From Clostridia bacterium (lineage in GTDB: Bacteria > Bacillota > Clostridia > RGIG6154): a stretch of 64,000 nucleotides of DNA. Where the stretch lies: the NCBI GenBank assembly GCA_045589295.1, contig JAZNOU010000002.1, positions 1 to 64,000 on the forward strand, in the 5' to 3' direction. Under the pieces are notes generated by a model. The model made no database searches and had not been told where the DNA came from. It was given only the letters and a program-made list of their open reading frames with translations. Made by a program: the position numbers and the translations under genes. How positions within the stretch are numbered: the stretch's first letter is position 1; every line of letters starts with the position of its first letter. Shown here in pieces: positions 1 through 64,000 of the stretch.

Positions 1-103
1 CATCTTTTTTTATTGGAATTGAAACAACCTTTTTTAAAAAGGTAAGATAAAGTCCATAGAAATATAAATTAAAGGACAGGATGATTAATTTGAGTTTAGG
101 CAT
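1..103 (-). CDS. partial CDS running off the left edge (MPKLKLIILSFNLYFYGLYLTFLKK...), unknown product
   Basis: ATG at 103 on the minus strand preceded by GGAG (ctcc at 110-113); frame open to position 1. Confidence 0.4.
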   Translation of the reverse strand, partial: MPKLKLIILSFNLYFYGLYLTFLKKVVSIPIKKD

Positions 104-182
104 ATTATTCTCCGATTTTATTTTTTATATAGTATTGTAATAAAGAGATTAAAATATGTATTACATAAAGGAAGGAAATAAA

Positions 183-608
183 ATGAAAAAGGAAAGTATA
201 ACAAAAATAACCGTAAGATATTCTGAAACTGATAAAATGGGAATAGTTCATCATTCAAGATATTATCCATGGTTTGAGGTTGCAAGAGGCGATTTTATAA
301 AAATGATAGGCTTAAGCTATGACAAAATGGAAAAAGACGGTATATACTTACCTTTGATTGAAACAGGTGCAAGATATTTTGAGGGTGCCAGATATGACGA
401 GGATGTAGAAGTTTTTTGCAGATTAAAGTCTATGGGAGTTGTAAGATGTACATTTGAATATGAGGTAAAAAGGACTTCGGACGGAAAAACATTAACTACC
501 GGAAAGACTTCTCATGCTTTTTGTGATACAACAATGAAACCGATAAATTTAAAAAAGAAATTCCCTGAATATTACGATAAAATAAGTGCTTTGGTGTGTG
601 ATGAGTAG
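183..608 (+). CDS. acyl-CoA thioesterase, YbgC/FadM (4HBT hotdog) family
   Basis: VRYSETDKMGIVHHSRYYPWFE motif; AAGGAAGG RBS before ATG 183. Confidence 0.9.
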   Translation: MKKESITKITVRYSETDKMGIVHHSRYYPWFEVARGDFIKMIGLSYDKMEKDGIYLPLIETGARYFEGARYDEDVEVFCRLKSMGVVRCTFEYEVKRTSDGKTLTTGKTSHAFCDTTMKPINLKKKFPEYYDKISALVCDE

Positions 609-634
609 TAATTGTTTGGTGATAAATGAATAAT

Positions 635-669
635 AAAAAAATCCTATCAAAAAGATAGGATTTTTATTT
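635..669. terminator. bidirectional intrinsic terminator
   Basis: AAAAAATCCTATC-loop-GATAGGATTTTT between the convergent thioesterase and tRNA-Gly genes. Confidence 0.8.
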
Positions 670-744
670 TGGAGCGGAAGACGAGATTCGAACTCGCGAC
701 GTTCACCTTGGCAAGGTGACGCTCTACCACTGAGCCACTCCCGC
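670..744 (-). tRNA. tRNA-Gly(GCC)
   Basis: GCGGGAGTGGCTCAGTGGTAGAGC...TTGCCAA...GTTCGAATC...CTCCA. Confidence 0.97.
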
Positions 745-756
745 AAACATGTTTAT

Positions 757-857
757 ATTCTAACATATTCCGACTTATCTGTCAATAGTTTTTATAAAAT
801 ATTTTTTAAATTAATTGTAAAAATACTATTGACATTTATTATTTTATATGTTATAAT
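757..857. promoter_or_regulatory. divergent sigma70-type promoters for the tRNA-Gly (-) and tRNA-Leu (+) loci
   Basis: minus: TTGACA(785-780)-17-TAGAAT; plus: TTGACA(829-834)-17-TATAAT(852-857). Confidence 0.8.
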
Positions 858-893
858 AATATTCGTTGTTAAGTTAGGAATAAGACTTAATAT

Positions 894-1111
894 GCGCCTG
901 TGGCGGAATTTTTTCGATGTCCCAAGAAAACCATGCGATAGCTTGTTTTATTGGTTGACAGAGATTATGCAGCGAACAAAGTGAGTCGCTGGCAGACTTG
1001 TCTGACAACTTCCGCGTCAAGCGTAATTTAAAACTTAATATGCGCCTGTGGCGGAATTGGCAGACGCGCTAGACTTAGGATCTAGTGTCCCCGACGTGAA
1101 GGTTCAAGTCC
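894..1111 (+). pseudogene. two truncated tandem tRNA-Leu copies (894-910, 5' 17 nt only; 1042-1111, lacking the 3' acceptor strand)
   Basis: near identity to the intact tRNA-Leu at 1172; both copies share the upstream flank ACTTAATAT. Confidence 0.85.
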
Positions 1112-1171
1112 CTGAAGGTTTGCTAACGAAGTACGGCTCGTGTAAATGCTAACAACTAAAATTTAATATCT

Positions 1172-1255
1172 GCGCCAGTGGCGGAATTGGCAGACGCGCT
1201 AGACTTAGGATCTAGTGTCCCCGACGTGAAGGTTCAAGTCCTTTCTGGCGCACCA
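1172..1255 (+). tRNA. tRNA-Leu(TAG)
   Basis: GCGCCAG/CTGGCGC acceptor stem, CTAGA-CTTAGGA-TCTAG anticodon arm, long variable arm, CCA. Confidence 0.97.
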
Positions 1256-1394
1256 GCGTAAAGGTACAGTTATTTTTTATAATAATTGTGCCTTTTTTCT
1301 TTGCAAAAAATCGCTGGTGATATTCAAGTTTTGAAAACAGAATTATACGAAGTTACTGTTCCTCTATCGCACTTTAATTTAATAACTTTGATTA

Positions 1395-1424
1395 AGTCGT
1401 ATCGAAATGATGCGGCTTTTTTAT
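1395..1424 (+). terminator. terminator/attenuator hairpin directly upstream of the repA RBS
   Basis: AAGTCGTATC-GAAAT-GATGCGGCTT followed by a T-run. Confidence 0.6.
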
Positions 1425-1446
1425 TTGCGAAATGGAGGAATTTTTT

Positions 1447-2229
1447 ATGAAACTATATACTGAAAATTTTACGATTATACTAAACAAACATATAACTAAT
1501 ACAGAGATTGATACCTATGAATTTCGAGTGCTTTGCTATCTTCTAATGTTGTCCGATGACGATGGCATTTGCTTTCCATCATACAATACGATTGCTGAAA
1601 AAATCGGTATAGGCGAAACAAAAGCAAAGAATGCCATCAAGCATTTGATTGAACTTGGAATTATTAAAAAGACTAACCGAACAAAAGAAGATGGCAGCGC
1701 CGGTTCCAATTTATATGTGGTGTGTGAAAAGACCACTATGCAGGTCGCAGAAAAACCTGATGAGGTTGTTTCAAGTACGACCTCTTGTGTGCCTGATGAC
1801 CTACCCTATTGTTGTGAAATGAATGAGGGTTGTGTGCAAGACGACTACAATAAATACTCAAATATAAATAATAAATATTTTATTAATAACCATCTATCAT
1901 CAATAGAAGATGTGATGGATCAGGCAGAAACATATGAACTTGAAGGATTATCGAAAAAGAATTATGAAACTGCGATTGAAATTATGTTTAATTCAGAATC
2001 AATTTCAGTCTGCGGTGAAACCATTCCTCGTGAAATTGTTCGTAAACGGCTGGAAAATATCAGCTACGAGCATATCGTCTATGTCGATAACAATATGCCG
2101 AGGAAAATGGTTAATGGTAAGGTTGAAATTCAAGTCAGAAGTCCTGTTCCTTATATCGTTACAGCTCTGTATAATGCATTGCGTTATACCGCAGATGAAA
2201 TTGTCAGAATGGAATATGGTGACGGATAA
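1447..2229 (+). CDS. replication initiator-like protein (N-terminal HTH, C-terminal DUF6017-like domain)
   Basis: CFPSYNTIAEKIG...AIKHLIELGIIKK HTH; C-terminal IPREIVRKRL..EHIVYV..YIVTALYNA as in ICE RepA proteins; GGAGG RBS. Confidence 0.75.
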   Translation: MKLYTENFTIILNKHITNTEIDTYEFRVLCYLLMLSDDDGICFPSYNTIAEKIGIGETKAKNAIKHLIELGIIKKTNRTKEDGSAGSNLYVVCEKTTMQVAEKPDEVVSSTTSCVPDDLPYCCEMNEGCVQDDYNKYSNINNKYFINNHLSSIEDVMDQAETYELEGLSKKNYETAIEIMFNSESISVCGETIPREIVRKRLENISYEHIVYVDNNMPRKMVNGKVEIQVRSPVPYIVTALYNALRYTADEIVRMEYGDG

Positions 2230-2256
2230 TTAATTATTCTTATTCCAATATCCCAT

Positions 2257-2425
2257 AAAAATTTGAAACAACGTTTCAAATTTTTTCGCGAAAATTCTCG
2301 GGCCGATAATTTGAGAATTTCCCAGACTTAGGTCTGGGGCAAGCATAGCGTCCGGCTGTCTGCCTGCCGCGAAGCGCCTCCCTGAAGGCGCTTTTTTCTC
2401 GGGCAGAAGCCCGGCCCCACTTACT
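2257..2425. promoter_or_regulatory. putative oriT
   Basis: GC-rich cluster of inverted repeats upstream of mobC; minus-strand TATGCTTGCC (within 2336-2348) next to the hairpin CCCAGAC-TTAG-GTCTGGG resembles MOB_P nic sites. Confidence 0.6.
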
Positions 2426-2451
2426 ATATTTTTAAGTTAGGAGAGATTTAT

Positions 2452-2769
2452 ATGAAAGACAACAGAAGAAGAGATATGACATTGACGATAAGAGTTACGG
2501 AGAAAGAAAAGCAATATATAAAGAAGCGTGCTAAAAAAGCAGGCCTCTCTACCACAGATTATATAGTCAGACTTTCTCTCGAAACACCTATATTTATTCC
2601 GGTTAATATGCAACCGTTTTTGTTAGAACTCAAGCGCATCGGAAACAATATTAATCAGCTTACAACAAAGGTAAATTCTAAGGTTTTTTCGTCGTATAAC
2701 TTCTGTGAATTTATCGATGCAATTGAAAAATTAACTGAACGAATAGGTGACGTTGGGAGGAGAAATTGA
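2452..2769 (+). CDS. mobC: MobC relaxosome accessory protein (RHH)
   Basis: TIRVTEKEK N-terminus and ELKRIGNNINQL motif; stop overlaps the relaxase ATG. Confidence 0.92.
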   Translation: MKDNRRRDMTLTIRVTEKEKQYIKKRAKKAGLSTTDYIVRLSLETPIFIPVNMQPFLLELKRIGNNINQLTTKVNSKVFSSYNFCEFIDAIEKLTERIGDVGRRN

Positions 2770-4298
2770 TGGCAATATTAGTTGCAATTCGTTCAACCAA
2801 ACAAAGCCCGAGTGCAATGCGCGGACTCATCAATTACTGTCTTCAGGAGAAGAAAACTTTTGATATAAATTCAGGTAGAAAACTTATCACCGGAGTGAAC
2901 TGTGTCCCTCAAAATGCTTACACTGAATTTATGACAACCAAGGCAGTATATCATCAAGAGAGAGGAGTTAATTTTTATCACTTCTCTCAATCGTTTTCTC
3001 CCGAAGAAAAAATCACACCTGAAGAGGCGCATGAGGTAGCGATTGAGTTCGTAAAGAAAGCATGGCCAGGGCATGAAGTTTTAGTTTGTACACACATGGA
3101 TGAACCTCATTTACATTCAAATATTGTTGTTAATTCTGTAAATTTTAAGAACGGTACAAAGCTTCATTTATCACCCAACTCTCTCAAAGCTCTGCGAGAT
3201 TTAAATGACGAGGTTTGCAAAAGTCATAACCTCTCTGTACTTCCACCTTATCAAAAAGGCCGCAAGGGTATGTCTACAAGAGAATACCGAGCTGCCGAAA
3301 AAGGTCAGAGCTGGAAGTTCAGGCTTATGAGTGATATTAAATATGCGATGGAACGAAGCGGTAACCGTGAACAATTTACAAAAGAAATGGCAAAACAAGG
3401 ATACGAAATGAGGTGGACAGATGAAAGAAAAAATATAACTTTCACTTGTCCGAACGGAATGAAGTGCAGAGATATTAAACTGCATCATGATAAATTTTTG
3501 AAGGAGGCAATTGAAAATGAGTTTAAGATCAGAGAACAACTTACAAATGGATTCCAAACTGAAAGAATTAATGGAGAAGAACTCGAGGAATATGACGGAG
3601 TACGACAACAGCCAAGTGGAACTGAGAGTATATTCCATACCGGAGAAACAGAGGTCAACGGAACTGAAAATGATACAGGATATGATAGAATTCCAACCGG
3701 AGCTGTACATGCTAATAAAGACTCTGGCTACGAAAACAGAGATATCGAATATGTCGAAAGCGATGCTACAGAATCTGCTGAACGAGAACCGGAGTATCAT
3801 GAGCAACCTGACATCAACGAATGCAGTGACGGTAGCGAAGATGGAGAATTTGTTGCAACAGGATGGGAACGAGAGAGACAAGTATATTTCGAAATTCTCC
3901 GAAACCCTGGATACCGAGGCAACGAAATTGAGCAAACTGACGAGCAATTTAGAGAAACACCTGTGGAAGTTCCTGGGGATATCGGTAGGAGCGGCAACAT
4001 TATTCTCGACGTTGGTGTCGGTACTCTTACAGCTGTGGCTTCGCTGATGGATAACGACCAAGACGATGATCCGGAAGAAAAGAAAAAGAAACTCGATGCC
4101 AAGGATGCAGGTTCAAATGTTGGGTTTACATTAGGTAGTGCCATAGGTCTTGCGGCTGCACTTATAGCGAAGAGCAAAAAGCAAGATGAGGACATAACCG
4201 AAACCCCGATAGAAGAACCTGACAAGGTAGAAGATATCAACAACGAACCATACGAAGAAAGTGAGGATTTAGATGAAGGTTTCAAGTTGGAGATGTAG
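2769..4298 (+). CDS. MOB_P relaxase/mobilization nuclease
   Basis: INYC (Tyr motif I), YHFSQSFSP..ITPEEAH, THMDEPHLHSNIVVNSV. Confidence 0.92.
   Translation: MAILVAIRSTKQSPSAMRGLINYCLQEKKTFDINSGRKLITGVNCVPQNAYTEFMTTKAVYHQERGVNFYHFSQSFSPEEKITPEEAHEVAIEFVKKAWPGHEVLVCTHMDEPHLHSNIVVNSVNFKNGTKLHLSPNSLKALRDLNDEVCKSHNLSVLPPYQKGRKGMSTREYRAAEKGQSWKFRLMSDIKYAMERSGNREQFTKEMAKQGYEMRWTDERKNITFTCPNGMKCRDIKLHHDKFLKEAIENEFKIREQLTNGFQTERINGEELEEYDGVRQQPSGTESIFHTGETEVNGTENDTGYDRIPTGAVHANKDSGYENRDIEYVESDATESAEREPEYHEQPDINECSDGSEDGEFVATGWERERQVYFEILRNPGYRGNEIEQTDEQFRETPVEVPGDIGRSGNIILDVGVGTLTAVASLMDNDQDDDPEEKKKKLDAKDAGSNVGFTLGSAIGLAAALIAKSKKQDEDITETPIEEPDKVEDINNEPYEESEDLDEGFKLEM
3517..4047 (+). CDS. nested overprinted gene inside the relaxase (+1 frame): coiled-coil protein with a C-terminal TM helix (MobB-like)
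   Basis: AAGGAGG at 3501-3507, 9 nt before ATG 3517; 176-aa open frame; hydrophobic C-terminus. Confidence 0.7.
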   Translation: MSLRSENNLQMDSKLKELMEKNSRNMTEYDNSQVELRVYSIPEKQRSTELKMIQDMIEFQPELYMLIKTLATKTEISNMSKAMLQNLLNENRSIMSNLTSTNAVTVAKMENLLQQDGNERDKYISKFSETLDTEATKLSKLTSNLEKHLWKFLGISVGAATLFSTLVSVLLQLWLR

Positions 4299-4452
4299 CG
4301 ATAAGCAAGTAAGAGAACACACAAGGTTTAGATTGTTGTGTAACAATAGCACTTGACATCCCACCTTTTCATCATAATTACATCAACAGTCGGCAATCCC
4401 ACTCAAATGAGCCTAAAAATTTGAAAAAATTTATCTATTTTTAAAAAATACC

Positions 4453-4481
4453 TTGTAATTTGGGTGGAAATATGTTACAAT
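4453..4481 (+). promoter_or_regulatory. sigma70-type promoter of the HD operon
   Basis: TTGTAA-17-TACAAT with extended -10 TG. Confidence 0.6.
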
Positions 4482-4648
4482 ACCACTGTATCATATTTTT
4501 TTGAGTATCAAATTTAAGTATTTTGAATATAATTTAAATAGGATATGAAGATTGCAGTACCTAAGAAAGTAGGCAGATATAAGTTCCTACCGAGGGAAAT
4601 AAAATGACCCCTCGTTGGGTTTATTTTATTTTTAGAGGTGTATCAGAG

Positions 4649-5068
4649 ATGTATTCGAGTGAAAAGATTTTCATAATGAAGTTTCTTGCAGGATTAAAAA
4701 AGTTGGGAATTACAGAAATTCCTTATGACAATGATGATTTTTACAGAGGTGCCGAAAGCATGCAACAGTATTTTCACCTTAATAGGAATGTGCTTGGAAG
4801 CCATGCAAATGAATTGTCAATGTTGTTTTTAAAGAAACCTATGGGTGGAACTTTTTTTGAATTTAGAGAAGGAATTGCAAGACAAAACGGAAGTTTGATG
4901 TCTTTCGAAAATCCTCATTATATAAGTGCGACAATAAAACTTGATGAAATAGGTGCAAATTTCATCCTGGATCAAGATAATCTTGATATTTCACGTGAGC
5001 AGATATTAGGTTTTTCTAAGGCTTTTTGTGAAGGTGCTGAAATTGATTACGAAAATGCGGGGATTTGA
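4649..5068 (+). CDS. hypothetical 139-aa protein, partner of the HD/PRTase gene (possibly winged-helix-like)
   Basis: GAGGTG RBS before ATG 4649; stop 2 nt before the next ATG. Confidence 0.7.
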   Translation: MYSSEKIFIMKFLAGLKKLGITEIPYDNDDFYRGAESMQQYFHLNRNVLGSHANELSMLFLKKPMGGTFFEFREGIARQNGSLMSFENPHYISATIKLDEIGANFILDQDNLDISREQILGFSKAFCEGAEIDYENAGI

Positions 5069-5070
5069 TA

Positions 5071-7806
5071 ATGAGATTCATAGATATTTTTAATTCGGAA
5101 CAATGTAAAGATTTGTATCAAAGCGTCAACCAGTTTTCTTCAGATTGTTTAAAACAGTATAATGACGAGATTGAGTCTTTGGGCTTTAATTTTAAGTCCA
5201 AAGACATTTTTGATTATGTATGGGGAACGGTGGAACTTAGTGCTGTAGAAATATGTTTAATTGATAGTCCATTAGTTCAAAGATTGCGAAACATAAAACA
5301 ATTGGGTTTTGCACATTATGTGTATTGCAATGCTGATTATAGTAGGTTCGCACATACTATTGGAGTTATTGAAATCGCAGGAAGAATGTCTAAAATGATT
5401 ACTCGTAATCTTAAACAGGCAATTCCAAATAAGGACAAATTTAACATGGAGGAAGTTGTTAGATTAGCAGCTTTGTTTCACGACAGTGGACATATGTTTT
5501 ATAGTCACGTTTCAGAAAGGTTTTTTACTAACAATAAAAATTATGATGGAATTGAACAAACAACCGGAGCACTTACCTACTTCAACGAGCAAATTTCAAC
5601 AAGGGCATCTTTGCATGAAATGTTAAGTGTTATGCTTGTTAATTCAAATGAAGTACATAGATTTTTTTCATTAACTGCAAAACATCTGAATAATTCCAAA
5701 ATCTTAAAATCTGAAGAAGTAGATATTCTCATTGATTATATATCAGGTTTAATTGTCGGAACAGCTGTGGATAAAAGTATTTTACCATATTCTATGATTA
5801 TTAAAGGTGCAATCGACGCAGACCGCATGGATTATTTGTCTAGAGACTCAAGTACAACTAAGGTTCCTCTTGCAGTGGATATTGGAAGATTAATAAATAA
5901 AATAACGGTTGTAAAAATTAATAATTACCAGCCTTCTAATGTTTGGAATGATCACTCCGAAGAAGACTACCCATATCAGAGTATGGCTATACAGTATTCT
6001 GCACAGAGATTGATTTGGCAGTTATTTATGGCTCGTTCAATTTTGTATCAAAGTATTTATTTTCACCATAAAAAATTAACTGCAGAATCAATGCTTAGAC
6101 AGGCTTGTGAAAATATTTTTCAGCTAATACCTGAAAAAAGTCATGATTTCTCTTATATTATGTCTTTGGATGATTGTGCTTTAAGTGAACACTTTGTTGA
6201 TATAATTATTCCAGACAGCCTTCAAAATGATACAAAATGTAAAAATGCACAAGACATTATTAAGCGCATTAAAAACCGTAATTTATATAAACGAGTAGCA
6301 AGTTTTTCTCAGGATATTCTTGATTCGGTACCCAACTATATATATGAAAGTTTTGTTACTAATGTTATAGAAAATCCTTTTTCTACAACATATTCCGAAT
6401 TTCTAAGAGAGTTGACTGATGAATATTATGTGGTTTTACAAAATTTGGGGAAAGCAAAACCAGAACATCAACCAATATTTATGTTTATTGAAGCAAATTG
6501 GAAAAATGAAATGTCAGATGATATACCTATCGACTTTGGTAACGCCCCATACAAAATGTCTTCACAGGTGTTTAAAGAAACGCCTACTTTTGGTGAAGAA
6601 AACCGCCAAAAACAATATTATTTGGTGACTGATCAAATTGAACGAGACTTAGTGTATATAGCTTTAGAAAAAATTTTGTTTTCAAAGTATAATATTAAGA
6701 TTAACGAAGGCTCCTCAACGTGTGCAAAATTTACAAGTGAGCAAATTGCCAAGACAAAATCGGAACTATTCGAGCTAAATTACTATAAAGATTCATTGGT
6801 ATTATTACCCGATAGAATTGTGAGAAATTTATATAATCGTAGGACTTTTTCAAATATAGTTTCCAAATACCAAAGTTTTTCTGGTGTTAGAGGATCTAAA
6901 GTGACAGAGCAATCTCTATTTGATTATCTTAAACAGTTCTTGTTGGTACCATGTACAAAAGATGAAATCAAACATTTATTAAACGGTGTTTTATCTCTTC
7001 TAGCACAAGCAACCTTTATTGATAGAGATTACTTTTCTGAAAAAGGGTCTGCACTTTTAAAACAGGTTTTACAAAAAGGGTATGAAAATAATTTGATGGT
7101 TAAATTAGGAGGAGCTTTTGACAGCGCCAATAGATTAACATATTATTTTAATGATATAGCTGAAAAGAGTGAATTCCGTTTTGTCGAAACTGTACCAGAT
7201 GCATTAAAATTATCTAGCGATTCTCCTGAAAAAAGTTGCATTGTCTTTTTTGATGATGGTGCTTATTCAGGAAAACAAGTTGTATCAATTTTCCAGGAAC
7301 TTATGGGAGTTCCTATTGAAGAGAGAGAAACGGATGAAATACATACAAAAGAATTGGATCCATCAAGCAAAGAGTTAATTAAATCATCAAAAATTATTCT
7401 TGCTTATATATGTTTTAATAAGATGTCCGAGAAAATCATATTAAAAAAATTGTCAGATTTAGGAATAGAAAATGTAGAGATTGTTTTTGAGCAAGATCTG
7501 TCTAACAAGATTTTTTCTGATACTTCAACAGTTTTTTCAACTATGGAAGAACGTGATATAGTTCACACAATGTTAAAAGATATCGGTTATCAGGTTCAAA
7601 AATCATCTAAATTACAAGAAGATGGGACATATACATCACGCTGGACCGAAGAACGTATTCAGGACGCTTCTTTAGGATATAATGATGCTCAACAAACTGT
7701 AATTTTTGAATTCAACGTACCGACATACACATTAACACCGTTCTGGCAAAATGGATACTATAATAAAAATGCGTGGAAAGGACTTTTTCAAAGAACAGAA
7801 AAATAA
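5071..7806 (+). CDS. HD-superfamily dNTP triphosphohydrolase-like domain fused to a C-terminal PRTase-like (PRTase-CE type) domain
   Basis: QRLRNIKQLG, SRFAHTIG, LFHDSGH..YSH, DADRMDYLSRDS, IYFH; C-terminal VFFDDGAYSGKQ, LGY..., NVPTYTLTPFW, WKGLFQR. Confidence 0.85.
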   Translation: MRFIDIFNSEQCKDLYQSVNQFSSDCLKQYNDEIESLGFNFKSKDIFDYVWGTVELSAVEICLIDSPLVQRLRNIKQLGFAHYVYCNADYSRFAHTIGVIEIAGRMSKMITRNLKQAIPNKDKFNMEEVVRLAALFHDSGHMFYSHVSERFFTNNKNYDGIEQTTGALTYFNEQISTRASLHEMLSVMLVNSNEVHRFFSLTAKHLNNSKILKSEEVDILIDYISGLIVGTAVDKSILPYSMIIKGAIDADRMDYLSRDSSTTKVPLAVDIGRLINKITVVKINNYQPSNVWNDHSEEDYPYQSMAIQYSAQRLIWQLFMARSILYQSIYFHHKKLTAESMLRQACENIFQLIPEKSHDFSYIMSLDDCALSEHFVDIIIPDSLQNDTKCKNAQDIIKRIKNRNLYKRVASFSQDILDSVPNYIYESFVTNVIENPFSTTYSEFLRELTDEYYVVLQNLGKAKPEHQPIFMFIEANWKNEMSDDIPIDFGNAPYKMSSQVFKETPTFGEENRQKQYYLVTDQIERDLVYIALEKILFSKYNIKINEGSSTCAKFTSEQIAKTKSELFELNYYKDSLVLLPDRIVRNLYNRRTFSNIVSKYQSFSGVRGSKVTEQSLFDYLKQFLLVPCTKDEIKHLLNGVLSLLAQATFIDRDYFSEKGSALLKQVLQKGYENNLMVKLGGAFDSANRLTYYFNDIAEKSEFRFVETVPDALKLSSDSPEKSCIVFFDDGAYSGKQVVSIFQELMGVPIEERETDEIHTKELDPSSKELIKSSKIILAYICFNKMSEKIILKKLSDLGIENVEIVFEQDLSNKIFSDTSTVFSTMEERDIVHTMLKDIGYQVQKSSKLQEDGTYTSRWTEERIQDASLGYNDAQQTVIFEFNVPTYTLTPFWQNGYYNKNAWKGLFQRTEK

Positions 7807-7817
7807 TTTTTTAATCA

Positions 7818-7846
7818 GGTTGTGCCTTGTTGGGTACAACCTTTTT
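7818..7846. terminator. terminator between the HD gene and the convergent small ORF
   Basis: AGGTTGTGCC-loop-GGTACAACCT plus T-run. Confidence 0.7.
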
Positions 7847-7855
7847 ACTATCTTC

Positions 7856-8008
7856 TTATGACAACTTGTCCTTTTTTATCCTAATAAAGAAATTCCAAGG
7901 ACGAATCACTTCAATATGTAAGTCGACCACATCAGGCTTACACAACATACATATTGTAATTATCAAAATCATTATAATCAAAGCAAGTCCTAAAACAATT
8001 AGAATCAT
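7856..8008 (-). CDS. 50-aa single-TM peptide (type I toxin-like), absent from the ORF track
   Basis: MILIVLGLALIIMILIITICMLCKPDVVDLHIEVIRPWNFFIRIKKDKLS; AGAGGT RBS; alternative in-frame ATG at 8026. Confidence 0.6.
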   Translation of the reverse strand: MILIVLGLALIIMILIITICMLCKPDVVDLHIEVIRPWNFFIRIKKDKLS

Positions 8009-8171
8009 AATACAACCTCTTTTCATTTGTGATATTTCTAATAATATTAGATGCTATTTTTCCAAAGTATTTCCAAATGGCTGATAATATCTTTAATTTC
8101 GTCTTTATTAGATATTCAAAAAAATAATTTCAAAAAAATTTTAGTATCATGCCGTAAATTTTCCAAAATCA

Positions 8172-8200
8172 TTGAAAAAGGAAAATTTTTGTGCTATAAT
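8172..8200 (+). promoter_or_regulatory. sigma70-type promoter of the NRPS operon
   Basis: TTGAAA-17-TATAAT with extended -10 TG. Confidence 0.8.
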
Positions 8201-8205
8201 TGTTA

Positions 8206-8393
8206 TGCTATATACTTACATTAAAATGGGGTAAGTATAATTGTTCACCACAAGGTGTACGCTAAATAGGTAAAAGCGTACACTCTGACGATCTAAACTT
8301 TGTGGTGAAGATATGTAAGTGTATAGCAACCTTATGTCAGAGTTAGTGCGTTTTTCGGTGCATAGCTCTAAAAACACGGGTTATGCACTTTTT
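8206..8393 (+). ncRNA. structured 5' leader/attenuator upstream of the NRPS
   Basis: three nested helices, an 8-bp long-range pairing, and mutually exclusive terminator/antiterminator hairpins. Confidence 0.65.
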
Positions 8394-8444
8394 AATTAAG
8401 TTAAAAACAATTTATATACAACTTTTACGGAATGAGGAACGACT

Positions 8445-11400
8445 ATGTACCATTTAACAAAACCTCAAAAGTTAATATACGATATGGAAAAATACGCAGG
8501 CGGTAGCATTTCCAATGTCTGCGGTAGTATTGTTATAAAAGGAGAAAAGGACATTTCTGTGCTGACTAATGCAGTAAATGAACTCTATCGTCTTAATGAT
8601 GCACTCCGTATCAGAATAACTGAAACAGACGGTGTTCCGTTCCAAACAGTTTCAGAGTATAAGGAACAGAAAATCAATGTGCTTCACTTTGCAGACAAAG
8701 AGGAGCTTAATTCTTATGCTGAAAAATATGCAAAAGAACCGATGGACTTTTATGGCTCTCTTTGCGAAATTAATGTAATTTTGTTAAATGCTGGCTATGG
8801 CTTACTTGTAAAATTGCATCACATAATCAGTGATGCCTGGACTTTATCTTTAATCGGTTCTCAGTTTAATACCCTTGCGAACGGTGAAATACCGGAGGCC
8901 TATTCATATCTAGACTACATACCAGCCGAACAAGATTATTTCAATGGAAAACGCTACCCTAAAGACAGAGAATATTATATAGAACAGTACAAAAAATGCG
9001 ATGACATCACATACATAAGCGACAAACAAGTTAAGTCTTATGTTTCAAACAGAAAACATTTTCTTGTTGATGAAGAAAAAACTGCTAAAATACAAAACTA
9101 TGCAAACGAGCATAAAACCTCTGTTTATATGCTCCTTATGACTGCACTTGGTACATATATAAACAGAATCAAAATGAACCAGGAAAAGTTTTATATCGGT
9201 ACCGCTATTTTAAATCGTACTAATGCCCAAGAGAAAAACACTATGGGTATGTTTATCAATACCGCTCCGGTGTTAATGGAACTTGATAATGAAAAAACTT
9301 TTTCTGAGAATTTAAGAGCAATTTCAAAAACTCTTTTTGGCATTATAAAACATCAAAAATTCAACTATGGCGAAGTACTTGAAACTCTCCGCCATGAATT
9401 TGATTTTTCAGGAAACCTTTATGATGTTATGCTTAGTTATCAGAATGCAAAATTCACTGGAATTGACACAGATTTTGAAAGTGTGTGGTACTGCAATGGT
9501 ATGCAGACGGAAAGTTTGCAGATGCATATTGATGACCGTGATAGTGAGGGTATCTTAAAAATTCACTATGATTATCAAGTTGAGAAATTTACAGAAAAAG
9601 AAATTGAAAGAATGCATGAGCATATATTCAATCTTCTTTTTGATGCTATAAATGAAGACAAACAAATAACTGAACTTGATATCTTATCTGACAAAGAGAA
9701 AACTACTCTCTTATGTGATTTCAATGATACAAAGGCAGACTACCCGAAGGATAAGTGTGTTCATCAGTTGTTTGAGGAACAAGTCTCGAAAACACCAGAT
9801 ATGACTGCTGTTATTGCTTGTGATAAAACTCTTACTTATGAAGAATTAAATAAACTGTCAAACAGAATTGCAAATGGTTTAATTAGAAACGGAATAAAAC
9901 CAAATGATACGGTTGCTTTTTCTATGTCAAGAAACAGTTTGATGATAGCCACAATGTTAGGAGTATTAAAAGTGGGCGCAGCCTATATGCCGCTTGACCC
10001 TAATTACCCACAAGATAGAATTGACTTTATGGTTAAAGATAGTAATTCAAAATTGTTGATTACAGATAGAAACATCGAAGATTACTTATCCTTTGAAGAA
10101 AGTTGTCCTATAAACAATATTTCTTCTGATGATAATTTTTGTATATTACACACCTCTGGTTCTACGGGTACACCCAAGTGCGCAGCTATAAAGCATAAAA
10201 ACATGGTAAACTTCATATACTCGAACCAATTTCTTTTAAGTAATATTGATAGCATCATAGCCATTAATATAATTACATTCGACGTGTTTGAAATGGATAC
10301 AATTTTTTCTATTGTTTCTGGAAAGCCTTGCATTCTTGCAAGTGAAGAACAGCAATTTGTTCAAAGTGAATTTGAGAAAATGATGAAACAATATAAGAAT
10401 TGTTTGTTTTGGGCGACACCTACTAAGATGCTGAATTATATTAATAATAGTAAAAACAAGGAGTTTGTGAAAAACATCAATTGTTATGTTGTCGGCGGGG
10501 AAATTATTACTCCTGAATTATTAGATACTGTAAGAAAATACAATGATTCTATCACGATTTATACAGTATACGGACCAACGGAAACTCTTATATATTCTAC
10601 TTTAACAGATGTTTCTAAAACAAATGATATAACTCTTGGTTTGCCAATAGCAAATACACAAATATATATAGTTGATAAATCAAATGCCATTGTACCTATT
10701 GGTGCTACTGGTGAACTTTGCATTGCAGGAGACGGAGTTGGTGCAGGCTATTTAAACAGACCTGAACTGACTGCAGAAAAGTTTATAGATAATCCCTTTG
10801 GAGAGGGTAAATTATATAAAACTGGAGACCTTGCATACTGGCGAGAAGATGGAAAAATCGCCTATGTAGGAAGAAATGATTTTCAGGTTAAGATAAGAGG
10901 TCTTAGGATAGAGCTTGGTGAAATTGAAAGTGCAATAGATTCTGTGGAGGGTGTTTCACAGGCAGTTGTTGTAGTACGCAAAAACGCAAGCGGAAGACAG
11001 CTTATATGTGCTTTCTACACTGAACAGACACCGGTTAATATTGCTGATATTAAATCTGCAATTTTATCAAAACTCCCTAAATATATGATGCCCCATATAT
11101 TTACTGTTCTTCCTGAAATGCCTTTAACTCCGAGTGGGAAGATTAACAGAAAGGCATTGCCCGAAATAGATTTAACAAATATATCTAATGAGGTTGAATT
11201 CGTAAAACCTCAATCAGAAATTCAAAAAGAACTTGCTAAACTTATGGAAAAGGTTATAAATTATTCACCCGTTGGACTGAATGATGATTTCTTTGACCTT
11301 GGTGGAGATAGTTTAAAGGCAATTGAATTTGTATCAAAGGCGCACAGTGAGGGTATCTATTTCAACTTACAGGCAGTATTTGATAACCCCACCCTTAAAG

Positions 11401-12662
11401 GTCTTTGCGAATACATAGAAAATGATGATAAAGAGCAAATATCTTTTAAAAATTCAGACTTTTCACAAATCAACGAGGTGCTTAAAAAGAACACATTGGA
11501 TAATGTGTCTGTACCGACAAAATGCGAGGTTGGGAATACATTGTTTGCAGGTGCAACCGGATATTTAGGTATGCATATTTTGGCAGATTTTCTTGACAAC
11601 GATAATGGTATTGCATATTGTCTTGTGCGTGGAGCGGACAAGCAGACAGCAAAAGAACGACTGACTAATTTATTGGAATTTTACTTTAGAGATAAGTATG
11701 TTAATTCAGAGAGAATTGTTGTACTTTGTTCCGACTTGCAGAAAGAAAACTTTGGTTTATCAAATGAAGAGTATAATGAGTTGATTAAGAATGTCAAAAC
11801 CGTTATAAACACCGCTGCAAGTGTTAAGCATTACGGTTCATACAAATATTTTTATGAAACCAATGTTGAAACAGTAAAAAATCTGATTGCTTTTTGTAAA
11901 AAAGCAGATGCAAAACTCATTCATACATCTACATTGAGTGTGTCCGGCAACAGCTTCGGTGATGAATTTGACGGATATATCAGTGATACAGAAAAGCATT
12001 TTTACGAGAGTAGTTTATACATTGAACAACCTCTTGAAAATGTTTACGCAAGAAGTAAGTTTGAGGCTGAGAAAACAATTCTTGAAGAAATGTCAACCGG
12101 ACTTAAAGCAAACATCATGCGTATGGGTAATCTGACCAACAGACTCGAAGATGCCAAGTTCCAGAAAAATCACGAATCTAATGCATTTTTAAATAGAATG
12201 AAAGCAATTTTAGATTTAGGAATATTCCCTGAATATCTTATGGATTTGTATCTGGAATTTACCCCTATTGATGATGCTGCGAGTGCGGTTATGGCAATTG
12301 CAAGACATTTTAGCACAGAGCAAACAGTGTTCCATATTAACAGTATCAAGGTTATGTATATGGACAAGGTTTTAGAATGCTTTAAAAAGTGCGGAATTGA
12401 TATGAAAGTTGTTGATGCCACTACATTTACAGAGGTTTTAAGAAGCACAGCAAAACAAAGTGGAACAGAATACATCTTCGAAACCTTTATCAATGATATG
12501 GATGAAGACGATAAACTTAACTATGATAGTAACATCCGTATTGAAAATGATTTTACTGTCGAGTATTTAAGAAAACTTGGCTTTGAATGGTCTGATATTG
12601 ATTTTGATTATATAAAGAGATATATTGAATATTTTAGAAACATTGGGTATTTGGAGGTGTGA
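8445..12662 (+). CDS. monomodular NRPS, C-A-T-R (terminal thioester reductase)
   Basis: HHIISDAW (C); TSGSTGTPK, YGPTE, YKTGDL, SGKINRK (A); FFDLGGDSL (T); GATGYLG and YARSK (R). Confidence 0.96.
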   Translation: MYHLTKPQKLIYDMEKYAGGSISNVCGSIVIKGEKDISVLTNAVNELYRLNDALRIRITETDGVPFQTVSEYKEQKINVLHFADKEELNSYAEKYAKEPMDFYGSLCEINVILLNAGYGLLVKLHHIISDAWTLSLIGSQFNTLANGEIPEAYSYLDYIPAEQDYFNGKRYPKDREYYIEQYKKCDDITYISDKQVKSYVSNRKHFLVDEEKTAKIQNYANEHKTSVYMLLMTALGTYINRIKMNQEKFYIGTAILNRTNAQEKNTMGMFINTAPVLMELDNEKTFSENLRAISKTLFGIIKHQKFNYGEVLETLRHEFDFSGNLYDVMLSYQNAKFTGIDTDFESVWYCNGMQTESLQMHIDDRDSEGILKIHYDYQVEKFTEKEIERMHEHIFNLLFDAINEDKQITELDILSDKEKTTLLCDFNDTKADYPKDKCVHQLFEEQVSKTPDMTAVIACDKTLTYEELNKLSNRIANGLIRNGIKPNDTVAFSMSRNSLMIATMLGVLKVGAAYMPLDPNYPQDRIDFMVKDSNSKLLITDRNIEDYLSFEESCPINNISSDDNFCILHTSGSTGTPKCAAIKHKNMVNFIYSNQFLLSNIDSIIAINIITFDVFEMDTIFSIVSGKPCILASEEQQFVQSEFEKMMKQYKNCLFWATPTKMLNYINNSKNKEFVKNINCYVVGGEIITPELLDTVRKYNDSITIYTVYGPTETLIYSTLTDVSKTNDITLGLPIANTQIYIVDKSNAIVPIGATGELCIAGDGVGAGYLNRPELTAEKFIDNPFGEGKLYKTGDLAYWREDGKIAYVGRNDFQVKIRGLRIELGEIESAIDSVEGVSQAVVVVRKNASGRQLICAFYTEQTPVNIADIKSAILSKLPKYMMPHIFTVLPEMPLTPSGKINRKALPEIDLTNISNEVEFVKPQSEIQKELAKLMEKVINYSPVGLNDDFFDLGGDSLKAIEFVSKAHSEGIYFNLQAVFDNPTLKGLCEYIENDDKEQISFKNSDFSQINEVLKKNTLDNVSVPTKCEVGNTLFAGATGYLGMHILADFLDNDNGIAYCLVRGADKQTAKERLTNLLEFYFRDKYVNSERIVVLCSDLQKENFGLSNEEYNELIKNVKTVINTAASVKHYGSYKYFYETNVETVKNLIAFCKKADAKLIHTSTLSVSGNSFGDEFDGYISDTEKHFYESSLYIEQPLENVYARSKFEAEKTILEEMSTGLKANIMRMGNLTNRLEDAKFQKNHESNAFLNRMKAILDLGIFPEYLMDLYLEFTPIDDAASAVMAIARHFSTEQTVFHINSIKVMYMDKVLECFKKCGIDMKVVDATTFTEVLRSTAKQSGTEYIFETFINDMDEDDKLNYDSNIRIENDFTVEYLRKLGFEWSDIDFDYIKRYIEYFRNIGYLEV

Positions 12663-12664
12663 AA

Positions 12665-14230
12665 ATGAAAAAGAACAATACTATTAATGTAATTCTAAAA
12701 ACATTGGCTTTGCTTATCCCTATAATGACAGCAGGGTTTGTTATTTATAACCAATTTTCTACACGTCAAATGTTCTATGAATATGAACAAGGGATTATAA
12801 AAGTTCTTTCAAATTTAAAAGACTCTCAAATTATTATAGATGAAAATTTAAAGAATGAAATAGTTATAGAAATTCAGAAATTGGTCAACAACGATTTAAA
12901 AGTATCAATGGATTTGTTGATAGGTCTATTTGGTATAGTTATATCCGTCTGGGTAGGACTTAATGTTTACAATATTCTAAAAAAAGATGATTTGGATGAA
13001 TTAGCATCAAGAGTTGAGACTACAATTGATGGGTTCGATTGTGATTTGTACAAAAACAAACAATTGCAAACTGCATATCTCTGTAAATCTTTCGACATAG
13101 TAGACAATTCTTCCTATTATTTTAATAAAAAAATTAACATTATGGATGTGCATGCAATTGAGTATGAATTCGTACTAAATGCTATTTTAATTGAGCACTC
13201 TTATACTAAACTGCGAAATTTATATAAACATAATAATTATATGAAAATGGATTTGTTTGTTGACCAAGGAATTGAACATTGTGAAAATGTATTAAAAGCT
13301 AAAGAATCATCTCTTCAGACATCTCCTAAATTTTTTAAGAGTTATGCTATACAAAACAATTTTATTAGCGGATATATTAATTATCGTTATGGCGACTTTT
13401 TATATTTTAAAGCTATGAAATTATATTATGGCAATAATAAAAGAGATTTAGCATTTGAGCACTTCAAACAAGCGATTGATAGATATATATCAGCCTTAGA
13501 ATATGATACAGAATTGGCACAAAGAACAGATATTTATAATATGATAGGCTTTATATATATTAAAATGTATGATTTTGCAAACAATCAAACAAAATATCAA
13601 TCCGAAATGGACGATTGGCGACAAAACGCTCTTTATTTCTGTGAATTGGCAAGTAAAAACACTATAAACAATGCTGTTGTCGTTAAAAATCTAGGTATAG
13701 CTTATGAAAGAAATGGAAATCTTGAAGAGGCCTTAAAAAAATATTTAGAATCGGTAGAAATAGATCCTTATAACTATAAATCAAGACTTTGTCTTGCTTC
13801 GGCATATATTAAACAAGCTCAGAATATACTTGGTATTTCAAAGGAGCGCGATAAATTATTATGCAATTTTATTTTTTCAGACGAGCAAATACAAAAGGCA
13901 ACGGCTTGGCTGGATAAATCAGAATCACAAATTGAACATCTAAAAAGAATTGATTCTAAACTTATTGATGCATATTACAAAGAAGGTGAAATTTTAACAT
14001 ATAGGTATCTCCTTTCAAATAAAAGAGCAAAACTTGCAAAACGTGCATTTCGTTGTTTTGAAATAGCTAATACATTCAACACGACATTTCTTGCCCACAA
14101 ATTTCACGAGCGTAATTTCTATGAGGCACTTGGAAAAATTGATAGAGCTAAAGAAATAAACTCAATTCTAAGCGGAGCAGATGTATCGCACATAGAAAAA
14201 CTATATAATAAAAAGGCGACAAATCCGTGA
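12665..14230 (+). CDS. membrane-anchored (2 TM) tetratricopeptide-repeat protein
   Basis: two hydrophobic N-terminal segments; TPR-like NLGIAYERNGNLEEALKKYLESVEIDP; GGAGGTG RBS inside the NRPS end. Confidence 0.8.
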   Translation: MKKNNTINVILKTLALLIPIMTAGFVIYNQFSTRQMFYEYEQGIIKVLSNLKDSQIIIDENLKNEIVIEIQKLVNNDLKVSMDLLIGLFGIVISVWVGLNVYNILKKDDLDELASRVETTIDGFDCDLYKNKQLQTAYLCKSFDIVDNSSYYFNKKINIMDVHAIEYEFVLNAILIEHSYTKLRNLYKHNNYMKMDLFVDQGIEHCENVLKAKESSLQTSPKFFKSYAIQNNFISGYINYRYGDFLYFKAMKLYYGNNKRDLAFEHFKQAIDRYISALEYDTELAQRTDIYNMIGFIYIKMYDFANNQTKYQSEMDDWRQNALYFCELASKNTINNAVVVKNLGIAYERNGNLEEALKKYLESVEIDPYNYKSRLCLASAYIKQAQNILGISKERDKLLCNFIFSDEQIQKATAWLDKSESQIEHLKRIDSKLIDAYYKEGEILTYRYLLSNKRAKLAKRAFRCFEIANTFNTTFLAHKFHERNFYEALGKIDRAKEINSILSGADVSHIEKLYNKKATNP

Positions 14231-14826
14231 TCGTTGTGTATTTATGCAAGGTTAATGTTAATATTGTCGAGGAGAACTTTTCATCTTTTCTAAAAGTTGT
14301 TTCCGTTGCCAAAAAGAAACGCATCCTTAAACAAAAAGAACAACAAAATGCATGCAATATGCTTATTGTTGAAATTCTTGCAAAAGTAGTTATTAAGAAA
14401 ACTTTTGGTATTGATATTGCACAACAAGAATTTGCTTATACAGAATACGGAAAACCATATCTGCTCAATTATCCCAATGTTCATTTTAATATAAGCCATT
14501 CGGGAGAATATGTTGCATGTGCAGTGTCCAATAAACCCATCGGAGTTGATATTCAAAAGATTGGAAAATACGATCCGGATGTTGCAAAAAGAGTTTGCAA
14601 TGAAAAAGAACTCGAACAAATTGAGAATAGTTCTGATAAAGCGTCCGAATTTACAAAGCTCTGGACACAAAAAGAGGCAGTCCTTAAAATGCATGGAACT
14701 GGTATTACCGGTGGCAACATAAAAGACTGTCTTGATAATCATAATGTTAAATCAGAAAGAATTGAAGATTATTGGATAAGTGTATGTGCGAATATTTCAA
14801 CAAAATACAGAAATGAGGAGCAGTAA
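14227..14826 (+). CDS. Sfp-type 4'-phosphopantetheinyl transferase
   Basis: YGKPYL, FNISHSG, IGVDIQ, LWTQKEAVLK. Confidence 0.95.
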   Translation: MIVVYLCKVNVNIVEENFSSFLKVVSVAKKKRILKQKEQQNACNMLIVEILAKVVIKKTFGIDIAQQEFAYTEYGKPYLLNYPNVHFNISHSGEYVACAVSNKPIGVDIQKIGKYDPDVAKRVCNEKELEQIENSSDKASEFTKLWTQKEAVLKMHGTGITGGNIKDCLDNHNVKSERIEDYWISVCANISTKYRNEEQ

Positions 14827-14835
14827 AAAGATCAT

Positions 14836-15903
14836 ATGGATATTTCTAAATTTGATAAATTCTGCACTTTGAAAATTATAAAAAACGATTGTGATAGTTA
14901 TCTAAAGCTTTTTCAATCAAATAGAAATTCAGTTCTATCTATGTGCATTATGCCATATTTGGCACTTATGTGCATGGAGATTCAAAATGTTATTAATGTT
15001 GAGCTATTTGAAAGCCCATATAATGTGATATTTTCTGATATGCGTAATAGTTTGAAAAGATTTATAGATAGATATGGCAAAACATCAAAAACCTTTTCAA
15101 AAGCAGATGAAATTCAAGATGCTCATTTTTCAGGATTACTACGTTTTAAAGCGTTATCTAAGCTAAACATACATTTAAATATTGGTATTTACTTTGATGA
15201 ATCAGGAAATGTCATAGGTAACACGCAACATTTGGCTTCGATATTTGATTTTGATAATATACCGGGAAATGATGAGAATGAAAAATCATATAATTTAGGA
15301 TATGAATTAGGACGTGCACTATCTTCCGTATTCAATGGTTTAAATGATACCTTCCCTGATGATGATTTAACATTAAATCAAATGCACCCCATATACTATT
15401 TGGATTTAAACACAAATAAAAAGGATGCTTTTTGGAATAACCAATATGATAAGGATGTGCGACTATATATTTTACATCTAATTAGTTTCATAGGTTTTAT
15501 TAACAACACACTATCAACACTTCTCCCACATGATAATTTGTGGTTGTTTAGATTAAGATACATCTCTTGCTATTATTGCATATGTGGATTAAACAAGCTC
15601 TGTTCACATATAAACGATGATGTTGTTCAAGATATAAAAACACTAATTGATGAATCCCATTGCATTTTTAATAGTCGGTTTAGAGGATGTATGATGCATT
15701 ATTCGTTTACCGACACAGATGGTTTTTGTATTAAAGAAGACTGTTTTGAACTTAATATCCCTTTATTTGGGCTAGTTGAAAGTTGTTTTTCTGGAAGATC
15801 TTTTGACAAATACAATGATGAATTGGTTTCATTGTCAGCGAAAATAGAACAATTATTAAAAAGCCAATTCAATATTGATAAAAATCGTTTACAACTTTTA
15901 TGA
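14836..15903 (+). CDS. hypothetical helical protein with an RxxxxH (HEPN-like) motif
   Basis: FRGCMMHY near the C-terminus; earlier MRNSLK may be a degenerate copy. Confidence 0.5.
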   Translation: MDISKFDKFCTLKIIKNDCDSYLKLFQSNRNSVLSMCIMPYLALMCMEIQNVINVELFESPYNVIFSDMRNSLKRFIDRYGKTSKTFSKADEIQDAHFSGLLRFKALSKLNIHLNIGIYFDESGNVIGNTQHLASIFDFDNIPGNDENEKSYNLGYELGRALSSVFNGLNDTFPDDDLTLNQMHPIYYLDLNTNKKDAFWNNQYDKDVRLYILHLISFIGFINNTLSTLLPHDNLWLFRLRYISCYYCICGLNKLCSHINDDVVQDIKTLIDESHCIFNSRFRGCMMHYSFTDTDGFCIKEDCFELNIPLFGLVESCFSGRSFDKYNDELVSLSAKIEQLLKSQFNIDKNRLQLL

Positions 15904-15931
15904 TGTAATTTCAATACTTGGAGACATATCA

Positions 15932-16828
15932 ATGAAAATATACGATGATTATTGCAACAAAAAACATACGAAAATAGAAGTTCCGATTATTCTTAAGAAA
16001 ACACATTCTGATTATGGGTATAATGAGAATTATTTTGATATTGATTGTGACTTCTATTGCCAAGAAAAGTGTTATATTAAAAATTCGTTTGTAGAAAAGA
16101 TACAAATGCAGAAAATCCACCCAATAAAGAATGATATAGAAATGAATGAAATAAAATGGAATGTGGAAATTATAATTCCAGAATATAAAGATGAAAACGA
16201 AGTTGGACTAATCGTAAGCAATTTTTGCGAAGAATTATCGTTATACTATGCCCTTGCATTTAAACACTTTCAACATGGTGGCTTTAAAGGTTTTACTTTT
16301 CAAGAAATGGATATTAAACGATATTACTCTGATGATAATAGAAATTATGGAGATGCTGCAATAAATTCACGCTGCGGAATGATTGAAATAAAAACATCCA
16401 CCAAGATAAAAGAGAACATCTTTGAATTACCTAAGTCATCTCTTATGCGTGATAGTTTCTATAATGATTTGAGTATTGCTTTTATTAATGCTTTAAAAGC
16501 GGATGATGATATATCTAGATTTCTGCTATTGTATTACTTATTTGAGTTGATTTTTGAATCTTCAGATTATAAAGAAATAGAAAAAATTAATGGAAAACGT
16601 TCAAAGGATAAAAACTTACTACAATATCTTACACATATAGGAATCGAAGAATATCATTCTTTTGAAAAAACACTTAATCTGTCAGAAGAAATTTTATTTG
16701 ATATAATAAAAACGAGAAACAACCTTGCTCATAGAGGAGACACAGCCAAGATTTCTTCCATTATGTATCAGCATCTACTGCCAATTTTACAACAATTACT
16801 GATTGCCCTAGAAAATAATAATTCTTAA
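15932..16828 (+). CDS. HEPN-domain protein (ApeA/MauJ-like)
   Basis: SRFLLLYYLFE helix and TRNNLAHRG motif; GGAG RBS before ATG 15932. Confidence 0.65.
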   Translation: MKIYDDYCNKKHTKIEVPIILKKTHSDYGYNENYFDIDCDFYCQEKCYIKNSFVEKIQMQKIHPIKNDIEMNEIKWNVEIIIPEYKDENEVGLIVSNFCEELSLYYALAFKHFQHGGFKGFTFQEMDIKRYYSDDNRNYGDAAINSRCGMIEIKTSTKIKENIFELPKSSLMRDSFYNDLSIAFINALKADDDISRFLLLYYLFELIFESSDYKEIEKINGKRSKDKNLLQYLTHIGIEEYHSFEKTLNLSEEILFDIIKTRNNLAHRGDTAKISSIMYQHLLPILQQLLIALENNNS

Positions 16829-16891
16829 AATTCCTTCGTTGACTTCCAATACTTTCTGTGGTAGTGTTTGTGTCATAGGAGGTGAAATAAG

Positions 16892-17176
16892 ATGAAAGTG
16901 ATTGAAGAATTCTGGTATGGGAATATAAATCCGATGGAAAGACCATTTCAAAGTCAACGGAAGTTTGATAAGGTGTTCAGGTTGCTTACCAAAAACGAAG
17001 AAGAACTGCTCAAAAACTTAAATGAGCAGGAAAAAGAATTATTTAATAAGGTCAAATCATGCTACGATGAAATGATACAAATAACAGAATGTCAAACATT
17101 TATAAAAGGCTTCAAATTAGGAGCAAGGTTCTTTATAGAATGTTTTGAAAATGATAACGACATATTCGATGAATGA
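16892..17176 (+). CDS. DUF6809-like small protein of Firmicutes mobile elements
   Basis: IEEFWYGNINP ... FIKGFKLGARF signature; GGAGGTG RBS. Confidence 0.75.
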   Translation: MKVIEEFWYGNINPMERPFQSQRKFDKVFRLLTKNEEELLKNLNEQEKELFNKVKSCYDEMIQITECQTFIKGFKLGARFFIECFENDNDIFDE

Positions 17177-17216
17177 GATTCGAGTATGTCGTTAATTTTA
17201 TGCCCAAAATGAAAGG

Positions 17217-17774
17217 ATGAAATTTATGAGGAAGAAAATAATATGTACGGCAATGGCGGTAACAATGCTGCTGACACAAACGGCATCGGCTGCACCTTGG
17301 CAGATGAGGCGAAATCAGCTTATATTCGATAGCGAAACTGAATTCATAGGAAATGTAACCTTGCAATTCGCATCGGATGGCGGCAGCTTTATCAGGCCAA
17401 TAACCAAAAGATATGGCGAGAGCGTCAGCTTAGAGAGTTATGTCCCTACAAAATACGGCTATACATTCAAGGGATGGTTCGCAGACCCACGAACAAAGCA
17501 GAATCAGGTAACAACATTCAAATTCACAAAGCCTGATGTACTTTACGCTAAGTGGGAACCTAACCCACAGGAACCCATAAATCCGAATGACGAAATTATG
17601 CGCAAGGACACCTGCTATCTCACAGATGAGGAAACTAAAATACGAAATGAACTAATACAAGAACAAAATAAGACCTACATAGACGGATTCGGCTATGTGG
17701 CTCCAAGCAAAACCCAAACTATCATCGTAGACTCGGACGGAGACATAAACAAAATGGTCGGAACAATGGAATAA
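17217..17774 (+). CDS. secreted protein with an InlB B-repeat and a DUF6550-like C-terminus
   Basis: signal peptide; PTKYGYTFKGWF...LYAKW; YIDGFGYV...GDINKMVG. Confidence 0.7.
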   Translation: MKFMRKKIICTAMAVTMLLTQTASAAPWQMRRNQLIFDSETEFIGNVTLQFASDGGSFIRPITKRYGESVSLESYVPTKYGYTFKGWFADPRTKQNQVTTFKFTKPDVLYAKWEPNPQEPINPNDEIMRKDTCYLTDEETKIRNELIQEQNKTYIDGFGYVAPSKTQTIIVDSDGDINKMVGTME

Positions 17775-17780
17775 AATCAC

Positions 17781-17815
17781 GAGAGGATAGGCGAAATCCG
17801 CCTATCCTCTTCCTC
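17781..17815 (+). terminator. terminator hairpin
   Basis: AGAGGATAGGCG-loop-CGCCTATCCTCT. Confidence 0.7.
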
Positions 17816-17980
17816 GTTATATAATCGATTTTAAGGTCAAGCTACAAAGGAGCTTAAAGGGCTTCAAAGACCAAACTCACGCAGATAGGGTAATTACACC
17901 CTGTCTGCTTTTTAATGCAAAATAAGGAAATATTAAAGGCATTGCAAGAGAATGCAATGCCTAGGAAAATTATAAAATAA

Positions 17981-18721
17981 TTAAAATCTGTTTTTGATTT
18001 CATCTAGTTTTTCTAAAAACTTTTCTGCAGAATGTTCACCGCTCTTATATTTTGCTCTGCATTTAGTTAATACAAGAATGTTAAAATTCAACTTTTCTAA
18101 CATCTCTGCATCCATTGTCCTGCGTCTCTTGTATTGCAGAGACTGATAAATTTTTTCATATAATACTAAGTTTTCATCTGCTTTTATATTTGAAGCGTAT
18201 GTTTTTTTGGAGCCGGTCCATTTGCAGGTCTTACCCTCTGAATTTACACGATCGCAATAATCAGCACCAGAGTATGCCGATGCAAAATACCTAAGGCAAT
18301 TTTTACACCTTGATATATGCATATTCTGTTCAGCTGCATAAAGCATCTCAAGGAATATTAAATCCTCTAAAGAATCTGTTGTATATATATCTGCAATTTC
18401 AGCCATCATTCTTTTCTTTGCAGGCGGAAGGACAGTTCTTCTGATAACATATGTATCCGTTTCAGAACCATATTTCTCTACCATTTCAGCATAAGCAGAT
18501 ATTTTTGTTGCCTGAACTTTTGATTTAAAGCAATGTCCTAAAATAATATTAGCAAGATCCGTAAGACTTTCATCAGGCTTATCTATCAACCCAAGAGAAA
18601 TAAAACTATCCCACTCTCCTGCGGCAATTTTACAAGTGAAATTGCCGAGGATTTCATCTATTAATGAATTCCCAATTGACAACGAAACAAACCTTTTTTT
18701 GAAAATAATATTAAAGCTCAT
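17981..18721 (-). CDS. DUF6076-like zinc-finger protein (putative regulator)
   Basis: RCKNCLRYF...YCDR...TCK C-terminal Cys motif. Confidence 0.7.
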   Translation of the reverse strand: MSFNIIFKKRFVSLSIGNSLIDEILGNFTCKIAAGEWDSFISLGLIDKPDESLTDLANIILGHCFKSKVQATKISAYAEMVEKYGSETDTYVIRRTVLPPAKKRMMAEIADIYTTDSLEDLIFLEMLYAAEQNMHISRCKNCLRYFASAYSGADYCDRVNSEGKTCKWTGSKKTYASNIKADENLVLYEKIYQSLQYKRRRTMDAEMLEKLNFNILVLTKCRAKYKSGEHSAEKFLEKLDEIKNRF

Positions 18722-18772
18722 AGTATTTCCTTTCTCAAATCCAACTGATTAAATATTTTTATTTTTAATCGC

Positions 18773-18879
18773 TTGACAAAATATTTAAACTATGTTAGAA
18801 TAAAGTTGTTCAAGAGATTACATTTGTTTTTGTTTGCTGACTTTAATTAAATTATACAGACAAAACAAAGTAATGTCAA
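18773..18879. promoter_or_regulatory. face-to-face promoter pair with an intervening inverted repeat
   Basis: plus TTGACA(18773)-17-TAGAAT; minus TTGACA(18879)-17-TATAAT. Confidence 0.8.
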
Positions 18880-19215
18880 GAAAAACTTTTCAAACGAGAA
18901 TAAACTCTCGCAAGATAAAGTGAAAGATGAATTGAACCTTGAAAATTTAATAGCTTGCACGGTGAGTTATACAACACAGCGAGCGCCAAGACTCCTCTTT
19001 CGAGGACGAGCGATTTAACTGTTTGAAAATACGAGGTCATGGTCGAGCAGGATCGGGGCTTAGGAAATGTAACCAGAGGCAAGTGTAGCATCAAGATAAT
19101 ACACGATTATTGCCTATATTATTTTAAAGGCGGTCAAAAATCTATAGAAAGGAGATTCATTAAGGCAATAAAAAGTATTTAATATTTATTCATTTAACCG
19201 AAGGGAGATTTTTAC

Positions 19216-19488
19216 ATGAAAAATAAAGAAATACCATTAGGCTTTAATGAAGACTTTGCTATAGATATAGACGGAGCGTATAATCCCGAACTTGCCACAT
19301 CGGTTAGACGGAGATATTCATATAGTATCACCGATAACGTAATGGTAAAAACAAGGAAAACTCATGTTGGTAATATGAATTATATTGTAAATTCAATTTT
19401 CGATATAAACTCAAAGAAAAAGGTTGAGGACCATATACGAAGACTGATAACAATAGATATTCAGGATAATATAGACAAAGTATCCTAA
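19216..19488 (+). CDS. TnpW-like transposon-encoded protein
   Basis: KTHVGNMNYIVNSIF...KVEDHIRRLI; located directly before the recombinase. Confidence 0.7.
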   Translation: MKNKEIPLGFNEDFAIDIDGAYNPELATSVRRRYSYSITDNVMVKTRKTHVGNMNYIVNSIFDINSKKKVEDHIRRLITIDIQDNIDKVS

Positions 19489-19586
19489 AAGTCTGGACTT
19501 TTCAATCGGTTTAGAGTATTGTGGTGTTGTGAAATATCTACTCACAATACTCTCAATCGGTTTGACTTTGAAGGAGGGAAAGAATA

Positions 19587-21218
19587 ATGTCAAACCAAGA
19601 TTATGATTTAACACTATTATATTGCAGATTATCACGAGAGGATGCGCTTGAAGGTGAAAGCAACAGTATAGAAAATCAGAAAAAGATTATCTTGAAAGTT
19701 GCTCAAGACAATAACTTTGAAAATTTAGTGTTCCTGCAAGACGATGGTTACTCTGGCACAAACTTTGACCGGCCGGATTTCCAGAAAGGGTTGAAGTTGA
19801 TGGAAGAAGGTCGAGTTAAGAACTTTATTACAAAGGATTTGTCAAGACTTGGCAGAAACTATCTAGAGGTAGGAATGTACACAGATGTCATTTTCCCGAA
19901 GTATAATGTTCGCTATATTGCTGTTCAAGACAATTACGATTCAAACAATGTCGAAAGCAATGACCTTGCACCATTTGTGAATCTGTTTAACGAATGGTAT
20001 CCCAAGGAAACATCAAAGAAGGTTCGTGCTGTTTTCAAGTTCAAAGCGGAACGTGGAGAACGAGTAAGCTCACAAGTGCCTTATGGCTACGCAAGAGATG
20101 AAAGCACACCCATTGGTTCCAAGAAATCAATTAAACTTGTAATTGATGAAGAAGCTGCAAAGGTTGTAAGAGAAATCTATAGATTATGTGCAAGCGGATT
20201 GGGACCTACATATATTGCCAATATTCTCAAAGAGAGAAAAATCCTCAAACCATCAATGTACGGCTATGAGAAAACCGGAAAGTACGGCGCGTCTACAGAT
20301 GTAACGGAACCTTACGCTTGGAACGATAGAACAGTAGCAGGAATTCTTGATAATGAGGTATATATTGGAAATACAATAAATCTTAAGGGCACTACAATTT
20401 CGTACAAGAACAAGCAGAGAATACAAAGGCCTGAAGAAGAATGGATTCGTGTCGAGGGCACTCACGAAGCAATCATAGATATGGATACTTGGAAAGTCGT
20501 CCGAAGGGTTCGTGAAGGCAAGCGAAGAAGAGATTCCATGGACGAGATTAACAAATATGTTGGACTTTTGTATTGTGCAGACTGCGGTAATAAGTTATAT
20601 TTCGTCAGAGGTAAAACTCTAAGCCCGGATGCATTTCACTTCATTTGCAGCAGATATAGAAAACACAGAGGCGAAGAACAATGCACACCTCATTCTATAA
20701 GGGAAGCTGTTCTGGACGAAATCATCCTTGAAGAAATCAGGAGAATTACCTACTTTGCCAGAACAAAGACGAAGGAATTTGCTGAGTTTATAAACCAAAA
20801 AACCTCTGCAGAAAGCCGAAAAGAATTATCGGCAAAATCAGCAGAGTTTGGCAGATTAACAAAGCGAGAAGGAGAATTAGAGTCTTTATTCAAGCGTGTG
20901 TATGAAGACTATGTTTCGGAGAAGATAACAGAGAAGCAGTTTCAGATGTTGTCAGAGAGTTATACGGCGGAGCAAAAGGAACTTCAAATTCGCATTCCTG
21001 CGTTGGGAAGTGAAATTGACACCTTGAAATCTGCAACCACAAACACAGAGAAGTTTGTATCCTTGGCAAAGAAATATGTGCACATCAAGGAACTGACTCC
21101 TGAAATATTACTGACCTTCGTATCCAAGATTGTTATACACGAACGAAGTGAAAAAAGGTCTAAAAGTGCTACTCAGCGAATAGACATATACTTCACTCAC
21201 ATAGGACAAGCCTGTTAA
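19587..21218 (+). CDS. large serine recombinase (TnpX/TndX-like: resolvase, recombinase, Zn ribbon, DUF4368)
   Basis: YCRLSRED, SNSIENQ, DDGYSG..FDRP, KDLSRLGR, CADCG, QRIDIYF. Confidence 0.95.
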   Translation: MSNQDYDLTLLYCRLSREDALEGESNSIENQKKIILKVAQDNNFENLVFLQDDGYSGTNFDRPDFQKGLKLMEEGRVKNFITKDLSRLGRNYLEVGMYTDVIFPKYNVRYIAVQDNYDSNNVESNDLAPFVNLFNEWYPKETSKKVRAVFKFKAERGERVSSQVPYGYARDESTPIGSKKSIKLVIDEEAAKVVREIYRLCASGLGPTYIANILKERKILKPSMYGYEKTGKYGASTDVTEPYAWNDRTVAGILDNEVYIGNTINLKGTTISYKNKQRIQRPEEEWIRVEGTHEAIIDMDTWKVVRRVREGKRRRDSMDEINKYVGLLYCADCGNKLYFVRGKTLSPDAFHFICSRYRKHRGEEQCTPHSIREAVLDEIILEEIRRITYFARTKTKEFAEFINQKTSAESRKELSAKSAEFGRLTKREGELESLFKRVYEDYVSEKITEKQFQMLSESYTAEQKELQIRIPALGSEIDTLKSATTNTEKFVSLAKKYVHIKELTPEILLTFVSKIVIHERSEKRSKSATQRIDIYFTHIGQAC

Positions 21219-21234
21219 TTATAGGCAAAGGAAA

Positions 21235-21261
21235 AGGGTGAACAGCATAAACTGTTCACCC
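21235..21261 (+). terminator. hairpin after the recombinase
   Basis: GGGTGAACAG-CATAAA-CTGTTCACCC. Confidence 0.6.
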
Positions 21262-21505
21262 AACTTCCGCACCTGTTAGAATGTTTCACTAAACATCCCT
21301 TAGAGAAACACCCAATGGTCTTCTTTTTTTGCGCTCATTTTATAAAATAGCAACCTTTGCCACAGAGCCTAAAATGTCGCAGCGTTTAAATATAAACGCA
21401 CAGGGGGGACTACTCTCTACACACTGACGTTTTTTTCTTTGAGTAAAGCATTTGGGCAAAAAAGATAACCGCAACTATTGTTGCGGTTATCTTTTAAATT
21501 TAAAC

Positions 21506-24196
21506 TTATTTCGATACAACCAAAATCAACTTTGCAGCATTGTTTCTAATGAATGCAAATACCTGTGAAGCACCTGAACGGGAGCTTTCATAGCCTGCGA
21601 TTGCATCAATTGTGCTTGTTGTAAGTCTTGCAGTTGAACTTTCTGAAACTGCAGTGTCAAGAATATAGAATTTTGTGTTTGTTGAAACTGTAATAGTTTT
21701 TGCATCTGCACTGTTAAGACTTCCGTCAGCGGCAACGTCATAAGGTGTGATGACAATCAATGAATCATCACGTGCGTAAACTGTGCCAAAAACAGATTCT
21801 CTTGAGTTAACAGAATCAGCAACCTTAACAAATCTGTTTGCTTTACCTTCGGCAAGCAAATTGTCAATATCAAATTCGGGAGCAACTTCTTTGATATAAC
21901 CCTTAGAGTTCAGAGCTATTCTTAGAACATCACCTTTGCCGTAACCTGAGATGATGCTTGGGTCATCACAAGTATAAGTCTTAGTCGCACCATCAACGAT
22001 TGCCGTAACAGTAGTAACAGGCGTGCCGGTTGAGCTGTCAACAGTTGCTCTGATTGATTCGATAAGGCCAACTGCAACAGATGGATCGTTAATTCCAATA
22101 AGACCTGAATCACCATAAACAACTACGATATTTGGAACACCTGTTGTTGATGAATCATAAGCTTCAAAACTATATTTTGCCTGATTTTTAAGTTTTGAAT
22201 ATGTTCCTGTTGAATAGCTTGAGCTATCGCTTCTGTTGGTAGGAATAAACAATATCTTTGTTGATGTTGAAAGTGTAACACCAGAACCTAACTGCTTGCT
22301 GCTTGAAGTGTAAGTAATATCAGTCTGGTATGCTTTTGAAAGAACAAGAGATTTGTCAACATCACCCGAAGTTTTAATTGTAAAGATATTATCAATCTTT
22401 CCTGCTGAGTTTGTTGTGTATTCAATAAGTTGAGCAATTTGTGTATTTGTTGCACCAGCATCCTTGTTTGTAGCAGAATTTGCGGCAATAAGCGCATCTA
22501 GAACAGTGTCATAGCTATATGCGGTGCCGTTAATTTTAACTTTGCTAATACCCTGGAGAATAACTGTTTTATTGTCAGTTGTAAAGATTTTAAACTGAGG
22601 ATATTCGTTTTTTTCAAGGGCATCTGCAGCTATTAAGTAACCATACTTTGTGGTAGCAGCAACACTTGTTACAGAAGCTGCAAGAATTTTATTGCTTTTA
22701 TCCAGATAGAATGTAACTTTGTCACCTATTGTTATAGCTTCTGAAGGCATCTTTGTGAGATATGTACGGTAGGCATTTGAATATTCATAAGCTTTTCCTC
22801 CAACAATAACCAAACCGTCACTATGGTTCATTGATGTAACTGCACCTGAAGCGGTGTTTGTCACTATTTCAACGTTGTATGATTGTTTTCCTGCAGGAGA
22901 CATACTTCCTGAAACCAAAAGAACATCACCTTTTTTGATTTGTGAAAAATCAACTGTAGAGCCTGCTTTTGTTATATTAACATCAATCTGGTTTGTTGCT
23001 TGATTAAGATTGAGAGACTGAGACTGATCGTATGCGTTGTAAACAATTTTTTTAGCAGTGTCAACAGCAGAAACAACGTAAACTTCAGTTGAGTCGATGA
23101 TAACAACATCATACAATCCGTTTCCGTTGTTGTCAATAAGAGTAATTGAACCTGAATCAGGTTTTAAACTTTGTGTGATGGAAGCAACGTACTTTCCATT
23201 ATAAATACCGCTTACATTGCCTGTTTCGAAATTATAAGTTTCAAAATTATTTGTGTTATCAGGGTCAGGGTAATATTCAAGCTTGTCTGTGTAAAGCTCT
23301 TTTATGCGATCAGCTTCAACGGTAACCTGTGAGTTTTGCGATGAAAGTCTTGCAGAAACAAGAATATTGTTTACACCATCGTTTTTGTAGTAGTAGTTAA
23401 TCTGCTTACCAAAATAATCTTTAGCAGATGTGGTGCCTACCTTCAATTTTTTGGTGTAATCAATCTGAATCTCATCTTCTTCAATGCCTGTTGCGCTTGA
23501 TTTTAAAGCTTTTCCATATACACCTGTAACAATGCCTTTGCCTTCAGTGTATCTAAGCTTTTCAGAAAGAAGAGTGCGATTACTTGCGATACCATCTTCT
23601 GAAGCAAGCGGAGTTTCCAATGAGTTTGCAATAAGCTGAGCAATTACCTCACGGCTTGCAGGCTCGCTATGTGCAGTTTCAGCATTGTTTAAAATGCCAA
23701 AACCTCTTGCAACTGTTAAGTAGCCTGTAGGCCATCCGCCTTGTTCGAGCGCTGAAGCTTCGTAACCTAAAGTACAAACAATCATTTTAACTGCTTGTTC
23801 GTATGTAACTTTTTCTTTTGGTCTGAATGTTCCGTCCTCAAAACCTTTGATGATGCCGAGGTCATAAGCAATTTTTGTTGCTTTTATACTCCAGTCAGCG
23901 CAGGTTGAAGCGTTAACATCAGGGAATGGATATTCCGTAACTGATACATTAAGAGCGCCTAATCCCAACACACGTGTCATAATAACACTGAATTCTTCAC
24001 GGCTGATATTAGCCTGCGGTCTGAATGTGTCAGCACCGGCATCGCCTAAAATAATACCAAAATCGTTTAAAGTGTAGATTGCGTTTTTGTACTTGCTGCT
24101 TTCGGCAACATCGCTGAAAGTGGTGGTAGCAGCCATAACAGGGACGTAAGCCAGCACCAAGCTGAGGACAAGCACCATACAAATTAATTTTTTCAT
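21506..24196 (-). CDS. S-layer homology (SLH) domain surface protein
   Basis: signal peptide; FSDV, FRPQANISREE, GFEDGTFRPKEKVTYEQA. Confidence 0.9.
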   Translation of the reverse strand: MKKLICMVLVLSLVLAYVPVMAATTTFSDVAESSKYKNAIYTLNDFGIILGDAGADTFRPQANISREEFSVIMTRVLGLGALNVSVTEYPFPDVNASTCADWSIKATKIAYDLGIIKGFEDGTFRPKEKVTYEQAVKMIVCTLGYEASALEQGGWPTGYLTVARGFGILNNAETAHSEPASREVIAQLIANSLETPLASEDGIASNRTLLSEKLRYTEGKGIVTGVYGKALKSSATGIEEDEIQIDYTKKLKVGTTSAKDYFGKQINYYYKNDGVNNILVSARLSSQNSQVTVEADRIKELYTDKLEYYPDPDNTNNFETYNFETGNVSGIYNGKYVASITQSLKPDSGSITLIDNNGNGLYDVVIIDSTEVYVVSAVDTAKKIVYNAYDQSQSLNLNQATNQIDVNITKAGSTVDFSQIKKGDVLLVSGSMSPAGKQSYNVEIVTNTASGAVTSMNHSDGLVIVGGKAYEYSNAYRTYLTKMPSEAITIGDKVTFYLDKSNKILAASVTSVAATTKYGYLIAADALEKNEYPQFKIFTTDNKTVILQGISKVKINGTAYSYDTVLDALIAANSATNKDAGATNTQIAQLIEYTTNSAGKIDNIFTIKTSGDVDKSLVLSKAYQTDITYTSSSKQLGSGVTLSTSTKILFIPTNRSDSSSYSTGTYSKLKNQAKYSFEAYDSSTTGVPNIVVVYGDSGLIGINDPSVAVGLIESIRATVDSSTGTPVTTVTAIVDGATKTYTCDDPSIISGYGKGDVLRIALNSKGYIKEVAPEFDIDNLLAEGKANRFVKVADSVNSRESVFGTVYARDDSLIVITPYDVAADGSLNSADAKTITVSTNTKFYILDTAVSESSTARLTTSTIDAIAGYESSRSGASQVFAFIRNNAAKLILVVSK

Positions 24197-24399
24197 AATT
24201 TCATCCTTTCTTATTATGTAGTGAAATTTTTGTGTGCTACTTACAGTTTATCAAATAAATCGCGATATGTCAACAAAAATTAAAGTTTTTTGCTAGGAGA
24301 AATTTAGGGTTTTAAGCATTTTCAATCATAATAAAATCGTTGATTTGTAAATATATTTGTGATATACTATCAGTAAACAAAATTTTATGGGAGAGTCAT

Positions 24400-25770
24400 A
24401 TGACATATAAAGAATATTTTGGTGGACTAACAGGCAAAAAAGTTTGTGTTATTGGTGCGGGTGTGAGTAATACTCCGCTTATTAAAATGCTTATAAATAA
24501 TGGAAGTATAGTTACTGTCTGCGATAAAAAGAATGACCTTGGGGAACTTGGCAAAGAACTTAAAAGCCTTGGGGCAAAGTTGATTTTAGGGGAAAGCTAT
24601 TTGGAAAATATTGATGCTGATGTAGTTTTCAGAAGCCCAGGAATAAGACCCGACCTTGTTCAGTTTGAGAAGGCAAAAGAGATGGGTACGGTTATCACAT
24701 CAGAAATGGAAGCATTTTTTGAGGTTTGTCCCTGCAAAATTATTGCAGTAACGGGAAGTGACGGCAAAACAACCACAACAACCCTTATTTCAGAACTTTT
24801 GAAAGAAGAAGGCTTTAATGTTCATATCGGAGGAAATATCGGCAAACCGTTACTTCCAGAAATAGAAAATATAAAACAAGACGATATTGCAGTTTTAGAA
24901 CTTTCAAGTTTTCAACTTTTTACAATAAGAAAAAGTCCGTCAGTTGCGGTTATTACAAATCTTGAGCCAAACCACCTCAACTGGCATAAGGATTACAAAG
25001 AATATATTGATGCCAAAAAGAATATTATGCTCTTCCAAGGGGAAAATGATATTTTAGTAACAAATGCAAATAATAAGGACTCAGTAGATGTAGAAAAAGA
25101 GGCGAAAGGAATTTCAAGAACTTTTTCACGAAAGGTTAATTGTCTTTGTTGCTTAGAGGGAGAAAATATCGTTTACGGCGGTGAAAAAATTCTTAATATA
25201 AATGACATAAAACTTCCCGGACTTCACAACGTTGAAAATTATATGACTGCAATCTGTGCGGTGTATGATTTTGTAAGTAAAAAAACAATTGAAAAAGTAG
25301 CAAAAACTTTTGAGGGTGTTAAACACAGAATTGAGTTTGTAAGAGAGGTTGACGGGGCTAAATTTTATAACGATTCCATCGCGTCAAGTCCGTCAAGGGC
25401 TATTGCAGGGCTTAATTCATTTAATCAGAAGATTATAATGATTGCGGGCGGTCAGGATAAAAAAGTTCCGTATGATATTCTTGGTCCTGTTATTTGCAAA
25501 AGTGTAAAAACACTTGTGTTGCTTGGCAATGGAGCGTTAGATGCAGCAGCACCGCAGATAAGAAAAGCAGTTGAAAACTGTGAGGAATTCACAAATTGTG
25601 GAATAGAAATAAAGGAGACAACTTCATTGAAAGATGCTGTGCTTATGGCTAAAGAAAGTGCAAAATCGGGAGATGTGGTAATGCTTTGCCCTGCGGCAAC
25701 AAGCTTTGATATGTTCAAAAATTTTGAAGAGCGCGGAAATTTATTTAAGGATTTGGTGAATAAACTTTGA
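24400..25770 (+). CDS. murD: UDP-N-acetylmuramoyl-L-alanine--D-glutamate ligase
   Basis: TGSDGKTTTT, GGNIG, ELSSFQL, HRIE, NDS, PAATSFDMFKNFEERG. Confidence 0.96.
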   Translation: MTYKEYFGGLTGKKVCVIGAGVSNTPLIKMLINNGSIVTVCDKKNDLGELGKELKSLGAKLILGESYLENIDADVVFRSPGIRPDLVQFEKAKEMGTVITSEMEAFFEVCPCKIIAVTGSDGKTTTTTLISELLKEEGFNVHIGGNIGKPLLPEIENIKQDDIAVLELSSFQLFTIRKSPSVAVITNLEPNHLNWHKDYKEYIDAKKNIMLFQGENDILVTNANNKDSVDVEKEAKGISRTFSRKVNCLCCLEGENIVYGGEKILNINDIKLPGLHNVENYMTAICAVYDFVSKKTIEKVAKTFEGVKHRIEFVREVDGAKFYNDSIASSPSRAIAGLNSFNQKIIMIAGGQDKKVPYDILGPVICKSVKTLVLLGNGALDAAAPQIRKAVENCEEFTNCGIEIKETTSLKDAVLMAKESAKSGDVVMLCPAATSFDMFKNFEERGNLFKDLVNKL

Positions 25771-26810
25771 ATTACAATCTTGTAAAAGAGCTTTGCCTGT
25801 GCTATGGTGCATCAGGGAGAGAAAAAAATGTCAAACAGCTTATTGAAGAAAAAATATCTCCGTTTTGTAAAAGTATTGAAACTGATGCTTTTGGTAATTT
25901 GTTTTGCAAAAAGACCGATGATGGTAATCTTTTAAATGTTGTGATTGATGCCCATACAGACACGATTGGTTTGGTGGTTAAAGAAGTTCTTGATGGCGGA
26001 TTTTTGAAATTTTCTACTCTTGGAGGAATTGATGCCAGGGTTTTGCCGGGTGCAGAAGTTATAATTCATTCAAAACAAGATATTTTGGGTGTTATAACAT
26101 CAGTACCTCCGCATTTAATGAGTGAAGAGGACAAGAAAAAACCACCAAAGATAAAAGATATGTTTATTGATACCGGTCTTGACAATGCTAAAGAGATAGT
26201 GTCAGTAGGTGATATTGTAACATACAAACAAAGACTGGATAAAATTGCGGAAAGTATAATGGGGACGTACTTGGATGACAGGGCTTGTGTAGGCGCCGTG
26301 ATTGAAGTTTTTGAAAAATTAAAGGATGTAAAGCTTCCGTTTAACCTTATTGCGTCGTTTTCCGTTCAGGAGGAGATTGGGCTTTTGGGGGCAAAAGCTC
26401 AAAAGTTAAATCCGGATGTGTTAATTGCTTTAGATGTTACTCACGGAAAAACTCCGGATGAAAAAAGTGATTTGGTATTCGAGTGCGGAAATGGCAGTGC
26501 AGTGGGGTTTGGCCCGAGCCTTGACAAAAATCTTTATGAATTTATTACAGGTTGTGCAAAAAAACACAACATTTTATATCAGACAGAAATTATTGAAGCA
26601 AATTCGGGTACAAATGCGTGGGGATATCAGATTTCACAAAAACCTGCAGTATGTGCAGTTTTGTCGCTTCCTATAAAATTTATGCACACACCTGTTGAAA
26701 CAGCATCTGTTAAAGATTATGATAATTTAGTTGACCTTACAGCAGAGGTTTTAAAAGGATTAACAAAAGAAAAACTTTTAAGTATGGTAGAAGATAAAAT
26801 CCTGAGGTGA
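25767..26810 (+). CDS. M42 family aminopeptidase (TET-like), paralog 1
   Basis: DAHTD, LDDRA, VQEEIG, LDVT, FMHT. Confidence 0.9.
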   Translation: MNYNLVKELCLCYGASGREKNVKQLIEEKISPFCKSIETDAFGNLFCKKTDDGNLLNVVIDAHTDTIGLVVKEVLDGGFLKFSTLGGIDARVLPGAEVIIHSKQDILGVITSVPPHLMSEEDKKKPPKIKDMFIDTGLDNAKEIVSVGDIVTYKQRLDKIAESIMGTYLDDRACVGAVIEVFEKLKDVKLPFNLIASFSVQEEIGLLGAKAQKLNPDVLIALDVTHGKTPDEKSDLVFECGNGSAVGFGPSLDKNLYEFITGCAKKHNILYQTEIIEANSGTNAWGYQISQKPAVCAVLSLPIKFMHTPVETASVKDYDNLVDLTAEVLKGLTKEKLLSMVEDKILR

Positions 26811-27808
26811 AAGATTTGGAACTTTTAAAATGGCTTTCTGAAAGTCCCGGGGTATCGGGCGATGAAAATTTAATATCGGATTTTATTGCAGATAAGGTAT
26901 ATGGCTTATGTGATGAAATGTTTAAAGACAATATGGGTAATCTTTATTGCTTTAAAAAAGGCACAAGTGGTAAACATACAATTTTACTTGCTGCACACAT
27001 GGATGAGGTGGGACTTATAATTTCTTCTGTTACCGATGACGGATTTTTAAAATTCCGTATTGTTGGTGGCATTGATGAGTCTGTGCTTTTGGCAAAACGA
27101 GTGCGCATTGGTAAAAACAAGGTTTTGGGTGTGACAGGAATAAAGGCAGTGCACCTTTCATCAAAAGAAGAAATTGAGAAAAAGGTTTCTTACACAGATA
27201 TGTATATAGATATTGGTGTTAAAAACAAGGACGAGGCATTAAAGCTTGTTAATGTTGGCGACTATGCGGTGTTTGATACTGATTATGAAAAGATGGGCAG
27301 ACTTTTAAAAGGAAAAGCTTTGGATGACAGACTGGGCTGCAGAATTTTAATGACCCTAATGGAAAAATCACATAAATCAAATGTTTGGTTTTGCTTTACC
27401 GTTCAGGAAGAACTGGGACTTCGCGGTGCTGCGGTTATTTCAAGACGACTAAAGGCTGATAAAGCGGTTGTTATTGATTGTACCACTTGCATAGATTTTC
27501 CGGGTATTGATAAAGAAAAAACTTCAACAAAAATTGGCAAAGGTCCGGCGATTACGACAGTTGATGGCGCAACTTATCCAAATATTTCGCTAAGAAAAGA
27601 GTTGGAACAGTCAGCTGATAAGTTTCAGTATAAAAATGTTAACGCAGGCGGTAATGATGCGGGTGCAATTCATTTAAACAATATAAAAACTGCCGCGGTT
27701 TCCATACCGACAAGATATATACATTCACCTGTTTCTGCGGCAGACTGGTCAGATGCGGAAGAGTGTATAAAAATGTTTGATAATTTCTTAAATACGGAGG
27801 AGTTTTAA
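26807..27808 (+). CDS. M42 family aminopeptidase, paralog 2
   Basis: AHMDEVG, KALDDRLG, VQEELG, RYIHS. Confidence 0.92.
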   Translation: MKDLELLKWLSESPGVSGDENLISDFIADKVYGLCDEMFKDNMGNLYCFKKGTSGKHTILLAAHMDEVGLIISSVTDDGFLKFRIVGGIDESVLLAKRVRIGKNKVLGVTGIKAVHLSSKEEIEKKVSYTDMYIDIGVKNKDEALKLVNVGDYAVFDTDYEKMGRLLKGKALDDRLGCRILMTLMEKSHKSNVWFCFTVQEELGLRGAAVISRRLKADKAVVIDCTTCIDFPGIDKEKTSTKIGKGPAITTVDGATYPNISLRKELEQSADKFQYKNVNAGGNDAGAIHLNNIKTAAVSIPTRYIHSPVSAADWSDAEECIKMFDNFLNTEEF

Positions 27809-28665
27809 TGCTGGATATATTATGTCAGCTTCCCTGTCCGTGTGCAGGCGAAGAAACTGTTAAAAAATATTTAAAAACAAAAACCAAAGGGTATGAGGAC
27901 TCGATAGGGAACTTCATAGTGAATAAAAAAGGCGGGCATAAAAAACTGATGGTGTTTTGCCCGCTTGATGAAGATACCCTTACGGCCATGAGCTGTGAAA
28001 ACAAAAAAGTTTTTGTTTCGCATCAGGGAAGTGCAAAGCTTCCGCTTGGTTTGGTTGTGTCTTTTGGCGGATATTTAGGTGTGCTTCAGGCAAAAGACAA
28101 CACAAAACCTGATAAAGATTTGTATGTTGAAATGCTTACCGATGGCTTTGAAAATGTGGGCGGGGCAGGTGTTGTGTCTTCTGAATATATAACAGAAGAA
28201 AATGTTATTTTTACAAAGGATGCAGTGCAAAAACTTGCAACTTGCGCAATGCTTGAAAGTGTGAGTGAAGAAACCGATTTTGATGCTTTTTTTGTGTTTG
28301 GTGTTCAAAGTAAAAACAACAATAAAGGTGCAATTGTTTCTACGCGTGAAATAAATCCAGAGTTTGTACTTACGTTTGAAAAAACCAAAAGCGAAACGTT
28401 AACATACAAGGTGCTTTCAAAAGGATTTATAATAAGCGAAAACGCAAAAGAAAAAATAGAAAATGTTTGCAGCTCTTTGGGTGTTGAAATAAAACCGGAA
28501 GCGGACAGCGAAGATGTTAGCTCGGCACAGGCTTTTTGCGCACCGAATACTGTTGTAGTAGGTGTTCCTGTGAGATTTTATGATGAAATAAGGCAGGCAA
28601 CAGATATAAAATACAAAGAAATAATCAAAGAAATAATAAAAGCATTTTTAAGAGAAGGAAAATAG
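27808..28665 (+). CDS. degenerate M42-like protein lacking metal ligands
   Basis: same scaffold (DSIGNFIV, GVQ...KGA, VPVR) with the catalytic H/D/E residues replaced. Confidence 0.7.
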   Translation: MLDILCQLPCPCAGEETVKKYLKTKTKGYEDSIGNFIVNKKGGHKKLMVFCPLDEDTLTAMSCENKKVFVSHQGSAKLPLGLVVSFGGYLGVLQAKDNTKPDKDLYVEMLTDGFENVGGAGVVSSEYITEENVIFTKDAVQKLATCAMLESVSEETDFDAFFVFGVQSKNNNKGAIVSTREINPEFVLTFEKTKSETLTYKVLSKGFIISENAKEKIENVCSSLGVEIKPEADSEDVSSAQAFCAPNTVVVGVPVRFYDEIRQATDIKYKEIIKEIIKAFLREGK

Positions 28666-28666
28666 T

Positions 28667-29887
28667 ATGAACATAATAAAAAGAGCCGAAAAAAAGGTTC
28701 AAAGCGCATTTGAAAAGGTTGAAAGAATTGAATATGTAAATTCAAAAAAGGTATTGGATGCATTCAGAAAATATAATGTAAACGAGGCACATTTTGCATC
28801 AACAACAGGCTATGGATATGATGATTTGGGAAGAGATACTTTAGATAAAATTTTTGCTGATGTTTTAGGCGCAGAAGATGCTTTGGTAAGACAAAATATT
28901 TCGTGCGGAACACACGCTCTTTCAATATGTCTTACAGCACTTTTAAAGCCAAATGACCATATTTTGTGTGTTACAGGCAGAATGTATGAAACATTGGAAG
29001 AAACAGTTGGAGTAAGAGGAGATGCTGTAGGCTCGCTCAAAGAAATCGGTGTGACCTATGAACAGATTGAGCTTACTGAGAGCGGTGATTTTGACTATGA
29101 AAAAATAGAAAAAGCACTTTTAAAAAAACCTGCAATAGTTTGGATGCAACGCTCAAAAGGGTATGAATGGAGAAAATCACTTTCAATTGCCGAAATGGGA
29201 AAGGCAATAAAATTTATAAAAGATCGCTGCGATACAAAAGTTGTGGTTGATAATTGCTATGGTGAATTTGCAGAAGAAAAAGAGCCGACGGAAGTGGGAG
29301 CAGATTTAATGGCAGGTTCGCTCATTAAAAATTTAGGAGGCGGCGTTGCACCTTGTGGTGGATATGTTGCGGGCACTAAGGCTTGTGTTGAAAGAGTTGT
29401 AAACAGACTTTACTGCCCGGGGTTAGGAAGAGAATGCGGCGCATCACTTGGTATAAACAAGGAGTTTTACAAAGGACTTTTTATGGCTCCGTCTGCTGTT
29501 TGTAATGCAATTAAGACGGCAATACTTACAAGTGCAGTTTTTGAGGAATTGGGTTATGGGGTTTGCCCTGGTGCCTTTGAAGAAAGAACTGACATAATTC
29601 AAGCAATTAAATTTGGCGACGAGGAAAAGATGATAAAGTATATTCAGGGTATTCAAAAAGGCTCTCCTGTTGACTCAAATGTTGAACCACAGCCTTGGGA
29701 GATGCCCGGATATGGTGATAAAGTTATTATGGCGGCAGGAGCGTTTGTGTCTGGCTCTTCCATTGAGCTTTCGGCAGATGCGCCCATTAAAGAACCTTAT
29801 GTAGCGTTCCAGCAGGGCGGTCTTACATATCAGTACGGGAAAATAGGGTTAGAAGAAGGACTAAGAAACGCTTTTGGTGAGGTATAA
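28667..29887 (+). CDS. PLP-dependent methionine gamma-lyase-like / aluminium-resistance (YnbB) family protein
   Basis: [39 protein letters not shown]. Confidence 0.92.
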
Positions 29888-29889
29888 TA

Positions 29890-30348
29890 ATGAAAAAAGT
29901 TAATTTGTATACCGATGGTGCATGTTCTGGAAATCCGGGACCGGGCGGATATGGCGCAATTTTAGAGTACGGCGGAAGAAAAAAGGAGCTTTCGGGCGGG
30001 TTTGAAAACACAACCAATAACAGAATGGAACTTATGGCCGTAATTAGAGGATTAGATGCCTTAAAAGAACCGTGTGAGGTAACAGTTATAAGCGACTCTA
30101 AATATGTTGTAGATGCCATAAATAAAGGTTGGGTTTATAACTGGGAGAGTAACGGATGGCTTAAAAGCGATAAAAAGCCCGCATCAAATATTGACCTGTG
30201 GGAAAATCTTCTGGCACTGATGGATGAACATGTAGTAACATATACATGGATTGAAGGGCACAATGGCCATCCTGAGAACGAAAGATGCGACCAATTGGCA
30301 GTTGCAGCAAGCAAAAGCGAAAATAAAGAAACAGATGAATTTTTTTAA
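29890..30348 (+). CDS. rnhA: ribonuclease HI
   Basis: [37 protein letters not shown]. Confidence 0.97.
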
Positions 30349-30398
30349 AAAATATTGACAAACTAATGGTATTGTGATATTATAAGCCTTGTTAATAT

Positions 30399-30474
30399 TC
30401 CTCAATAGCTCAGTCGGTAGAGCATGCGGCTGTTAACCGCAGGGTCGTTGGTTCGAGTCCAACTTGGGGAGCCA
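30399..30474 (+). tRNA. tRNA-Asn(GTT)
   Basis: cloverleaf, GCGGCT-GTT-AACCGC, CCA end. Confidence 0.97.
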
Positions 30475-30539
30475 AAGTCTAAATGACACCGAAGGTGTTG
30501 TTTAGACTTTTTCTTTTAGTTTGTGCACGAACCAACAAT

Positions 30540-30716
30540 TCAATTGTAAACAGCCGCATATGCGGCGTTAACCAAAGGGGCTTGAGCACGACCGCCGCCA
30601 GTGGCGGAAGAAGGGAGTGTGAAAGCGGAAGCAAAAAGGAGAATTGCGAGCGAGAGCGTAGCAATGCGACTATTTTGTTGACCGGACCGTTGGTTCGAGT
30701 CCAACTTGGGGAGCCA
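30540..30716 (+). pseudogene. interrupted tRNA-Asn copy with a structured insert
   Basis: degenerate anticodon arm at 30560-30573; exact 29-nt 3' half at 30688-30716. Confidence 0.8.
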
Positions 30717-30842
30717 AAACAAAAAAGGGTGCAAAAGGCACCCTTTTTGTTTTACTTTTTGTGTGGTGTATAAACCAACGATATGGATTGACAATATCCT
30801 GTGAGTATTGTATTATTATAATCACAGGATATTTTTAATGAG

Positions 30843-31652
30843 GTGAAAAATTTGAAAACAAATTTTCATACGCATACCACATTTTGTGATGGTAAAAACA
30901 CCGCTGAAGAAATAGTTTTAAGCGCAATTAAAAAGGAATTTGATGCAATAGGCTTTTCTGGGCACGGTTATACTGACTATGATTTAAGTTACTGTATGAA
31001 AGACACAAAAGGATATATAAGTGAGATAAACAGACTTAAAGACAAGTATGGAAAAGAAATTGAGATTTATCTTGGCGTTGAAGAAGATGCTTTTTGCCCT
31101 GTGAACAGACAAGAGTTTGATTATATAATCGGTTCGTGCCACTATTTTAAAATAGGTGGTGAGTATCGCGCAATCGATTCAAGTTATGATAATTTTAAAG
31201 AGTGTGTTGAATTGTTTGGTGGAAACCCAATAAATATGGCGGAGAATTATTACGGTGCATTTTGTGATTATATAAAAAGAAGAAAGCCTGATATTGTGGG
31301 ACATTTTGACTTGATTACAAAGTATGATGAAATTGATGGTTTTAAGTTCCTGAAAAGTAATGAGTATCTTAGTCTGTCAGAAAAATATATTGAAGATGTT
31401 TCGAAAAGCGAAGTTGTTTTTGAAGTAAATACAGGTGCGATTGCAAGGGGATACAGAGCTTCGCCATACCCAAACGAAAACCTTTTACATATTTTAAAAA
31501 AGAAAAATGCAAATCTTATTCTGTCAGCAGACAGCCATAATGTTGATACTTTGGACTTTAATTTTAAAGAAACCAGAAAATACTTACGAGATTTTGGTTT
31601 TGAATATGTCTACACGATTAACGGCGGAAAATTTGTAAAAGATTATTTATAA
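30843..31652 (+). CDS. histidinol-phosphatase, PHP family
   Basis: FHTHTTFCDG, GFSGH, IGSCH, GHFDL, EVNTG, SADSH. Confidence 0.88.
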   Translation: MKNLKTNFHTHTTFCDGKNTAEEIVLSAIKKEFDAIGFSGHGYTDYDLSYCMKDTKGYISEINRLKDKYGKEIEIYLGVEEDAFCPVNRQEFDYIIGSCHYFKIGGEYRAIDSSYDNFKECVELFGGNPINMAENYYGAFCDYIKRRKPDIVGHFDLITKYDEIDGFKFLKSNEYLSLSEKYIEDVSKSEVVFEVNTGAIARGYRASPYPNENLLHILKKKNANLILSADSHNVDTLDFNFKETRKYLRDFGFEYVYTINGGKFVKDYL

Positions 31653-31662
31653 GAGGTAGAAA

Positions 31663-32112
31663 ATGAAAATAGTAATACAAAGAGTTTTACAGGCAAAAGT
31701 TGAGGTTGAAGGAAAAGTTACGGGAGAGATAGGCAAAGGTTTTTTGTTGTTTTTGGGAGTTTCAAATGAAGACACAACAGATATTGCGGATAAGATGATA
31801 GAAAAGGTGTCGCGACTTAGAATTTTTGAAGATGAAAATGAAAGAATAAATTTAAGCATTGACCAGGTAGACGGCGAGGTGTTGGTTGTTTCGCAGTTTA
31901 CCCTTTATGCAGATTGTAAAAAAGGAAACAGGCCAAGCTTTGTTAATGCAGGAAGCCCCGATATGGCAGAGGCTATTTACGAACATGTTAAAAAAAGATG
32001 CGGCGAGCTATTTAAAAACACCGCCTGCGGAATTTTCGGCGCAGATATGAAAGTGTCGCTTGTAAATGACGGACCTTTTACCATAGTACTTGATAGTAAA
32101 GAAATATTATAA
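31663..32112 (+). CDS. dtd: D-aminoacyl-tRNA deacylase
   Basis: VIQRV, VSQFTL, FGADM, NDGPFT. Confidence 0.97.
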   Translation: MKIVIQRVLQAKVEVEGKVTGEIGKGFLLFLGVSNEDTTDIADKMIEKVSRLRIFEDENERINLSIDQVDGEVLVVSQFTLYADCKKGNRPSFVNAGSPDMAEAIYEHVKKRCGELFKNTACGIFGADMKVSLVNDGPFTIVLDSKEIL

Positions 32113-32184
32113 AAGGCAGTGTAAAAAAATTTTTAAAAAGTATTGACAAACGGATATCCTTGTGGTAAAATAACATAGTGCTGT

Positions 32185-32271
32185 GGAGAGGTGTCCGAGT
32201 GGTTTAAGGAGCTGGTCTTGAAAACCAGTGACTCGTAAGGGCCGTGAGTTCGAATCTCACCCTCTCCGCCA
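32185..32271 (+). tRNA. tRNA-Ser(TGA)
   Basis: cloverleaf with long variable arm, CCA. Confidence 0.96.
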
Positions 32272-32297
32272 CTTTTTTTTAACCAAATATTTTATTC

Positions 32298-32391
32298 GGA
32301 GAAATACCCAAGTCGGCCGAAGGGGGCGGTTTGCTAAACCGTTAGGTCGGGATTCCCCGGCGCGAGGGTTCGAATCCCTCTTTCTCCGCCA
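32298..32391 (+). tRNA. tRNA-Ser(GCT)
   Basis: cloverleaf with long variable arm, CCA. Confidence 0.96.
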
Positions 32392-32515
32392 AAACAAAAG
32401 ACACCTTTGGGTGTCTTTTGTTGTTTTCAAATTAACTTGCTTTAAACCACCAATAGTTGACACGCAATTTTATGGATGATATAATTGAGGTGTAAATTAT
32501 GAAAGGGGAATAAAT

Positions 32516-32776
32516 ATGGAAGCGGGAAAAATGTGTCAGGTTACAGCGGTAGTGTTATTTATACTTGGCGTTGTAGCGTCAATAATTATTGCAATAGGCG
32601 GAGAAAGTTTTTTAATTTTTTTATATGTTCTTGCAATAGATTTTGTAAGTTGTTTGCTTTTATACAGTATTGGAGAGATAATAGAACAGCTTTATATCGC
32701 CAACACAAATATTTATGCAATACATAATGTTGTGTACAGCTTTATACAACAGAAAAAAGAAAAACAGGATAAATAG
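32516..32776 (+). CDS. small 2-TM hypothetical membrane protein
   Basis: own TTGACA/TATAAT promoter and AAGGGG RBS; two hydrophobic helices. Confidence 0.75.
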   Translation: MEAGKMCQVTAVVLFILGVVASIIIAIGGESFLIFLYVLAIDFVSCLLLYSIGEIIEQLYIANTNIYAIHNVVYSFIQQKKEKQDK

Positions 32777-32812
32777 ATAACAAAAAAAGACACCAAAAGG
32801 TGTCTTTTTATT

Positions 32813-32888
32813 TGGTGGGAACAATAGGGCTCGAACCTATGACCCTCTGCTTGTAAGGCAGATGCTCTCCCAGCTGAGCTATGCTCCC
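32813..32888 (-). tRNA. tRNA-Val(TAC)
   Basis: cloverleaf on the minus strand, CCA. Confidence 0.96.
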
Positions 32889-32891
32889 ATA

Positions 32892-32968
32892 TGGTAGCGG
32901 CGAGTGGACTTGAACCACCGACCTAACGGGTATGAACCGTTTGCTCTAGCCAACTGAGCTACACCGCC
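32892..32968 (-). tRNA. tRNA-Met(CAT), elongator type
   Basis: GGCGGTGTAGCTCAG...GGTTCATACC...CGCCGCTACCA. Confidence 0.93.
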
Positions 32969-33041
32969 ATATGTCTTTAAATCAGCAATCAATATTATAA
33001 CAAACAAAAATATATTTGTCAATACTTTTTTGCTAAAAAAT

Positions 33042-33815
33042 TTATTTATAATCTATTCTTAATTGAGAATTATTTTCAAAAGGGCTGACAATATGATTGT
33101 TTGTCAAGATACCGCTTCCTGCAAATGATAGCCATGAATGGTCGCTAACAATAATCGAGTCAAGCAAAAACTTTCTGACATTTAGAAGAGCCTCTAACAA
33201 AAGGCGAGTGTTTTCAACATCAAATGGTGAAGGATTTGTTTCGCCAGATGGGTGGTTGTGACCTAAAACAACGTAATAAGCTTTATATAAAACGGCGGAT
33301 GCAACAATTTTTTCAACATAGATGCCTGTTGAGTCAACACCGCCTTCTGAAAGCATTTCATATTTGATAAGCTTTTTAGATTTGTCAAGATAGAGTGCAT
33401 AGGCAGTTTCATATTTGCTGCCGAGGCAAAGTGACTGAAAAAACTCGGCGAGTTCATTTATACTTTCAAAGCTGTGTTTGGGAGTAAGATTGTTCAAAAG
33501 ATAACGTTTGGTAACCGCTAGGTATGACGATAAGTGAAGTGCGGTAACCTTACCAATACCTTCTATTTGCATAAGTTCGTGAGGTGATGCCTCCAAAACT
33601 TTGTTTAATGAGCCAAATTTGTTTATAAGGCTGTGAGCGATTGGGTTGGTGTCAACCTGAGGTATGCTCTGAAATAAAATAAATTCCAAAAGCTGATGGT
33701 CGAGCAAAGAGTCAAACGAAGTATTTGACAAAAGTTTATCACGCACGCGGGTTCTGTGACCAACGTGAACATTTGATTTTGTTAGCTTGTTGTTTTTTGT
33801 ACTCAAACCTCTCAC
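33042..33815 (-). CDS. radC: RadC family (JAB domain) protein
   Basis: GHRTR, LINKFGSL, IEGIG, HNHPSG. Confidence 0.9.
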   Translation of the reverse strand: MRGLSTKNNKLTKSNVHVGHRTRVRDKLLSNTSFDSLLDHQLLEFILFQSIPQVDTNPIAHSLINKFGSLNKVLEASPHELMQIEGIGKVTALHLSSYLAVTKRYLLNNLTPKHSFESINELAEFFQSLCLGSKYETAYALYLDKSKKLIKYEMLSEGGVDSTGIYVEKIVASAVLYKAYYVVLGHNHPSGETNPSPFDVENTRLLLEALLNVRKFLLDSIIVSDHSWLSFAGSGILTNNHIVSPFENNSQLRIDYK

Positions 33816-33864
33816 CTCTTTTACATGTTAGCATAACCTAAGCCGTATTTCAACACGGCTTAGG

Positions 33865-34098
33865 TTATAACAATTCTTCAAGTTTTAAGATAAACACACT
33901 CATTTTTATATCCAAAGCATTGCAAATCCTGTAAAGCGTTTCAAGTGTCGGCTTTCTCACACCGCGTTCAATGGCACTTAAATGACTTCTGTCAATATCA
34001 GCAAGTCCGCTTAAAACTTCCTGTGAAACACCTTTCTGCTTTCTAAAAAAAGCAACTGTTAATCCCACTTTTTCAGGGTCTAATGTAGCAATATACAT
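33865..34098 (-). CDS. XRE-family HTH regulator
   Basis: SQEVLS..DRSHLSAIERG.RKPTLETL. Confidence 0.9.
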   Translation of the reverse strand: MYIATLDPEKVGLTVAFFRKQKGVSQEVLSGLADIDRSHLSAIERGVRKPTLETLYRICNALDIKMSVFILKLEELL

Positions 34099-34224
34099 AT
34101 TTTAACACCTCAAAAATAGTATATGCTATTTTGAAATACGTATTGATGGCATATGCACTCATTTGAATACATATGTATTTACATGGCATAAAATAAAAAC
34201 CACACCGCAAGGTGTGGTTTTTAA

Positions 34225-37216
<2,992 letters not shown>

Positions 37217-37383
37217 CGTTTCATCTCCATAATTACATACTTATAATAAATTATATCATCGTTTAGAACAAATGTCAAAATATTTTAAGTAAAGGTATTG
37301 ATTTTTTTTATGTTATAGTGTATACTGAATGACGTAGAATTTGCGTGTTTAAATTCATATCAATTATGCATCATTCGTTATAA

Positions 37384-37575
37384 GGCTCTATCGTCTAATG
37401 GTTAGGACTTTGGCCCCAAAAGGCTGGAATAGGGGTGTCCGCGTAGCGACCGCTGCCTGTGGCAGAAAAAGGGAGCACGCAAGGACTGTGCAGTAACACA
37501 ATGAATTGAGCCAAAGTTTGGCGAAAATGAATTGATGTTACAAACGGGTAGAATTCTGGATTCGAACCCATAAAA
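37384..37575 (+). pseudogene. interrupted tRNA-Glu copy with a structured insert
   Basis: 25-nt and 17-nt exact matches to the intact tRNA-Glu, a scrambled anticodon arm, then the insert from 37437. Confidence 0.8.
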
Positions 37576-37587
37576 AATTAAATATAA

Positions 37588-37662
37588 GGCTCTATCGTCT
37601 AATGGTTAGGACACAGCCCTCTCAAGGCTGGAATAGGGGTTCGAATCCCCTTAGAGTCACCA
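37588..37662 (+). tRNA. tRNA-Glu(CTC)
   Basis: CAGCC-CTCTCAA-GGCTG arm, CCA. Confidence 0.96.
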
Positions 37663-37858
37663 AAAAAACAGATGCCAAACGGCATCTGTTTTTTTGACAG
37701 GGGGTATAATACTGAAGGGCATTTTGCGTAAAATAAAAGTTGCCGGATTAGTGTAATTTGCAAGAAAAAATTAGAGTGTACTTATTGCATTAGAGTTGAT
37801 TTTGTGGTAAAATAGTATATGATGGTGAAATTTCGAACAAATAAAAGGAGTGCAGGAT

Positions 37859-39544
37859 ATGTTGTCATCTCAGGAAGTTATGCAATTAATTCAGAGCCTT
37901 ATTTGGCTTCTTGCAGGTGTGGGAATTTTTATTGTTGGTATGAATTTTATGGGCGATGCTCTTGAAAAAAGTGCAGGTATAGGACTAAAACGATTGCTTG
38001 AAAAAATAAGTAACAATAGGCTTTCAGGTGTTGGTATTGGTGCAGGTGTTACAGCTATTATCCAAAGCTCGTCTGCAACATCGGTTATGGTTATCGGTCT
38101 TGTTAATGCAGGTGTTATGACACTTATGCAGGCAACACCAATTATTATGGGTGCAAATATAGGAACAACAATTACAGGTGTTTTAGTTGCTCTTAAAAAT
38201 GACTATTTTGATATGGCAATGTACCTTCTTGCTTTTGTGGGCGTAATGATGGGATTTGCTCAAAAGGAAAAGACAAAAATTGCAGGAAATCTTTGCTGTG
38301 GACTAGGTTTAATTTTTGTTGGACTTAATATTATGAGCAGCGAACAGGCATTTGGAAATCCCTTGGTTGAAAATATGTTTACTACTATTTTCAGTTTCAT
38401 CAATTTTCCACTGCTTTTAATTTTAGTTGGTGTAATTTTTACTGCTTTGATACAGAGTTCTTCGGCAGCTACGGGTGTTGTTATCACTATGGTTGGTTCG
38501 GGAATTCTTCCTTTGGATCTTGCATTGTTCATAGTGCTTGGTGCCAACATTGGTACATGTGTAACAGCACTTCTTGCATCGGTTGGTGCAAATGCAAATT
38601 CAAAAAGAGTTGCCCTCATACACTTTACATTCAACGTAATCGGTACAGCGGCGTTTGCGGCAATAATTTGGATTTTCAGAGAGCCAGTAGTAAACTTATT
38701 GGTATCTGCATTCCCTGGAGATGATGCAATGTCATTACAGATGAGAGTTTCATTGTTCCATGTTATCTTCAATGTAACAACAACCTGTCTGTTGCTTCCG
38801 TTTGTAAAGCAGCTTGTTGATTATTCTTGCAGTGTTATTAAGGATAAAAAAGATGAAAGCGAGTCATTGACCTTAAGATATGTTGATGACAGACTTTTGT
38901 TAACACCAGCTGTTGCGCTTATGCAGGTTAAGAAAGAAGTTGAATATATGATTTCCTTGGTAGAAGAAAATACACGACTTTCTTTTAAAGCGATGGATAC
39001 AGGAACTTTAGAATATAATGATGTGATTTATAAAAATGAAAAAATAATTGACTTTACAAACAGTGCTTTAACTGAATTTTTGATTGATTTATCAGCGCAT
39101 GTAGAAGGCAGTGATGAAAAAATTATTGGTTCATATTTTCACGTTTTGAATGACCTTGAGCGTATTGGTGATCACGCTGAAAACTTCCACGAAATAGGTA
39201 TTGAAATGATGAATAAAAATATTGCATTTTCAGGTCAGGCTATTGAAGGCATTAAGACAATGCGTGACAGTGTTATGAAAATGTTTGAAATTTCAATAGA
39301 TACATTTGAAACACTGCACAAGGAAAGACTTAATGATTTGTCTGAATTAGAAGAAAGTGTGGACGAAATGAAGAAAGAATTCATTGCCGGTCACTTTACC
39401 AGACTTGCCGAGGGTAATTGCAGTGTTGAGGTAAGCCCTTACTATTCATCTGTAATAGTTGGCCTTGAAAGAATAGCGGACCATCTTGTAAATGTCGGAT
39501 ATAGTATTGTTAACCCTGTTGGTTCTCAAAAGGATAATAATTAA
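37859..39544 (+). CDS. Na+/Pi cotransporter family protein with PhoU domains
   Basis: twice QSSSA and GANIGT; DLERIGDHAEN. Confidence 0.95.
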   Translation: MLSSQEVMQLIQSLIWLLAGVGIFIVGMNFMGDALEKSAGIGLKRLLEKISNNRLSGVGIGAGVTAIIQSSSATSVMVIGLVNAGVMTLMQATPIIMGANIGTTITGVLVALKNDYFDMAMYLLAFVGVMMGFAQKEKTKIAGNLCCGLGLIFVGLNIMSSEQAFGNPLVENMFTTIFSFINFPLLLILVGVIFTALIQSSSAATGVVITMVGSGILPLDLALFIVLGANIGTCVTALLASVGANANSKRVALIHFTFNVIGTAAFAAIIWIFREPVVNLLVSAFPGDDAMSLQMRVSLFHVIFNVTTTCLLLPFVKQLVDYSCSVIKDKKDESESLTLRYVDDRLLLTPAVALMQVKKEVEYMISLVEENTRLSFKAMDTGTLEYNDVIYKNEKIIDFTNSALTEFLIDLSAHVEGSDEKIIGSYFHVLNDLERIGDHAENFHEIGIEMMNKNIAFSGQAIEGIKTMRDSVMKMFEISIDTFETLHKERLNDLSELEESVDEMKKEFIAGHFTRLAEGNCSVEVSPYYSSVIVGLERIADHLVNVGYSIVNPVGSQKDNN

Positions 39545-39609
39545 AAAGTGTTGACAAGGTACCTAAATTTTCAATAAAAAACAGATGCCCAAAAGCATCT
39601 GTTTTTTTA

Positions 39610-40890
39610 CTACTCGTAAATTATATTTTCAGTAAGAGCAATATTTATAATTTTGTGAGCAATATCGTCATGCGATTTTACACGGACGGTTACATAATTG
39701 GGGGTATGTCCTTCATAAATGCCGTCTGCAACCTCTTGCTCAAACAAGACAGGGTATGTATTTCCAACGATTTTGCTCAAAAAGTCTTTCTTTGTTGCCG
39801 TGCCAACCTCAGACATTTTCTTAACTCTTTCATCTTTAACGGTTTTGTCAAGCTGACCTTCCATCAACGCAGCTTTTGTACCCTCTCTTATTGAGTAAGG
39901 AAAAACGTGTATGTGTGAAAAACCTATTGATTTTGCAAAATTAAGAGAAGTTGCAAATTCCTCTTCTGTTTCGCCAGGAAAGCCAACTATTATATCAGTT
40001 GTAATTCCTGCGTCGGGGAAAAATTTTCTAATAAGGTCAACAGCATTTTTATACTCTGTTACAGTATATCTTCTGTTCATTCTTTTTAAAACGCTGTCAC
40101 ATCCGCTTTGCAGCGACAAATGAAAGGACGGACAGAACTTGTTTGTATTTTTAACTCTTGTTAAAAAATCTTCAGTTATGACAGTCGGTTCTAGTGAGCC
40201 GAGTCTTATTCTTTCTATGCTTTCCTCTTTTGCTGCACGTTCAATTACGTTGACAAGTCCATAACCGTTTTTTAAATCCTTACCGAATGCGGCAACTTGA
40301 ATACCTGTTATAACAACCTCTTTAAATCCATTTTCACCAAGTTTTTTAAGCTCAGTTGAAATTTCTTCCATATTACGGCTTCTTACAGGACCTCTTACAT
40401 AAGGGATTATGCAGTATGAACAAAATCTGTCACACCCGTCCTCAATTTTAAGCATTGCACGGGTTTTGTTCTGATAGGTAGTAAGGGGCGTTTCTTCAAA
40501 TTCTCTGTGACCTTTCAAATCTTCTACCATAACTACCTGCTCGTTGCTATTTATAAAAAGCTCGACCGCCTGCACAACTTTGCCTTTCATTCCCGTGCCT
40601 AAAATAACATCAGCATCCTTAAAAACCATATTTTCTTTTATAAGATATTGTGCGTAGCATCCTGCCAACACAGTAACCGCGTCAGGGTTTTGGCGTTTCG
40701 CACGACGTACTGCCTGACGTGATTTTTTATCACCTGTGCCCGTAACAGTGCAGGAATTTATAACATAAACATCGCATATTTCATTGAAATCACAAATTTC
40801 ATAACCGCACTTTATAAAGCACTCGCACATGGCTTCTGTTTCGTACTGGTTAACTCTGCATCCCAATGTAAAAAAACCGACTTTTTTCAA
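39610..40890 (-). CDS. mtaB: tRNA methylthiotransferase MtaB
   Basis: TLGCRVNQYE, NSCTVT, GCDRFCSYCIIPYVRG, HVFPYS. Confidence 0.93.
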   Translation of the reverse strand: MKKVGFFTLGCRVNQYETEAMCECFIKCGYEICDFNEICDVYVINSCTVTGTGDKKSRQAVRRAKRQNPDAVTVLAGCYAQYLIKENMVFKDADVILGTGMKGKVVQAVELFINSNEQVVMVEDLKGHREFEETPLTTYQNKTRAMLKIEDGCDRFCSYCIIPYVRGPVRSRNMEEISTELKKLGENGFKEVVITGIQVAAFGKDLKNGYGLVNVIERAAKEESIERIRLGSLEPTVITEDFLTRVKNTNKFCPSFHLSLQSGCDSVLKRMNRRYTVTEYKNAVDLIRKFFPDAGITTDIIVGFPGETEEEFATSLNFAKSIGFSHIHVFPYSIREGTKAALMEGQLDKTVKDERVKKMSEVGTATKKDFLSKIVGNTYPVLFEQEVADGIYEGHTPNYVTVRVKSHDDIAHKIINIALTENIIYE

Positions 40891-40985
40891 AATTTCAACT
40901 CCTTTATATGTAAAAAATTTCATAAAATAATTGACTATTTTTTCTTTTTGGTGTATGATATATACAAAAAGAGGAGGAATTACTT

Positions 40986-41216
40986 ATGAAAAACTTTAAT
41001 ATTATGCTTCATTCAATTAATGATGTAAAAACATTTGTAAACTCAGTTAATAAATATGATTTTGATGTTGACCTTACATCAGGCAGATATGTTGTTGATG
41101 CAAAATCAATTATGGGTATCTTTTCGCTAGATTTGTCAAAGCCAATCAAAGTAGAGGTTTACGCAGAAGAAGTAGGCGCATTTATGGATGAAATGAAACC
41201 TTTTATTGTTGACTAA
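40986..41216 (+). CDS. HPr-like protein
   Basis: VDAKSIMGIFSL (Ser46 motif). Confidence 0.85.
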   Translation: MKNFNIMLHSINDVKTFVNSVNKYDFDVDLTSGRYVVDAKSIMGIFSLDLSKPIKVEVYAEEVGAFMDEMKPFIVD

Positions 41217-41354
41217 CATAAAATTTTTGCAGAAGCCTTTAAAAAGGCTTCTTTTTTTTTCACAAATATTTTACATATACAGTATAGCATAAAGTCACAA
41301 AATGTGCTATAATATAATTGAAAAATTTATTTATTTAAAATAAAGGAGATATAA

Positions 41355-41930
41355 ATGAAAAGTTTAGAGTTTTCTTTTGAAAATAAAAGTGACATAAAAC
41401 TTCTTATTATGTATGTTTTACTGCAGGCGAAAACTGTTGCAAAACAGGATTACTTAAACAAAAATTTCTTTTCTGATTTTATTATGGAAAGTGTTAAAAT
41501 AAGCTATTTTGATTTGCACGATACGATTTTCACTCTTGCTGAAGAGGGATATATTGTAATGTTCGTGAAAAATCATAAGGACGTTTTAGAAATTACTCAA
41601 AAGGGATTGGAAACGGTGGGCTACTTTTTTAAATACATTCCGCTTTCAATAAGGGACAGAATTGACGAGTGCATTTATGATAAAATATTAGAGCACAAGG
41701 AAGAAGAAGCTGTTGAGGTTGATTACTGGAAAGAAAATGAAAAGTGCTACACATCAACACTCAGAATTTTTGATGACGAACAAAAAGCAATGCAGTTTAC
41801 CATCTCATTTCCCGAGGCTGAACATGCCCAGAAACTAATGAAAATGTTTAAAAAAGAACCTCAGGAGTTTTACAAAAAATTTGTTGATATTTGTGCAGAT
41901 GCAATAGACAGGTGTGATAATGAAGAATAA
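41355..41930 (+). CDS. DUF4364-like protein
   Basis: KLLIMYVL, YFDL, ITQKG.ET...IPLSIR. Confidence 0.7.
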   Translation: MKSLEFSFENKSDIKLLIMYVLLQAKTVAKQDYLNKNFFSDFIMESVKISYFDLHDTIFTLAEEGYIVMFVKNHKDVLEITQKGLETVGYFFKYIPLSIRDRIDECIYDKILEHKEEEAVEVDYWKENEKCYTSTLRIFDDEQKAMQFTISFPEAEHAQKLMKMFKKEPQEFYKKFVDICADAIDRCDNEE

Positions 41931-42777
41931 AAAAACGCTGATTACGGTTGTCGTTTTATTCATTGTTGCTTTCATATATACAAACATTACAGATATTGCA
42001 AATAAAAATGAAAATTTTTCTGCAAAAGAAAACTTGTGCGTCAGCTTTTTGGATGTGGGGCAAGGTGATAGTTCGTTTATTGAGTTCCCAAATGGAAAAT
42101 GCATGTTGATTGATGCATCAATTAAAGATGCAGGTGAAAACATAGAAGAATATATAAAGTCCCGCGGGTTTAAAAAAATTGACTATGTTGTTGCAACCCA
42201 TCCGCATTCAGACCATATAGGTGGGATGAAATACATAGCAGAAAATTTTGAAATAGGTGAAGTTTATTTAACCGAAGCGGCTACGACCACCAAAATCTTT
42301 ATTGAATTTTTAGAAACAATCAAAGAAAAAGGGGTTGCAGTAAATAAAGCCAAAAAGGGTCAAAATTTTTCTCAAGATGACGTTTTGGTAGAATTCTTGG
42401 GGCCTGTGAGTGATACTTACGAAGATTTGAATAATTGGTCTGCAGTGGTTAAGGTTACATATAAAGATACGGCATTCCTATTTACGGGAGATGTTGAACG
42501 GTTGGCAGAATATGAACTTATAAATTCAGGTCAGTCTTTAAAGGCAGATGTGTTAAAAGTTGCCCATCACGGTTCGGACTCTTCATCTTCTAATAAGTTT
42601 TTAAAAGAGGTAACCCCTTCGGTTTGTGTTATTTCTTGCGGGAAAAACAATGACTATGGACATCCGCACAAAGAAACGCTTGACAGACTTAGAAGTGTTG
42701 GGACTGAAATTTACCGTACTGATTTAAACCAAACGGTTGTTATAACATCAGACGGGGTGGAGGTAAATGTATTATGA
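41914..42777 (+). CDS. ComEC/Rec2-like metallo-beta-lactamase-fold protein
   Basis: DVGQGDS, THPHSDHIGG, FTGD, HHGS, YGHPH. Confidence 0.92.
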   Translation: MIMKNKKTLITVVVLFIVAFIYTNITDIANKNENFSAKENLCVSFLDVGQGDSSFIEFPNGKCMLIDASIKDAGENIEEYIKSRGFKKIDYVVATHPHSDHIGGMKYIAENFEIGEVYLTEAATTTKIFIEFLETIKEKGVAVNKAKKGQNFSQDDVLVEFLGPVSDTYEDLNNWSAVVKVTYKDTAFLFTGDVERLAEYELINSGQSLKADVLKVAHHGSDSSSSNKFLKEVTPSVCVISCGKNNDYGHPHKETLDRLRSVGTEIYRTDLNQTVVITSDGVEVNVL

Positions 42778-42977
42778 GTTTTATAATTGACCGTTTTGAG
42801 GGTGAATTTGCCGTTGTTGAAGCGTTTGGCAAAACATATAACATTCCCAAAGATCTTTTACCATCAGATGCTAAAGAGGGTAGCGTAATAGAAATATCAG
42901 TAAATGAGGCTGAAACAGACAAAAGGTTTAAAGAGGCAAAATCGTTATTAAAAAGTCTCTTTAATGAAACGGAGTGA
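42774..42977 (+). CDS. DUF3006 family protein
   Basis: IIDRFEGEFAVVE...LP..AKEG. Confidence 0.85.
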   Translation: MSFIIDRFEGEFAVVEAFGKTYNIPKDLLPSDAKEGSVIEISVNEAETDKRFKEAKSLLKSLFNETE

Positions 42978-42982
42978 ATTAA

Positions 42983-43648
42983 ATGCAACAGCTTAACACC
43001 TCAGTACTCGGTAACAGACAAATTCCCAAAAATGTTGACGAGTTTTTTGAGGGCGCAAAAGAATTTAAAAATTTAATGATGATGTATAACTGTGCCATTA
43101 AAGAGGTTACGACAAAATTCGATATACTTAATGACGATATGGCGGCACGTTATAAAAGAAATCCTATTGAGGTTGTAAAATCGAGGGTTAAAAATCCTGA
43201 AAGTATTGTAAAAAAGCTTATTAAAAGAAAGCTTCCGGTTACACTTAATTCAGTTTCGGAAAATCTTAATGACGTAGCTGGAGTAAGAGTTATATGCTCA
43301 TTTGTTGATGATATATATAAGGTGCGTGAAATCTTTTTAAAGCAGGACGATGTAACCTTAATAGAAGAAAAGGACTATATTAAAAATCCAAAGCCAAATG
43401 GCTACAGAAGTTTTCATATGATTGTTGAAATACCCGTTTTTTTTGCAGATGAAAAAGTGCCAATTCGTGTTGAAGTGCAGTTTCGAACCATTGCAATGGA
43501 CTTTTGGGCATCACTGGAACACCAGATGAAATATAAAAAAGAAATTGCAAATGAAGACGAGGTTATTCAAAAGTTAAAAGAATGTGCAGATGTCATTGCT
43601 AAAACTGATCTTAAGATGCAGGAAATAAATGATATGATAAATAAATAA
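42983..43648 (+). CDS. small alarmone (ppGpp) synthetase, GTP pyrophosphokinase family
   Basis: SRVK, DVAGVR, KDYIKNPKPNGYRSFH, EVQFRTIAMDFWASLEH. Confidence 0.95.
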   Translation: MQQLNTSVLGNRQIPKNVDEFFEGAKEFKNLMMMYNCAIKEVTTKFDILNDDMAARYKRNPIEVVKSRVKNPESIVKKLIKRKLPVTLNSVSENLNDVAGVRVICSFVDDIYKVREIFLKQDDVTLIEEKDYIKNPKPNGYRSFHMIVEIPVFFADEKVPIRVEVQFRTIAMDFWASLEHQMKYKKEIANEDEVIQKLKECADVIAKTDLKMQEINDMINK

Positions 43649-43679
43649 AAAAGAGGATGAAAAGCATCCTCTTTTTTAT

Positions 43680-44303
43680 TTATCGGTCGATACCTGTCAT
43701 TAACTTTACAGCTCGTTGCCACGCAGTGCGTTCTTCTTTTGTTAGTGCCTCTTCTTTAAAGCGGTAGTCAAACTTTCTTTGAATTTCTTCCAAGCAGGTT
43801 AGTGCGTGGGCAAGGTTTTTCTTTTGTACCTTGTCTAATTTTTCAATTAAGGCTTTGTCCTTGGTCATTGTTCTTAAAGCATTTAAGTGCGGTTTGCAAA
43901 GGCAGGTGTTTGTTTTATCAAACTTTTCAACAAATTCGTCAGAATTATTAAAAAATTCTAAAAACGCTTTCAAAAAGCTTTGGTTAGCTTCGTTTTCAAG
44001 GTCGCAAATAAGACAACCTTTTTTCTTTTTTCTATCAGAATTTTCAAGGTAGTCCTTGATTAAGTCTGCATAAATTATGCTGTGTCCCAGCGGGTCACCA
44101 TGGTTTAGCATTGCAATTGCGTGCTCTTTGCAAAAACCGCCATACTCTCGGATTATCTTTCTCATTTTTCTGTCATTTACACATTCATAAAAAAAGTTGT
44201 CAATGAACTTTGTCAGCCAGATTTTATGCATAATGCAAACAGGACAGTCCTCGTGGTCAAAATACTCAAGATAATCATAGTATTTCTGAGTTTTATAAAG
44301 CAT
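43680..44303 (-). CDS. DUF6062-like Cys/His-rich protein
   Basis: CPVC, GFCKEH, CLIC, LCKPH, KFDYR. Confidence 0.7.
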   Translation of the reverse strand: MLYKTQKYYDYLEYFDHEDCPVCIMHKIWLTKFIDNFFYECVNDRKMRKIIREYGGFCKEHAIAMLNHGDPLGHSIIYADLIKDYLENSDRKKKKGCLICDLENEANQSFLKAFLEFFNNSDEFVEKFDKTNTCLCKPHLNALRTMTKDKALIEKLDKVQKKNLAHALTCLEEIQRKFDYRFKEEALTKEERTAWQRAVKLMTGIDR

Positions 44304-44363
44304 TGGAATCTCCTTTAAACATAAGCGGCAACAGGGTTACTGTTGCCGCACATTTTTATTTAA

Positions 44364-46184
44364 TTATTCTTTGGGAAGAATAACAATTGAGATTGCTTCT
44401 GAAGTGAAACCGTTCGATGTAATAACAGCTGTAATCAAAGAGCCTTCCTTAATGCTTGATAAAGTTTTTGATTTTTGTGTTTCTCCATCGATGATTGTGG
44501 CATTCTTCTTAACAAATACCTGTCTTGAATTTCCAGTTGATGTTTCAGCAAGCTGAATTAAATAGTAATTAGTATCAACAAACTCAACTACGCCTACAAC
44601 GTTTAATGTGTCAGGAGTTGCAACAGAGCTTACTTCAATTTTTGTGATTGTAGTGCTTTCCATTTTTACTTTTGCACTGTAGCCAAGTCTTAAACCATAA
44701 ACATCTGAAGCTTCACCATTAACAGTAACTTCAAGGCCAGCTGTTGTAAGTGCACATTCGAGATCACCTGAAGATGTTGTAAGTGTCATTGTAGGCTTAG
44801 AAGAAATAACAATTTCTTTAATTGTTCCCTCAACAGTTTTTGTTGCGCTTGTTGCGGTAACAGCGCTAATCTGATTGTAGGTAAGTGTAATGTTCACTCT
44901 GTCGCCAACCATAAGATCTGCGGCGGTTGCATTTGAACCGTTTCTCTTTACACTAACTGTTTTTGCCATAGAATAACTTGCTGCTTCGTTGTTAGAAAGG
45001 GTAACTATAATCTGTGAAGGATCGCCATATGTAAAGCTTTTAATTATGCCGCTTACAGTTTTGGTTTTATTTTCTGCAACAACAGATGCGCCTTTTCCAT
45101 CTTTAACAGTAACCTGAATGTAGCAATCTTTTTGAAGTTGTGCAAATGTTGAACTTACACCATTTATTGTAATTGTGCAGTCATCAGCCAATACAACTAC
45201 CTGAGAGTCAGAACCATCAGGAGATTTAACAGTAATCTTTTTAACATTTGATGATGAAACAGAACCTGAATAAATACCTGAAATTGTTTCATCTGGAATA
45301 CGTGTTAAAAACTCAACTAAAGCAACATTGCCTTTGTTTGCAACAACATTTACTTTAAAATCAGCGGCAACGCCGTTTATGTTAGATGCGATGTTACCAT
45401 CAATACGTAACGGGGTATCGCTTAAAACGTTAACTGTTTTTGATATTCCGCTTGCATCGGTGTATGTAACTGCATTTGTGATTTTGTTAACATCTGTAAC
45501 AGTACCTGTTGAATGTGTTGTTCCCAAATATTCCATTGCGCGATGGAGCATTACTGCCATCTGTGCACGTGTAACTTCAAAGTTTGGATTAAACTTATTG
45601 TCTTCCATACCCTGCATAAGACCTGTTGTTTCGCAGAATTCAACATAAGACTTAGCAGTAGCGGGGATAGAAGAAGAATCCTCATAAGATAAAACAGGCA
45701 TTGTGTTTGCTTTAGCAGTAGCTTCACCGCCTGCAATTTTTGTTATGATAATTGCGGCTTCATATCTCTTAAGAGGCGTAGAGCCTAATTTATTTCCAAT
45801 AAAGTTTTTGAGTTCGGCAGGTGTGTAAATGCCTTTGTATAACAAATATGCAAGATTTCTTTCATACGCAGTATACCCTAAAACATTAACGTCTGCATAG
45901 TTTGCCTCATATGCCGCGTCAACAAACTCAGAAAGTGAGCCTTCCGACGCTCCGGCAATTCTTGAAACCAAAAGAAGTGAATCAACGCGTGTAACAGAGT
46001 TTTCAGGGCGGAAAGTAGAGTCTTCGAAGCCTGCAATGATTTTCTTTGCAGCCATCTCTTCTATTTGTTCATAAGCCCATGAATATTTTGTGCTGCTTAC
46101 ATCAGGAAAGACAGCAGCAGATGCCACGATTGACGTAAAAACGAAAACGAGGCATAAAATCAATGAAAATAAGCGTTTGTTCAT
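44364..46184 (-). CDS. SLH-domain surface protein
   Basis: signal peptide; FPDV, GFEDSTFRPENSVTR, VTRAQMA. Confidence 0.9.
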   Translation of the reverse strand: MNKRLFSLILCLVFVFTSIVASAAVFPDVSSTKYSWAYEQIEEMAAKKIIAGFEDSTFRPENSVTRVDSLLLVSRIAGASEGSLSEFVDAAYEANYADVNVLGYTAYERNLAYLLYKGIYTPAELKNFIGNKLGSTPLKRYEAAIIITKIAGGEATAKANTMPVLSYEDSSSIPATAKSYVEFCETTGLMQGMEDNKFNPNFEVTRAQMAVMLHRAMEYLGTTHSTGTVTDVNKITNAVTYTDASGISKTVNVLSDTPLRIDGNIASNINGVAADFKVNVVANKGNVALVEFLTRIPDETISGIYSGSVSSSNVKKITVKSPDGSDSQVVVLADDCTITINGVSSTFAQLQKDCYIQVTVKDGKGASVVAENKTKTVSGIIKSFTYGDPSQIIVTLSNNEAASYSMAKTVSVKRNGSNATAADLMVGDRVNITLTYNQISAVTATSATKTVEGTIKEIVISSKPTMTLTTSSGDLECALTTAGLEVTVNGEASDVYGLRLGYSAKVKMESTTITKIEVSSVATPDTLNVVGVVEFVDTNYYLIQLAETSTGNSRQVFVKKNATIIDGETQKSKTLSSIKEGSLITAVITSNGFTSEAISIVILPKE

Positions 46185-46346
46185 TTTGTTAACCTCCAAA
46201 ACTTATAGTTTGCTATACAACTATATAATACCATATATTGTGTTTTATGGCAATAGATTTTTTCAAAATATTTTTAATATAGTTTTTGTATAAAGCAGGT
46301 ATTTTATGGGAAAAATTATAAAAAAAGCAAATGAGAGGTAGGGCAA

Positions 46347-47015
46347 ATGAAAAAGCTTATAAGAAGCAAGTGGTTTTATGCAGCTATGTTTATTTGTGCG
46401 TGCGCATTGACGGTAAATGTTTTCACAAAGATGGCGGTTAAAAGGATTGTCAATGAAAAAAGAAGTGAAATAGCTCAGCATAAAGTTATAGACACGAAAA
46501 CAGTATACGAAAATCAAAAGGATGAGGTATCCAACATAGTTAAAGTTGAAGAAGAGCAAGAAACGGAAGAAGTATCACAAGCACCTCAAACTTCAGATGA
46601 GCAGGATGAAAGTTTTTGTTATCCCGTAAATGGTGATATTTTAAACAAATTTTCTGGTTCAGAACTGGTTTATTCTGTGACATTAAAAGAATATCGTGTG
46701 CATAACGGAATAGATATAAAGGCGCCTATGCTTTCGCAGGTTTATGCAGTAAAGGACGGCAAGGTTGATAGTATAAAAAAAGATGGACTAATGGGAAACA
46801 CAATTGTAATTGACCATCTCAATGGCTATAAGTCGGTTTACTCAAATCTTTCATCTGCCGATATGGTAAAAGAGGGGCAAAGTGTAAAAAAGGGTGAGAT
46901 AATAAGCGGCGTGGGTGATACAGCTCTGATAGAAACAGGAATAGATGCACATCTTCATTTTGAGCTTATAAAAGATGGTATTCAGGTTAATCCGGAAGAA
47001 TATTTAAATAATTAA
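46347..47015 (+). CDS. M23 peptidase family protein (SpoIIQ-like)
   Basis: N-terminal TM; HNGID; HLHFE. Confidence 0.85.
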   Translation: MKKLIRSKWFYAAMFICACALTVNVFTKMAVKRIVNEKRSEIAQHKVIDTKTVYENQKDEVSNIVKVEEEQETEEVSQAPQTSDEQDESFCYPVNGDILNKFSGSELVYSVTLKEYRVHNGIDIKAPMLSQVYAVKDGKVDSIKKDGLMGNTIVIDHLNGYKSVYSNLSSADMVKEGQSVKKGEIISGVGDTALIETGIDAHLHFELIKDGIQVNPEEYLNN

Positions 47016-47043
47016 AAAAATCCGCCAACGGCGGATTTTTTTA

Positions 47044-47898
47044 TCAATAAAAGTTTTCTACAAAAACTTTACTTGTTTTTTCACGATTTAAAACTACAAA
47101 GTTTCCTGCCAGGTCATAAGGAAGTTCTATATTTTTAAATTCAGGGTTGTCCATTTTTGAAATAAGAACAGCATAGTTTTTAGCATCGGCTAAGCTGAGA
47201 CTTGACTTAATATTGTTGTTGATTGCAGCATAAACCTTGGGAACAGAAGCAATATATTTTGCATTTGCTTTTTGTTCAAACAGTGTCTGCATAAAATCAC
47301 GTTGAACCTTTGTTCTTTGTATATCACCCATTGGATAACTTCTGAAACGTAAGAGCTGCAAGCTCTTATCGCCATTTAAAATTTGCTGGCCTTTTCTTAA
47401 GTTAATATAAAGGTCTTGCTCCGGGTCTTGGTAATACATATTTTGAGGAACGTAAAAATCAACACCTCCAACAGCATCAATCACATCTTCTACTGCTTTG
47501 AAATTGAAAGTCACGTAATCATGAACCTGTAGTCCGGTAAGTTCTTTTATTTTTGAAACTATTACGCTTTCTCCGCCGTACGCCATTGCCTCTGTAATCT
47601 TGATATAACTGCCTTTTACATTAACTCTTGTGTCCCTTGGTATAGAGGTGCACGCAATGGTGCCTTTTTTTGAAGAAACTGAAAATACCATTATAACATC
47701 GGCGTGGAGTCCGCTTTTATCAGTGCCCATTATAACAATGTTTTTTGTTTGATTAGGCACGGCTTTGTCAAGAATTGCAATTTCTTCGCCGGAGCCTATA
47801 TTTGAATTATAAATATAAGTTAAACCTGCAGTAAAAAAAACAACTAACAAGATAATTGTTGACAGGGAAAATACTGTAATAAACTTTTTGATGTTCAC
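47044..47898 (-). CDS. LCP (LytR-CpsA-Psr) family protein
   Basis: SIPRDT, IDAVGGV, LRFR, GDIQR. Confidence 0.92.
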   Translation of the reverse strand: MNIKKFITVFSLSTIILLVVFFTAGLTYIYNSNIGSGEEIAILDKAVPNQTKNIVIMGTDKSGLHADVIMVFSVSSKKGTIACTSIPRDTRVNVKGSYIKITEAMAYGGESVIVSKIKELTGLQVHDYVTFNFKAVEDVIDAVGGVDFYVPQNMYYQDPEQDLYINLRKGQQILNGDKSLQLLRFRSYPMGDIQRTKVQRDFMQTLFEQKANAKYIASVPKVYAAINNNIKSSLSLADAKNYAVLISKMDNPEFKNIELPYDLAGNFVVLNREKTSKVFVENFY

Positions 47899-47963
47899 TA
47901 TAACGCAAAACCTTTCGTAATTTTAATAGAAAAAGCACTTCCTGTTAGAGAAGTGCTTTTTTC

Positions 47964-48048
47964 TGGTGGGAGAGGGTGGATTCGAACCACCGAAGGCATA
48001 GCCAGCAGATTTACAGTCTGTCCCCTTTGGCCACTCGGGAACTCTCCC
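47964..48048 (-). tRNA. tRNA-Tyr(GTA)
   Basis: cloverleaf, CAGACTGTAAATCTG, CCA. Confidence 0.96.
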
Positions 48049-48055
48049 AAATTAA

Positions 48056-48131
48056 TGGAGCTGGTGATGGGACTCGAACCCGCAACCTGCTGATTACAAA
48101 TCAGCTGCTCTGCCAATTGAGCTACACCAGC
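48056..48131 (-). tRNA. tRNA-Thr(TGT)
   Basis: cloverleaf, GCTGATTTGTAATCAGC, CCA. Confidence 0.96.
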
Positions 48132-48255
48132 TTTTAAACAACTTGAAAAATGCACCTTTTAACTTGCGCTTTTTTTCAAATCGCAAGATATATTGTAATA
48201 CATTATGATGAGTTTGTCAATACTTTTTTTTAAAAAAAGTTATATTTTTTTGTAA

Positions 48256-49422
48256 TTATTTATTTAAAGCAGTAATTGCGGCTTTGAGCTGCAAATCGTC
48301 CTGCCTTGGTAATTCGGAAATTTCGACGCTTTCGTACTTTTCATCCAAAGAAATCTCTATATCAGGTTTGACTCCCGACTTGTCGATTTTTGTGCCGTTT
48401 GGCGAGTAAAAATGACCTATTGTGAGTTTAACCCCGCTATTGTCTTTAAATGAGAATGTGGTTTGTATAGAGCCTTTGCCGTAAGTGTTAACACCGACAA
48501 TTTTAGCTCTTCCGTGGTCTTTTAAGGCAGCTGAAAAAATTTCAGATGCACTTGCACTGTTTTCGTTTACAAGCACAGCCATAGGTGTTTTAAGCAAAAA
48601 TTCATCACTTAAACCTGTTTTATTTTTGTCAGTTGCAGAGTAATCATTTTCGTAGTCTTTATACTTTGCAGTAACAATCACGCCGTCGTTTATAAAAAGG
48701 TCAATGGTGTTTATTGCAACATCCATATACCCGCCCAGGTTGTTTCTTATGTCGATAATAAGTTTTTTACAGTCGCTTAATTTTACGAGCGCATCGATAA
48801 GTTCTTTGTCTGTGTTAACATCAAAACCTGTCATACGGATATAACCTGTATTTCCGTCAAGTTTTTCAAAAGAAACCGTATGCATGCTTATAGGAGCTCG
48901 AACTACGTTAAAGTCCATAGCCTGTTCGTTTCTTTTTACTGAAATTTTGACAGTTGTTCCTTCTTCGCCTAAAATACGCTTGGTAACTTCTGCGAGTGTG
49001 CTGCCTTTTGAAGGAATGTCGTCAACGGCTTCAATAATATCGCCCTTTTTAAGTCCTGCTTTTTGTGCAGGGGAGTCATCATTAATTTCAATAATAACTG
49101 CTTTTTTGTTTTTATTTTGAATTGTAGCACCAATGCCTACATATTCACCTGACAAGCTGTCACTAAAATAGTCAAATCCGTACTCGGAGGTGATGTATAC
49201 AGAGTGTTCATCATTGAGTGCATTAACCATTCCCATTTTTGCGCCTTCGGAAAGAATATTTTTATCAACATCTTCAACATAGTGTTTGTTTATCAAGGCT
49301 TTAAGTAACAGTTCAGAACCGCCGTAATGTTGAAGGGTAAGAAAATAAGTGACCAAGGCGGTTATAACAATAACTGCAAAATATTTTAAGAAAGTCTTTA
49401 ATTTAGTCGATTTCAAAATCAA
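48256..49422 (-). CDS. S41 C-terminal processing peptidase with PDZ domain
   Basis: GIG PDZ loop, DIRNNLGG, SASASE, TYGKGS. Confidence 0.93.
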   Translation of the reverse strand: MILKSTKLKTFLKYFAVIVITALVTYFLTLQHYGGSELLLKALINKHYVEDVDKNILSEGAKMGMVNALNDEHSVYITSEYGFDYFSDSLSGEYVGIGATIQNKNKKAVIIEINDDSPAQKAGLKKGDIIEAVDDIPSKGSTLAEVTKRILGEEGTTVKISVKRNEQAMDFNVVRAPISMHTVSFEKLDGNTGYIRMTGFDVNTDKELIDALVKLSDCKKLIIDIRNNLGGYMDVAINTIDLFINDGVIVTAKYKDYENDYSATDKNKTGLSDEFLLKTPMAVLVNENSASASEIFSAALKDHGRAKIVGVNTYGKGSIQTTFSFKDNSGVKLTIGHFYSPNGTKIDKSGVKPDIEISLDEKYESVEISELPRQDDLQLKAAITALNK

Positions 49423-49464
49423 GCCCCCTGAGATAAAAAACTACAAGACAATTTTATTGCTAAT

Positions 49465-50622
49465 TTATTTAAGATATGCCATAGGATCGGTAGACGAACC
49501 ATTCAATAAAACTTCAAAATGTGAGTGCGGACCTGTTGAAAAACCAGTGCTTCCTACCTTGGCAATGGTTTGTCCGCGTACAACCTGCTGACCAACAGAA
49601 ACTAAGTTTGATGTGTGGTGGGCATAAAGTGTACTTAAACCGTTGCCGTGATTAATTACAATGTAATTTCCGTATGCAGAACTATACTGCGAGGTAACAA
49701 CTAATCCGTCTTCTGCGGCAACAACAGTCGCATTTTTAGGTGCAGCTATATCAATTCCTGTATGGAGTTTATAAACTTTTAAAGTCGGATGAATCCTGTA
49801 GCCGTAAGGGCTTGTTATCGTAGAATATCCCGGTGTAGGCCATGCAAGCTTTCCACCTGAATAGCTAGCTCCGCCTGAACCTGAACTTCTTAAAGTAGCA
49901 GCGATTTGTGCCTTTAATGAGGCTTCTTCACGTTCAAATGCGGCATAAGCCTCTTTGTAGGATTCTATATCATCTTTAAGTTTTGAAATTGTACCTTGCA
50001 ATTCCGCGTCAAGAGAATTTAATTGCTTTTTCTTTTCGATGACAGCATTTTGTTTTTCTTCGTATTCTTCTTTTTCAAGCTCAATTTGAATTTTGGCATC
50101 CTCAATGGTGTTTTTGGTTTCCATTAAGTTGTCATACATATTATTATCGTAATTTAAAAGCTGTTTTATGAGTTCGGCATAAGAAAAAATATCGGAAAGA
50201 TTTTCACCTGAAAATAACAAAGTTATGTAAGATGATGAATTATCTTCATACATAGTACGAAGTCTTACTTTCATAGTTTCGTACTGAAGCTCGGCCTTTT
50301 CTTCAGCTTCTTTTAATTCAATTTCTTTTTGAGCGATGCGCTCTTTTGCATCATCGATATCTTTTTGAATATCATCAATTTCTGACTGTGCAGATGCAAT
50401 TTTTGTTTCTAAAGCACTTTTTTCATCCAGCGCATTTTGCTGTTTTTTTTGTGCTTCATTAATTTTTTGCTGTTGTTCGGCTTTTTTCTTAGAAACTGCA
50501 TCTATGTCGCTTTGAGTAGGTGCGGCTGATGCGATAAATGGCACAACTGCGGAAAAAAGTGCGATGCCTATAAAACAAACTAAAATTATGATTGCAACAA
50601 ATTTTTTGAGTGTTAAATTCAT
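49465..50622 (-). CDS. coiled-coil M23 murein hydrolase (EnvC/CwlO-like FtsEX partner)
   Basis: long coiled coil; HTGID; STGPHSHFE. Confidence 0.9.
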   Translation of the reverse strand: MNLTLKKFVAIIILVCFIGIALFSAVVPFIASAAPTQSDIDAVSKKKAEQQQKINEAQKKQQNALDEKSALETKIASAQSEIDDIQKDIDDAKERIAQKEIELKEAEEKAELQYETMKVRLRTMYEDNSSSYITLLFSGENLSDIFSYAELIKQLLNYDNNMYDNLMETKNTIEDAKIQIELEKEEYEEKQNAVIEKKKQLNSLDAELQGTISKLKDDIESYKEAYAAFEREEASLKAQIAATLRSSGSGGASYSGGKLAWPTPGYSTITSPYGYRIHPTLKVYKLHTGIDIAAPKNATVVAAEDGLVVTSQYSSAYGNYIVINHGNGLSTLYAHHTSNLVSVGQQVVRGQTIAKVGSTGFSTGPHSHFEVLLNGSSTDPMAYLK

Positions 50623-50636
50623 AAGCTGCCTCCCCG

Positions 50637-51518
50637 TTATACTTTAAGATGTTTTCTGAGAGAGAATATACTTCCCACAGCACCTATTACAACACCGACT
50701 GCTAAAAATGAGAGTCCAAGATAAGCCCATACTGCCCCGAATGGAAGGAGTGTAAACATTGTAATTGAGTTATTGACGCAAACGCAAGTGTACGCAATCC
50801 ACATAATCAAAAAGCATAATACTGCTCCATAAATACCTATTATTATACCTTCAATAACAAAAGGCCATCTGATAAACCAGTCGGTAGCACCTACATATTT
50901 CATTATGTTTATCTCTCTTCTTCTTGCGTAAACCGAAACCTTTATCGAGTTTGCTACAATGAAGCCTGAAATAATGAGAAGTATTGCCATAAGCCACAAA
51001 CTTGCGGCTTTTATGGTGTCTGCAATTTTCACAATTATAGCGGCAGATTCCTGCAAATCAGTAATATTTTCTATGCCACTAATTTTTTTAAGGTGAGAAA
51101 TTACGGTTTTAGTTTCGTTCAAATCCGAAAGTGTTATTTTATACGAGTTTCTGAAAGGGTTGTCGTGCTCTAAGCCATCTAAAATATTTGCCTTTTCTTT
51201 AAGCTTTATGCGCATTTCTTCAAATATCTGTATTTTTGTATATTTTTCAATTTCTTCAACTTGTTCAATCTTTAAAATTTTACTGCCCAAAGCATCATAT
51301 TCTTCGTCAGAAAGGTCATCTGAGATAAACACCTGAATCTGGCAGCTTCTTGAAAAATCATCTACCCAATGGTTGACATTTAATGTAAGCAGTATAAAAA
51401 CTCCCAAGATAAAGAGTGCTGCCAAGGTAGTAGTAACAGAAGCTATGCTCATAAGTTTGTTCTGACGAAAGCTTTTTAAGGCTTGTTTTATGTAATAACT
51501 CAAATGATTAATTCTCAT
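50637..51518 (-). CDS. ftsX: cell division permease FtsX
   Basis: RRREINIMKYVGATDWFIRWPFVIEG. Confidence 0.95.
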   Translation of the reverse strand: MRINHLSYYIKQALKSFRQNKLMSIASVTTTLAALFILGVFILLTLNVNHWVDDFSRSCQIQVFISDDLSDEEYDALGSKILKIEQVEEIEKYTKIQIFEEMRIKLKEKANILDGLEHDNPFRNSYKITLSDLNETKTVISHLKKISGIENITDLQESAAIIVKIADTIKAASLWLMAILLIISGFIVANSIKVSVYARRREINIMKYVGATDWFIRWPFVIEGIIIGIYGAVLCFLIMWIAYTCVCVNNSITMFTLLPFGAVWAYLGLSFLAVGVVIGAVGSIFSLRKHLKV

Positions 51519-52194
51519 AGCCGTACACACCCTTCTCTTCATCTCTTACAATAGTTCCGTTTTCTATTGCAATAACACGTTTTTGCATATCATCAACTAT
51601 TTCTTTTGCGTGGGTAGCAACAATGACCGTAGTGCCTTTTTTGTTGATTTCGTCCAAAAGCTCCATTATTTCGTGCGCAGTTTCTGGGTCTAAATTTCCT
51701 GTAGGCTCGTCTGCAACTAAAATAGAGGGGTTGTTGATAATTGCTCTTGCAATTGCTACACGTTGCTTTTCACCGCCTGAAAGTTGAGACGGATAAGCTT
51801 TTGCACGGCTCTGAAGACCAACCTGGTTTAAAATTACAGGGATTTTTTTTCTTTTAAGTCTTTTTGAGGCACCAACAATTGTCATTGCGAATTCTACGTT
51901 TTCATACACGGTCATATCTTCTAAAAGTCTGAAATCCTGGAATACAACACCCAGTCCGCGTCTGAAAAATGGAATTTCCTTGTGCTTTAGACTGGCAATG
52001 TTTACGTTGTTCATTATAAACTCACCCTCTGTCGGCACAGTTTCACGCAGAAACATTTTGATAAGTGTGGATTTACCAGCACCTGATGCACCTACCAAAA
52101 ATACAAATTCGCCTTTTTCTATTATAAAGTTAACATTTCTTAAAACTTCGTTTCCTTCTTCGTATCGTTTTGAGACATTTCGTGCAATAATCAA
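51508..52194 (-). CDS. ftsE: cell division ATP-binding protein FtsE
   Basis: GASGAGKST, VFQDFRLL, LSGGEKQR, ADEPTGNLD. Confidence 0.96.
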   Translation of the reverse strand: MIIARNVSKRYEEGNEVLRNVNFIIEKGEFVFLVGASGAGKSTLIKMFLRETVPTEGEFIMNNVNIASLKHKEIPFFRRGLGVVFQDFRLLEDMTVYENVEFAMTIVGASKRLKRKKIPVILNQVGLQSRAKAYPSQLSGGEKQRVAIARAIINNPSILVADEPTGNLDPETAHEIMELLDEINKKGTTVIVATHAKEIVDDMQKRVIAIENGTIVRDEEKGVYGYEN

Positions 52195-52205
52195 AAAATC
52201 AACTC

Positions 52206-53246
52206 CTAATTGCCCCTGGAGGCTCTTAAATACTTCTGAATAAGCATTGCGATTTTAAACAGCAACGCATCATCAAATTTTCTTACATCAAGACCCGTTA
52301 AGTCCTGAATTCTGTCAAGTCTGTATACCAAAGTGTTTCTGTGGATGTAAAGTTCTCTTGCAGTAAGAGAAATATTAAGATTATAGTCAAAGAAACACTG
52401 AACGGTAGACATTGTGTCTTCATCAAGTTCTTTTAAAACATCCTCACTTAAAACTTCATTTAAGAACGCTTTGCACTTTTCGACCGGAGCGGAAGTAATA
52501 AGTCTGCTTATTCCGAGAGTCATATATGAATATATTCTGTTTCGGTTTTCAAATACGCTGCCAATGTTAAGTGCATTTATTGCGGTGTTATATGAACGAC
52601 TTAATGTTTTTAAGTTTGTGCTTGGCGCGCCGATTGCTATTGTAGGCTGTTCTACAAGTTCAGACATAATGCCGGTGGAAATCTGATTTGCAATTTGCAT
52701 TAGTCTTGAAGGTGTAGGTTCGGATTTAAAATGTCTTATGAATACTATTTCATTTGAATCGTTAGGGAAGACATAATCGTTTTCTCTTGCAGGAGCAACT
52801 TCGCGGATAATTTTAAGAGCCATTGGAATATTTTTGCTTGAAAGTTTTATAACAAAGACTATCCTCAAAAGGTCGACAGGTATGTCAAGACTCGGGGCTT
52901 TCCAGTAAGCTTCTTCCAGTTCACCTGCTATTAACTGTTTGAAAAAATATTCTGAGTCAACCAAAACTCTGCTGTTGGCACAAAGTGCATTTATTGCGGC
53001 CCTTATAGCAGGAGCCGTGCTTTTTGCAAATTCTTCTGTACCTTCGACAAACAGAGAAAATCTCACATTTACATCATCACTTAAAGCGAAGGAATAGTAC
53101 ACAAAATCAAGGTCTTTGAGCTTTAAGCCTACAAGATTTTTTTTGTTTGAGGCAACAACAATGTTGTGGTTGTCATAAAGTCCTATTCGATTTGAAAAAC
53201 TGGTTGATAGTAAATCAAAATACTTTTGATAAAGTGAAATCGACAT
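52206..53246 (-). CDS. CdaR/PucR family transcriptional regulator
   Basis: C-terminal LYIHRNTLVYRLDRI. Confidence 0.9.
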   Translation of the reverse strand: MSISLYQKYFDLLSTSFSNRIGLYDNHNIVVASNKKNLVGLKLKDLDFVYYSFALSDDVNVRFSLFVEGTEEFAKSTAPAIRAAINALCANSRVLVDSEYFFKQLIAGELEEAYWKAPSLDIPVDLLRIVFVIKLSSKNIPMALKIIREVAPARENDYVFPNDSNEIVFIRHFKSEPTPSRLMQIANQISTGIMSELVEQPTIAIGAPSTNLKTLSRSYNTAINALNIGSVFENRNRIYSYMTLGISRLITSAPVEKCKAFLNEVLSEDVLKELDEDTMSTVQCFFDYNLNISLTARELYIHRNTLVYRLDRIQDLTGLDVRKFDDALLFKIAMLIQKYLRASRGN

Positions 53247-53410
53247 ATTGCACCGCCGTTAATTCTTTATTTTGTGTATTAAACACATATAATCACTATA
53301 TATCATATCACAAATTGATAATAAATGCAAAGAAATATACTAAAAAAACAAAAAATTTCGTATTTTTTTCACAAAAAAAGATATCGGCATCAGTAAGACG
53401 CCGATATCAG

Positions 53411-54205
53411 CTATTTAGTTTCGTTTAAAAATTGTTTTTTGTATGAAAGTATTATAAGAATTGCCCCTAAAACAAAAGTTGCAACTGCAACAAGCTGAGA
53501 AACTCTAAATGCTCCAAAATAGAGGCTGTCTGTTCTTAAGCCTTCAATAAAAAATCTGCCAAGTCCGTACCATACAAGGTACGAATAAAAGGTAAGACCA
53601 TCGGATTTTTTGTGTTTGTTTATAAAAATCAAAACAAAAATACCGATGAAATTCCAAAGGCTTTCATATAGAAAAGTAGGGTGAACAAAAATAATTTTTC
53701 CGTGGCTGTAAAGCCCCATTTTCCAAGGAAGATTTGTTATACTGCCAAAGGCCTCTTTGTTCACAAAGTTACCCCATCTGCCTATAGACTGACCTAAAAT
53801 CACACCTATAATACACACGTCAAAAACTTTTTTCCAGTTAAGTTTTTTCATCTTGCAATATATGTAAGCGGCGGCGGCAGCACCGATAACTGCGCCGTAA
53901 ATTGCAATTCCACCCTCCCATATTGCAAAAATTTTCGGGAAGTTATTTTTGTATTCAGAGAACGAAAAAATAACATAGTAAAGTCTTGCACATACAATTG
54001 CAGAGGGTGCACCAAACACAACAATATCTAAGATTGTGTCTTGGTTTACACCATCTTTTCTTGCTGTATACGAACTTAAAAAGTAGCCCGCAATCAAAGC
54101 AAATGCAATAATTATCCCGTACCAGTAAACATCTTTTGAACCAATACTGAAAGCGACGGGGTCTATGTTAAATTCAAATCCCAAAATCGAAACGTAATTA
54201 TTCAT
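53411..54205 (-). CDS. lgt: prolipoprotein diacylglyceryl transferase
   Basis: YWYG, GRWGNF, HPTFLYES, EGLRTD. Confidence 0.97.
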   Translation of the reverse strand: MNNYVSILGFEFNIDPVAFSIGSKDVYWYGIIIAFALIAGYFLSSYTARKDGVNQDTILDIVVFGAPSAIVCARLYYVIFSFSEYKNNFPKIFAIWEGGIAIYGAVIGAAAAAYIYCKMKKLNWKKVFDVCIIGVILGQSIGRWGNFVNKEAFGSITNLPWKMGLYSHGKIIFVHPTFLYESLWNFIGIFVLIFINKHKKSDGLTFYSYLVWYGLGRFFIEGLRTDSLYFGAFRVSQLVAVATFVLGAILIILSYKKQFLNETK

Positions 54206-54209
54206 AATA

Positions 54210-55502
54210 TCACTCTTTCGGCAGAATGGTTGAAAGCACGCTGTTTTCCTTCTTCATTGAGCCAATGTATTTGATTGCATCTTCTTTTGTTATAACATCA
54301 AACATCTTAAGTGTATTATATATGTTATAGCTGTGAAAATGTGCATCCATCATATTTCGTGCAGTTGTTTCAACATTATTGAATTCTTTGATGAAATCCG
54401 CCTTTAAAATGTTAAGCTGACGTTTAAACACACGATCAGGTATACCGTTTTTAGCGGTTTGCTCAATGGTTTTTAATACTTCTTCATAAACCTTTTCCGG
54501 GTTTTCGCTTTCGCCTGAAATTAGAGTGTGACTGTACTCTGCTTCCAATGAGTATTCGATGTCAAAGTTGTCGTTTATAAGTCCTGATTCGTAGTGAGTG
54601 TTGTAAAAATCACTGCTTCTTCCGAACATAATTTCAAGACAAACATTTGCCAAAATTTCTTTAAAAATAAACGTATCACTGTTAAATCCGTTTAAATTAT
54701 CCTTAAAGCCAATATTAAAAAGCGGCATACTTACAGAAAGCTTTTGAGAAACTTTTTGTTTTAACACGTTTTCAGGTTCTTCGTCATAATTGACTTCTAC
54801 CTTTTGTGCCGGTTTTATGTTTGTTAAAAGACTGTTTGCATATTCTGCAGTCTTAAAAGGGTCAACATCTCCGCAAATTGAAAGAACCATATTTGATGCG
54901 TTGTAAAATGTTTCATAACAGTCGTAAAGCATTTCGCTTGTTATTTTTGAAATGCTTTCTACCGAGCCTGCAATATCGCGTTTTACAGGAAAAGTGTGAT
55001 ACATGCCCTCGAGAAGATTAAAATAAACTCTCCAGCCGGGGTGGTCTAAATACATATTTATTTCCTGACCTATAATGCCCTGTTCTTTTTTTACGTTTTC
55101 GGGTGTAAAATAGGGAGTCTGCATTAAATCGGTCAGAATTTTAAGGTTTTCTTCAAATTTATCTGTGCAGGTAAAGTAATAAGCGGTGTTTGTAAACGAA
55201 GTAAATGCATTTGCATTAGCGCCAGTTTTAGCATATTTGGAAAAAGCGTCACCTGTTTCGCTTTCAAAAAGTTTGTGCTCTAAAAAGTGCGCAACACCAT
55301 CAGGGATTTCGGTAAATTCTTTTTGTCCCTCTTTTTTGAAGCGGTTCTTTATTGAGCCATATTTAACACCGAACATAGCACATTTTTTGTGAAAGCCTTT
55401 TTTGGGAGTGATATAAATACTCATTCCGCAATCGGCTTTAAAAATATATGTTTCTTCGTTTAAAAGTTTGTTTTCAAGGATAAGATAATCTATGTTGCTC
55501 AT
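54210..55502 (-). CDS. M16 zinc peptidase (YmfH-like)
   Basis: GVAHFLEHKLF, NAFTS, KEQGIIGQEI. Confidence 0.93.
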   Translation of the reverse strand: MSNIDYLILENKLLNEETYIFKADCGMSIYITPKKGFHKKCAMFGVKYGSIKNRFKKEGQKEFTEIPDGVAHFLEHKLFESETGDAFSKYAKTGANANAFTSFTNTAYYFTCTDKFEENLKILTDLMQTPYFTPENVKKEQGIIGQEINMYLDHPGWRVYFNLLEGMYHTFPVKRDIAGSVESISKITSEMLYDCYETFYNASNMVLSICGDVDPFKTAEYANSLLTNIKPAQKVEVNYDEEPENVLKQKVSQKLSVSMPLFNIGFKDNLNGFNSDTFIFKEILANVCLEIMFGRSSDFYNTHYESGLINDNFDIEYSLEAEYSHTLISGESENPEKVYEEVLKTIEQTAKNGIPDRVFKRQLNILKADFIKEFNNVETTARNMMDAHFHSYNIYNTLKMFDVITKEDAIKYIGSMKKENSVLSTILPKE

Positions 55503-55503
55503 A

Positions 55504-56766
55504 TTACTTACCTCCTTTTAAGAAAAATACTGTGTCTAAAGTAACGGCTTTTGCAGCTTTTATAATATCTTCTTTTGTAACTGCATTGATTTTTTCAAGT
55601 GATTGCTCTAAAGAAAGATTAAGCCCTGTTAAAATACCGCCAAATGAGAATTCTTCCATTATGCTCAAAGAGTCCTTGGCAGAGTTGTAACTGCCCAAAA
55701 TTGCAAGCTTTGAAGCTAAAATGTCATCTTCGGTGAAATTGCCGTTTTTCATATCTTCAAGCTGTGCTGAAACCTCTTTTAAAGTGACTTCATATTTGTC
55801 AAATTCAATTCCGCAGTTTACTATTACAAGCCCTTTGTAACCGTCATAACCTGAGTTTGCATAGTAGGCAAGAGAAAGCTTTTCCCTTACATTAAGGAAC
55901 AGTTTTGAGTGTGGAGAACCCCCAAAAAGATTGTTGAAAACAACGGTTGCAAAATAAAGGTCATCATTTGCAGTTATTTCGGTTTTAAATCCTATTGAAA
56001 GCTTACCTTGTGTAATATCATTTTCTTCTGAAATATATTTCGGACTTTGAGAGTAACCGTTGAAGCTTGGCTTGATGTAAGAAGTCGGAATTACGTCCAA
56101 TTCTTCATACGCCTGCTTAATAATATCAATAATGTATTCTTTGTCGCATTTGCCACTCACAAAAATGTCGAGTGAAGAAGTGCTTAAAAGATTTTTATAG
56201 TAGTCATAAAGGCTTGTTGGGGTAATTTTTCTGATTTCTTCAATATCGCCAAATTCAAAAATCCCAAAAGTTTCGCCTTTATACATTTCTTCTGTAAGGC
56301 GTTTTTTTGCGTATTCTTTTTTGTCGTTTACAATACTTTCGATGAATTGTATAAGGTTAGTTTTTTCCCTTTCAACATATTCTGAGTCAAAAACATCTCC
56401 GTTTGGAAGATAGGGGTTATAAATCATTTGCTTTGCGAGCGCGCAAAGCTTGGAAAACGGTTTTAAGTCAGGCACTATAGAGTCACATATTGTTGAAAAT
56501 CTTATGGACACTATTTGATTTGCACCTTTTTTCTTGATGGCATAACTTGCGTTTGCACCATATAAATCATCTAAATATGTGTTTAAGTAGCTTGACTTGG
56601 GGTATCTGTTACAGCCTCTTCTTAAAACTGCAGGAATGAGTGCGTTGTATGACGCCTCAGGGTTTTGCAAGGGACGTGTAAAATTGAATGTAAGAAGCGA
56701 GGTTTTAAACCTGTCTCCTTCAATAAAATGAATGTTTACCCCGTTTTTTATATTAACTGTCTGCAA
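55504..56766 (-). CDS. M16 inactive subunit (YmfF-like)
   Basis: DRFKT, SKLFLNVREKLSLAYY; no HxxEH. Confidence 0.9.
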   Translation of the reverse strand: MQTVNIKNGVNIHFIEGDRFKTSLLTFNFTRPLQNPEASYNALIPAVLRRGCNRYPKSSYLNTYLDDLYGANASYAIKKKGANQIVSIRFSTICDSIVPDLKPFSKLCALAKQMIYNPYLPNGDVFDSEYVEREKTNLIQFIESIVNDKKEYAKKRLTEEMYKGETFGIFEFGDIEEIRKITPTSLYDYYKNLLSTSSLDIFVSGKCDKEYIIDIIKQAYEELDVIPTSYIKPSFNGYSQSPKYISEENDITQGKLSIGFKTEITANDDLYFATVVFNNLFGGSPHSKLFLNVREKLSLAYYANSGYDGYKGLVIVNCGIEFDKYEVTLKEVSAQLEDMKNGNFTEDDILASKLAILGSYNSAKDSLSIMEEFSFGGILTGLNLSLEQSLEKINAVTKEDIIKAAKAVTLDTVFFLKGGK

Positions 56767-56903
56767 AGCTAAAACTCCAATCGTTTTTGTTAAATAGTAT
56801 ACCACGAATTTGTAAAAAAAGCCATACCTAAAAATTAATATTAAAAAAGAGTTGCAAAAAAAGGCGAAAAATAGTATAATTTGTATGAAAAAGGAGGGAA
56901 ACT

Positions 56904-57509
56904 TTGATGTTGTCTGAAAAAATCAGGAATTTAAGAATGAAAAATTCACTTACGCAAACTCAGCTTGCGAATATGCTGGGGTGCTCTGTTGCAACGGTTT
57001 CGGGTTATGAAACAGGCAAGACAGAAGTGCCTACAGAAGTTATATCAAAGTGCGCCCGATATTTTAACTGTCCGCTTGAATATTTTTATAATATGGACAT
57101 TCCGCTCATGGAAACACCTGAGCTTATGGAAAAAACTTTGTATAAAATAAAAATGAAAGTAATAAAAGACTTATCGCTTCCGCCCGAGGGCAAAAATGTT
57201 TGGGGAGAAATGGAACATCCCCTGTATGATTTGCCTTATGACAGGGTTGTGTGGAAAATGGAAGATAAAGAAGAAATAAAATATGTCATATTGCTTGTGG
57301 GCAAAACCCCAAGGGAAGGTGACAGAGTAGCAGTAGTAACAGATGACGGCGAGAGCAAGCTCGGATATTACTATGTAGACGAAACTCACAATGTTTGCAT
57401 AAAGTCAAAACCAAAAGGAATGAAAGGAATTAGAAACCTTAAGGTGGACTTAAATAAAAATGGTGTAATTTACGGAATAGTTGAGGGTGTATATATTCAC
57501 TTTAATTAA
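56904..57509 (+). CDS. XRE-family HTH regulator with a degenerate S24-like C-terminal region
   Basis: LTQTQLA..TVSGYETG; C-terminal PREGDRVAV...IYGIVEG. Confidence 0.75.
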   Translation: MMLSEKIRNLRMKNSLTQTQLANMLGCSVATVSGYETGKTEVPTEVISKCARYFNCPLEYFYNMDIPLMETPELMEKTLYKIKMKVIKDLSLPPEGKNVWGEMEHPLYDLPYDRVVWKMEDKEEIKYVILLVGKTPREGDRVAVVTDDGESKLGYYYVDETHNVCIKSKPKGMKGIRNLKVDLNKNGVIYGIVEGVYIHFN

Positions 57510-57538
57510 AAAAGCGGTGCTTTAAGCACCGCTTTTTG

Positions 57539-58912
57539 TTACTTTATAAGCATTTCGCCAACTTTATTGACAGGACCTGCACCGATGGTCATAATAAGCT
57601 CGTCGCCTGAGCAGGTTTTTCTTATGTGGTCGGCGACTTCTTCAAATTCTTTTATATAAGTCGCATCGCACCCGTTTTTAACCATAATATCAACAACGTC
57701 CTGAGAAGACACACTGCCGTCATCAATTTCACGTGCGGCATAAATGTCTGTTATAATTACACGGTCAGCGAGTGAAAGGCTTTGCGCAAACTCGTTTAGA
57801 AGAGCCTTCGTTCTTGTGTAAGTGTGGGGTTGGAAAATAACCGTTACACTTTTGTGGCCGAAATTTTTTGCAGTTTCGATTGCAGCAGTGATTTCAGTGG
57901 GGTGGTGAGCATAATCGTCAACCACAGTACAGCCTTTGTAATCGCCTTTAATTTCAAAACGGCGGTCGGTTCCTTCGAAATTTTTAAGACCTGACTTAAC
58001 AGAGTCGGCACTCAAACCACAATCTATACATAATGCGGCAGCAGCCAGACTGTTTAAAACATTGTGCTTACCAGGTACACTTAATGTAATTGTGCAAAGC
58101 TTCTGACCAAAATAAACAAGGTCATAGGTCGCAAAGCCGTTTTTGTCAAATACAACATTTTTTGCATAAACGTCGAAGTTTTCCCCTATACCAAAGGTTA
58201 TAACCTTGCACTTTGCATTTTTTACAGTCTTTAAAGCGTTTTTGTCATTTCCGTTTACTATAATACTTCCATCTTCCGGTACAAGCAATGCAAACTTTTC
58301 AAATGCACTTATAATGTGGTCAATGTCTTTAAAATAGTCAAGATGGTCTGCATCAACATTAAGAATTATGGCTTTTTTGGGGAAAAATTCCAAAAAGCTT
58401 TCAACATACTCGCAGGCTTCGGTTACAAATATATCACCTGAACCTATTCTTAGATTTCCGTCAAGCGCTCTAACTTCACCCCCAACCAAAATTGTGGGGT
58501 CATTTTTTTCTTCAAGCATTATAAGTGATACCATTGAAGTAGTGGTGGTTTTTCCGTGAGTTCCTGAAATGCAGCAAGGGCAATCGTAAGATTTCATAAG
58601 TTCGCCTAAAAAAACACTTCTTTCAACAACTCTTCCTGCATTTTTTACAGCTTCTTTGTACTCAGGATTGTCTTTGGAAATTGCCGCGGTGTATACTACC
58701 AAATCAGGTGATTTAATGTTCTTTTCAGATTGACCTACAAAAACTTCAATTCCTGCATTTTCGAGCTTTCTTGTGATATGGGTTGGAGTTATATCACTTC
58801 CCGAAACCTTGTAACCACCCTTTTTTACAATTAGGGCGAGAGAAGACATACTTATTCCGCCAATTCCTATAAAGTGTATATATTTACCTTCAGATAAATT
58901 AAAAATTTTCAA
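57539..58912 (-). CDS. murC: UDP-N-acetylmuramate--L-alanine ligase
   Basis: HFIGIGGISMS, GTHGKTTTT, EACEY, DDYAHHPTEI, FQPHTYTRT. Confidence 0.97.
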   Translation of the reverse strand: MKIFNLSEGKYIHFIGIGGISMSSLALIVKKGGYKVSGSDITPTHITRKLENAGIEVFVGQSEKNIKSPDLVVYTAAISKDNPEYKEAVKNAGRVVERSVFLGELMKSYDCPCCISGTHGKTTTTSMVSLIMLEEKNDPTILVGGEVRALDGNLRIGSGDIFVTEACEYVESFLEFFPKKAIILNVDADHLDYFKDIDHIISAFEKFALLVPEDGSIIVNGNDKNALKTVKNAKCKVITFGIGENFDVYAKNVVFDKNGFATYDLVYFGQKLCTITLSVPGKHNVLNSLAAAALCIDCGLSADSVKSGLKNFEGTDRRFEIKGDYKGCTVVDDYAHHPTEITAAIETAKNFGHKSVTVIFQPHTYTRTKALLNEFAQSLSLADRVIITDIYAAREIDDGSVSSQDVVDIMVKNGCDATYIKEFEEVADHIRKTCSGDELIMTIGAGPVNKVGEMLIK

Positions 58913-59177
58913 AACTAAATTCCTCCTGAAAACTCAAAGGTTATTGTATGTAAAAATCTTTTTTTTATAATATAGCAGAAAATATAAGTTTTTTCAATAA
59001 AAAAGCAAAAAAATAATAAAAAAACCTTGATTTTTTTCGGTAAAAATAATATAATTACTCTATTAAACGTTCTATTTAATATACAATAAGAAATTATCTG
59101 CTGATTATAATATACATAAAGAAGCGGCAGATGGTTACTTTTTACAAAACAGGAGAAATAAAAAACGGAGGAATAAA

Positions 59178-60383
59178 ATGATTAACATTGCAGTTTTGGG
59201 CTTTGGTGTTGTAGGCTCTGGTGTAGTTGAACTGATAGAAAAAAACGCCGAAACCGTGAACAAAGGTCTTTCTAAAAAGATATGTGTTAAAAAAATTCTT
59301 GACATAAGAGATTTTGATGGACATAAATATCAGGACCTTTTTACAAAAGATTTTGATGAAATCTTAAATGATGACAGCATCAGCATTGTTGTTGAAACAA
59401 TAGGTGGAAAAGAGCCTGCAAAAACTTTTACTGAAAAAGCACTTAAAAAAGGTAAAAGCGTTGTTACTTCAAATAAAGAGCTTGTTGCAGCTTTCGGAAG
59501 CGAGCTTATGGTAACAGCAAAAGAAAATAATTCATATTATATGTTTGAGGCAGCTGTTGGTGGAGCAATACCTGTTTTAAGACCGATGGGAACGTGTCTT
59601 GCAGCAAATAATATAACAGATATATGGGGTATTTTAAATGGTACCACAAACTATATTTTAACCAGAATGTTTGAGGACGGGGCGTCTTTTGCAGATGCGC
59701 TTAAAGAGGCTCAGCAAAAGGGTTATGCAGAGCGTGACCCCTCAGCCGACGTTGAAGGCTATGACACAATGAGAAAGATTGCAATTTTAATGTCTATCGC
59801 ATCAGGTTATGAAGTGAACTGTGACAAAGTAATGGCAGAAGGTATTACAAACATACAAAAAGAAGATGTCAAAATTCTCGACAAAGCGGGATATGCTATA
59901 AGACTTATAGGGCACGGTAAAGCGTGTGACGGAAAGGTTTTTGCAAGAGTAAGTCCTATGGTTATTTCCAAAAACCACCCTCTGTCAGGCGTTAAAGATG
60001 TGTTTAACGCAGTGATGATTATGGGCGACGCTACCGATGAGGTTATGTTCTATGGTAAAGGTGCCGGAAAGTTTCCTACGGCAAGCGCAGTAGTTGCAGA
60101 TGTAATTGATATTGCAAAGGCATGCGGTAATCAACCAAAGTATACATGGAAAAAACCTGAAACCGACATAATGATTGACATAAAAGACACGTCTTCTATG
60201 TTTTATGTAAGAGCAAAAGGTGTTACTGAAAATGACTTTAATGTTTTGCAGGTTATTTCAAATACAGATGATGAAATCGCTTTGATAACTGCTGAAATGA
60301 ATGAAGAAGCATTTGAAACAGCTAAAACAGCACTTGAACAAAAAGGCGCCGAGTTTAAAGCTGTAATCAGAAAATTATTATAG
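59178..60383 (+). CDS. hom: homoserine dehydrogenase
   Basis: GFGVVG, FEAAVGGAIP, GILNGTTNYIL, GAGKFPTASAV. Confidence 0.96.
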   Translation: MINIAVLGFGVVGSGVVELIEKNAETVNKGLSKKICVKKILDIRDFDGHKYQDLFTKDFDEILNDDSISIVVETIGGKEPAKTFTEKALKKGKSVVTSNKELVAAFGSELMVTAKENNSYYMFEAAVGGAIPVLRPMGTCLAANNITDIWGILNGTTNYILTRMFEDGASFADALKEAQQKGYAERDPSADVEGYDTMRKIAILMSIASGYEVNCDKVMAEGITNIQKEDVKILDKAGYAIRLIGHGKACDGKVFARVSPMVISKNHPLSGVKDVFNAVMIMGDATDEVMFYGKGAGKFPTASAVVADVIDIAKACGNQPKYTWKKPETDIMIDIKDTSSMFYVRAKGVTENDFNVLQVISNTDDEIALITAEMNEEAFETAKTALEQKGAEFKAVIRKLL

Positions 60384-60397
60384 AAAGTGGTGTTAAT

Positions 60398-61609
60398 ATG
60401 GGTTTGGTAGTTCAAAAATTCGGAGGCTCTTCGGTTGCAGATGCTAAAAAAGTTATGAATGTTGCCGAAAGAGTTACTGATGAGTATAAAAAAGGTAATA
60501 ACGTTATTGTTGTTGTTTCCGCGCAGGGCGATACAACAGATGAGCTTATTGAAAAAGCAAATGAAATTAATCCTAATCATTCAAAAAGAGAAATGGATAT
60601 GCTTCTTTCAACAGGTGAGCAGATTTCTATTTCACTTCTTGCTATGGCTATTGAAAAATTGGGCTTTCCGGTAATTTCTCTTACAGGCTGGCAGGTTGGA
60701 ATGAAGACTGACAGTAACTATTCTTTGGCAAGAATAAGAAAAATCGATACTGAAAGAATTGAAATGGAACTTGACAAGAAAAACATTGTGGTTGTTGCAG
60801 GTTTCCAGGGAATTAACAAGTATGATGATATTACAACTTTGGGCAGAGGCGGTTCTGACACAACAGCAGTAGCACTTGCTGCAGCACTTCATGCAGATAT
60901 TTGTGAAATTTACACAGATGTTGACGGTGTTTACACAACAGACCCAAGAATTGTAAAAGATGCAGTTAAATTGAATGAAATTTCTTATGACGAAATGTTG
61001 GAGCTTGCATCCTTAGGCGCAAACGTTCTTCATAACCGCTCAGTAGAAATGGCTAAAAAATATAATGTAAATTTAGAAGTTAAATCAAGTTTTGAAAGAG
61101 TACCGGGTACTGTTGTTAAGGAGGAAGTAGATATGGAAAAGATGTTGGTTAGAGGTGTAGCAAGAGATAATGACGTTGCAAGGATTGCAGTTATCGGTTT
61201 AAAAGATGAACCGGGAACAGCGTTTAAGATTTTCTCACTTCTTTCAAAGAATAAGATAAATGTGGATATTATTTTGCAGTCAATCGGCAGAGATAATACA
61301 AAAGATATTTCATTCACTGTTACAGAAGGTAATCTTAACAAAGCTGTTGAGATTTTGGAACAGAATAAAGACCTTATTGGTTACAAAGACATTTCAAGCT
61401 CAACAGACCTTTCAAAAGTGTCTATTGTTGGCGCAGGTATGGTAAATAACCCTGGTGTTGCATCAAAAATGTTTGAGGCGCTTTTTGAAAGCTCAATAAA
61501 CATCCATATGATTTCAACATCAGAACTTAAAGTGTCAGTTCTTATTGATCAGGCTGAAGCAGAACGTGCAGTAAGAGCTATCCATGACAAGTTTGATTTT
61601 ACAAACTAA
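60398..61609 (+). CDS. lysC: aspartate kinase
   Basis: VQKFGGSSV, TTLGRGGSD, DVDGVYTTDP, two ACT domains. Confidence 0.96.
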   Translation: MGLVVQKFGGSSVADAKKVMNVAERVTDEYKKGNNVIVVVSAQGDTTDELIEKANEINPNHSKREMDMLLSTGEQISISLLAMAIEKLGFPVISLTGWQVGMKTDSNYSLARIRKIDTERIEMELDKKNIVVVAGFQGINKYDDITTLGRGGSDTTAVALAAALHADICEIYTDVDGVYTTDPRIVKDAVKLNEISYDEMLELASLGANVLHNRSVEMAKKYNVNLEVKSSFERVPGTVVKEEVDMEKMLVRGVARDNDVARIAVIGLKDEPGTAFKIFSLLSKNKINVDIILQSIGRDNTKDISFTVTEGNLNKAVEILEQNKDLIGYKDISSSTDLSKVSIVGAGMVNNPGVASKMFEALFESSINIHMISTSELKVSVLIDQAEAERAVRAIHDKFDFTN

Positions 61610-61648
61610 CTAAAAAATTTAAAATTTATACCGAAAGGATAAAACGCA

Positions 61649-64000
61649 ATGAGTAAGCTTTGGCATATTGCCACAAAAGAAGAGATAGAAGATACCCTTA
61701 ACACTGATTTTGAGCGTGGTATGACAAATGAGTTTGCACAGAGCAGGTTAAAGAAAAGACAAAAGACAGTATTTGACGACAATAAAAAATTTGTTGCTAA
61801 AAATACTTTGTCATACTTTAACTCTGCTATGGCTATTTTGCTTGTAATCCTTTCGGTTGTTTTTATGTTCAAAGGAAAAGCGGTGGAGGCAACAACAGTT
61901 GTAATTTTAGTGCTTATTTCAGAACTTTTAAGCTTTTTAAAAGATGTATTGGCATTTAATTCGGCAAGAAGGTTAAGAAACTTATTAAAGCCTAAGGTTA
62001 CTGTGATCAGAGATGCCTCAAAAAAAGTTATTTTTAAAGACGAAATTGCACAAGGCGACATTATTGTGCTTAAAAAAGGCGACGTTGTTCCATGTGACGG
62101 AAGAATTACATATTGTGAAGACCTTACAGTTGATCAAAAGTGCATTACTGGAAATGAAGAGGCAATCCAAAAAAGTTGCGAGGCTGACCTGATTGCAGAA
62201 ACCGAGCCGAAAGACTGCACAAATATGCTTTACGAGTCAAGTGTTATAATCTCGGGAAGTTGCAGAATGGTTGCGTGTGAGACAGGTGAAAATACTGTTT
62301 TGGCACAAACAGGAACTTTGGAAGAATCTAAAAAGTCGTATATGCAAGGGAAAATATCTGAAGTAAGCATAGTTTTAACCTTATTTTCAGGTATACTGCT
62401 TTTAGGGCTTTTGGCAATAAGTGCTTTTTCAGGAATAGATATTATGCAAGCGGTTTTAGTTTGTTTAGCGCTTGGCACAGTTTTAATTCCGTCAAAATTA
62501 CCTGCAGTAATTTCATATATTACAAATAAAGGCATACTTAAAATGGCGCAAAATGGTAATGTTGTCAGAAATAAAAGCATAGCAGAACAGCTTGCAGTAT
62601 GCGATACTGTTGTTTTTGGGAAAACAGGAGTTTTGACACAAGATGAAGCAGAGGTAACAGAAATTATTTCAAGCGAAGGCTGTGTGGAGCTTGGAAATGC
62701 TGATTTGAGTGTACCCCAAAAAAGCATTTCTAAGATTATTTTAGAATTTGCATCTCTTTGTACAAAAGAAAACGATAGTGCTTGTGAAGAACAAACTATT
62801 GACAGTGCAGTTTTAAAGGCGGCACAAAAAGTAGAAGCTTTGCCTAAAGGTGTTGAAATTGCAAAAGTATATCCTTTTGATATGGATAAAAAAACCATGA
62901 CAGTTTGTGCATCCTTTGAAGAAGGATATAGAATTATCACTAAAGGTGATGTGAAAAAAATTCTTGATATATGTTCTCACGCGGTATCTACAACTAAGCT
63001 TGAAGAACTTACTGATGAACTCAAACAGTCTTTGACAGAACAATATGAGGAAAAACTAAAAAATGGTTATAAAGTAATTGCACTTGCCTACAAAGACAGC
63101 GGAAATCTGCCTGAAGAAGATTTGGCGGGCGACTTTACGTTACTTGGCATTTTAGTGATTGAAAATAAAATAAACAAACAGACAACGGAGTCAATATCAC
63201 AGCTTTTAAGTGCAGGTATAAGACCTGTTATGGTTTCATATGATGATGAAATTCTTTGTAAAGCAGTGGCTCTAAAATGCGGAATTATCCAAGAAGATGA
63301 GCAGGTAGTTACAGGAAAAATGACAGAGGAAATGTCGGATGAGTTGCTTGACGAAACTACAAAAACTGTTTTTGTTTATGCAGAGCTATCACCAAACCAA
63401 AAGGAAAGAATAGTTAAAAGCTTAAAGAGAAACGGTAAAACAGTTTGTATGATTTCTTTAAGTTCAAGCGATAAAAAAGCTATGGAGTGTGCAGATATAT
63501 CTGTTTCAAAAAAAGACGGAGCACAGGTTAACGAGTTTAATGCAGGGCTTGTTACAGACGGCACTCTTTTTGGTCTTGCAAATGCAATGAAATATGCACA
63601 AAAACTTTACCTAGATGTAAGAAAATCAATAAGATTTGCAGTTTCTGGGGCAATCTCTATTATGTTCTTTATGATTTTTGCTGTGCTTCTAACAAACTCG
63701 TTGCCACTTTCTTATATCCATACTTTATTAATTGGAATTATAACAACAGGTATTTTACCTTTCATTATGCCTTCGGGTTTTTGTGCGGACAAGCATCAGA
63801 TAAAAAATGTAAAGGAAAACAAAACTATTTTCTTAAAAATGTGGCCAAGAATTATTGGCTCAGGCGTATTTGCGGCAGTGCTGGCACTTGCTTTATTTGT
63901 TAAAATCAAATACTTTGCGCCGTCTGCAACTGATGCAGAAAGCATTTTAAAAGCAAGCACAACAGTGTTTTTGTTTTTTGTGTTCTATCAACTTTTGTCG
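61649..64000 (+). CDS. P-type (P2A-like) ATPase homolog with degenerate catalytic motifs; partial, runs off the right edge
   Basis: manual translation open for 784 codons; GDIIVLKKGDVVPCDGRI, GKTGVLTQ, PFD..KKTMTV, KG, LSPNQKERIV. Confidence 0.88.
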   Translation, partial: MSKLWHIATKEEIEDTLNTDFERGMTNEFAQSRLKKRQKTVFDDNKKFVAKNTLSYFNSAMAILLVILSVVFMFKGKAVEATTVVILVLISELLSFLKDVLAFNSARRLRNLLKPKVTVIRDASKKVIFKDEIAQGDIIVLKKGDVVPCDGRITYCEDLTVDQKCITGNEEAIQKSCEADLIAETEPKDCTNMLYESSVIISGSCRMVACETGENTVLAQTGTLEESKKSYMQGKISEVSIVLTLFSGILLLGLLAISAFSGIDIMQAVLVCLALGTVLIPSKLPAVISYITNKGILKMAQNGNVVRNKSIAEQLAVCDTVVFGKTGVLTQDEAEVTEIISSEGCVELGNADLSVPQKSISKIILEFASLCTKENDSACEEQTIDSAVLKAAQKVEALPKGVEIAKVYPFDMDKKTMTVCASFEEGYRIITKGDVKKILDICSHAVSTTKLEELTDELKQSLTEQYEEKLKNGYKVIALAYKDSGNLPEEDLAGDFTLLGILVIENKINKQTTESISQLLSAGIRPVMVSYDDEILCKAVALKCGIIQEDEQVVTGKMTEEMSDELLDETTKTVFVYAELSPNQKERIVKSLKRNGKTVCMISLSSSDKKAMECADISVSKKDGAQVNEFNAGLVTDGTLFGLANAMKYAQKLYLDVRKSIRFAVSGAISIMFFMIFAVLLTNSLPLSYIHTLLIGIITTGILPFIMPSGFCADKHQIKNVKENKTIFLKMWPRIIGSGVFAAVLALALFVKIKYFAPSATDAESILKASTTVFLFFVFYQLLS

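Follow-up and report, generated by a model that had tools for sequence, protein, structure and literature searches.

We analysed a two-gene operon in the window, that is, the whole 64,000-nucleotide stretch of Clostridia bacterium DNA studied here. The operon encodes a small protein and, after an intergenic gap of 2 nt, a large protein in which an HD dNTPase module is joined by a helical linker to a PRTase-CE domain (Table 1). Coordinates and translations were rechecked, and the open reading frames and motifs given in a preliminary description of this DNA were found in place. The same description had proposed that the pair forms its own promoter-terminator unit and sits on a mobile element, and our scans agree on both points. 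More specifically, the candidate promoter, whose function is putative and which is called from its consensus match alone (9 of 12 positions), lies upstream of the small gene, and a terminator-like hairpin follows the large gene. Genes for a Rep-like protein, NikA and a relaxase precede the pair and a serine recombinase gene lies downstream. The carrier is read as an integrative mobilisable element. Its extent of ~20 kb, from a tRNA-Leu to the serine recombinase, is a guess, since a search downstream for a repeated copy of the tRNA-Leu 3' end, in direct orientation, came up empty.

Table 1. Features of the operon and of the surrounding element, in window coordinates.
Feature	Position	Strand	Basis or remarks
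Rep-like HTH_36 protein	1432-2229		Pfam; upstream of pair
NikA	2452-2769		Pfam; upstream of pair
Relaxase	2766-4298		Pfam; upstream of pair
Sigma-70-like promoter candidate	4453-4481	+	Consensus scan; TTGTAA-17-TACAAT, extended -10 TG
L10 leader-like RNA (RF00557)	4542-4639	+	Rfam, 36.4 bits
Small partner gene, 139 aa	4649-5068	+	ATG 4649, TGA 5066-5068
Large gene, 911 aa	5071-7806	+	ATG 5071, stop 7804-7806
N-terminal helix (residues 1-40) and HD dNTPase module (41-555)	5071-6735	+	Pfam, PDB profile, VIA
Helical linker (residues 556-650)	6736-7020	+	AF2 secondary structure; sister-family hhalign match stops at 558
PRTase-CE domain (residues ~651-911) and stop codon	7021-7806	+	Pfam PF24390, PADLOC, VIA
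Intrinsic terminator-like hairpin 3' of operon	7817-7842	+	11 pairs (5 G-C), then T-run
Large serine recombinase	19587-21218		Pfam; downstream of pair

Annotation of the 911-aa protein with Pfam identified HD (3.1e-07) and HD_assoc_2 (1.7e-10) domains. The HD motifs are RFAHT (residues 92-96), FHDSGHMFYSHVSE (136-149) and IDADRMDYLSRD (248-259), and an alignment of 29 sequences with identities down to 23% shows H95, H137, D138, H141, H146, E149, D249, D251, D254, Y255 and R258 to be invariant. The metal ligands H...HD...D (H95, H137-D138, D249/D251) line up with those in 2hek and fungal SAMHD1. An additional catalytic His and acid beside the HD (HDxGHxxxSHxxE) and the DxDKxDYxxRD segment are both present; this catalytic His/Glu pair goes under the term 'HE dyad' in PMC12265719. 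The earlier assignment of this part as a SAMHD1-type dNTPase is borne out both by sequence, with PDB profile matches to 2hek (4e-44) and SAMHD1 (~1e-37), and by fold, where the best VIA match is 7ujn_A (Z 32.8, rmsd 3.7, 426 residues aligned). Other VIA matches are 2hek_B (Z 30.7) and 2o6i_A (Z 30.5), with model residues 36-555 covered, whereas Dgt-type enzymes reach only Z 13-17; the PADLOC dGTPase model matches the large protein marginally (E 1.3e-3), as does Cas3-HD. Judged from the predicted structure, the HD part is thus a full SAMHD1/EF1143-type catalytic-core fold, beyond a mere HD helix bundle, and it would be expected to hydrolyse dNTPs to deoxynucleosides and triphosphate. A genome search found this to be the sole SAMHD1-like gene in the 1.54-Mb genome.

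The C-terminal part matches the Pfam family PRTase-CE (PF24390) at residues 628-908 (3e-26; 93.3 bits, cut-off 27). The match takes in model positions 29-253 of 253 and scored 97.2 bits when the genome was searched, and the large protein matches PADLOC PRTase_III-A at 4.3e-18. The PRPP loop VFFDDGAYSGKQ (residues 725-736) has the form hhhhDDxxxSGxQ, with Q736 at the position of Thr in the classical PRTase loop motif. It is followed by the tail motifs LGYND (868-872), NVPTYT (882-887) and WKGLFQR (902-908). Residues D728, D729, S733, Q736, G839, L868, G869 and Y870 are invariant among the 29 sequences. Of the retron tail motif Gx14PNNxP, G869-x14-P884 is present and both residues are conserved, continuing as TYTLTP and not NNxP. 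In VIA, residues 651-880 resemble the uracil PRTases 1vst_A and 1i5e_B (Z 8.6, rmsd 3.0-3.2, 125-128 residues aligned), HPRT and OPRT follow at Z 7-8, and a further neighbour, 5vog_A (Z 7.6), is a PRTase-like protein solved with ppGpp. These Z values are middling, so the call of a type I PRTase fold leans also on the Pfam match. Taken together, Pfam, the alignment and VIA identify the PRTase-like domain proposed earlier as PRTase-CE, its PRPP loop being intact; consumption of PRPP would be its predicted activity. The additional proposal that this domain makes or senses an activator found no support: in the related III-A3 retron subfamily, the single PRTase that has been studied is, in the accessible part of PMC12746101, a PRPP-depleting effector.

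The small protein is acidic (computed pI 4.9), carries an invariant Asn88-Pro89, and its AF2 model has a pLDDT of 93.7. It matched nothing in Pfam, NCBIfam, PHROGs or PADLOC (PADLOC, 0 matches), and when all 44 family members, 32 of them acidic, were compared with Pfam, no family was common to more than one member. The best E-values were 0.039 in the PDB profile search and 0.77 with Foldseek against PDB, nothing was found in BFVD at E<=0.001, and the Atlas returned unnamed clusters only (best 0.91). VIA gave weak winged-helix domains at best (Z <=6.0, a range that the tool describes as common). The family counts 556 representatives at E<=1e-3. A complex model of the small and large proteins reached a median ipSAE of 0.90 over three runs, against 0.00 for the best of three controls; of 80 solved complexes, 58 attain the ipSAE mark, as do 2 of 110 mismatched pairs, counts that are approximate because of custom alignments. 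In the model the partner has a pLDDT of at least 87 and contacts agree by at least 88% between runs. The modelled interface lies on the HD module (residues 154-178, 231-232, 283-289, 304, 414-440 and 479-502), and the model thereby supports docking of the small protein on this module, in line with its earlier description as the small partner of the enzyme.

Comparison across genomes indicates that the two genes form a real unit, as had been supposed from their adjacency. In 65 of 80 loci a homolog of the small gene immediately precedes the large gene, on the same strand; among the 55 genome loci that encode the full HD-PRTase-CE fusion, 53 have this arrangement. The pair spans Bacillota, Actinomycetota, Acidobacteriota, Planctomycetota and Pseudomonadota, and is rare close to home: within the class, 4 of 399 genomes carry the partner gene (its own genome counted), and the 17 further genomes of the family yielded none. 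Neither the phage nor the plasmid collection held a full-length relative, the HD part matching other HD proteins only, and the small protein had no match in the phage collection. Neighbouring genes are mixed. On the one hand, 15 of 56 loci have a known defence gene within two genes on either side, a raw count to be read without a background rate; these neighbours comprise IetAS, PDC-M62AB with SIR2-NB-ARC, SoFic (twice), PDC-S01 (twice), McrBC, TIR-SLOG, SLATT, WYL, Drt3b, PtuB, ZacB, PifA and a type I MTase. On the other hand, in the remaining 41 of the 56 loci no defence gene was recognised in that range, and housekeeping genes are frequent neighbours (EF-G/EF-Tu, MetRS, HPr kinase, pyruvate kinase, DXP synthase, LigA). 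Of 37 Pfam-scanned loci, 9 adjoin a transposase, integrase or replication gene, and four copies look broken (L002, L014, L021 and L026).

A sister family, absent from the preliminary description, keeps the partner and the HD module and carries a different C-terminal domain. The HD module aligns to this family over residues 14-558 (hhalign, E 1e-77). The exchanged domain is without a Pfam match in five members (E<=0.1), and PDB sequence matches were confined to the HD part; the Atlas gives a faint hint of PDDEXK_9 (12% of one cluster, score 0.78), and the motif TDLIL...VENK may be nuclease-like. This C-terminal swap suggests that the partner and the HD module are a reusable platform.

The 5' untranslated region contains an L10-leader-like RNA, overlooked in the preliminary description. 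The Rfam model RF00557 scores 36.4 bits here, below its gathering score of 44 (E 1.4e-4 in 301 nt), and is the second-best match in the genome; the true rplJ leader, at 63.2 bits, lies elsewhere (C10). The copy here stands before the small partner gene, not before rplJ, and is ectopic. RF00557 was also found before the small gene in four of five other scanned loci, three of which reach the gathering score (L007, 59.7 bits; L004, 51.7; L011, 44.5; L008, 41.0), and L003 has none. The window leader shares with RF00557 the conserved core UACC..AGACAG-helix-CCGAGG, with a U-A pair in place of C-G in the stem, and in 37 of 80 metagenome loci an exact 17-mer of the leader core is followed by an rplJ homolog. 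A binding-site-like core (4550-4605) is followed by a hairpin and U-run (~4589-4632), with a terminator-like site (4606-4621) and T-run inside the leader, and this site-plus-terminator (attenuator) layout is common to the window leader and the native rplJ leader of the genome. Most relatives instead have the Shine-Dalgarno within the 3' flank of the site itself (GAGGGAAGG, 6-10 nt before the ATG). Single-sequence folding did not reproduce the Rfam L10 structure (window leader z -2.13, L007 leader z +0.21); the RNA call is based on covariance-model scores and conservation, not on folding energy. Besides the window, the leader occurs in 6 of 65 partner-bearing genome loci, and all seven leader-bearing rows fall in one clade of nine (support 100/99). 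A custom covariance model (R1) returned only its source loci and a weak native-leader match (17 bits, E 0.45), and informs absence only. By homology, the leader may function as an L10 leader and would be expected to bind L10.

We then compared the pair with known systems. No description of the fusion with its small partner was found in the literature and there is no PADLOC model for it; as for the concern that it might match an already characterised system, no PADLOC system was returned, the large protein having domain-level matches only and the small protein none. The nearest likeness is to type III-A retrons, through the PRTase-CE and PRTase_III-A matches described above; around type III-A1 retrons no domain is more frequent than PRTase-CE, and III-A3 (Eco11 type) is listed with the related PRTase-CE_3. 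The Retron-Eco11 PRPP loop VVILTDTIGSGNQ shares with ours the form hhhh-[TD]D-xxx-SG-x-Q, and the Gly-x14-Pro part of the tail, though not the NNxP that follows it, is shared too. According to the accessible text of PMC12746101, this loop is required for defence and its mutation abolishes it, activation of the Eco11 PRTase cuts PRPP by ~50%, and retron PRTases are accompanied by a winged-helix protein, downstream or fused. In the window, by contrast, the PRTase is fused behind a dNTPase, and the small partner is acidic, lies upstream and has no detectable relation to any PADLOC or Pfam model. A retron as such was rejected: no RVT domain was found in 11 ORFs (156-15903) and no retron RNA among the Rfam matches (4250-8500).

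The HD module has the whole catalytic core of SAMHD1/EF1143-type dNTPases, with H..HD..D and the adjoining His and Glu intact. The 911-aa protein differs from SAMHD1 in its extra N-terminal helix, its ~350-residue C-terminal extension with a second enzyme domain, its obligate small partner, and the absence of a SAM domain. dNTPases are known anti-phage effectors, as described in the Clover preprint (PMC12265719), where Clover consists of a Dgt-type dGTPase, CloA, which is nucleotide-regulated, and a nucleotidyltransferase of the Pol-beta type, CloB. The two-gene logic, in which a partner restrains an HD dNTPase effector, is similar as far as that preprint presents it. Clover itself was set aside: CloA is only a distant fold relative (9p8s_A, Z 14.9), and the partner here is small and non-enzymatic, with no nucleotidyltransferase. 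PRTase domains that perturb nucleotide metabolism, acting as toxins or effectors in defence, are further described in ShosTA / PsyrTA and in Ophion OpnC (PMC11961720; 10.1101/2025.09.30.679545, as far as these accounts go). Their partners (DprA-like, radical SAM, PHP) differ and none is HD-fused, and no PADLOC ShosT/PsyrT model matches either protein at E<=0.01. The analogy with Bacillus ywfO-ywgA that had been drawn for the pair found no support: the small protein matches no Pfam family, and a literature search on the two Bacillus genes yielded nothing to draw on.

The reading we favour, at roughly even chances, is that the operon is an undescribed two-gene anti-phage or anti-invader module that acts by nucleotide depletion (abortive infection) and is carried on an integrative mobilisable element. 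Of the immune module imagined in the preliminary description, what stands is a plausible defence role, argued from how rare the pair is, how its contexts vary, the defence genes near some copies and the exchange of its C-terminal domain. In such a module, the SAMHD1-type HD domain would cut dNTPs into deoxynucleosides and triphosphate and the PRTase-CE domain would drain PRPP, the precursor for remaking nucleotides, so that the 911-aa protein would bring two enzymes attacking nucleotide supply together in one polypeptide. The small acidic, winged-helix-like protein, encoded on the same transcript just upstream, would bind and regulate the HD module, whether by inhibiting it until needed or by sensing the trigger; either direction is conjectural. 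In the clade of the window, the L10-leader RNA would additionally gate expression, with the free L10(L12)4 stalk complex repressing the operon by attenuation here and by covering the ribosome-binding site in most relatives. A bolder version, which we regard as a long shot, is that the operon senses infection through ribosome feedback. Free L10(L12)4 would hold the mRNA silent via the captured rplJ leader, phage shut-off of host expression or ribosome production would shift the free stalk pool such that the complex of the small protein with the HD-PRTase is made, and the complex would then collapse the dNTP pool and PRPP supply.

Other readings can be weighed against a nucleotide-depleting defence module. 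The pair could be a growth-coupled nucleotide-pool enzyme and not immunity, trimming dNTP and PRPP along with ribosome synthesis like housekeeping SAMHD1/EF1143-type dNTPases; the L10 leader would then tie enzyme level to ribosome production and the small protein would be an allosteric subunit. A ribosomal-protein leader suits growth-coupled control at least as naturally as immunity and is kept in a well-supported clade (7 rows in the clade of 9, 100/99), many copies sit between housekeeping genes, the solved bacterial relatives 2o6i, 2hek and 2q14 are ordinary cellular proteins, and the lack of another SAMHD1-like gene in the genome leaves room for a metabolic role. Yet we consider this unlikely: rarity in the class (4/399) and among the other family genomes (0/17) fits a core function poorly, the leader is confined to 6 of 65 partner-bearing genome loci plus the window, and the window copy lies on a mobilisable element; the other known members of the PRTase-CE family are retron effectors, the sister family has exchanged the C-terminal domain and some copies are broken.

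The pair could also be an addiction module akin to a toxin-antitoxin system, serving to stabilise the mobile element, with the enzyme as toxin, the small acidic protein as labile antitoxin and any phage effect secondary. The gene order, with the small gene first and that of the large enzyme 2 nt behind it, would suit this, as would the confident complex model, the location on a mobilisable element and the PRTase toxins reported for ShosTA (in the part of PMC11961720 that is accessible). It is quite unlikely, however, given that many copies are chromosomal, amid housekeeping genes and with mobile genes absent up to two genes away, that neither protein matches a toxin-antitoxin family, and that the small protein is of no detectable DNA-binding autorepressor type (32 of 44 members being acidic). 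Addiction and defence overlap strongly as readings, and sequence separates them poorly. Defence could also be wired differently, the PRTase-like domain being a sensor of a ribose-5-phosphate ligand (PRPP, a nucleotide or an alarmone) that switches the HD dNTPase on, which is near the idea of the preliminary description. SAMHD1-type enzymes are nucleotide-regulated, the PRPP loop is conserved yet carries Q736 where classical enzymes carry Thr, and the fold neighbour 5vog_A (Z 7.6) was solved with ppGpp. We nonetheless find a sensor distinctly doubtful, because the SGxQ loop form is that of the Retron-Eco11 effector, whose activation lowers PRPP in the account of PMC12746101, and because the sister family replaces the domain with an unrelated one whose motif may be nuclease-like; a swappable effector fits such a swap better than a sensor does.

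If the pair is a nucleotide-depleting defence module, its family would unite two routes in one polypeptide: dNTP destruction (SAMHD1, bacterial dGTPases, Clover) and PRPP drain (retron PRTases) are each known ways of starving viruses, and here they would come with a dedicated small binding partner that constitutes a new family. It would also offer a compact system for studying how a cell silences a dangerous enzyme. The leader is of interest by itself. Ribosomal-protein leaders are regarded as private switches of ribosomal operons; here such a leader stands nearly unchanged before a mobile non-ribosomal operon, while the proteins have diverged to ~45% identity. Capture of the leader would show that such RNAs can couple foreign genes to ribosome status. 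If the ribosome-feedback version is true, a mobile defence system would for the first time be seen to have enlisted an autoregulatory RNA of a ribosomal protein.

Two ORFs on one strand, 2 nt apart, occupy positions 4649-7806 of the window and are flanked by promoter-like and terminator-like sites (see table), confirming the two-gene unit of the preliminary description. The motifs that it quoted from the large protein all occur where it placed them, and the finding is real and richer than was first described.

Features of the operon and its surroundings in the window
Feature	Position	Strand	Remarks
Partial copy of tRNA-Leu(tag)	1038-1111		5' part, 74 nt, 97% identical; sits 130 nt ahead of the complete gene (1168-1255 in this comparison)
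tRNA-Leu	1172-1255		upstream of the operon
Promoter-like site	4453-4481	+	upstream of the operon
L10_leader (RF00557)-like RNA	4542-4639		Rfam; 3' end reaches the small gene's Shine-Dalgarno
Small gene	4649-5068	+	ATG 4649, TGA 5066-5068; 139 aa
Large gene	5071-7806	+	ATG 5071; 911 aa
Terminator-like hairpin, strong	7817-7842	+	starts 11 nt past the large-gene stop
Operon-side cargo	8445-14826		single-module NRPS (C-A-T-reductase, 1405 aa); Sfp-type phosphopantetheinyl transferase
Two overlapping ORFs	14836-16828		355 and 317 aa, without family
Large serine recombinase	19587-21218		about 12 kb beyond the operon

Pfam places HD at residues 92-258 of the large protein, HD_assoc_2 at 318-415 and PRTase-CE at 628-908 (E 3e-26, 93 bits vs a cut-off of 27). 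PADLOC returned domain-level matches only, led by the retron type III-A PRTase model (4.3e-18), with marginal matches to its dGTPase (1.3e-3) and Cas3-HD models, and the sole NCBIfam match was a dGTPase far below threshold. A search of the PDB with a profile built from 29 homologs retrieved Aquifex 2hek (4e-44), a fungal SAMHD1 (2e-40) and human or mouse SAMHD1 (about 1e-37). AlphaFold models the protein confidently (pLDDT 90.2, pTM 0.80). Residues 41-550 of the model fit human SAMHD1 at Z 32.8 (426 residues) and EF1143 (2o6i) at Z 30.5, Dgt-type dGTPases and CloA staying at Z 13-17; residues 651-880 match uracil, hypoxanthine and orotate PRTases at Z 7-8.6. Throughout the alignment, in which identity drops as low as 23%, the invariant residues include the HD ligands with their catalytic neighbours (H95, H137, D138, H141, H146, E149, D249, D251, D254, Y255, R258) and D728, D729, S733 and Q736 of the PRPP loop, so that both domains look catalytically competent; the enzyme activities as such are inferred.

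The 139-aa partner matched no family in any of the four libraries searched. Its model is confident (pLDDT 93.7) and shows at best a weak likeness (Z at most 6.0, a range that the tool rates as common) to winged-helix domains of ORC/Cdc6, STAND ATPases and kleisin-binding proteins; Foldseek against the PDB and viral models gave no significant match. The family is mainly acidic (pI below 6 in 32/44 members, median 5.0), which speaks against a classical DNA-binding repressor. Among 1.84 billion cluster representatives, 556 relatives were found at E<=1e-3, of which 218 reach E<=1e-10; among the 150 matches listed, nearly all stand alone, with a length of 125-150 aa. An iterated HMM detected a homolog of the partner directly upstream of the large gene, on the same strand, at 65 of 80 genome loci, from several phyla, that the large protein had retrieved. 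At loci with the PRTase part the figure is 53/55, the exceptions being L064 and L079, in the latter of which the contig ends 226 nt upstream. Three complex predictions of the partner with residues 1-600 of the large protein gave a median ipSAE of 0.90, the best of 3 controls scoring 0.00; the mark was reached by 58/80 solved complexes and 2/110 mismatched pairs, counts that apply only roughly because our own alignments were used. Partner pLDDT was at least 87, contacts agreed between runs to at least 88%, and the predicted interface lies on the HD module at residues 154-178, 283-289, 414-440 and 479-502. Predicted contacts include large-protein residues 165-178 and 421-440 against residues 54-74 and 97-111 of the small protein. 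The model supports, short of proof, binding of the small protein to the HD module.

A sister family of ten loci (L041, L046, L049, L056, L059, L061, L067, L068, L076, L077) encodes proteins of about 750-830 aa that match the window protein in the N-terminal helix and throughout the HD module (hhalign E 1e-77, residues 14-558) and retain the small partner upstream. Their C-terminal domain, about 250 residues long, differs from PRTase-CE, has no Pfam match and carries an invariant ...GGxxD...V-E-N-K... pattern; it may be nuclease-like: the pattern recalls PD-(D/E)xK nucleases, and a weak Atlas lead agrees with this. A constant platform with an exchangeable C-terminal domain is typical of conflict systems, and we infer that partner and HD module form such a platform here.

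The partner gene is sparsely distributed: it turned up in none of 17 further genomes from its family, of which 3 belong to the same genus, and a sample of 399 genomes from the class yielded 4 carriers, its own genome included. Around the operon in the window are genes for a Rep-like protein, NikA and a relaxase; the ends of the mobile element could not be mapped there. A small aldehyde- or alcohol-releasing NRPS cassette shares the element with the operon, and a TPR protein gene overlaps the NRPS stop. The overlapping ORF pair beyond it, for which PADLOC matched neither member, may be another conflict-type pair; its second ORF has a weak Swt1-like HEPN match (E 0.011).

At 56 homologous loci the scan covered the closest two called ORFs to either side, nine near-duplicate or very short loci being left out (L017, L032, L033, L035, L040, L047, L052, L060, L072). 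Credible defence genes were present at 15: TIR-SLOG (L005), SoFic (L009, L027), IetA and IetS (L011), PDC-M62A/B and SIR2-NB-ARC (L012), SLATT (L016), PDC-S01 (L021, L076), McrBC (L024), WYL (L026), Drt3b (L048), PtuB (L049), ZacB (L056), a type I MTase (L058) and PifA (L077). Four matches were dropped as non-specific, namely ABC-ATPase (L004, L022), tRNA-methyltransferase-like (L001) and HtrA-like (L031). On this raw count of 15/56, defence-gene enrichment near the operon is only suggestive. Mobile-element genes adjoin 9 of the 37 loci also scanned with Pfam, the remaining neighbours are ordinary housekeeping genes, and no conserved third gene accompanies the operon within this range. The large gene is split by a stop or frameshift in L002, L021 and L026 and has an internal deletion of about 250 residues in L014; these disrupted copies may be a costly gene in decay or artefacts of assembly. 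Rfam matches near homologous loci (L003 1357-1457 and 4055-4103; L007 999-1100; L004 58-235; L008 7972-8355) comprise pemK RNA (twice), a DUF3800-XI RNA that precedes the L003 operon by about 500 nt, part of a group II intron and, adjoining the L008 copy, a tmRNA gene; tmRNA genes are common integration sites.

The Rfam scan of 4250-8500 gave one notable match, the L10_leader-like RNA, whose 36.4 bits fall below the gathering score (44); its E is 0.002, or 1.4e-4 when 301 nt are searched. Across the whole 1.54-Mb genome it ranks second for RF00557, after the native leader (63.2 bits), which is followed by rplJ and rplL. RF00557 matches also lie ahead of the small gene in L007 (59.7 bits), L004 (51.7), L011 (44.5) and L008 (41.0), the first three exceeding the gathering score; in L003 the motif is visible by eye and RF00557 gives no match at E<=0.1. 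When a shared 17-mer was scanned against metagenomes, the 80 loci with DNA comprised 37 in which it precedes an rplJ homolog, 6 in which it precedes the small-partner gene (HD gene in view in 5) and 37 of other or unclear kinds.

The operon leaders are unevenly conserved, with 86-89% identity in the two core flanks, 36-42% in the upstream flank and 53-57% in the inner hairpin; the proteins encoded behind them are only about 45% identical. At one stem position the operon leaders have a U-A pair, L011 a U-G pair and the native leader a C-G pair. The 3' flank of the site (GAGGGAAGG) doubles as ribosome-binding site in most relatives, where it precedes the ATG by 6-10 nt; in the window and L160, as in the native rplJ leader, the site is followed by a hairpin and U-run. 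A maximum-likelihood tree built from 39 full-length proteins places the seven leader-bearing rows together in one clade of nine (support 100/99), whose other two rows lack the leader, and our own leader model found it at no other genome locus. The leader is therefore a clade-specific, selected feature, and by homology it would be bound by L10(L12)4.

ShosT/PsyrT are defence PRTases. A further one is Ophion OpnC (10.1101/2025.09.30.679545), and PRTase domains are described in polyvalent proteins of phages and plasmids (Iyer et al., 2017; PMC5512222). In the SPIRE retron survey, PRTase-CE family domains rank first among the neighbours in several subtypes of type III-A, with PRTase-CE itself in III-A1 and PRTase-CE_3 in III-A3, the type of Eco11 (PMC13712802). 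Retron-Eco11 defence needs the PRPP loop, its activation cuts PRPP by about 50%, and retron PRTases are often accompanied by a winged-helix protein (PMC12746101). Reported defence dNTPases include single-gene dGTPases and Clover's CloA, restrained by CloB (PMC12265719). Our literature search found no description of the HD-PRTase fusion, its small partner or an L10 leader ahead of non-ribosomal genes, although supplementary tables (e.g., of the DefensePredictor paper) could list the pair.

By their defining tests the operon is not a retron, Clover or ShosTA; it most likely works like them, through nucleotide starvation. The best explanation, to which we give an even chance, is a new module that depletes nucleotides for defence or abortive infection, gated in one clade by a captured ribosomal-protein leader. 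Within this defence reading, and as a refinement of it that takes no share of its own, the PRTase domain could instead serve as a sensor, which we think rather improbable. Of the main rivals, a growth-coupled nucleotide-pool enzyme is unlikely, and an addiction module slightly more so. The leader itself is ectopic, preceding a non-ribosomal operon and conserved in a clade of homologous loci, and merits separate attention as an RNA finding.

Follow-up and report, generated by a model that had tools for sequence, protein, structure and literature searches.

Several described systems share features with the leader reported here. The transcriptional OFF riboswitches of the preQ1 and SAM-II/V types combine a pseudoknotted aptamer with a platform of terminator and antiterminator, and in Clostridia the c-di-GMP riboswitches often precede genes for surface and secreted proteins. 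Other RNA-based systems, among them PyrR, TRAP, ANTAR and the BglG type, are controlled by proteins, and in other Firmicutes the genes of abundant surface proteins carry stabilising leaders. In the lambda PR'-tR' region, a strong constitutive promoter is followed by an early -10-like word and by a terminator about 190 nt downstream, which yields a short RNA unless it is overcome. Finally, the SLH motif is an orphan candidate for cis-regulation that, according to the article text, occurs in Clostridia and metagenomes before genes for SLH-domain and unknown proteins; about 60% of its 80 examples precede SLH genes, and its hosts include Thermovirga lienii (Synergistaceae) as well as Negativicutes (Stav et al., 2019; PMC6429828).

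The window considered here is a stretch of 64,000 nt from a Clostridia bacterium (GCA_045589295.1 JAZNOU010000002.1:1-64000). Positions 8027-8444 are intergenic, between a 56-codon gene on the minus strand (7856-8026) and an NRPS gene that begins at 8445. The segment 8200-8450 has a minimum free energy of -72 kcal/mol, compared with -50.0 +/- 4.6 kcal/mol in 200 shuffled sequences (z = -4.79), none of which was as stable. The following features were located in the region and in the operon behind it:

8172-8200, plus strand: sigma-A-type promoter of the architecture TTGAAA-17-TG-n-TATAAT, with the -35 at 8172-8177, the TG of an extended -10 at 8192-8193 and the -10 at 8195-8200 (11 of 12 consensus positions)
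8206-8221/8313-8328, plus strand: P1, closing stem of the sensor domain as it stands in the window copy, 16 nt, 94% complementary (inverted-repeat search)
8207-8215/8319-8327, plus strand: consensus pairs of P1, starting at the predicted 5' end of the transcript (family alignments)
8211-8219/8231-8239, plus strand: P1a, an optional hairpin that overlaps upper P1 in the window copy (inverted-repeat search)
8247-8256/8297-8306, plus strand: P2, in the window copy extendable to 8244/8309 (inverted repeat 8244-8259/8294-8309)
8255-8263/8275-8283, plus strand: P3 hairpin, conserved pairs 8257-8263/8275-8281 (inverted repeat, homologues)
8264-8274, plus strand: P3 loop, conserved and A-rich (family alignment)
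8282-8289, plus strand: strand a, which forms the 5' half of the pseudoknot and lies in the loop joining P3 to the 3' strand of P2 (8-nt pairing with 8336-8343)
8336-8343, plus strand: switch strand b, partner of either 8282-8289 or the terminator 5' arm (alignments)
8339-8349/8358-8369, plus strand: antiterminator hairpin, -11.2 kcal/mol (best fold with the terminator 3' arm free)
8351-8355, plus strand: invariant U-run within the antiterminator loop (alignment)
8357-8368/8378-8389, plus strand: stem of an intrinsic terminator, 12 pairs of which 3 are G-U, followed by U5 at 8389-8393 (fold)
8434-8438 and 8445-8447, plus strand: ribosome-binding site GAGGA and NRPS start codon (read from the sequence)
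8445-12662, plus strand: NRPS gene, the proposed first regulated gene, with condensation, adenylation, carrier and terminal reductase domains (Pfam)
12659-14230, plus strand: gene for a TPR protein, after the NRPS gene (Pfam)
14227-14826, plus strand: phosphopantetheinyl transferase gene, after the TPR gene (Pfam)

Much of this architecture had been proposed in a first-pass annotation. P1, P2, P3, an alternative hairpin and the 8-nt pairing between strands a and b were all recovered as inverted repeats at or near the places given there, the promoter would put the transcript start at about 8206-8208, in agreement with a start near 8207 at the base of P1, and the predicted terminator ahead of the ribosome-binding site came back in the fold. 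A scan for consensus terminators had missed it because its loop of 9 nt exceeds the scan maximum of 8. Two details are revised here. The hairpin 8211-8219/8231-8239, taken there for a competitor of P1, is a conserved, dispensable element of the family, and the antiterminator, drawn at 8340-8349/8360-8368, was put nearly in the right place but made too short, as it covers most of the terminator 5' arm.

The leader has many relatives. A BLAST search against 61 related genomes returned clear homologues in three others, each standing before a different, unrelated gene: one for a Wzy-type protein, one for the S component of an ECF transporter, and an ORF of 80 codons. A 19-base pattern for P3, searched in one genome per species, matched 68 records, and the carriers are almost all metagenome-assembled genomes of uncultured gut or rumen Clostridia. 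Ten of these 68 loci (L015, L020, L021, L031, L044, L052, L054, L056, L070 and L077) were excluded on visual inspection, ahead of the model search, for want of any likeness in their flanks; the 58 retained loci all matched covariance model R1, which represents the sensor part of 50 sequences. With R1, copies were found in 12 of the 18 genomes of the window's family, which in this collection is the whole order, and in 22 of 151 genomes sampled from its class. The window's own genome has three copies, two of which are chromosomal, divergent and without the P1a hairpin (contig C12:113165-113297 and C12:243229-243360, both minus strand); each of these precedes a lipoprotein gene of about 85-95 aa. 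Small lipoproteins related to these two carry an Ada-type zinc-binding domain in other genomes. About 100 distinct copies were collected, and the counts below are based on 103, 100, 97 or 95 of them, depending on the flank needed. The pattern search gave no match in viral contigs, nor did BLAST in plasmid and phage collections, and a phage or plasmid origin was rejected on these grounds. Judged by sequence comparison, the leader is one member of a large conserved RNA family that is apparently undescribed: no description of the motif was found in searches of the literature, including the texts of PMC6429828, PMC8040213 and PMC11109978, supplementary motif lists aside, and large candidate lists such as that of Fremin and Bhatt (2021) may include the family.

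The promoter is part of what is conserved. At least 9 of the 12 consensus positions are matched in 85 of 103 unique copies, compared with 12 of 96 control stretches taken 200 nt upstream, and among these 85 the -10 ends exactly 3 nt ahead of the model start in 79 and the TG is present in 81. Given this fixed register, the predicted start falls on the first base of P1 across the family. Between near-identical modules the similarity extends from about 25 nt upstream of the -35 to the terminator U-tract, and the genes beyond differ. The stretch directly upstream of the -35 is conserved among distant modules as well, and positions 8115-8139 of the window hold an 11-nt A-rich word twice, 14 nt apart; the conserved upstream sequence may be a UP-element-like part of the module. 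A 12-nt inverted repeat (8147-8158/8424-8435) was considered as the ends of a cassette and discarded, its right arm being unconserved in the near-identical modules at loci L030 and L060.

Compensatory changes were counted in two alignments, A2 with 50 full-length leaders and A4 with 85 distinct rows of model-found copies. In A2, where the count covers P1-P3, the pseudoknot and the terminator, 95.7% of the cells are paired and 27 of the 44 pairs are changed on both sides; none of 500 shuffles reached any of five measures, and with the partners slid by 1-3 columns only 26-47% of cells were paired. A4 gives 94.4% paired cells and changes on both sides in 27 of 34 pairs. This second alignment leans towards P1-P3 because it was fitted to the model, and its more independent count is that of the pseudoknot, a helix absent from the model: 88% of cells are paired and 6 of 8 pairs changed on both sides, next to 93% and 5 of 8 in A2. 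P1 comprises only nine pairs family-wide, the 16-pair extension being confined to the window's subgroup, and one of its pairs is CG in 49, GC in 18 and UA in 11 of the 85 distinct sequences. P2, which encloses P3 together with the 5' strand of the pseudoknot, is changed on both sides in 9 of 10 pairs in A2 and in all 9 main-helix pairs in A4. The invariance of P3 in A2 is due to the collecting pattern, which fixed it; in A4, 4 of its 7 pairs are changed on both sides and 99.7% of cells are paired. For the terminator in A2 the figures are 7 of 10 pairs and 99.6% of cells. Frequent G-U pairs indicate that the structure belongs to the RNA read from the plus strand. The sequence itself is very strongly conserved in P3, in the P3 loop and in the segment after P1.

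The sensor thus outlined measures about 140 nt, with three to four helices, a pseudoknot, and conserved junction and loop bases, a degree of complexity that, by analogy, is typical of ligand-binding aptamers. The P1a hairpin, of at least 6 bp, occurs in 56 of the 85 distinct members, and the divergent subgroup lacks it. Its loop (8222-8227 in the window) has, in most main-subgroup members, a -10-like T-A-n-n-n-T followed by GGG, and the hexamer resembles sigma-dependent promoter-proximal pause elements. A further observation concerns two runs that covary in length, one of A that closes the P3 loop on its 3' side and one of U ahead of the terminator: all 61 copies with 3-4 A have a U-run of 5, and 22 of 24 copies with 5-7 A have one of 6-7. 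The link could be a second tertiary contact by which the platform wraps around P3, or it could simply reflect the common ancestry of two subgroups. At L003:809-1011 (identical with L042), ahead of the S-component gene of an ECF transporter, a variant keeps P1-P3 and has neither the terminator nor the pseudoknot complementarity; this copy may have decayed, or control there may act on translation. Two protein-coding interpretations of the leader were rejected. A leader peptide from the 5'-proximal AUG is contradicted by the ACG that some members have there and by the lack of a ribosome-binding site ahead of it, and a 53-codon frame on the minus strand (8216-8377) by indels that are not multiples of three and by the helix covariation. 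Homologous leaders exist, and their compensatory changes extend over P1-P3, the terminator and the pseudoknot pairing of 8282-8289 with 8336-8343, whose strand b is shared with the antiterminator; the first reading of the element as an undescribed cis-regulatory RNA is supported.

Downstream of the sensor, a hairpin with a U-tract follows after 32-50 nt in 96 of 100 unique copies (median -18.3 kcal/mol), the G+C-rich hairpin standing directly before the U-tract as in an intrinsic terminator; the other four copies have no terminator. Strand b is complementary both to strand a in the sensor and to strand c within the terminator 5' arm. When the platforms are folded on their own, the b-c pairing turns out to be part of a longer hairpin, in which the bases just ahead of the invariant U-run pair with the beginning of the terminator arm; many members add pairs between the post-P1 linker and the terminator loop. 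In A2 this antiterminator is paired in 88.6% of cells, compared with 24-58% in slid controls. Only 5 of its 18 pairs are changed on both sides, a count that 85 of 500 shuffles reach, and with so few such pairs the case for it is carried mainly by conservation and by (one-sided) compatible changes. In the nascent platform, that is, the sequence up to the appearance of the terminator 3' arm, 85 of 97 copies have a best fold in which upstream sequence takes up 7 nt or more of the terminator 5' arm, as against 461 of 970 folds with the upstream part shuffled, and the median energies are -13.2 and -8.2 kcal/mol, respectively. For the whole platform, the minimum-free-energy fold is of the antiterminator type in 49 of 97 copies. 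By computation, the platform has mutually exclusive structures that are tied to a structured, covarying sensor.

We read positions 8172-8393 as a self-contained promoter-leader-terminator module that probably acts as a transcription attenuator of the riboswitch type, with a structured leader of about 185 nt, and would put the probability of this reading at roughly 0.62. Transcription would start at the first base of P1, and the sensor domain, consisting of P1, the optional P1a, P2 and P3, would fold first. Strand b might then join the sensor as a pseudoknot with 8282-8289 before strand c exists. With b engaged in the pseudoknot, the terminator (8357-8389) would form and transcription would stop ahead of the NRPS gene; with b free, it would enter a long antiterminator with the terminator 5' arm before the 3' arm is made, and the polymerase would read through. 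The invariant U-run between b and the terminator is a possible pause site that would give time for this decision. Since strand b is unavailable to the antiterminator while it sits in the pseudoknot, any effector that holds the sensor in its folded form should switch the gene off; both the switching and its direction are predictions from the folding model. For the copy in the window the model makes a more particular prediction. After CUCU (8366-8369) its relatives have one G and three A, and the window has five A (8370-8374), with the G missing and one base added. Its antiterminator reaches -11.2 kcal/mol, compared with -15.7 kcal/mol in the closest relatives, L030 and L060, whose leaders are near-identical, and its terminator is about as strong as theirs. 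With the antiterminator weakened, the window copy is predicted to terminate more readily.

The position of the leader agrees with regulation in cis. In 66 of 95 copies the U-tract is followed on the same strand, after no more than 40 nt (median 25 nt), by the start of an ORF of 40 aa or longer with its ribosome-binding site. At such distances there is no room for another promoter, so these genes are read through the leader, which forms a 5' untranslated region with its promoter directly upstream. The 77 downstream proteins that were scanned with Pfam comprise:

Cu_amine_oxidN1: 10 of 77
SLH: 10 of 77
BspA-type LRR_5: 6 of 77
YpsA/SLOG: 6 of 77, with the N-terminal motif recognised by eye in three more
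zinc ribbon: 3 of 77
Ada-type zinc-binding domain on small lipoproteins: 2 of 77
adenylating enzymes (AMP-binding, at L030 and L060): 2 of 77
the window's NRPS: 1 of 77
no Pfam family: 30 of 77, many of which start like signal peptides

Two Wzy_C proteins in all are found downstream, one of them at L002. No common metabolic theme that would point to a ligand was found among the downstream genes. At L060 a near-identical leader precedes the gene of an acyl-adenylating enzyme, followed by adenylation and condensation domains, so that the link with peptide-synthetase clusters recurs, as a small share of the regulon. The leader had been seen at first as the control of the NRPS operon, which it does precede; it is a modular promoter-leader-terminator unit serving many unrelated genes and is not NRPS-specific.

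No known RNA class accounts for the element, as the first-pass annotation had already suspected. In a search of positions 7700-8700 with the 4227 models of Rfam 15, the best overlapping match had an E-value of 0.15 and 24 bits, against a gathering threshold of 52, and lay on the wrong strand; at 19 further loci of the family no Rfam 15 match overlapped the motif. A T-box leader was rejected, there being no T-box match among the Rfam hits with E-values up to 10. Like the c-di-GMP-I and -II riboswitches, the family has many copies per genome, sometimes in tandem, before genes for surface and secreted proteins. This regulon, together with a suggestion in the published text on the SLH motif, led us to consider c-di-GMP as the effector. 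There is no support for it. The models for c-di-GMP-I (RF01051) and c-di-GMP-II (RF01786) gave no match in the leader or elsewhere in the window's genome, which has three GGDEF genes. The RF01051 search found none in control genomes, and the same model matched 69 of the 151 class genomes, namely 12 of the 22 with the new motif and 57 of the 129 without it. The two are therefore distributed independently, and neither replaces the other.

The likeness to the SLH motif lies in the orphan status in Clostridia and in the SLH and unknown-protein genes downstream. Compared by the published description rather than by consensus, the two differ in that SLH domains occur in 10 of 77 downstream proteins here and before about 60% of examples there, so that most members of the present family do not precede SLH-domain genes; the genomes are of the Clostridia type here, whereas the published text on the SLH motif includes Synergistaceae and Negativicutes. 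With the pseudoknotted OFF riboswitches the leader has in common a 3' strand that joins either the sensor or the antiterminator, followed by the terminator and then the gene. It differs from them in that the promoter stands in a fixed register and belongs to the conserved module, in the tandem arrangement of complete self-promoted units, and in a regulon of surface and accessory genes instead of a pathway. Phage lambda PR'-tR' resembles it in the strong promoter, the early -10-like word and the distal terminator giving a short RNA. In contrast to that system, the leader has a conserved RNA structure with compensatory changes, its -10-like word sits in the optional hairpin that 29 of 85 members lack, and searches of viral contigs and phage records gave no match. 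In our model the element is best described as a riboswitch-type attenuator leader that is unusual in its fixed promoter, its tandem self-promoted units and its secretome-like regulon.

As regards the effector, the most likely candidate appears to be an ion or a small molecule that matters to the cell at large, rather than a product of a pathway. A more specific proposal can be put forward tentatively, with the odds against it as a whole: a new class of riboswitch that responds to some global signal (an ion, an envelope precursor or a nucleotide second messenger, for example), spread across many uncultured gut and rumen Clostridia, in which a double pseudoknot around P3 would shut off a secretome-wide regulon and terminated leaders might double as trans-acting RNAs. 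Under the same tentative proposal, the regulon would include S-layer-anchored proteins, BspA proteins, proteins with the Cu-amine-oxidase domain, lipoproteins, cargo of mobile elements and NRPS clusters.

The balance between pseudoknot and antiterminator might instead be shifted by a trans-acting macromolecule, that is, an RNA-binding protein, a tRNA or a small RNA. A regulon as heterogeneous as this one, with secreted and accessory genes, fits a global regulator better than it fits metabolite feedback, and the very strong sequence conservation of P3, its loop and the segment after P1 would also suit a macromolecular partner. We nevertheless think this unlikely, since the known protein-controlled attenuators use simpler sites (triplet repeats, or one or two hairpins), whereas the domain here has nested helices and a pseudoknot. 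No candidate regulator gene is consistently adjacent, as the flanks differ, and no T-box, PyrR or other Rfam model of a protein- or tRNA-dependent leader matched. LoaP-dependent antitermination is likewise unlikely, because a single NusG-domain match was found in the whole genome, which leaves no LoaP-type paralogue.

A riboswitch-type attenuator has also to be weighed against a small-RNA gene, that is, an abundant stable RNA of about 185 nt acting in trans, for instance as a sponge, with downstream expression either incidental or a second function. The main argument for it comes from the copies without a close gene, which are mostly the upstream units of tandem arrays: L093 has three units (L093:1032-1640, minus strand), L128 four (L128:1501-2339, plus strand), and L074 (L074:7374-7741, plus strand), L088 and L090 two each, every unit with its own promoter and terminator. 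In the arrays at L093, L128 and L074 the units are about 230-245 nt apart with no ORF between them, and a small gene of about 76-97 codons follows the last one. The promoter in fixed register and the strong terminator would fit such a gene as well, and so, weakly, would one metatranscriptome contig that lies wholly inside the leader, as contigs cannot show transcript ends. Against it stand the 66 of 95 copies in which a ribosome-binding site and ORF begin within 40 nt of the U-tract, with no promoter room, and the antiterminator, which is stabler than chance and would be needless for an unconditional terminator; we regard this explanation as improbable. Other contigs from RNA libraries cover the leaders of relatives, and one crosses the terminator into the next gene, where DNA carry-over is possible; the best sequencing run shares 0.37 of the sampled words of the stretch. 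A shared regulator gene behind the arrays was looked for and rejected, as, among the 13 small proteins compared there, only those of L058, L097 and L017 are related (the L128 entry is in the wrong frame).

Even less would speak for a constitutive cassette without sensing, in which the 5' stem shields the mRNA from 5'-end-dependent decay and the terminator damps a strong promoter. P1 does lie at the predicted 5' end in nearly all copies, and the genes behind it include those of abundant surface proteins, but a 5' hairpin would suffice for this, and the conserved pseudoknot, the loops and the three-way complementarity of strands a, b and c would be left unexplained, so that we hold it to be very improbable. 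Finally, an element acting as DNA, either as a promoter switch that inverts between the arms of the P1 repeat or as operator palindromes bound by a transcription factor, seems hardly credible: a 16-bp inverted repeat does flank 91 bp beside the promoter, and the repeats of DNA switches also covary, but G-U pairs, which are mismatches on the other strand, are tolerated (one P1 pair is UG in 48 and CG in 26 sequences), four nested or crossing helices and the terminator are conserved, no recombinase is consistently adjacent, and contigs from four sequencing runs, weak evidence in themselves, contain no inversion joints.

New riboswitch-like classes of such size and structural complexity are now rare, and the lineages that carry this one are known almost only from metagenomes. 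The family appears to gate dozens of surface and secreted proteins that shape the contact of gut Clostridia with their host and neighbours, as well as at least two clusters of the peptide-synthetase type carried on mobile DNA. Its effector, once found, would give a handle on when silent clusters and surface proteins are expressed, add a new ligand-RNA or protein-RNA pair, and provide a small, portable unit of promoter plus switch for use in anaerobes. With cultured relatives in the genera Ructibacterium and Congzhengia, the question can be put to the test.

In the window, the NRPS operon lies on an apparent integrated mobilisable element, to judge from Pfam matches at 1432-7806 and 19587-21218. 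These comprise a DnaD/HTH protein, a MobA/VirD2 relaxase, a defence-like protein of 913 aa with HD and PRTase-CE domains, and a large serine recombinase. The 56-codon ORF at 7856-8026, on the minus strand and divergent from the leader promoter, has a good ribosome-binding site and a hydrophobic N-terminal half, and promoter-like sites are found on the same strand at 8166-8138.
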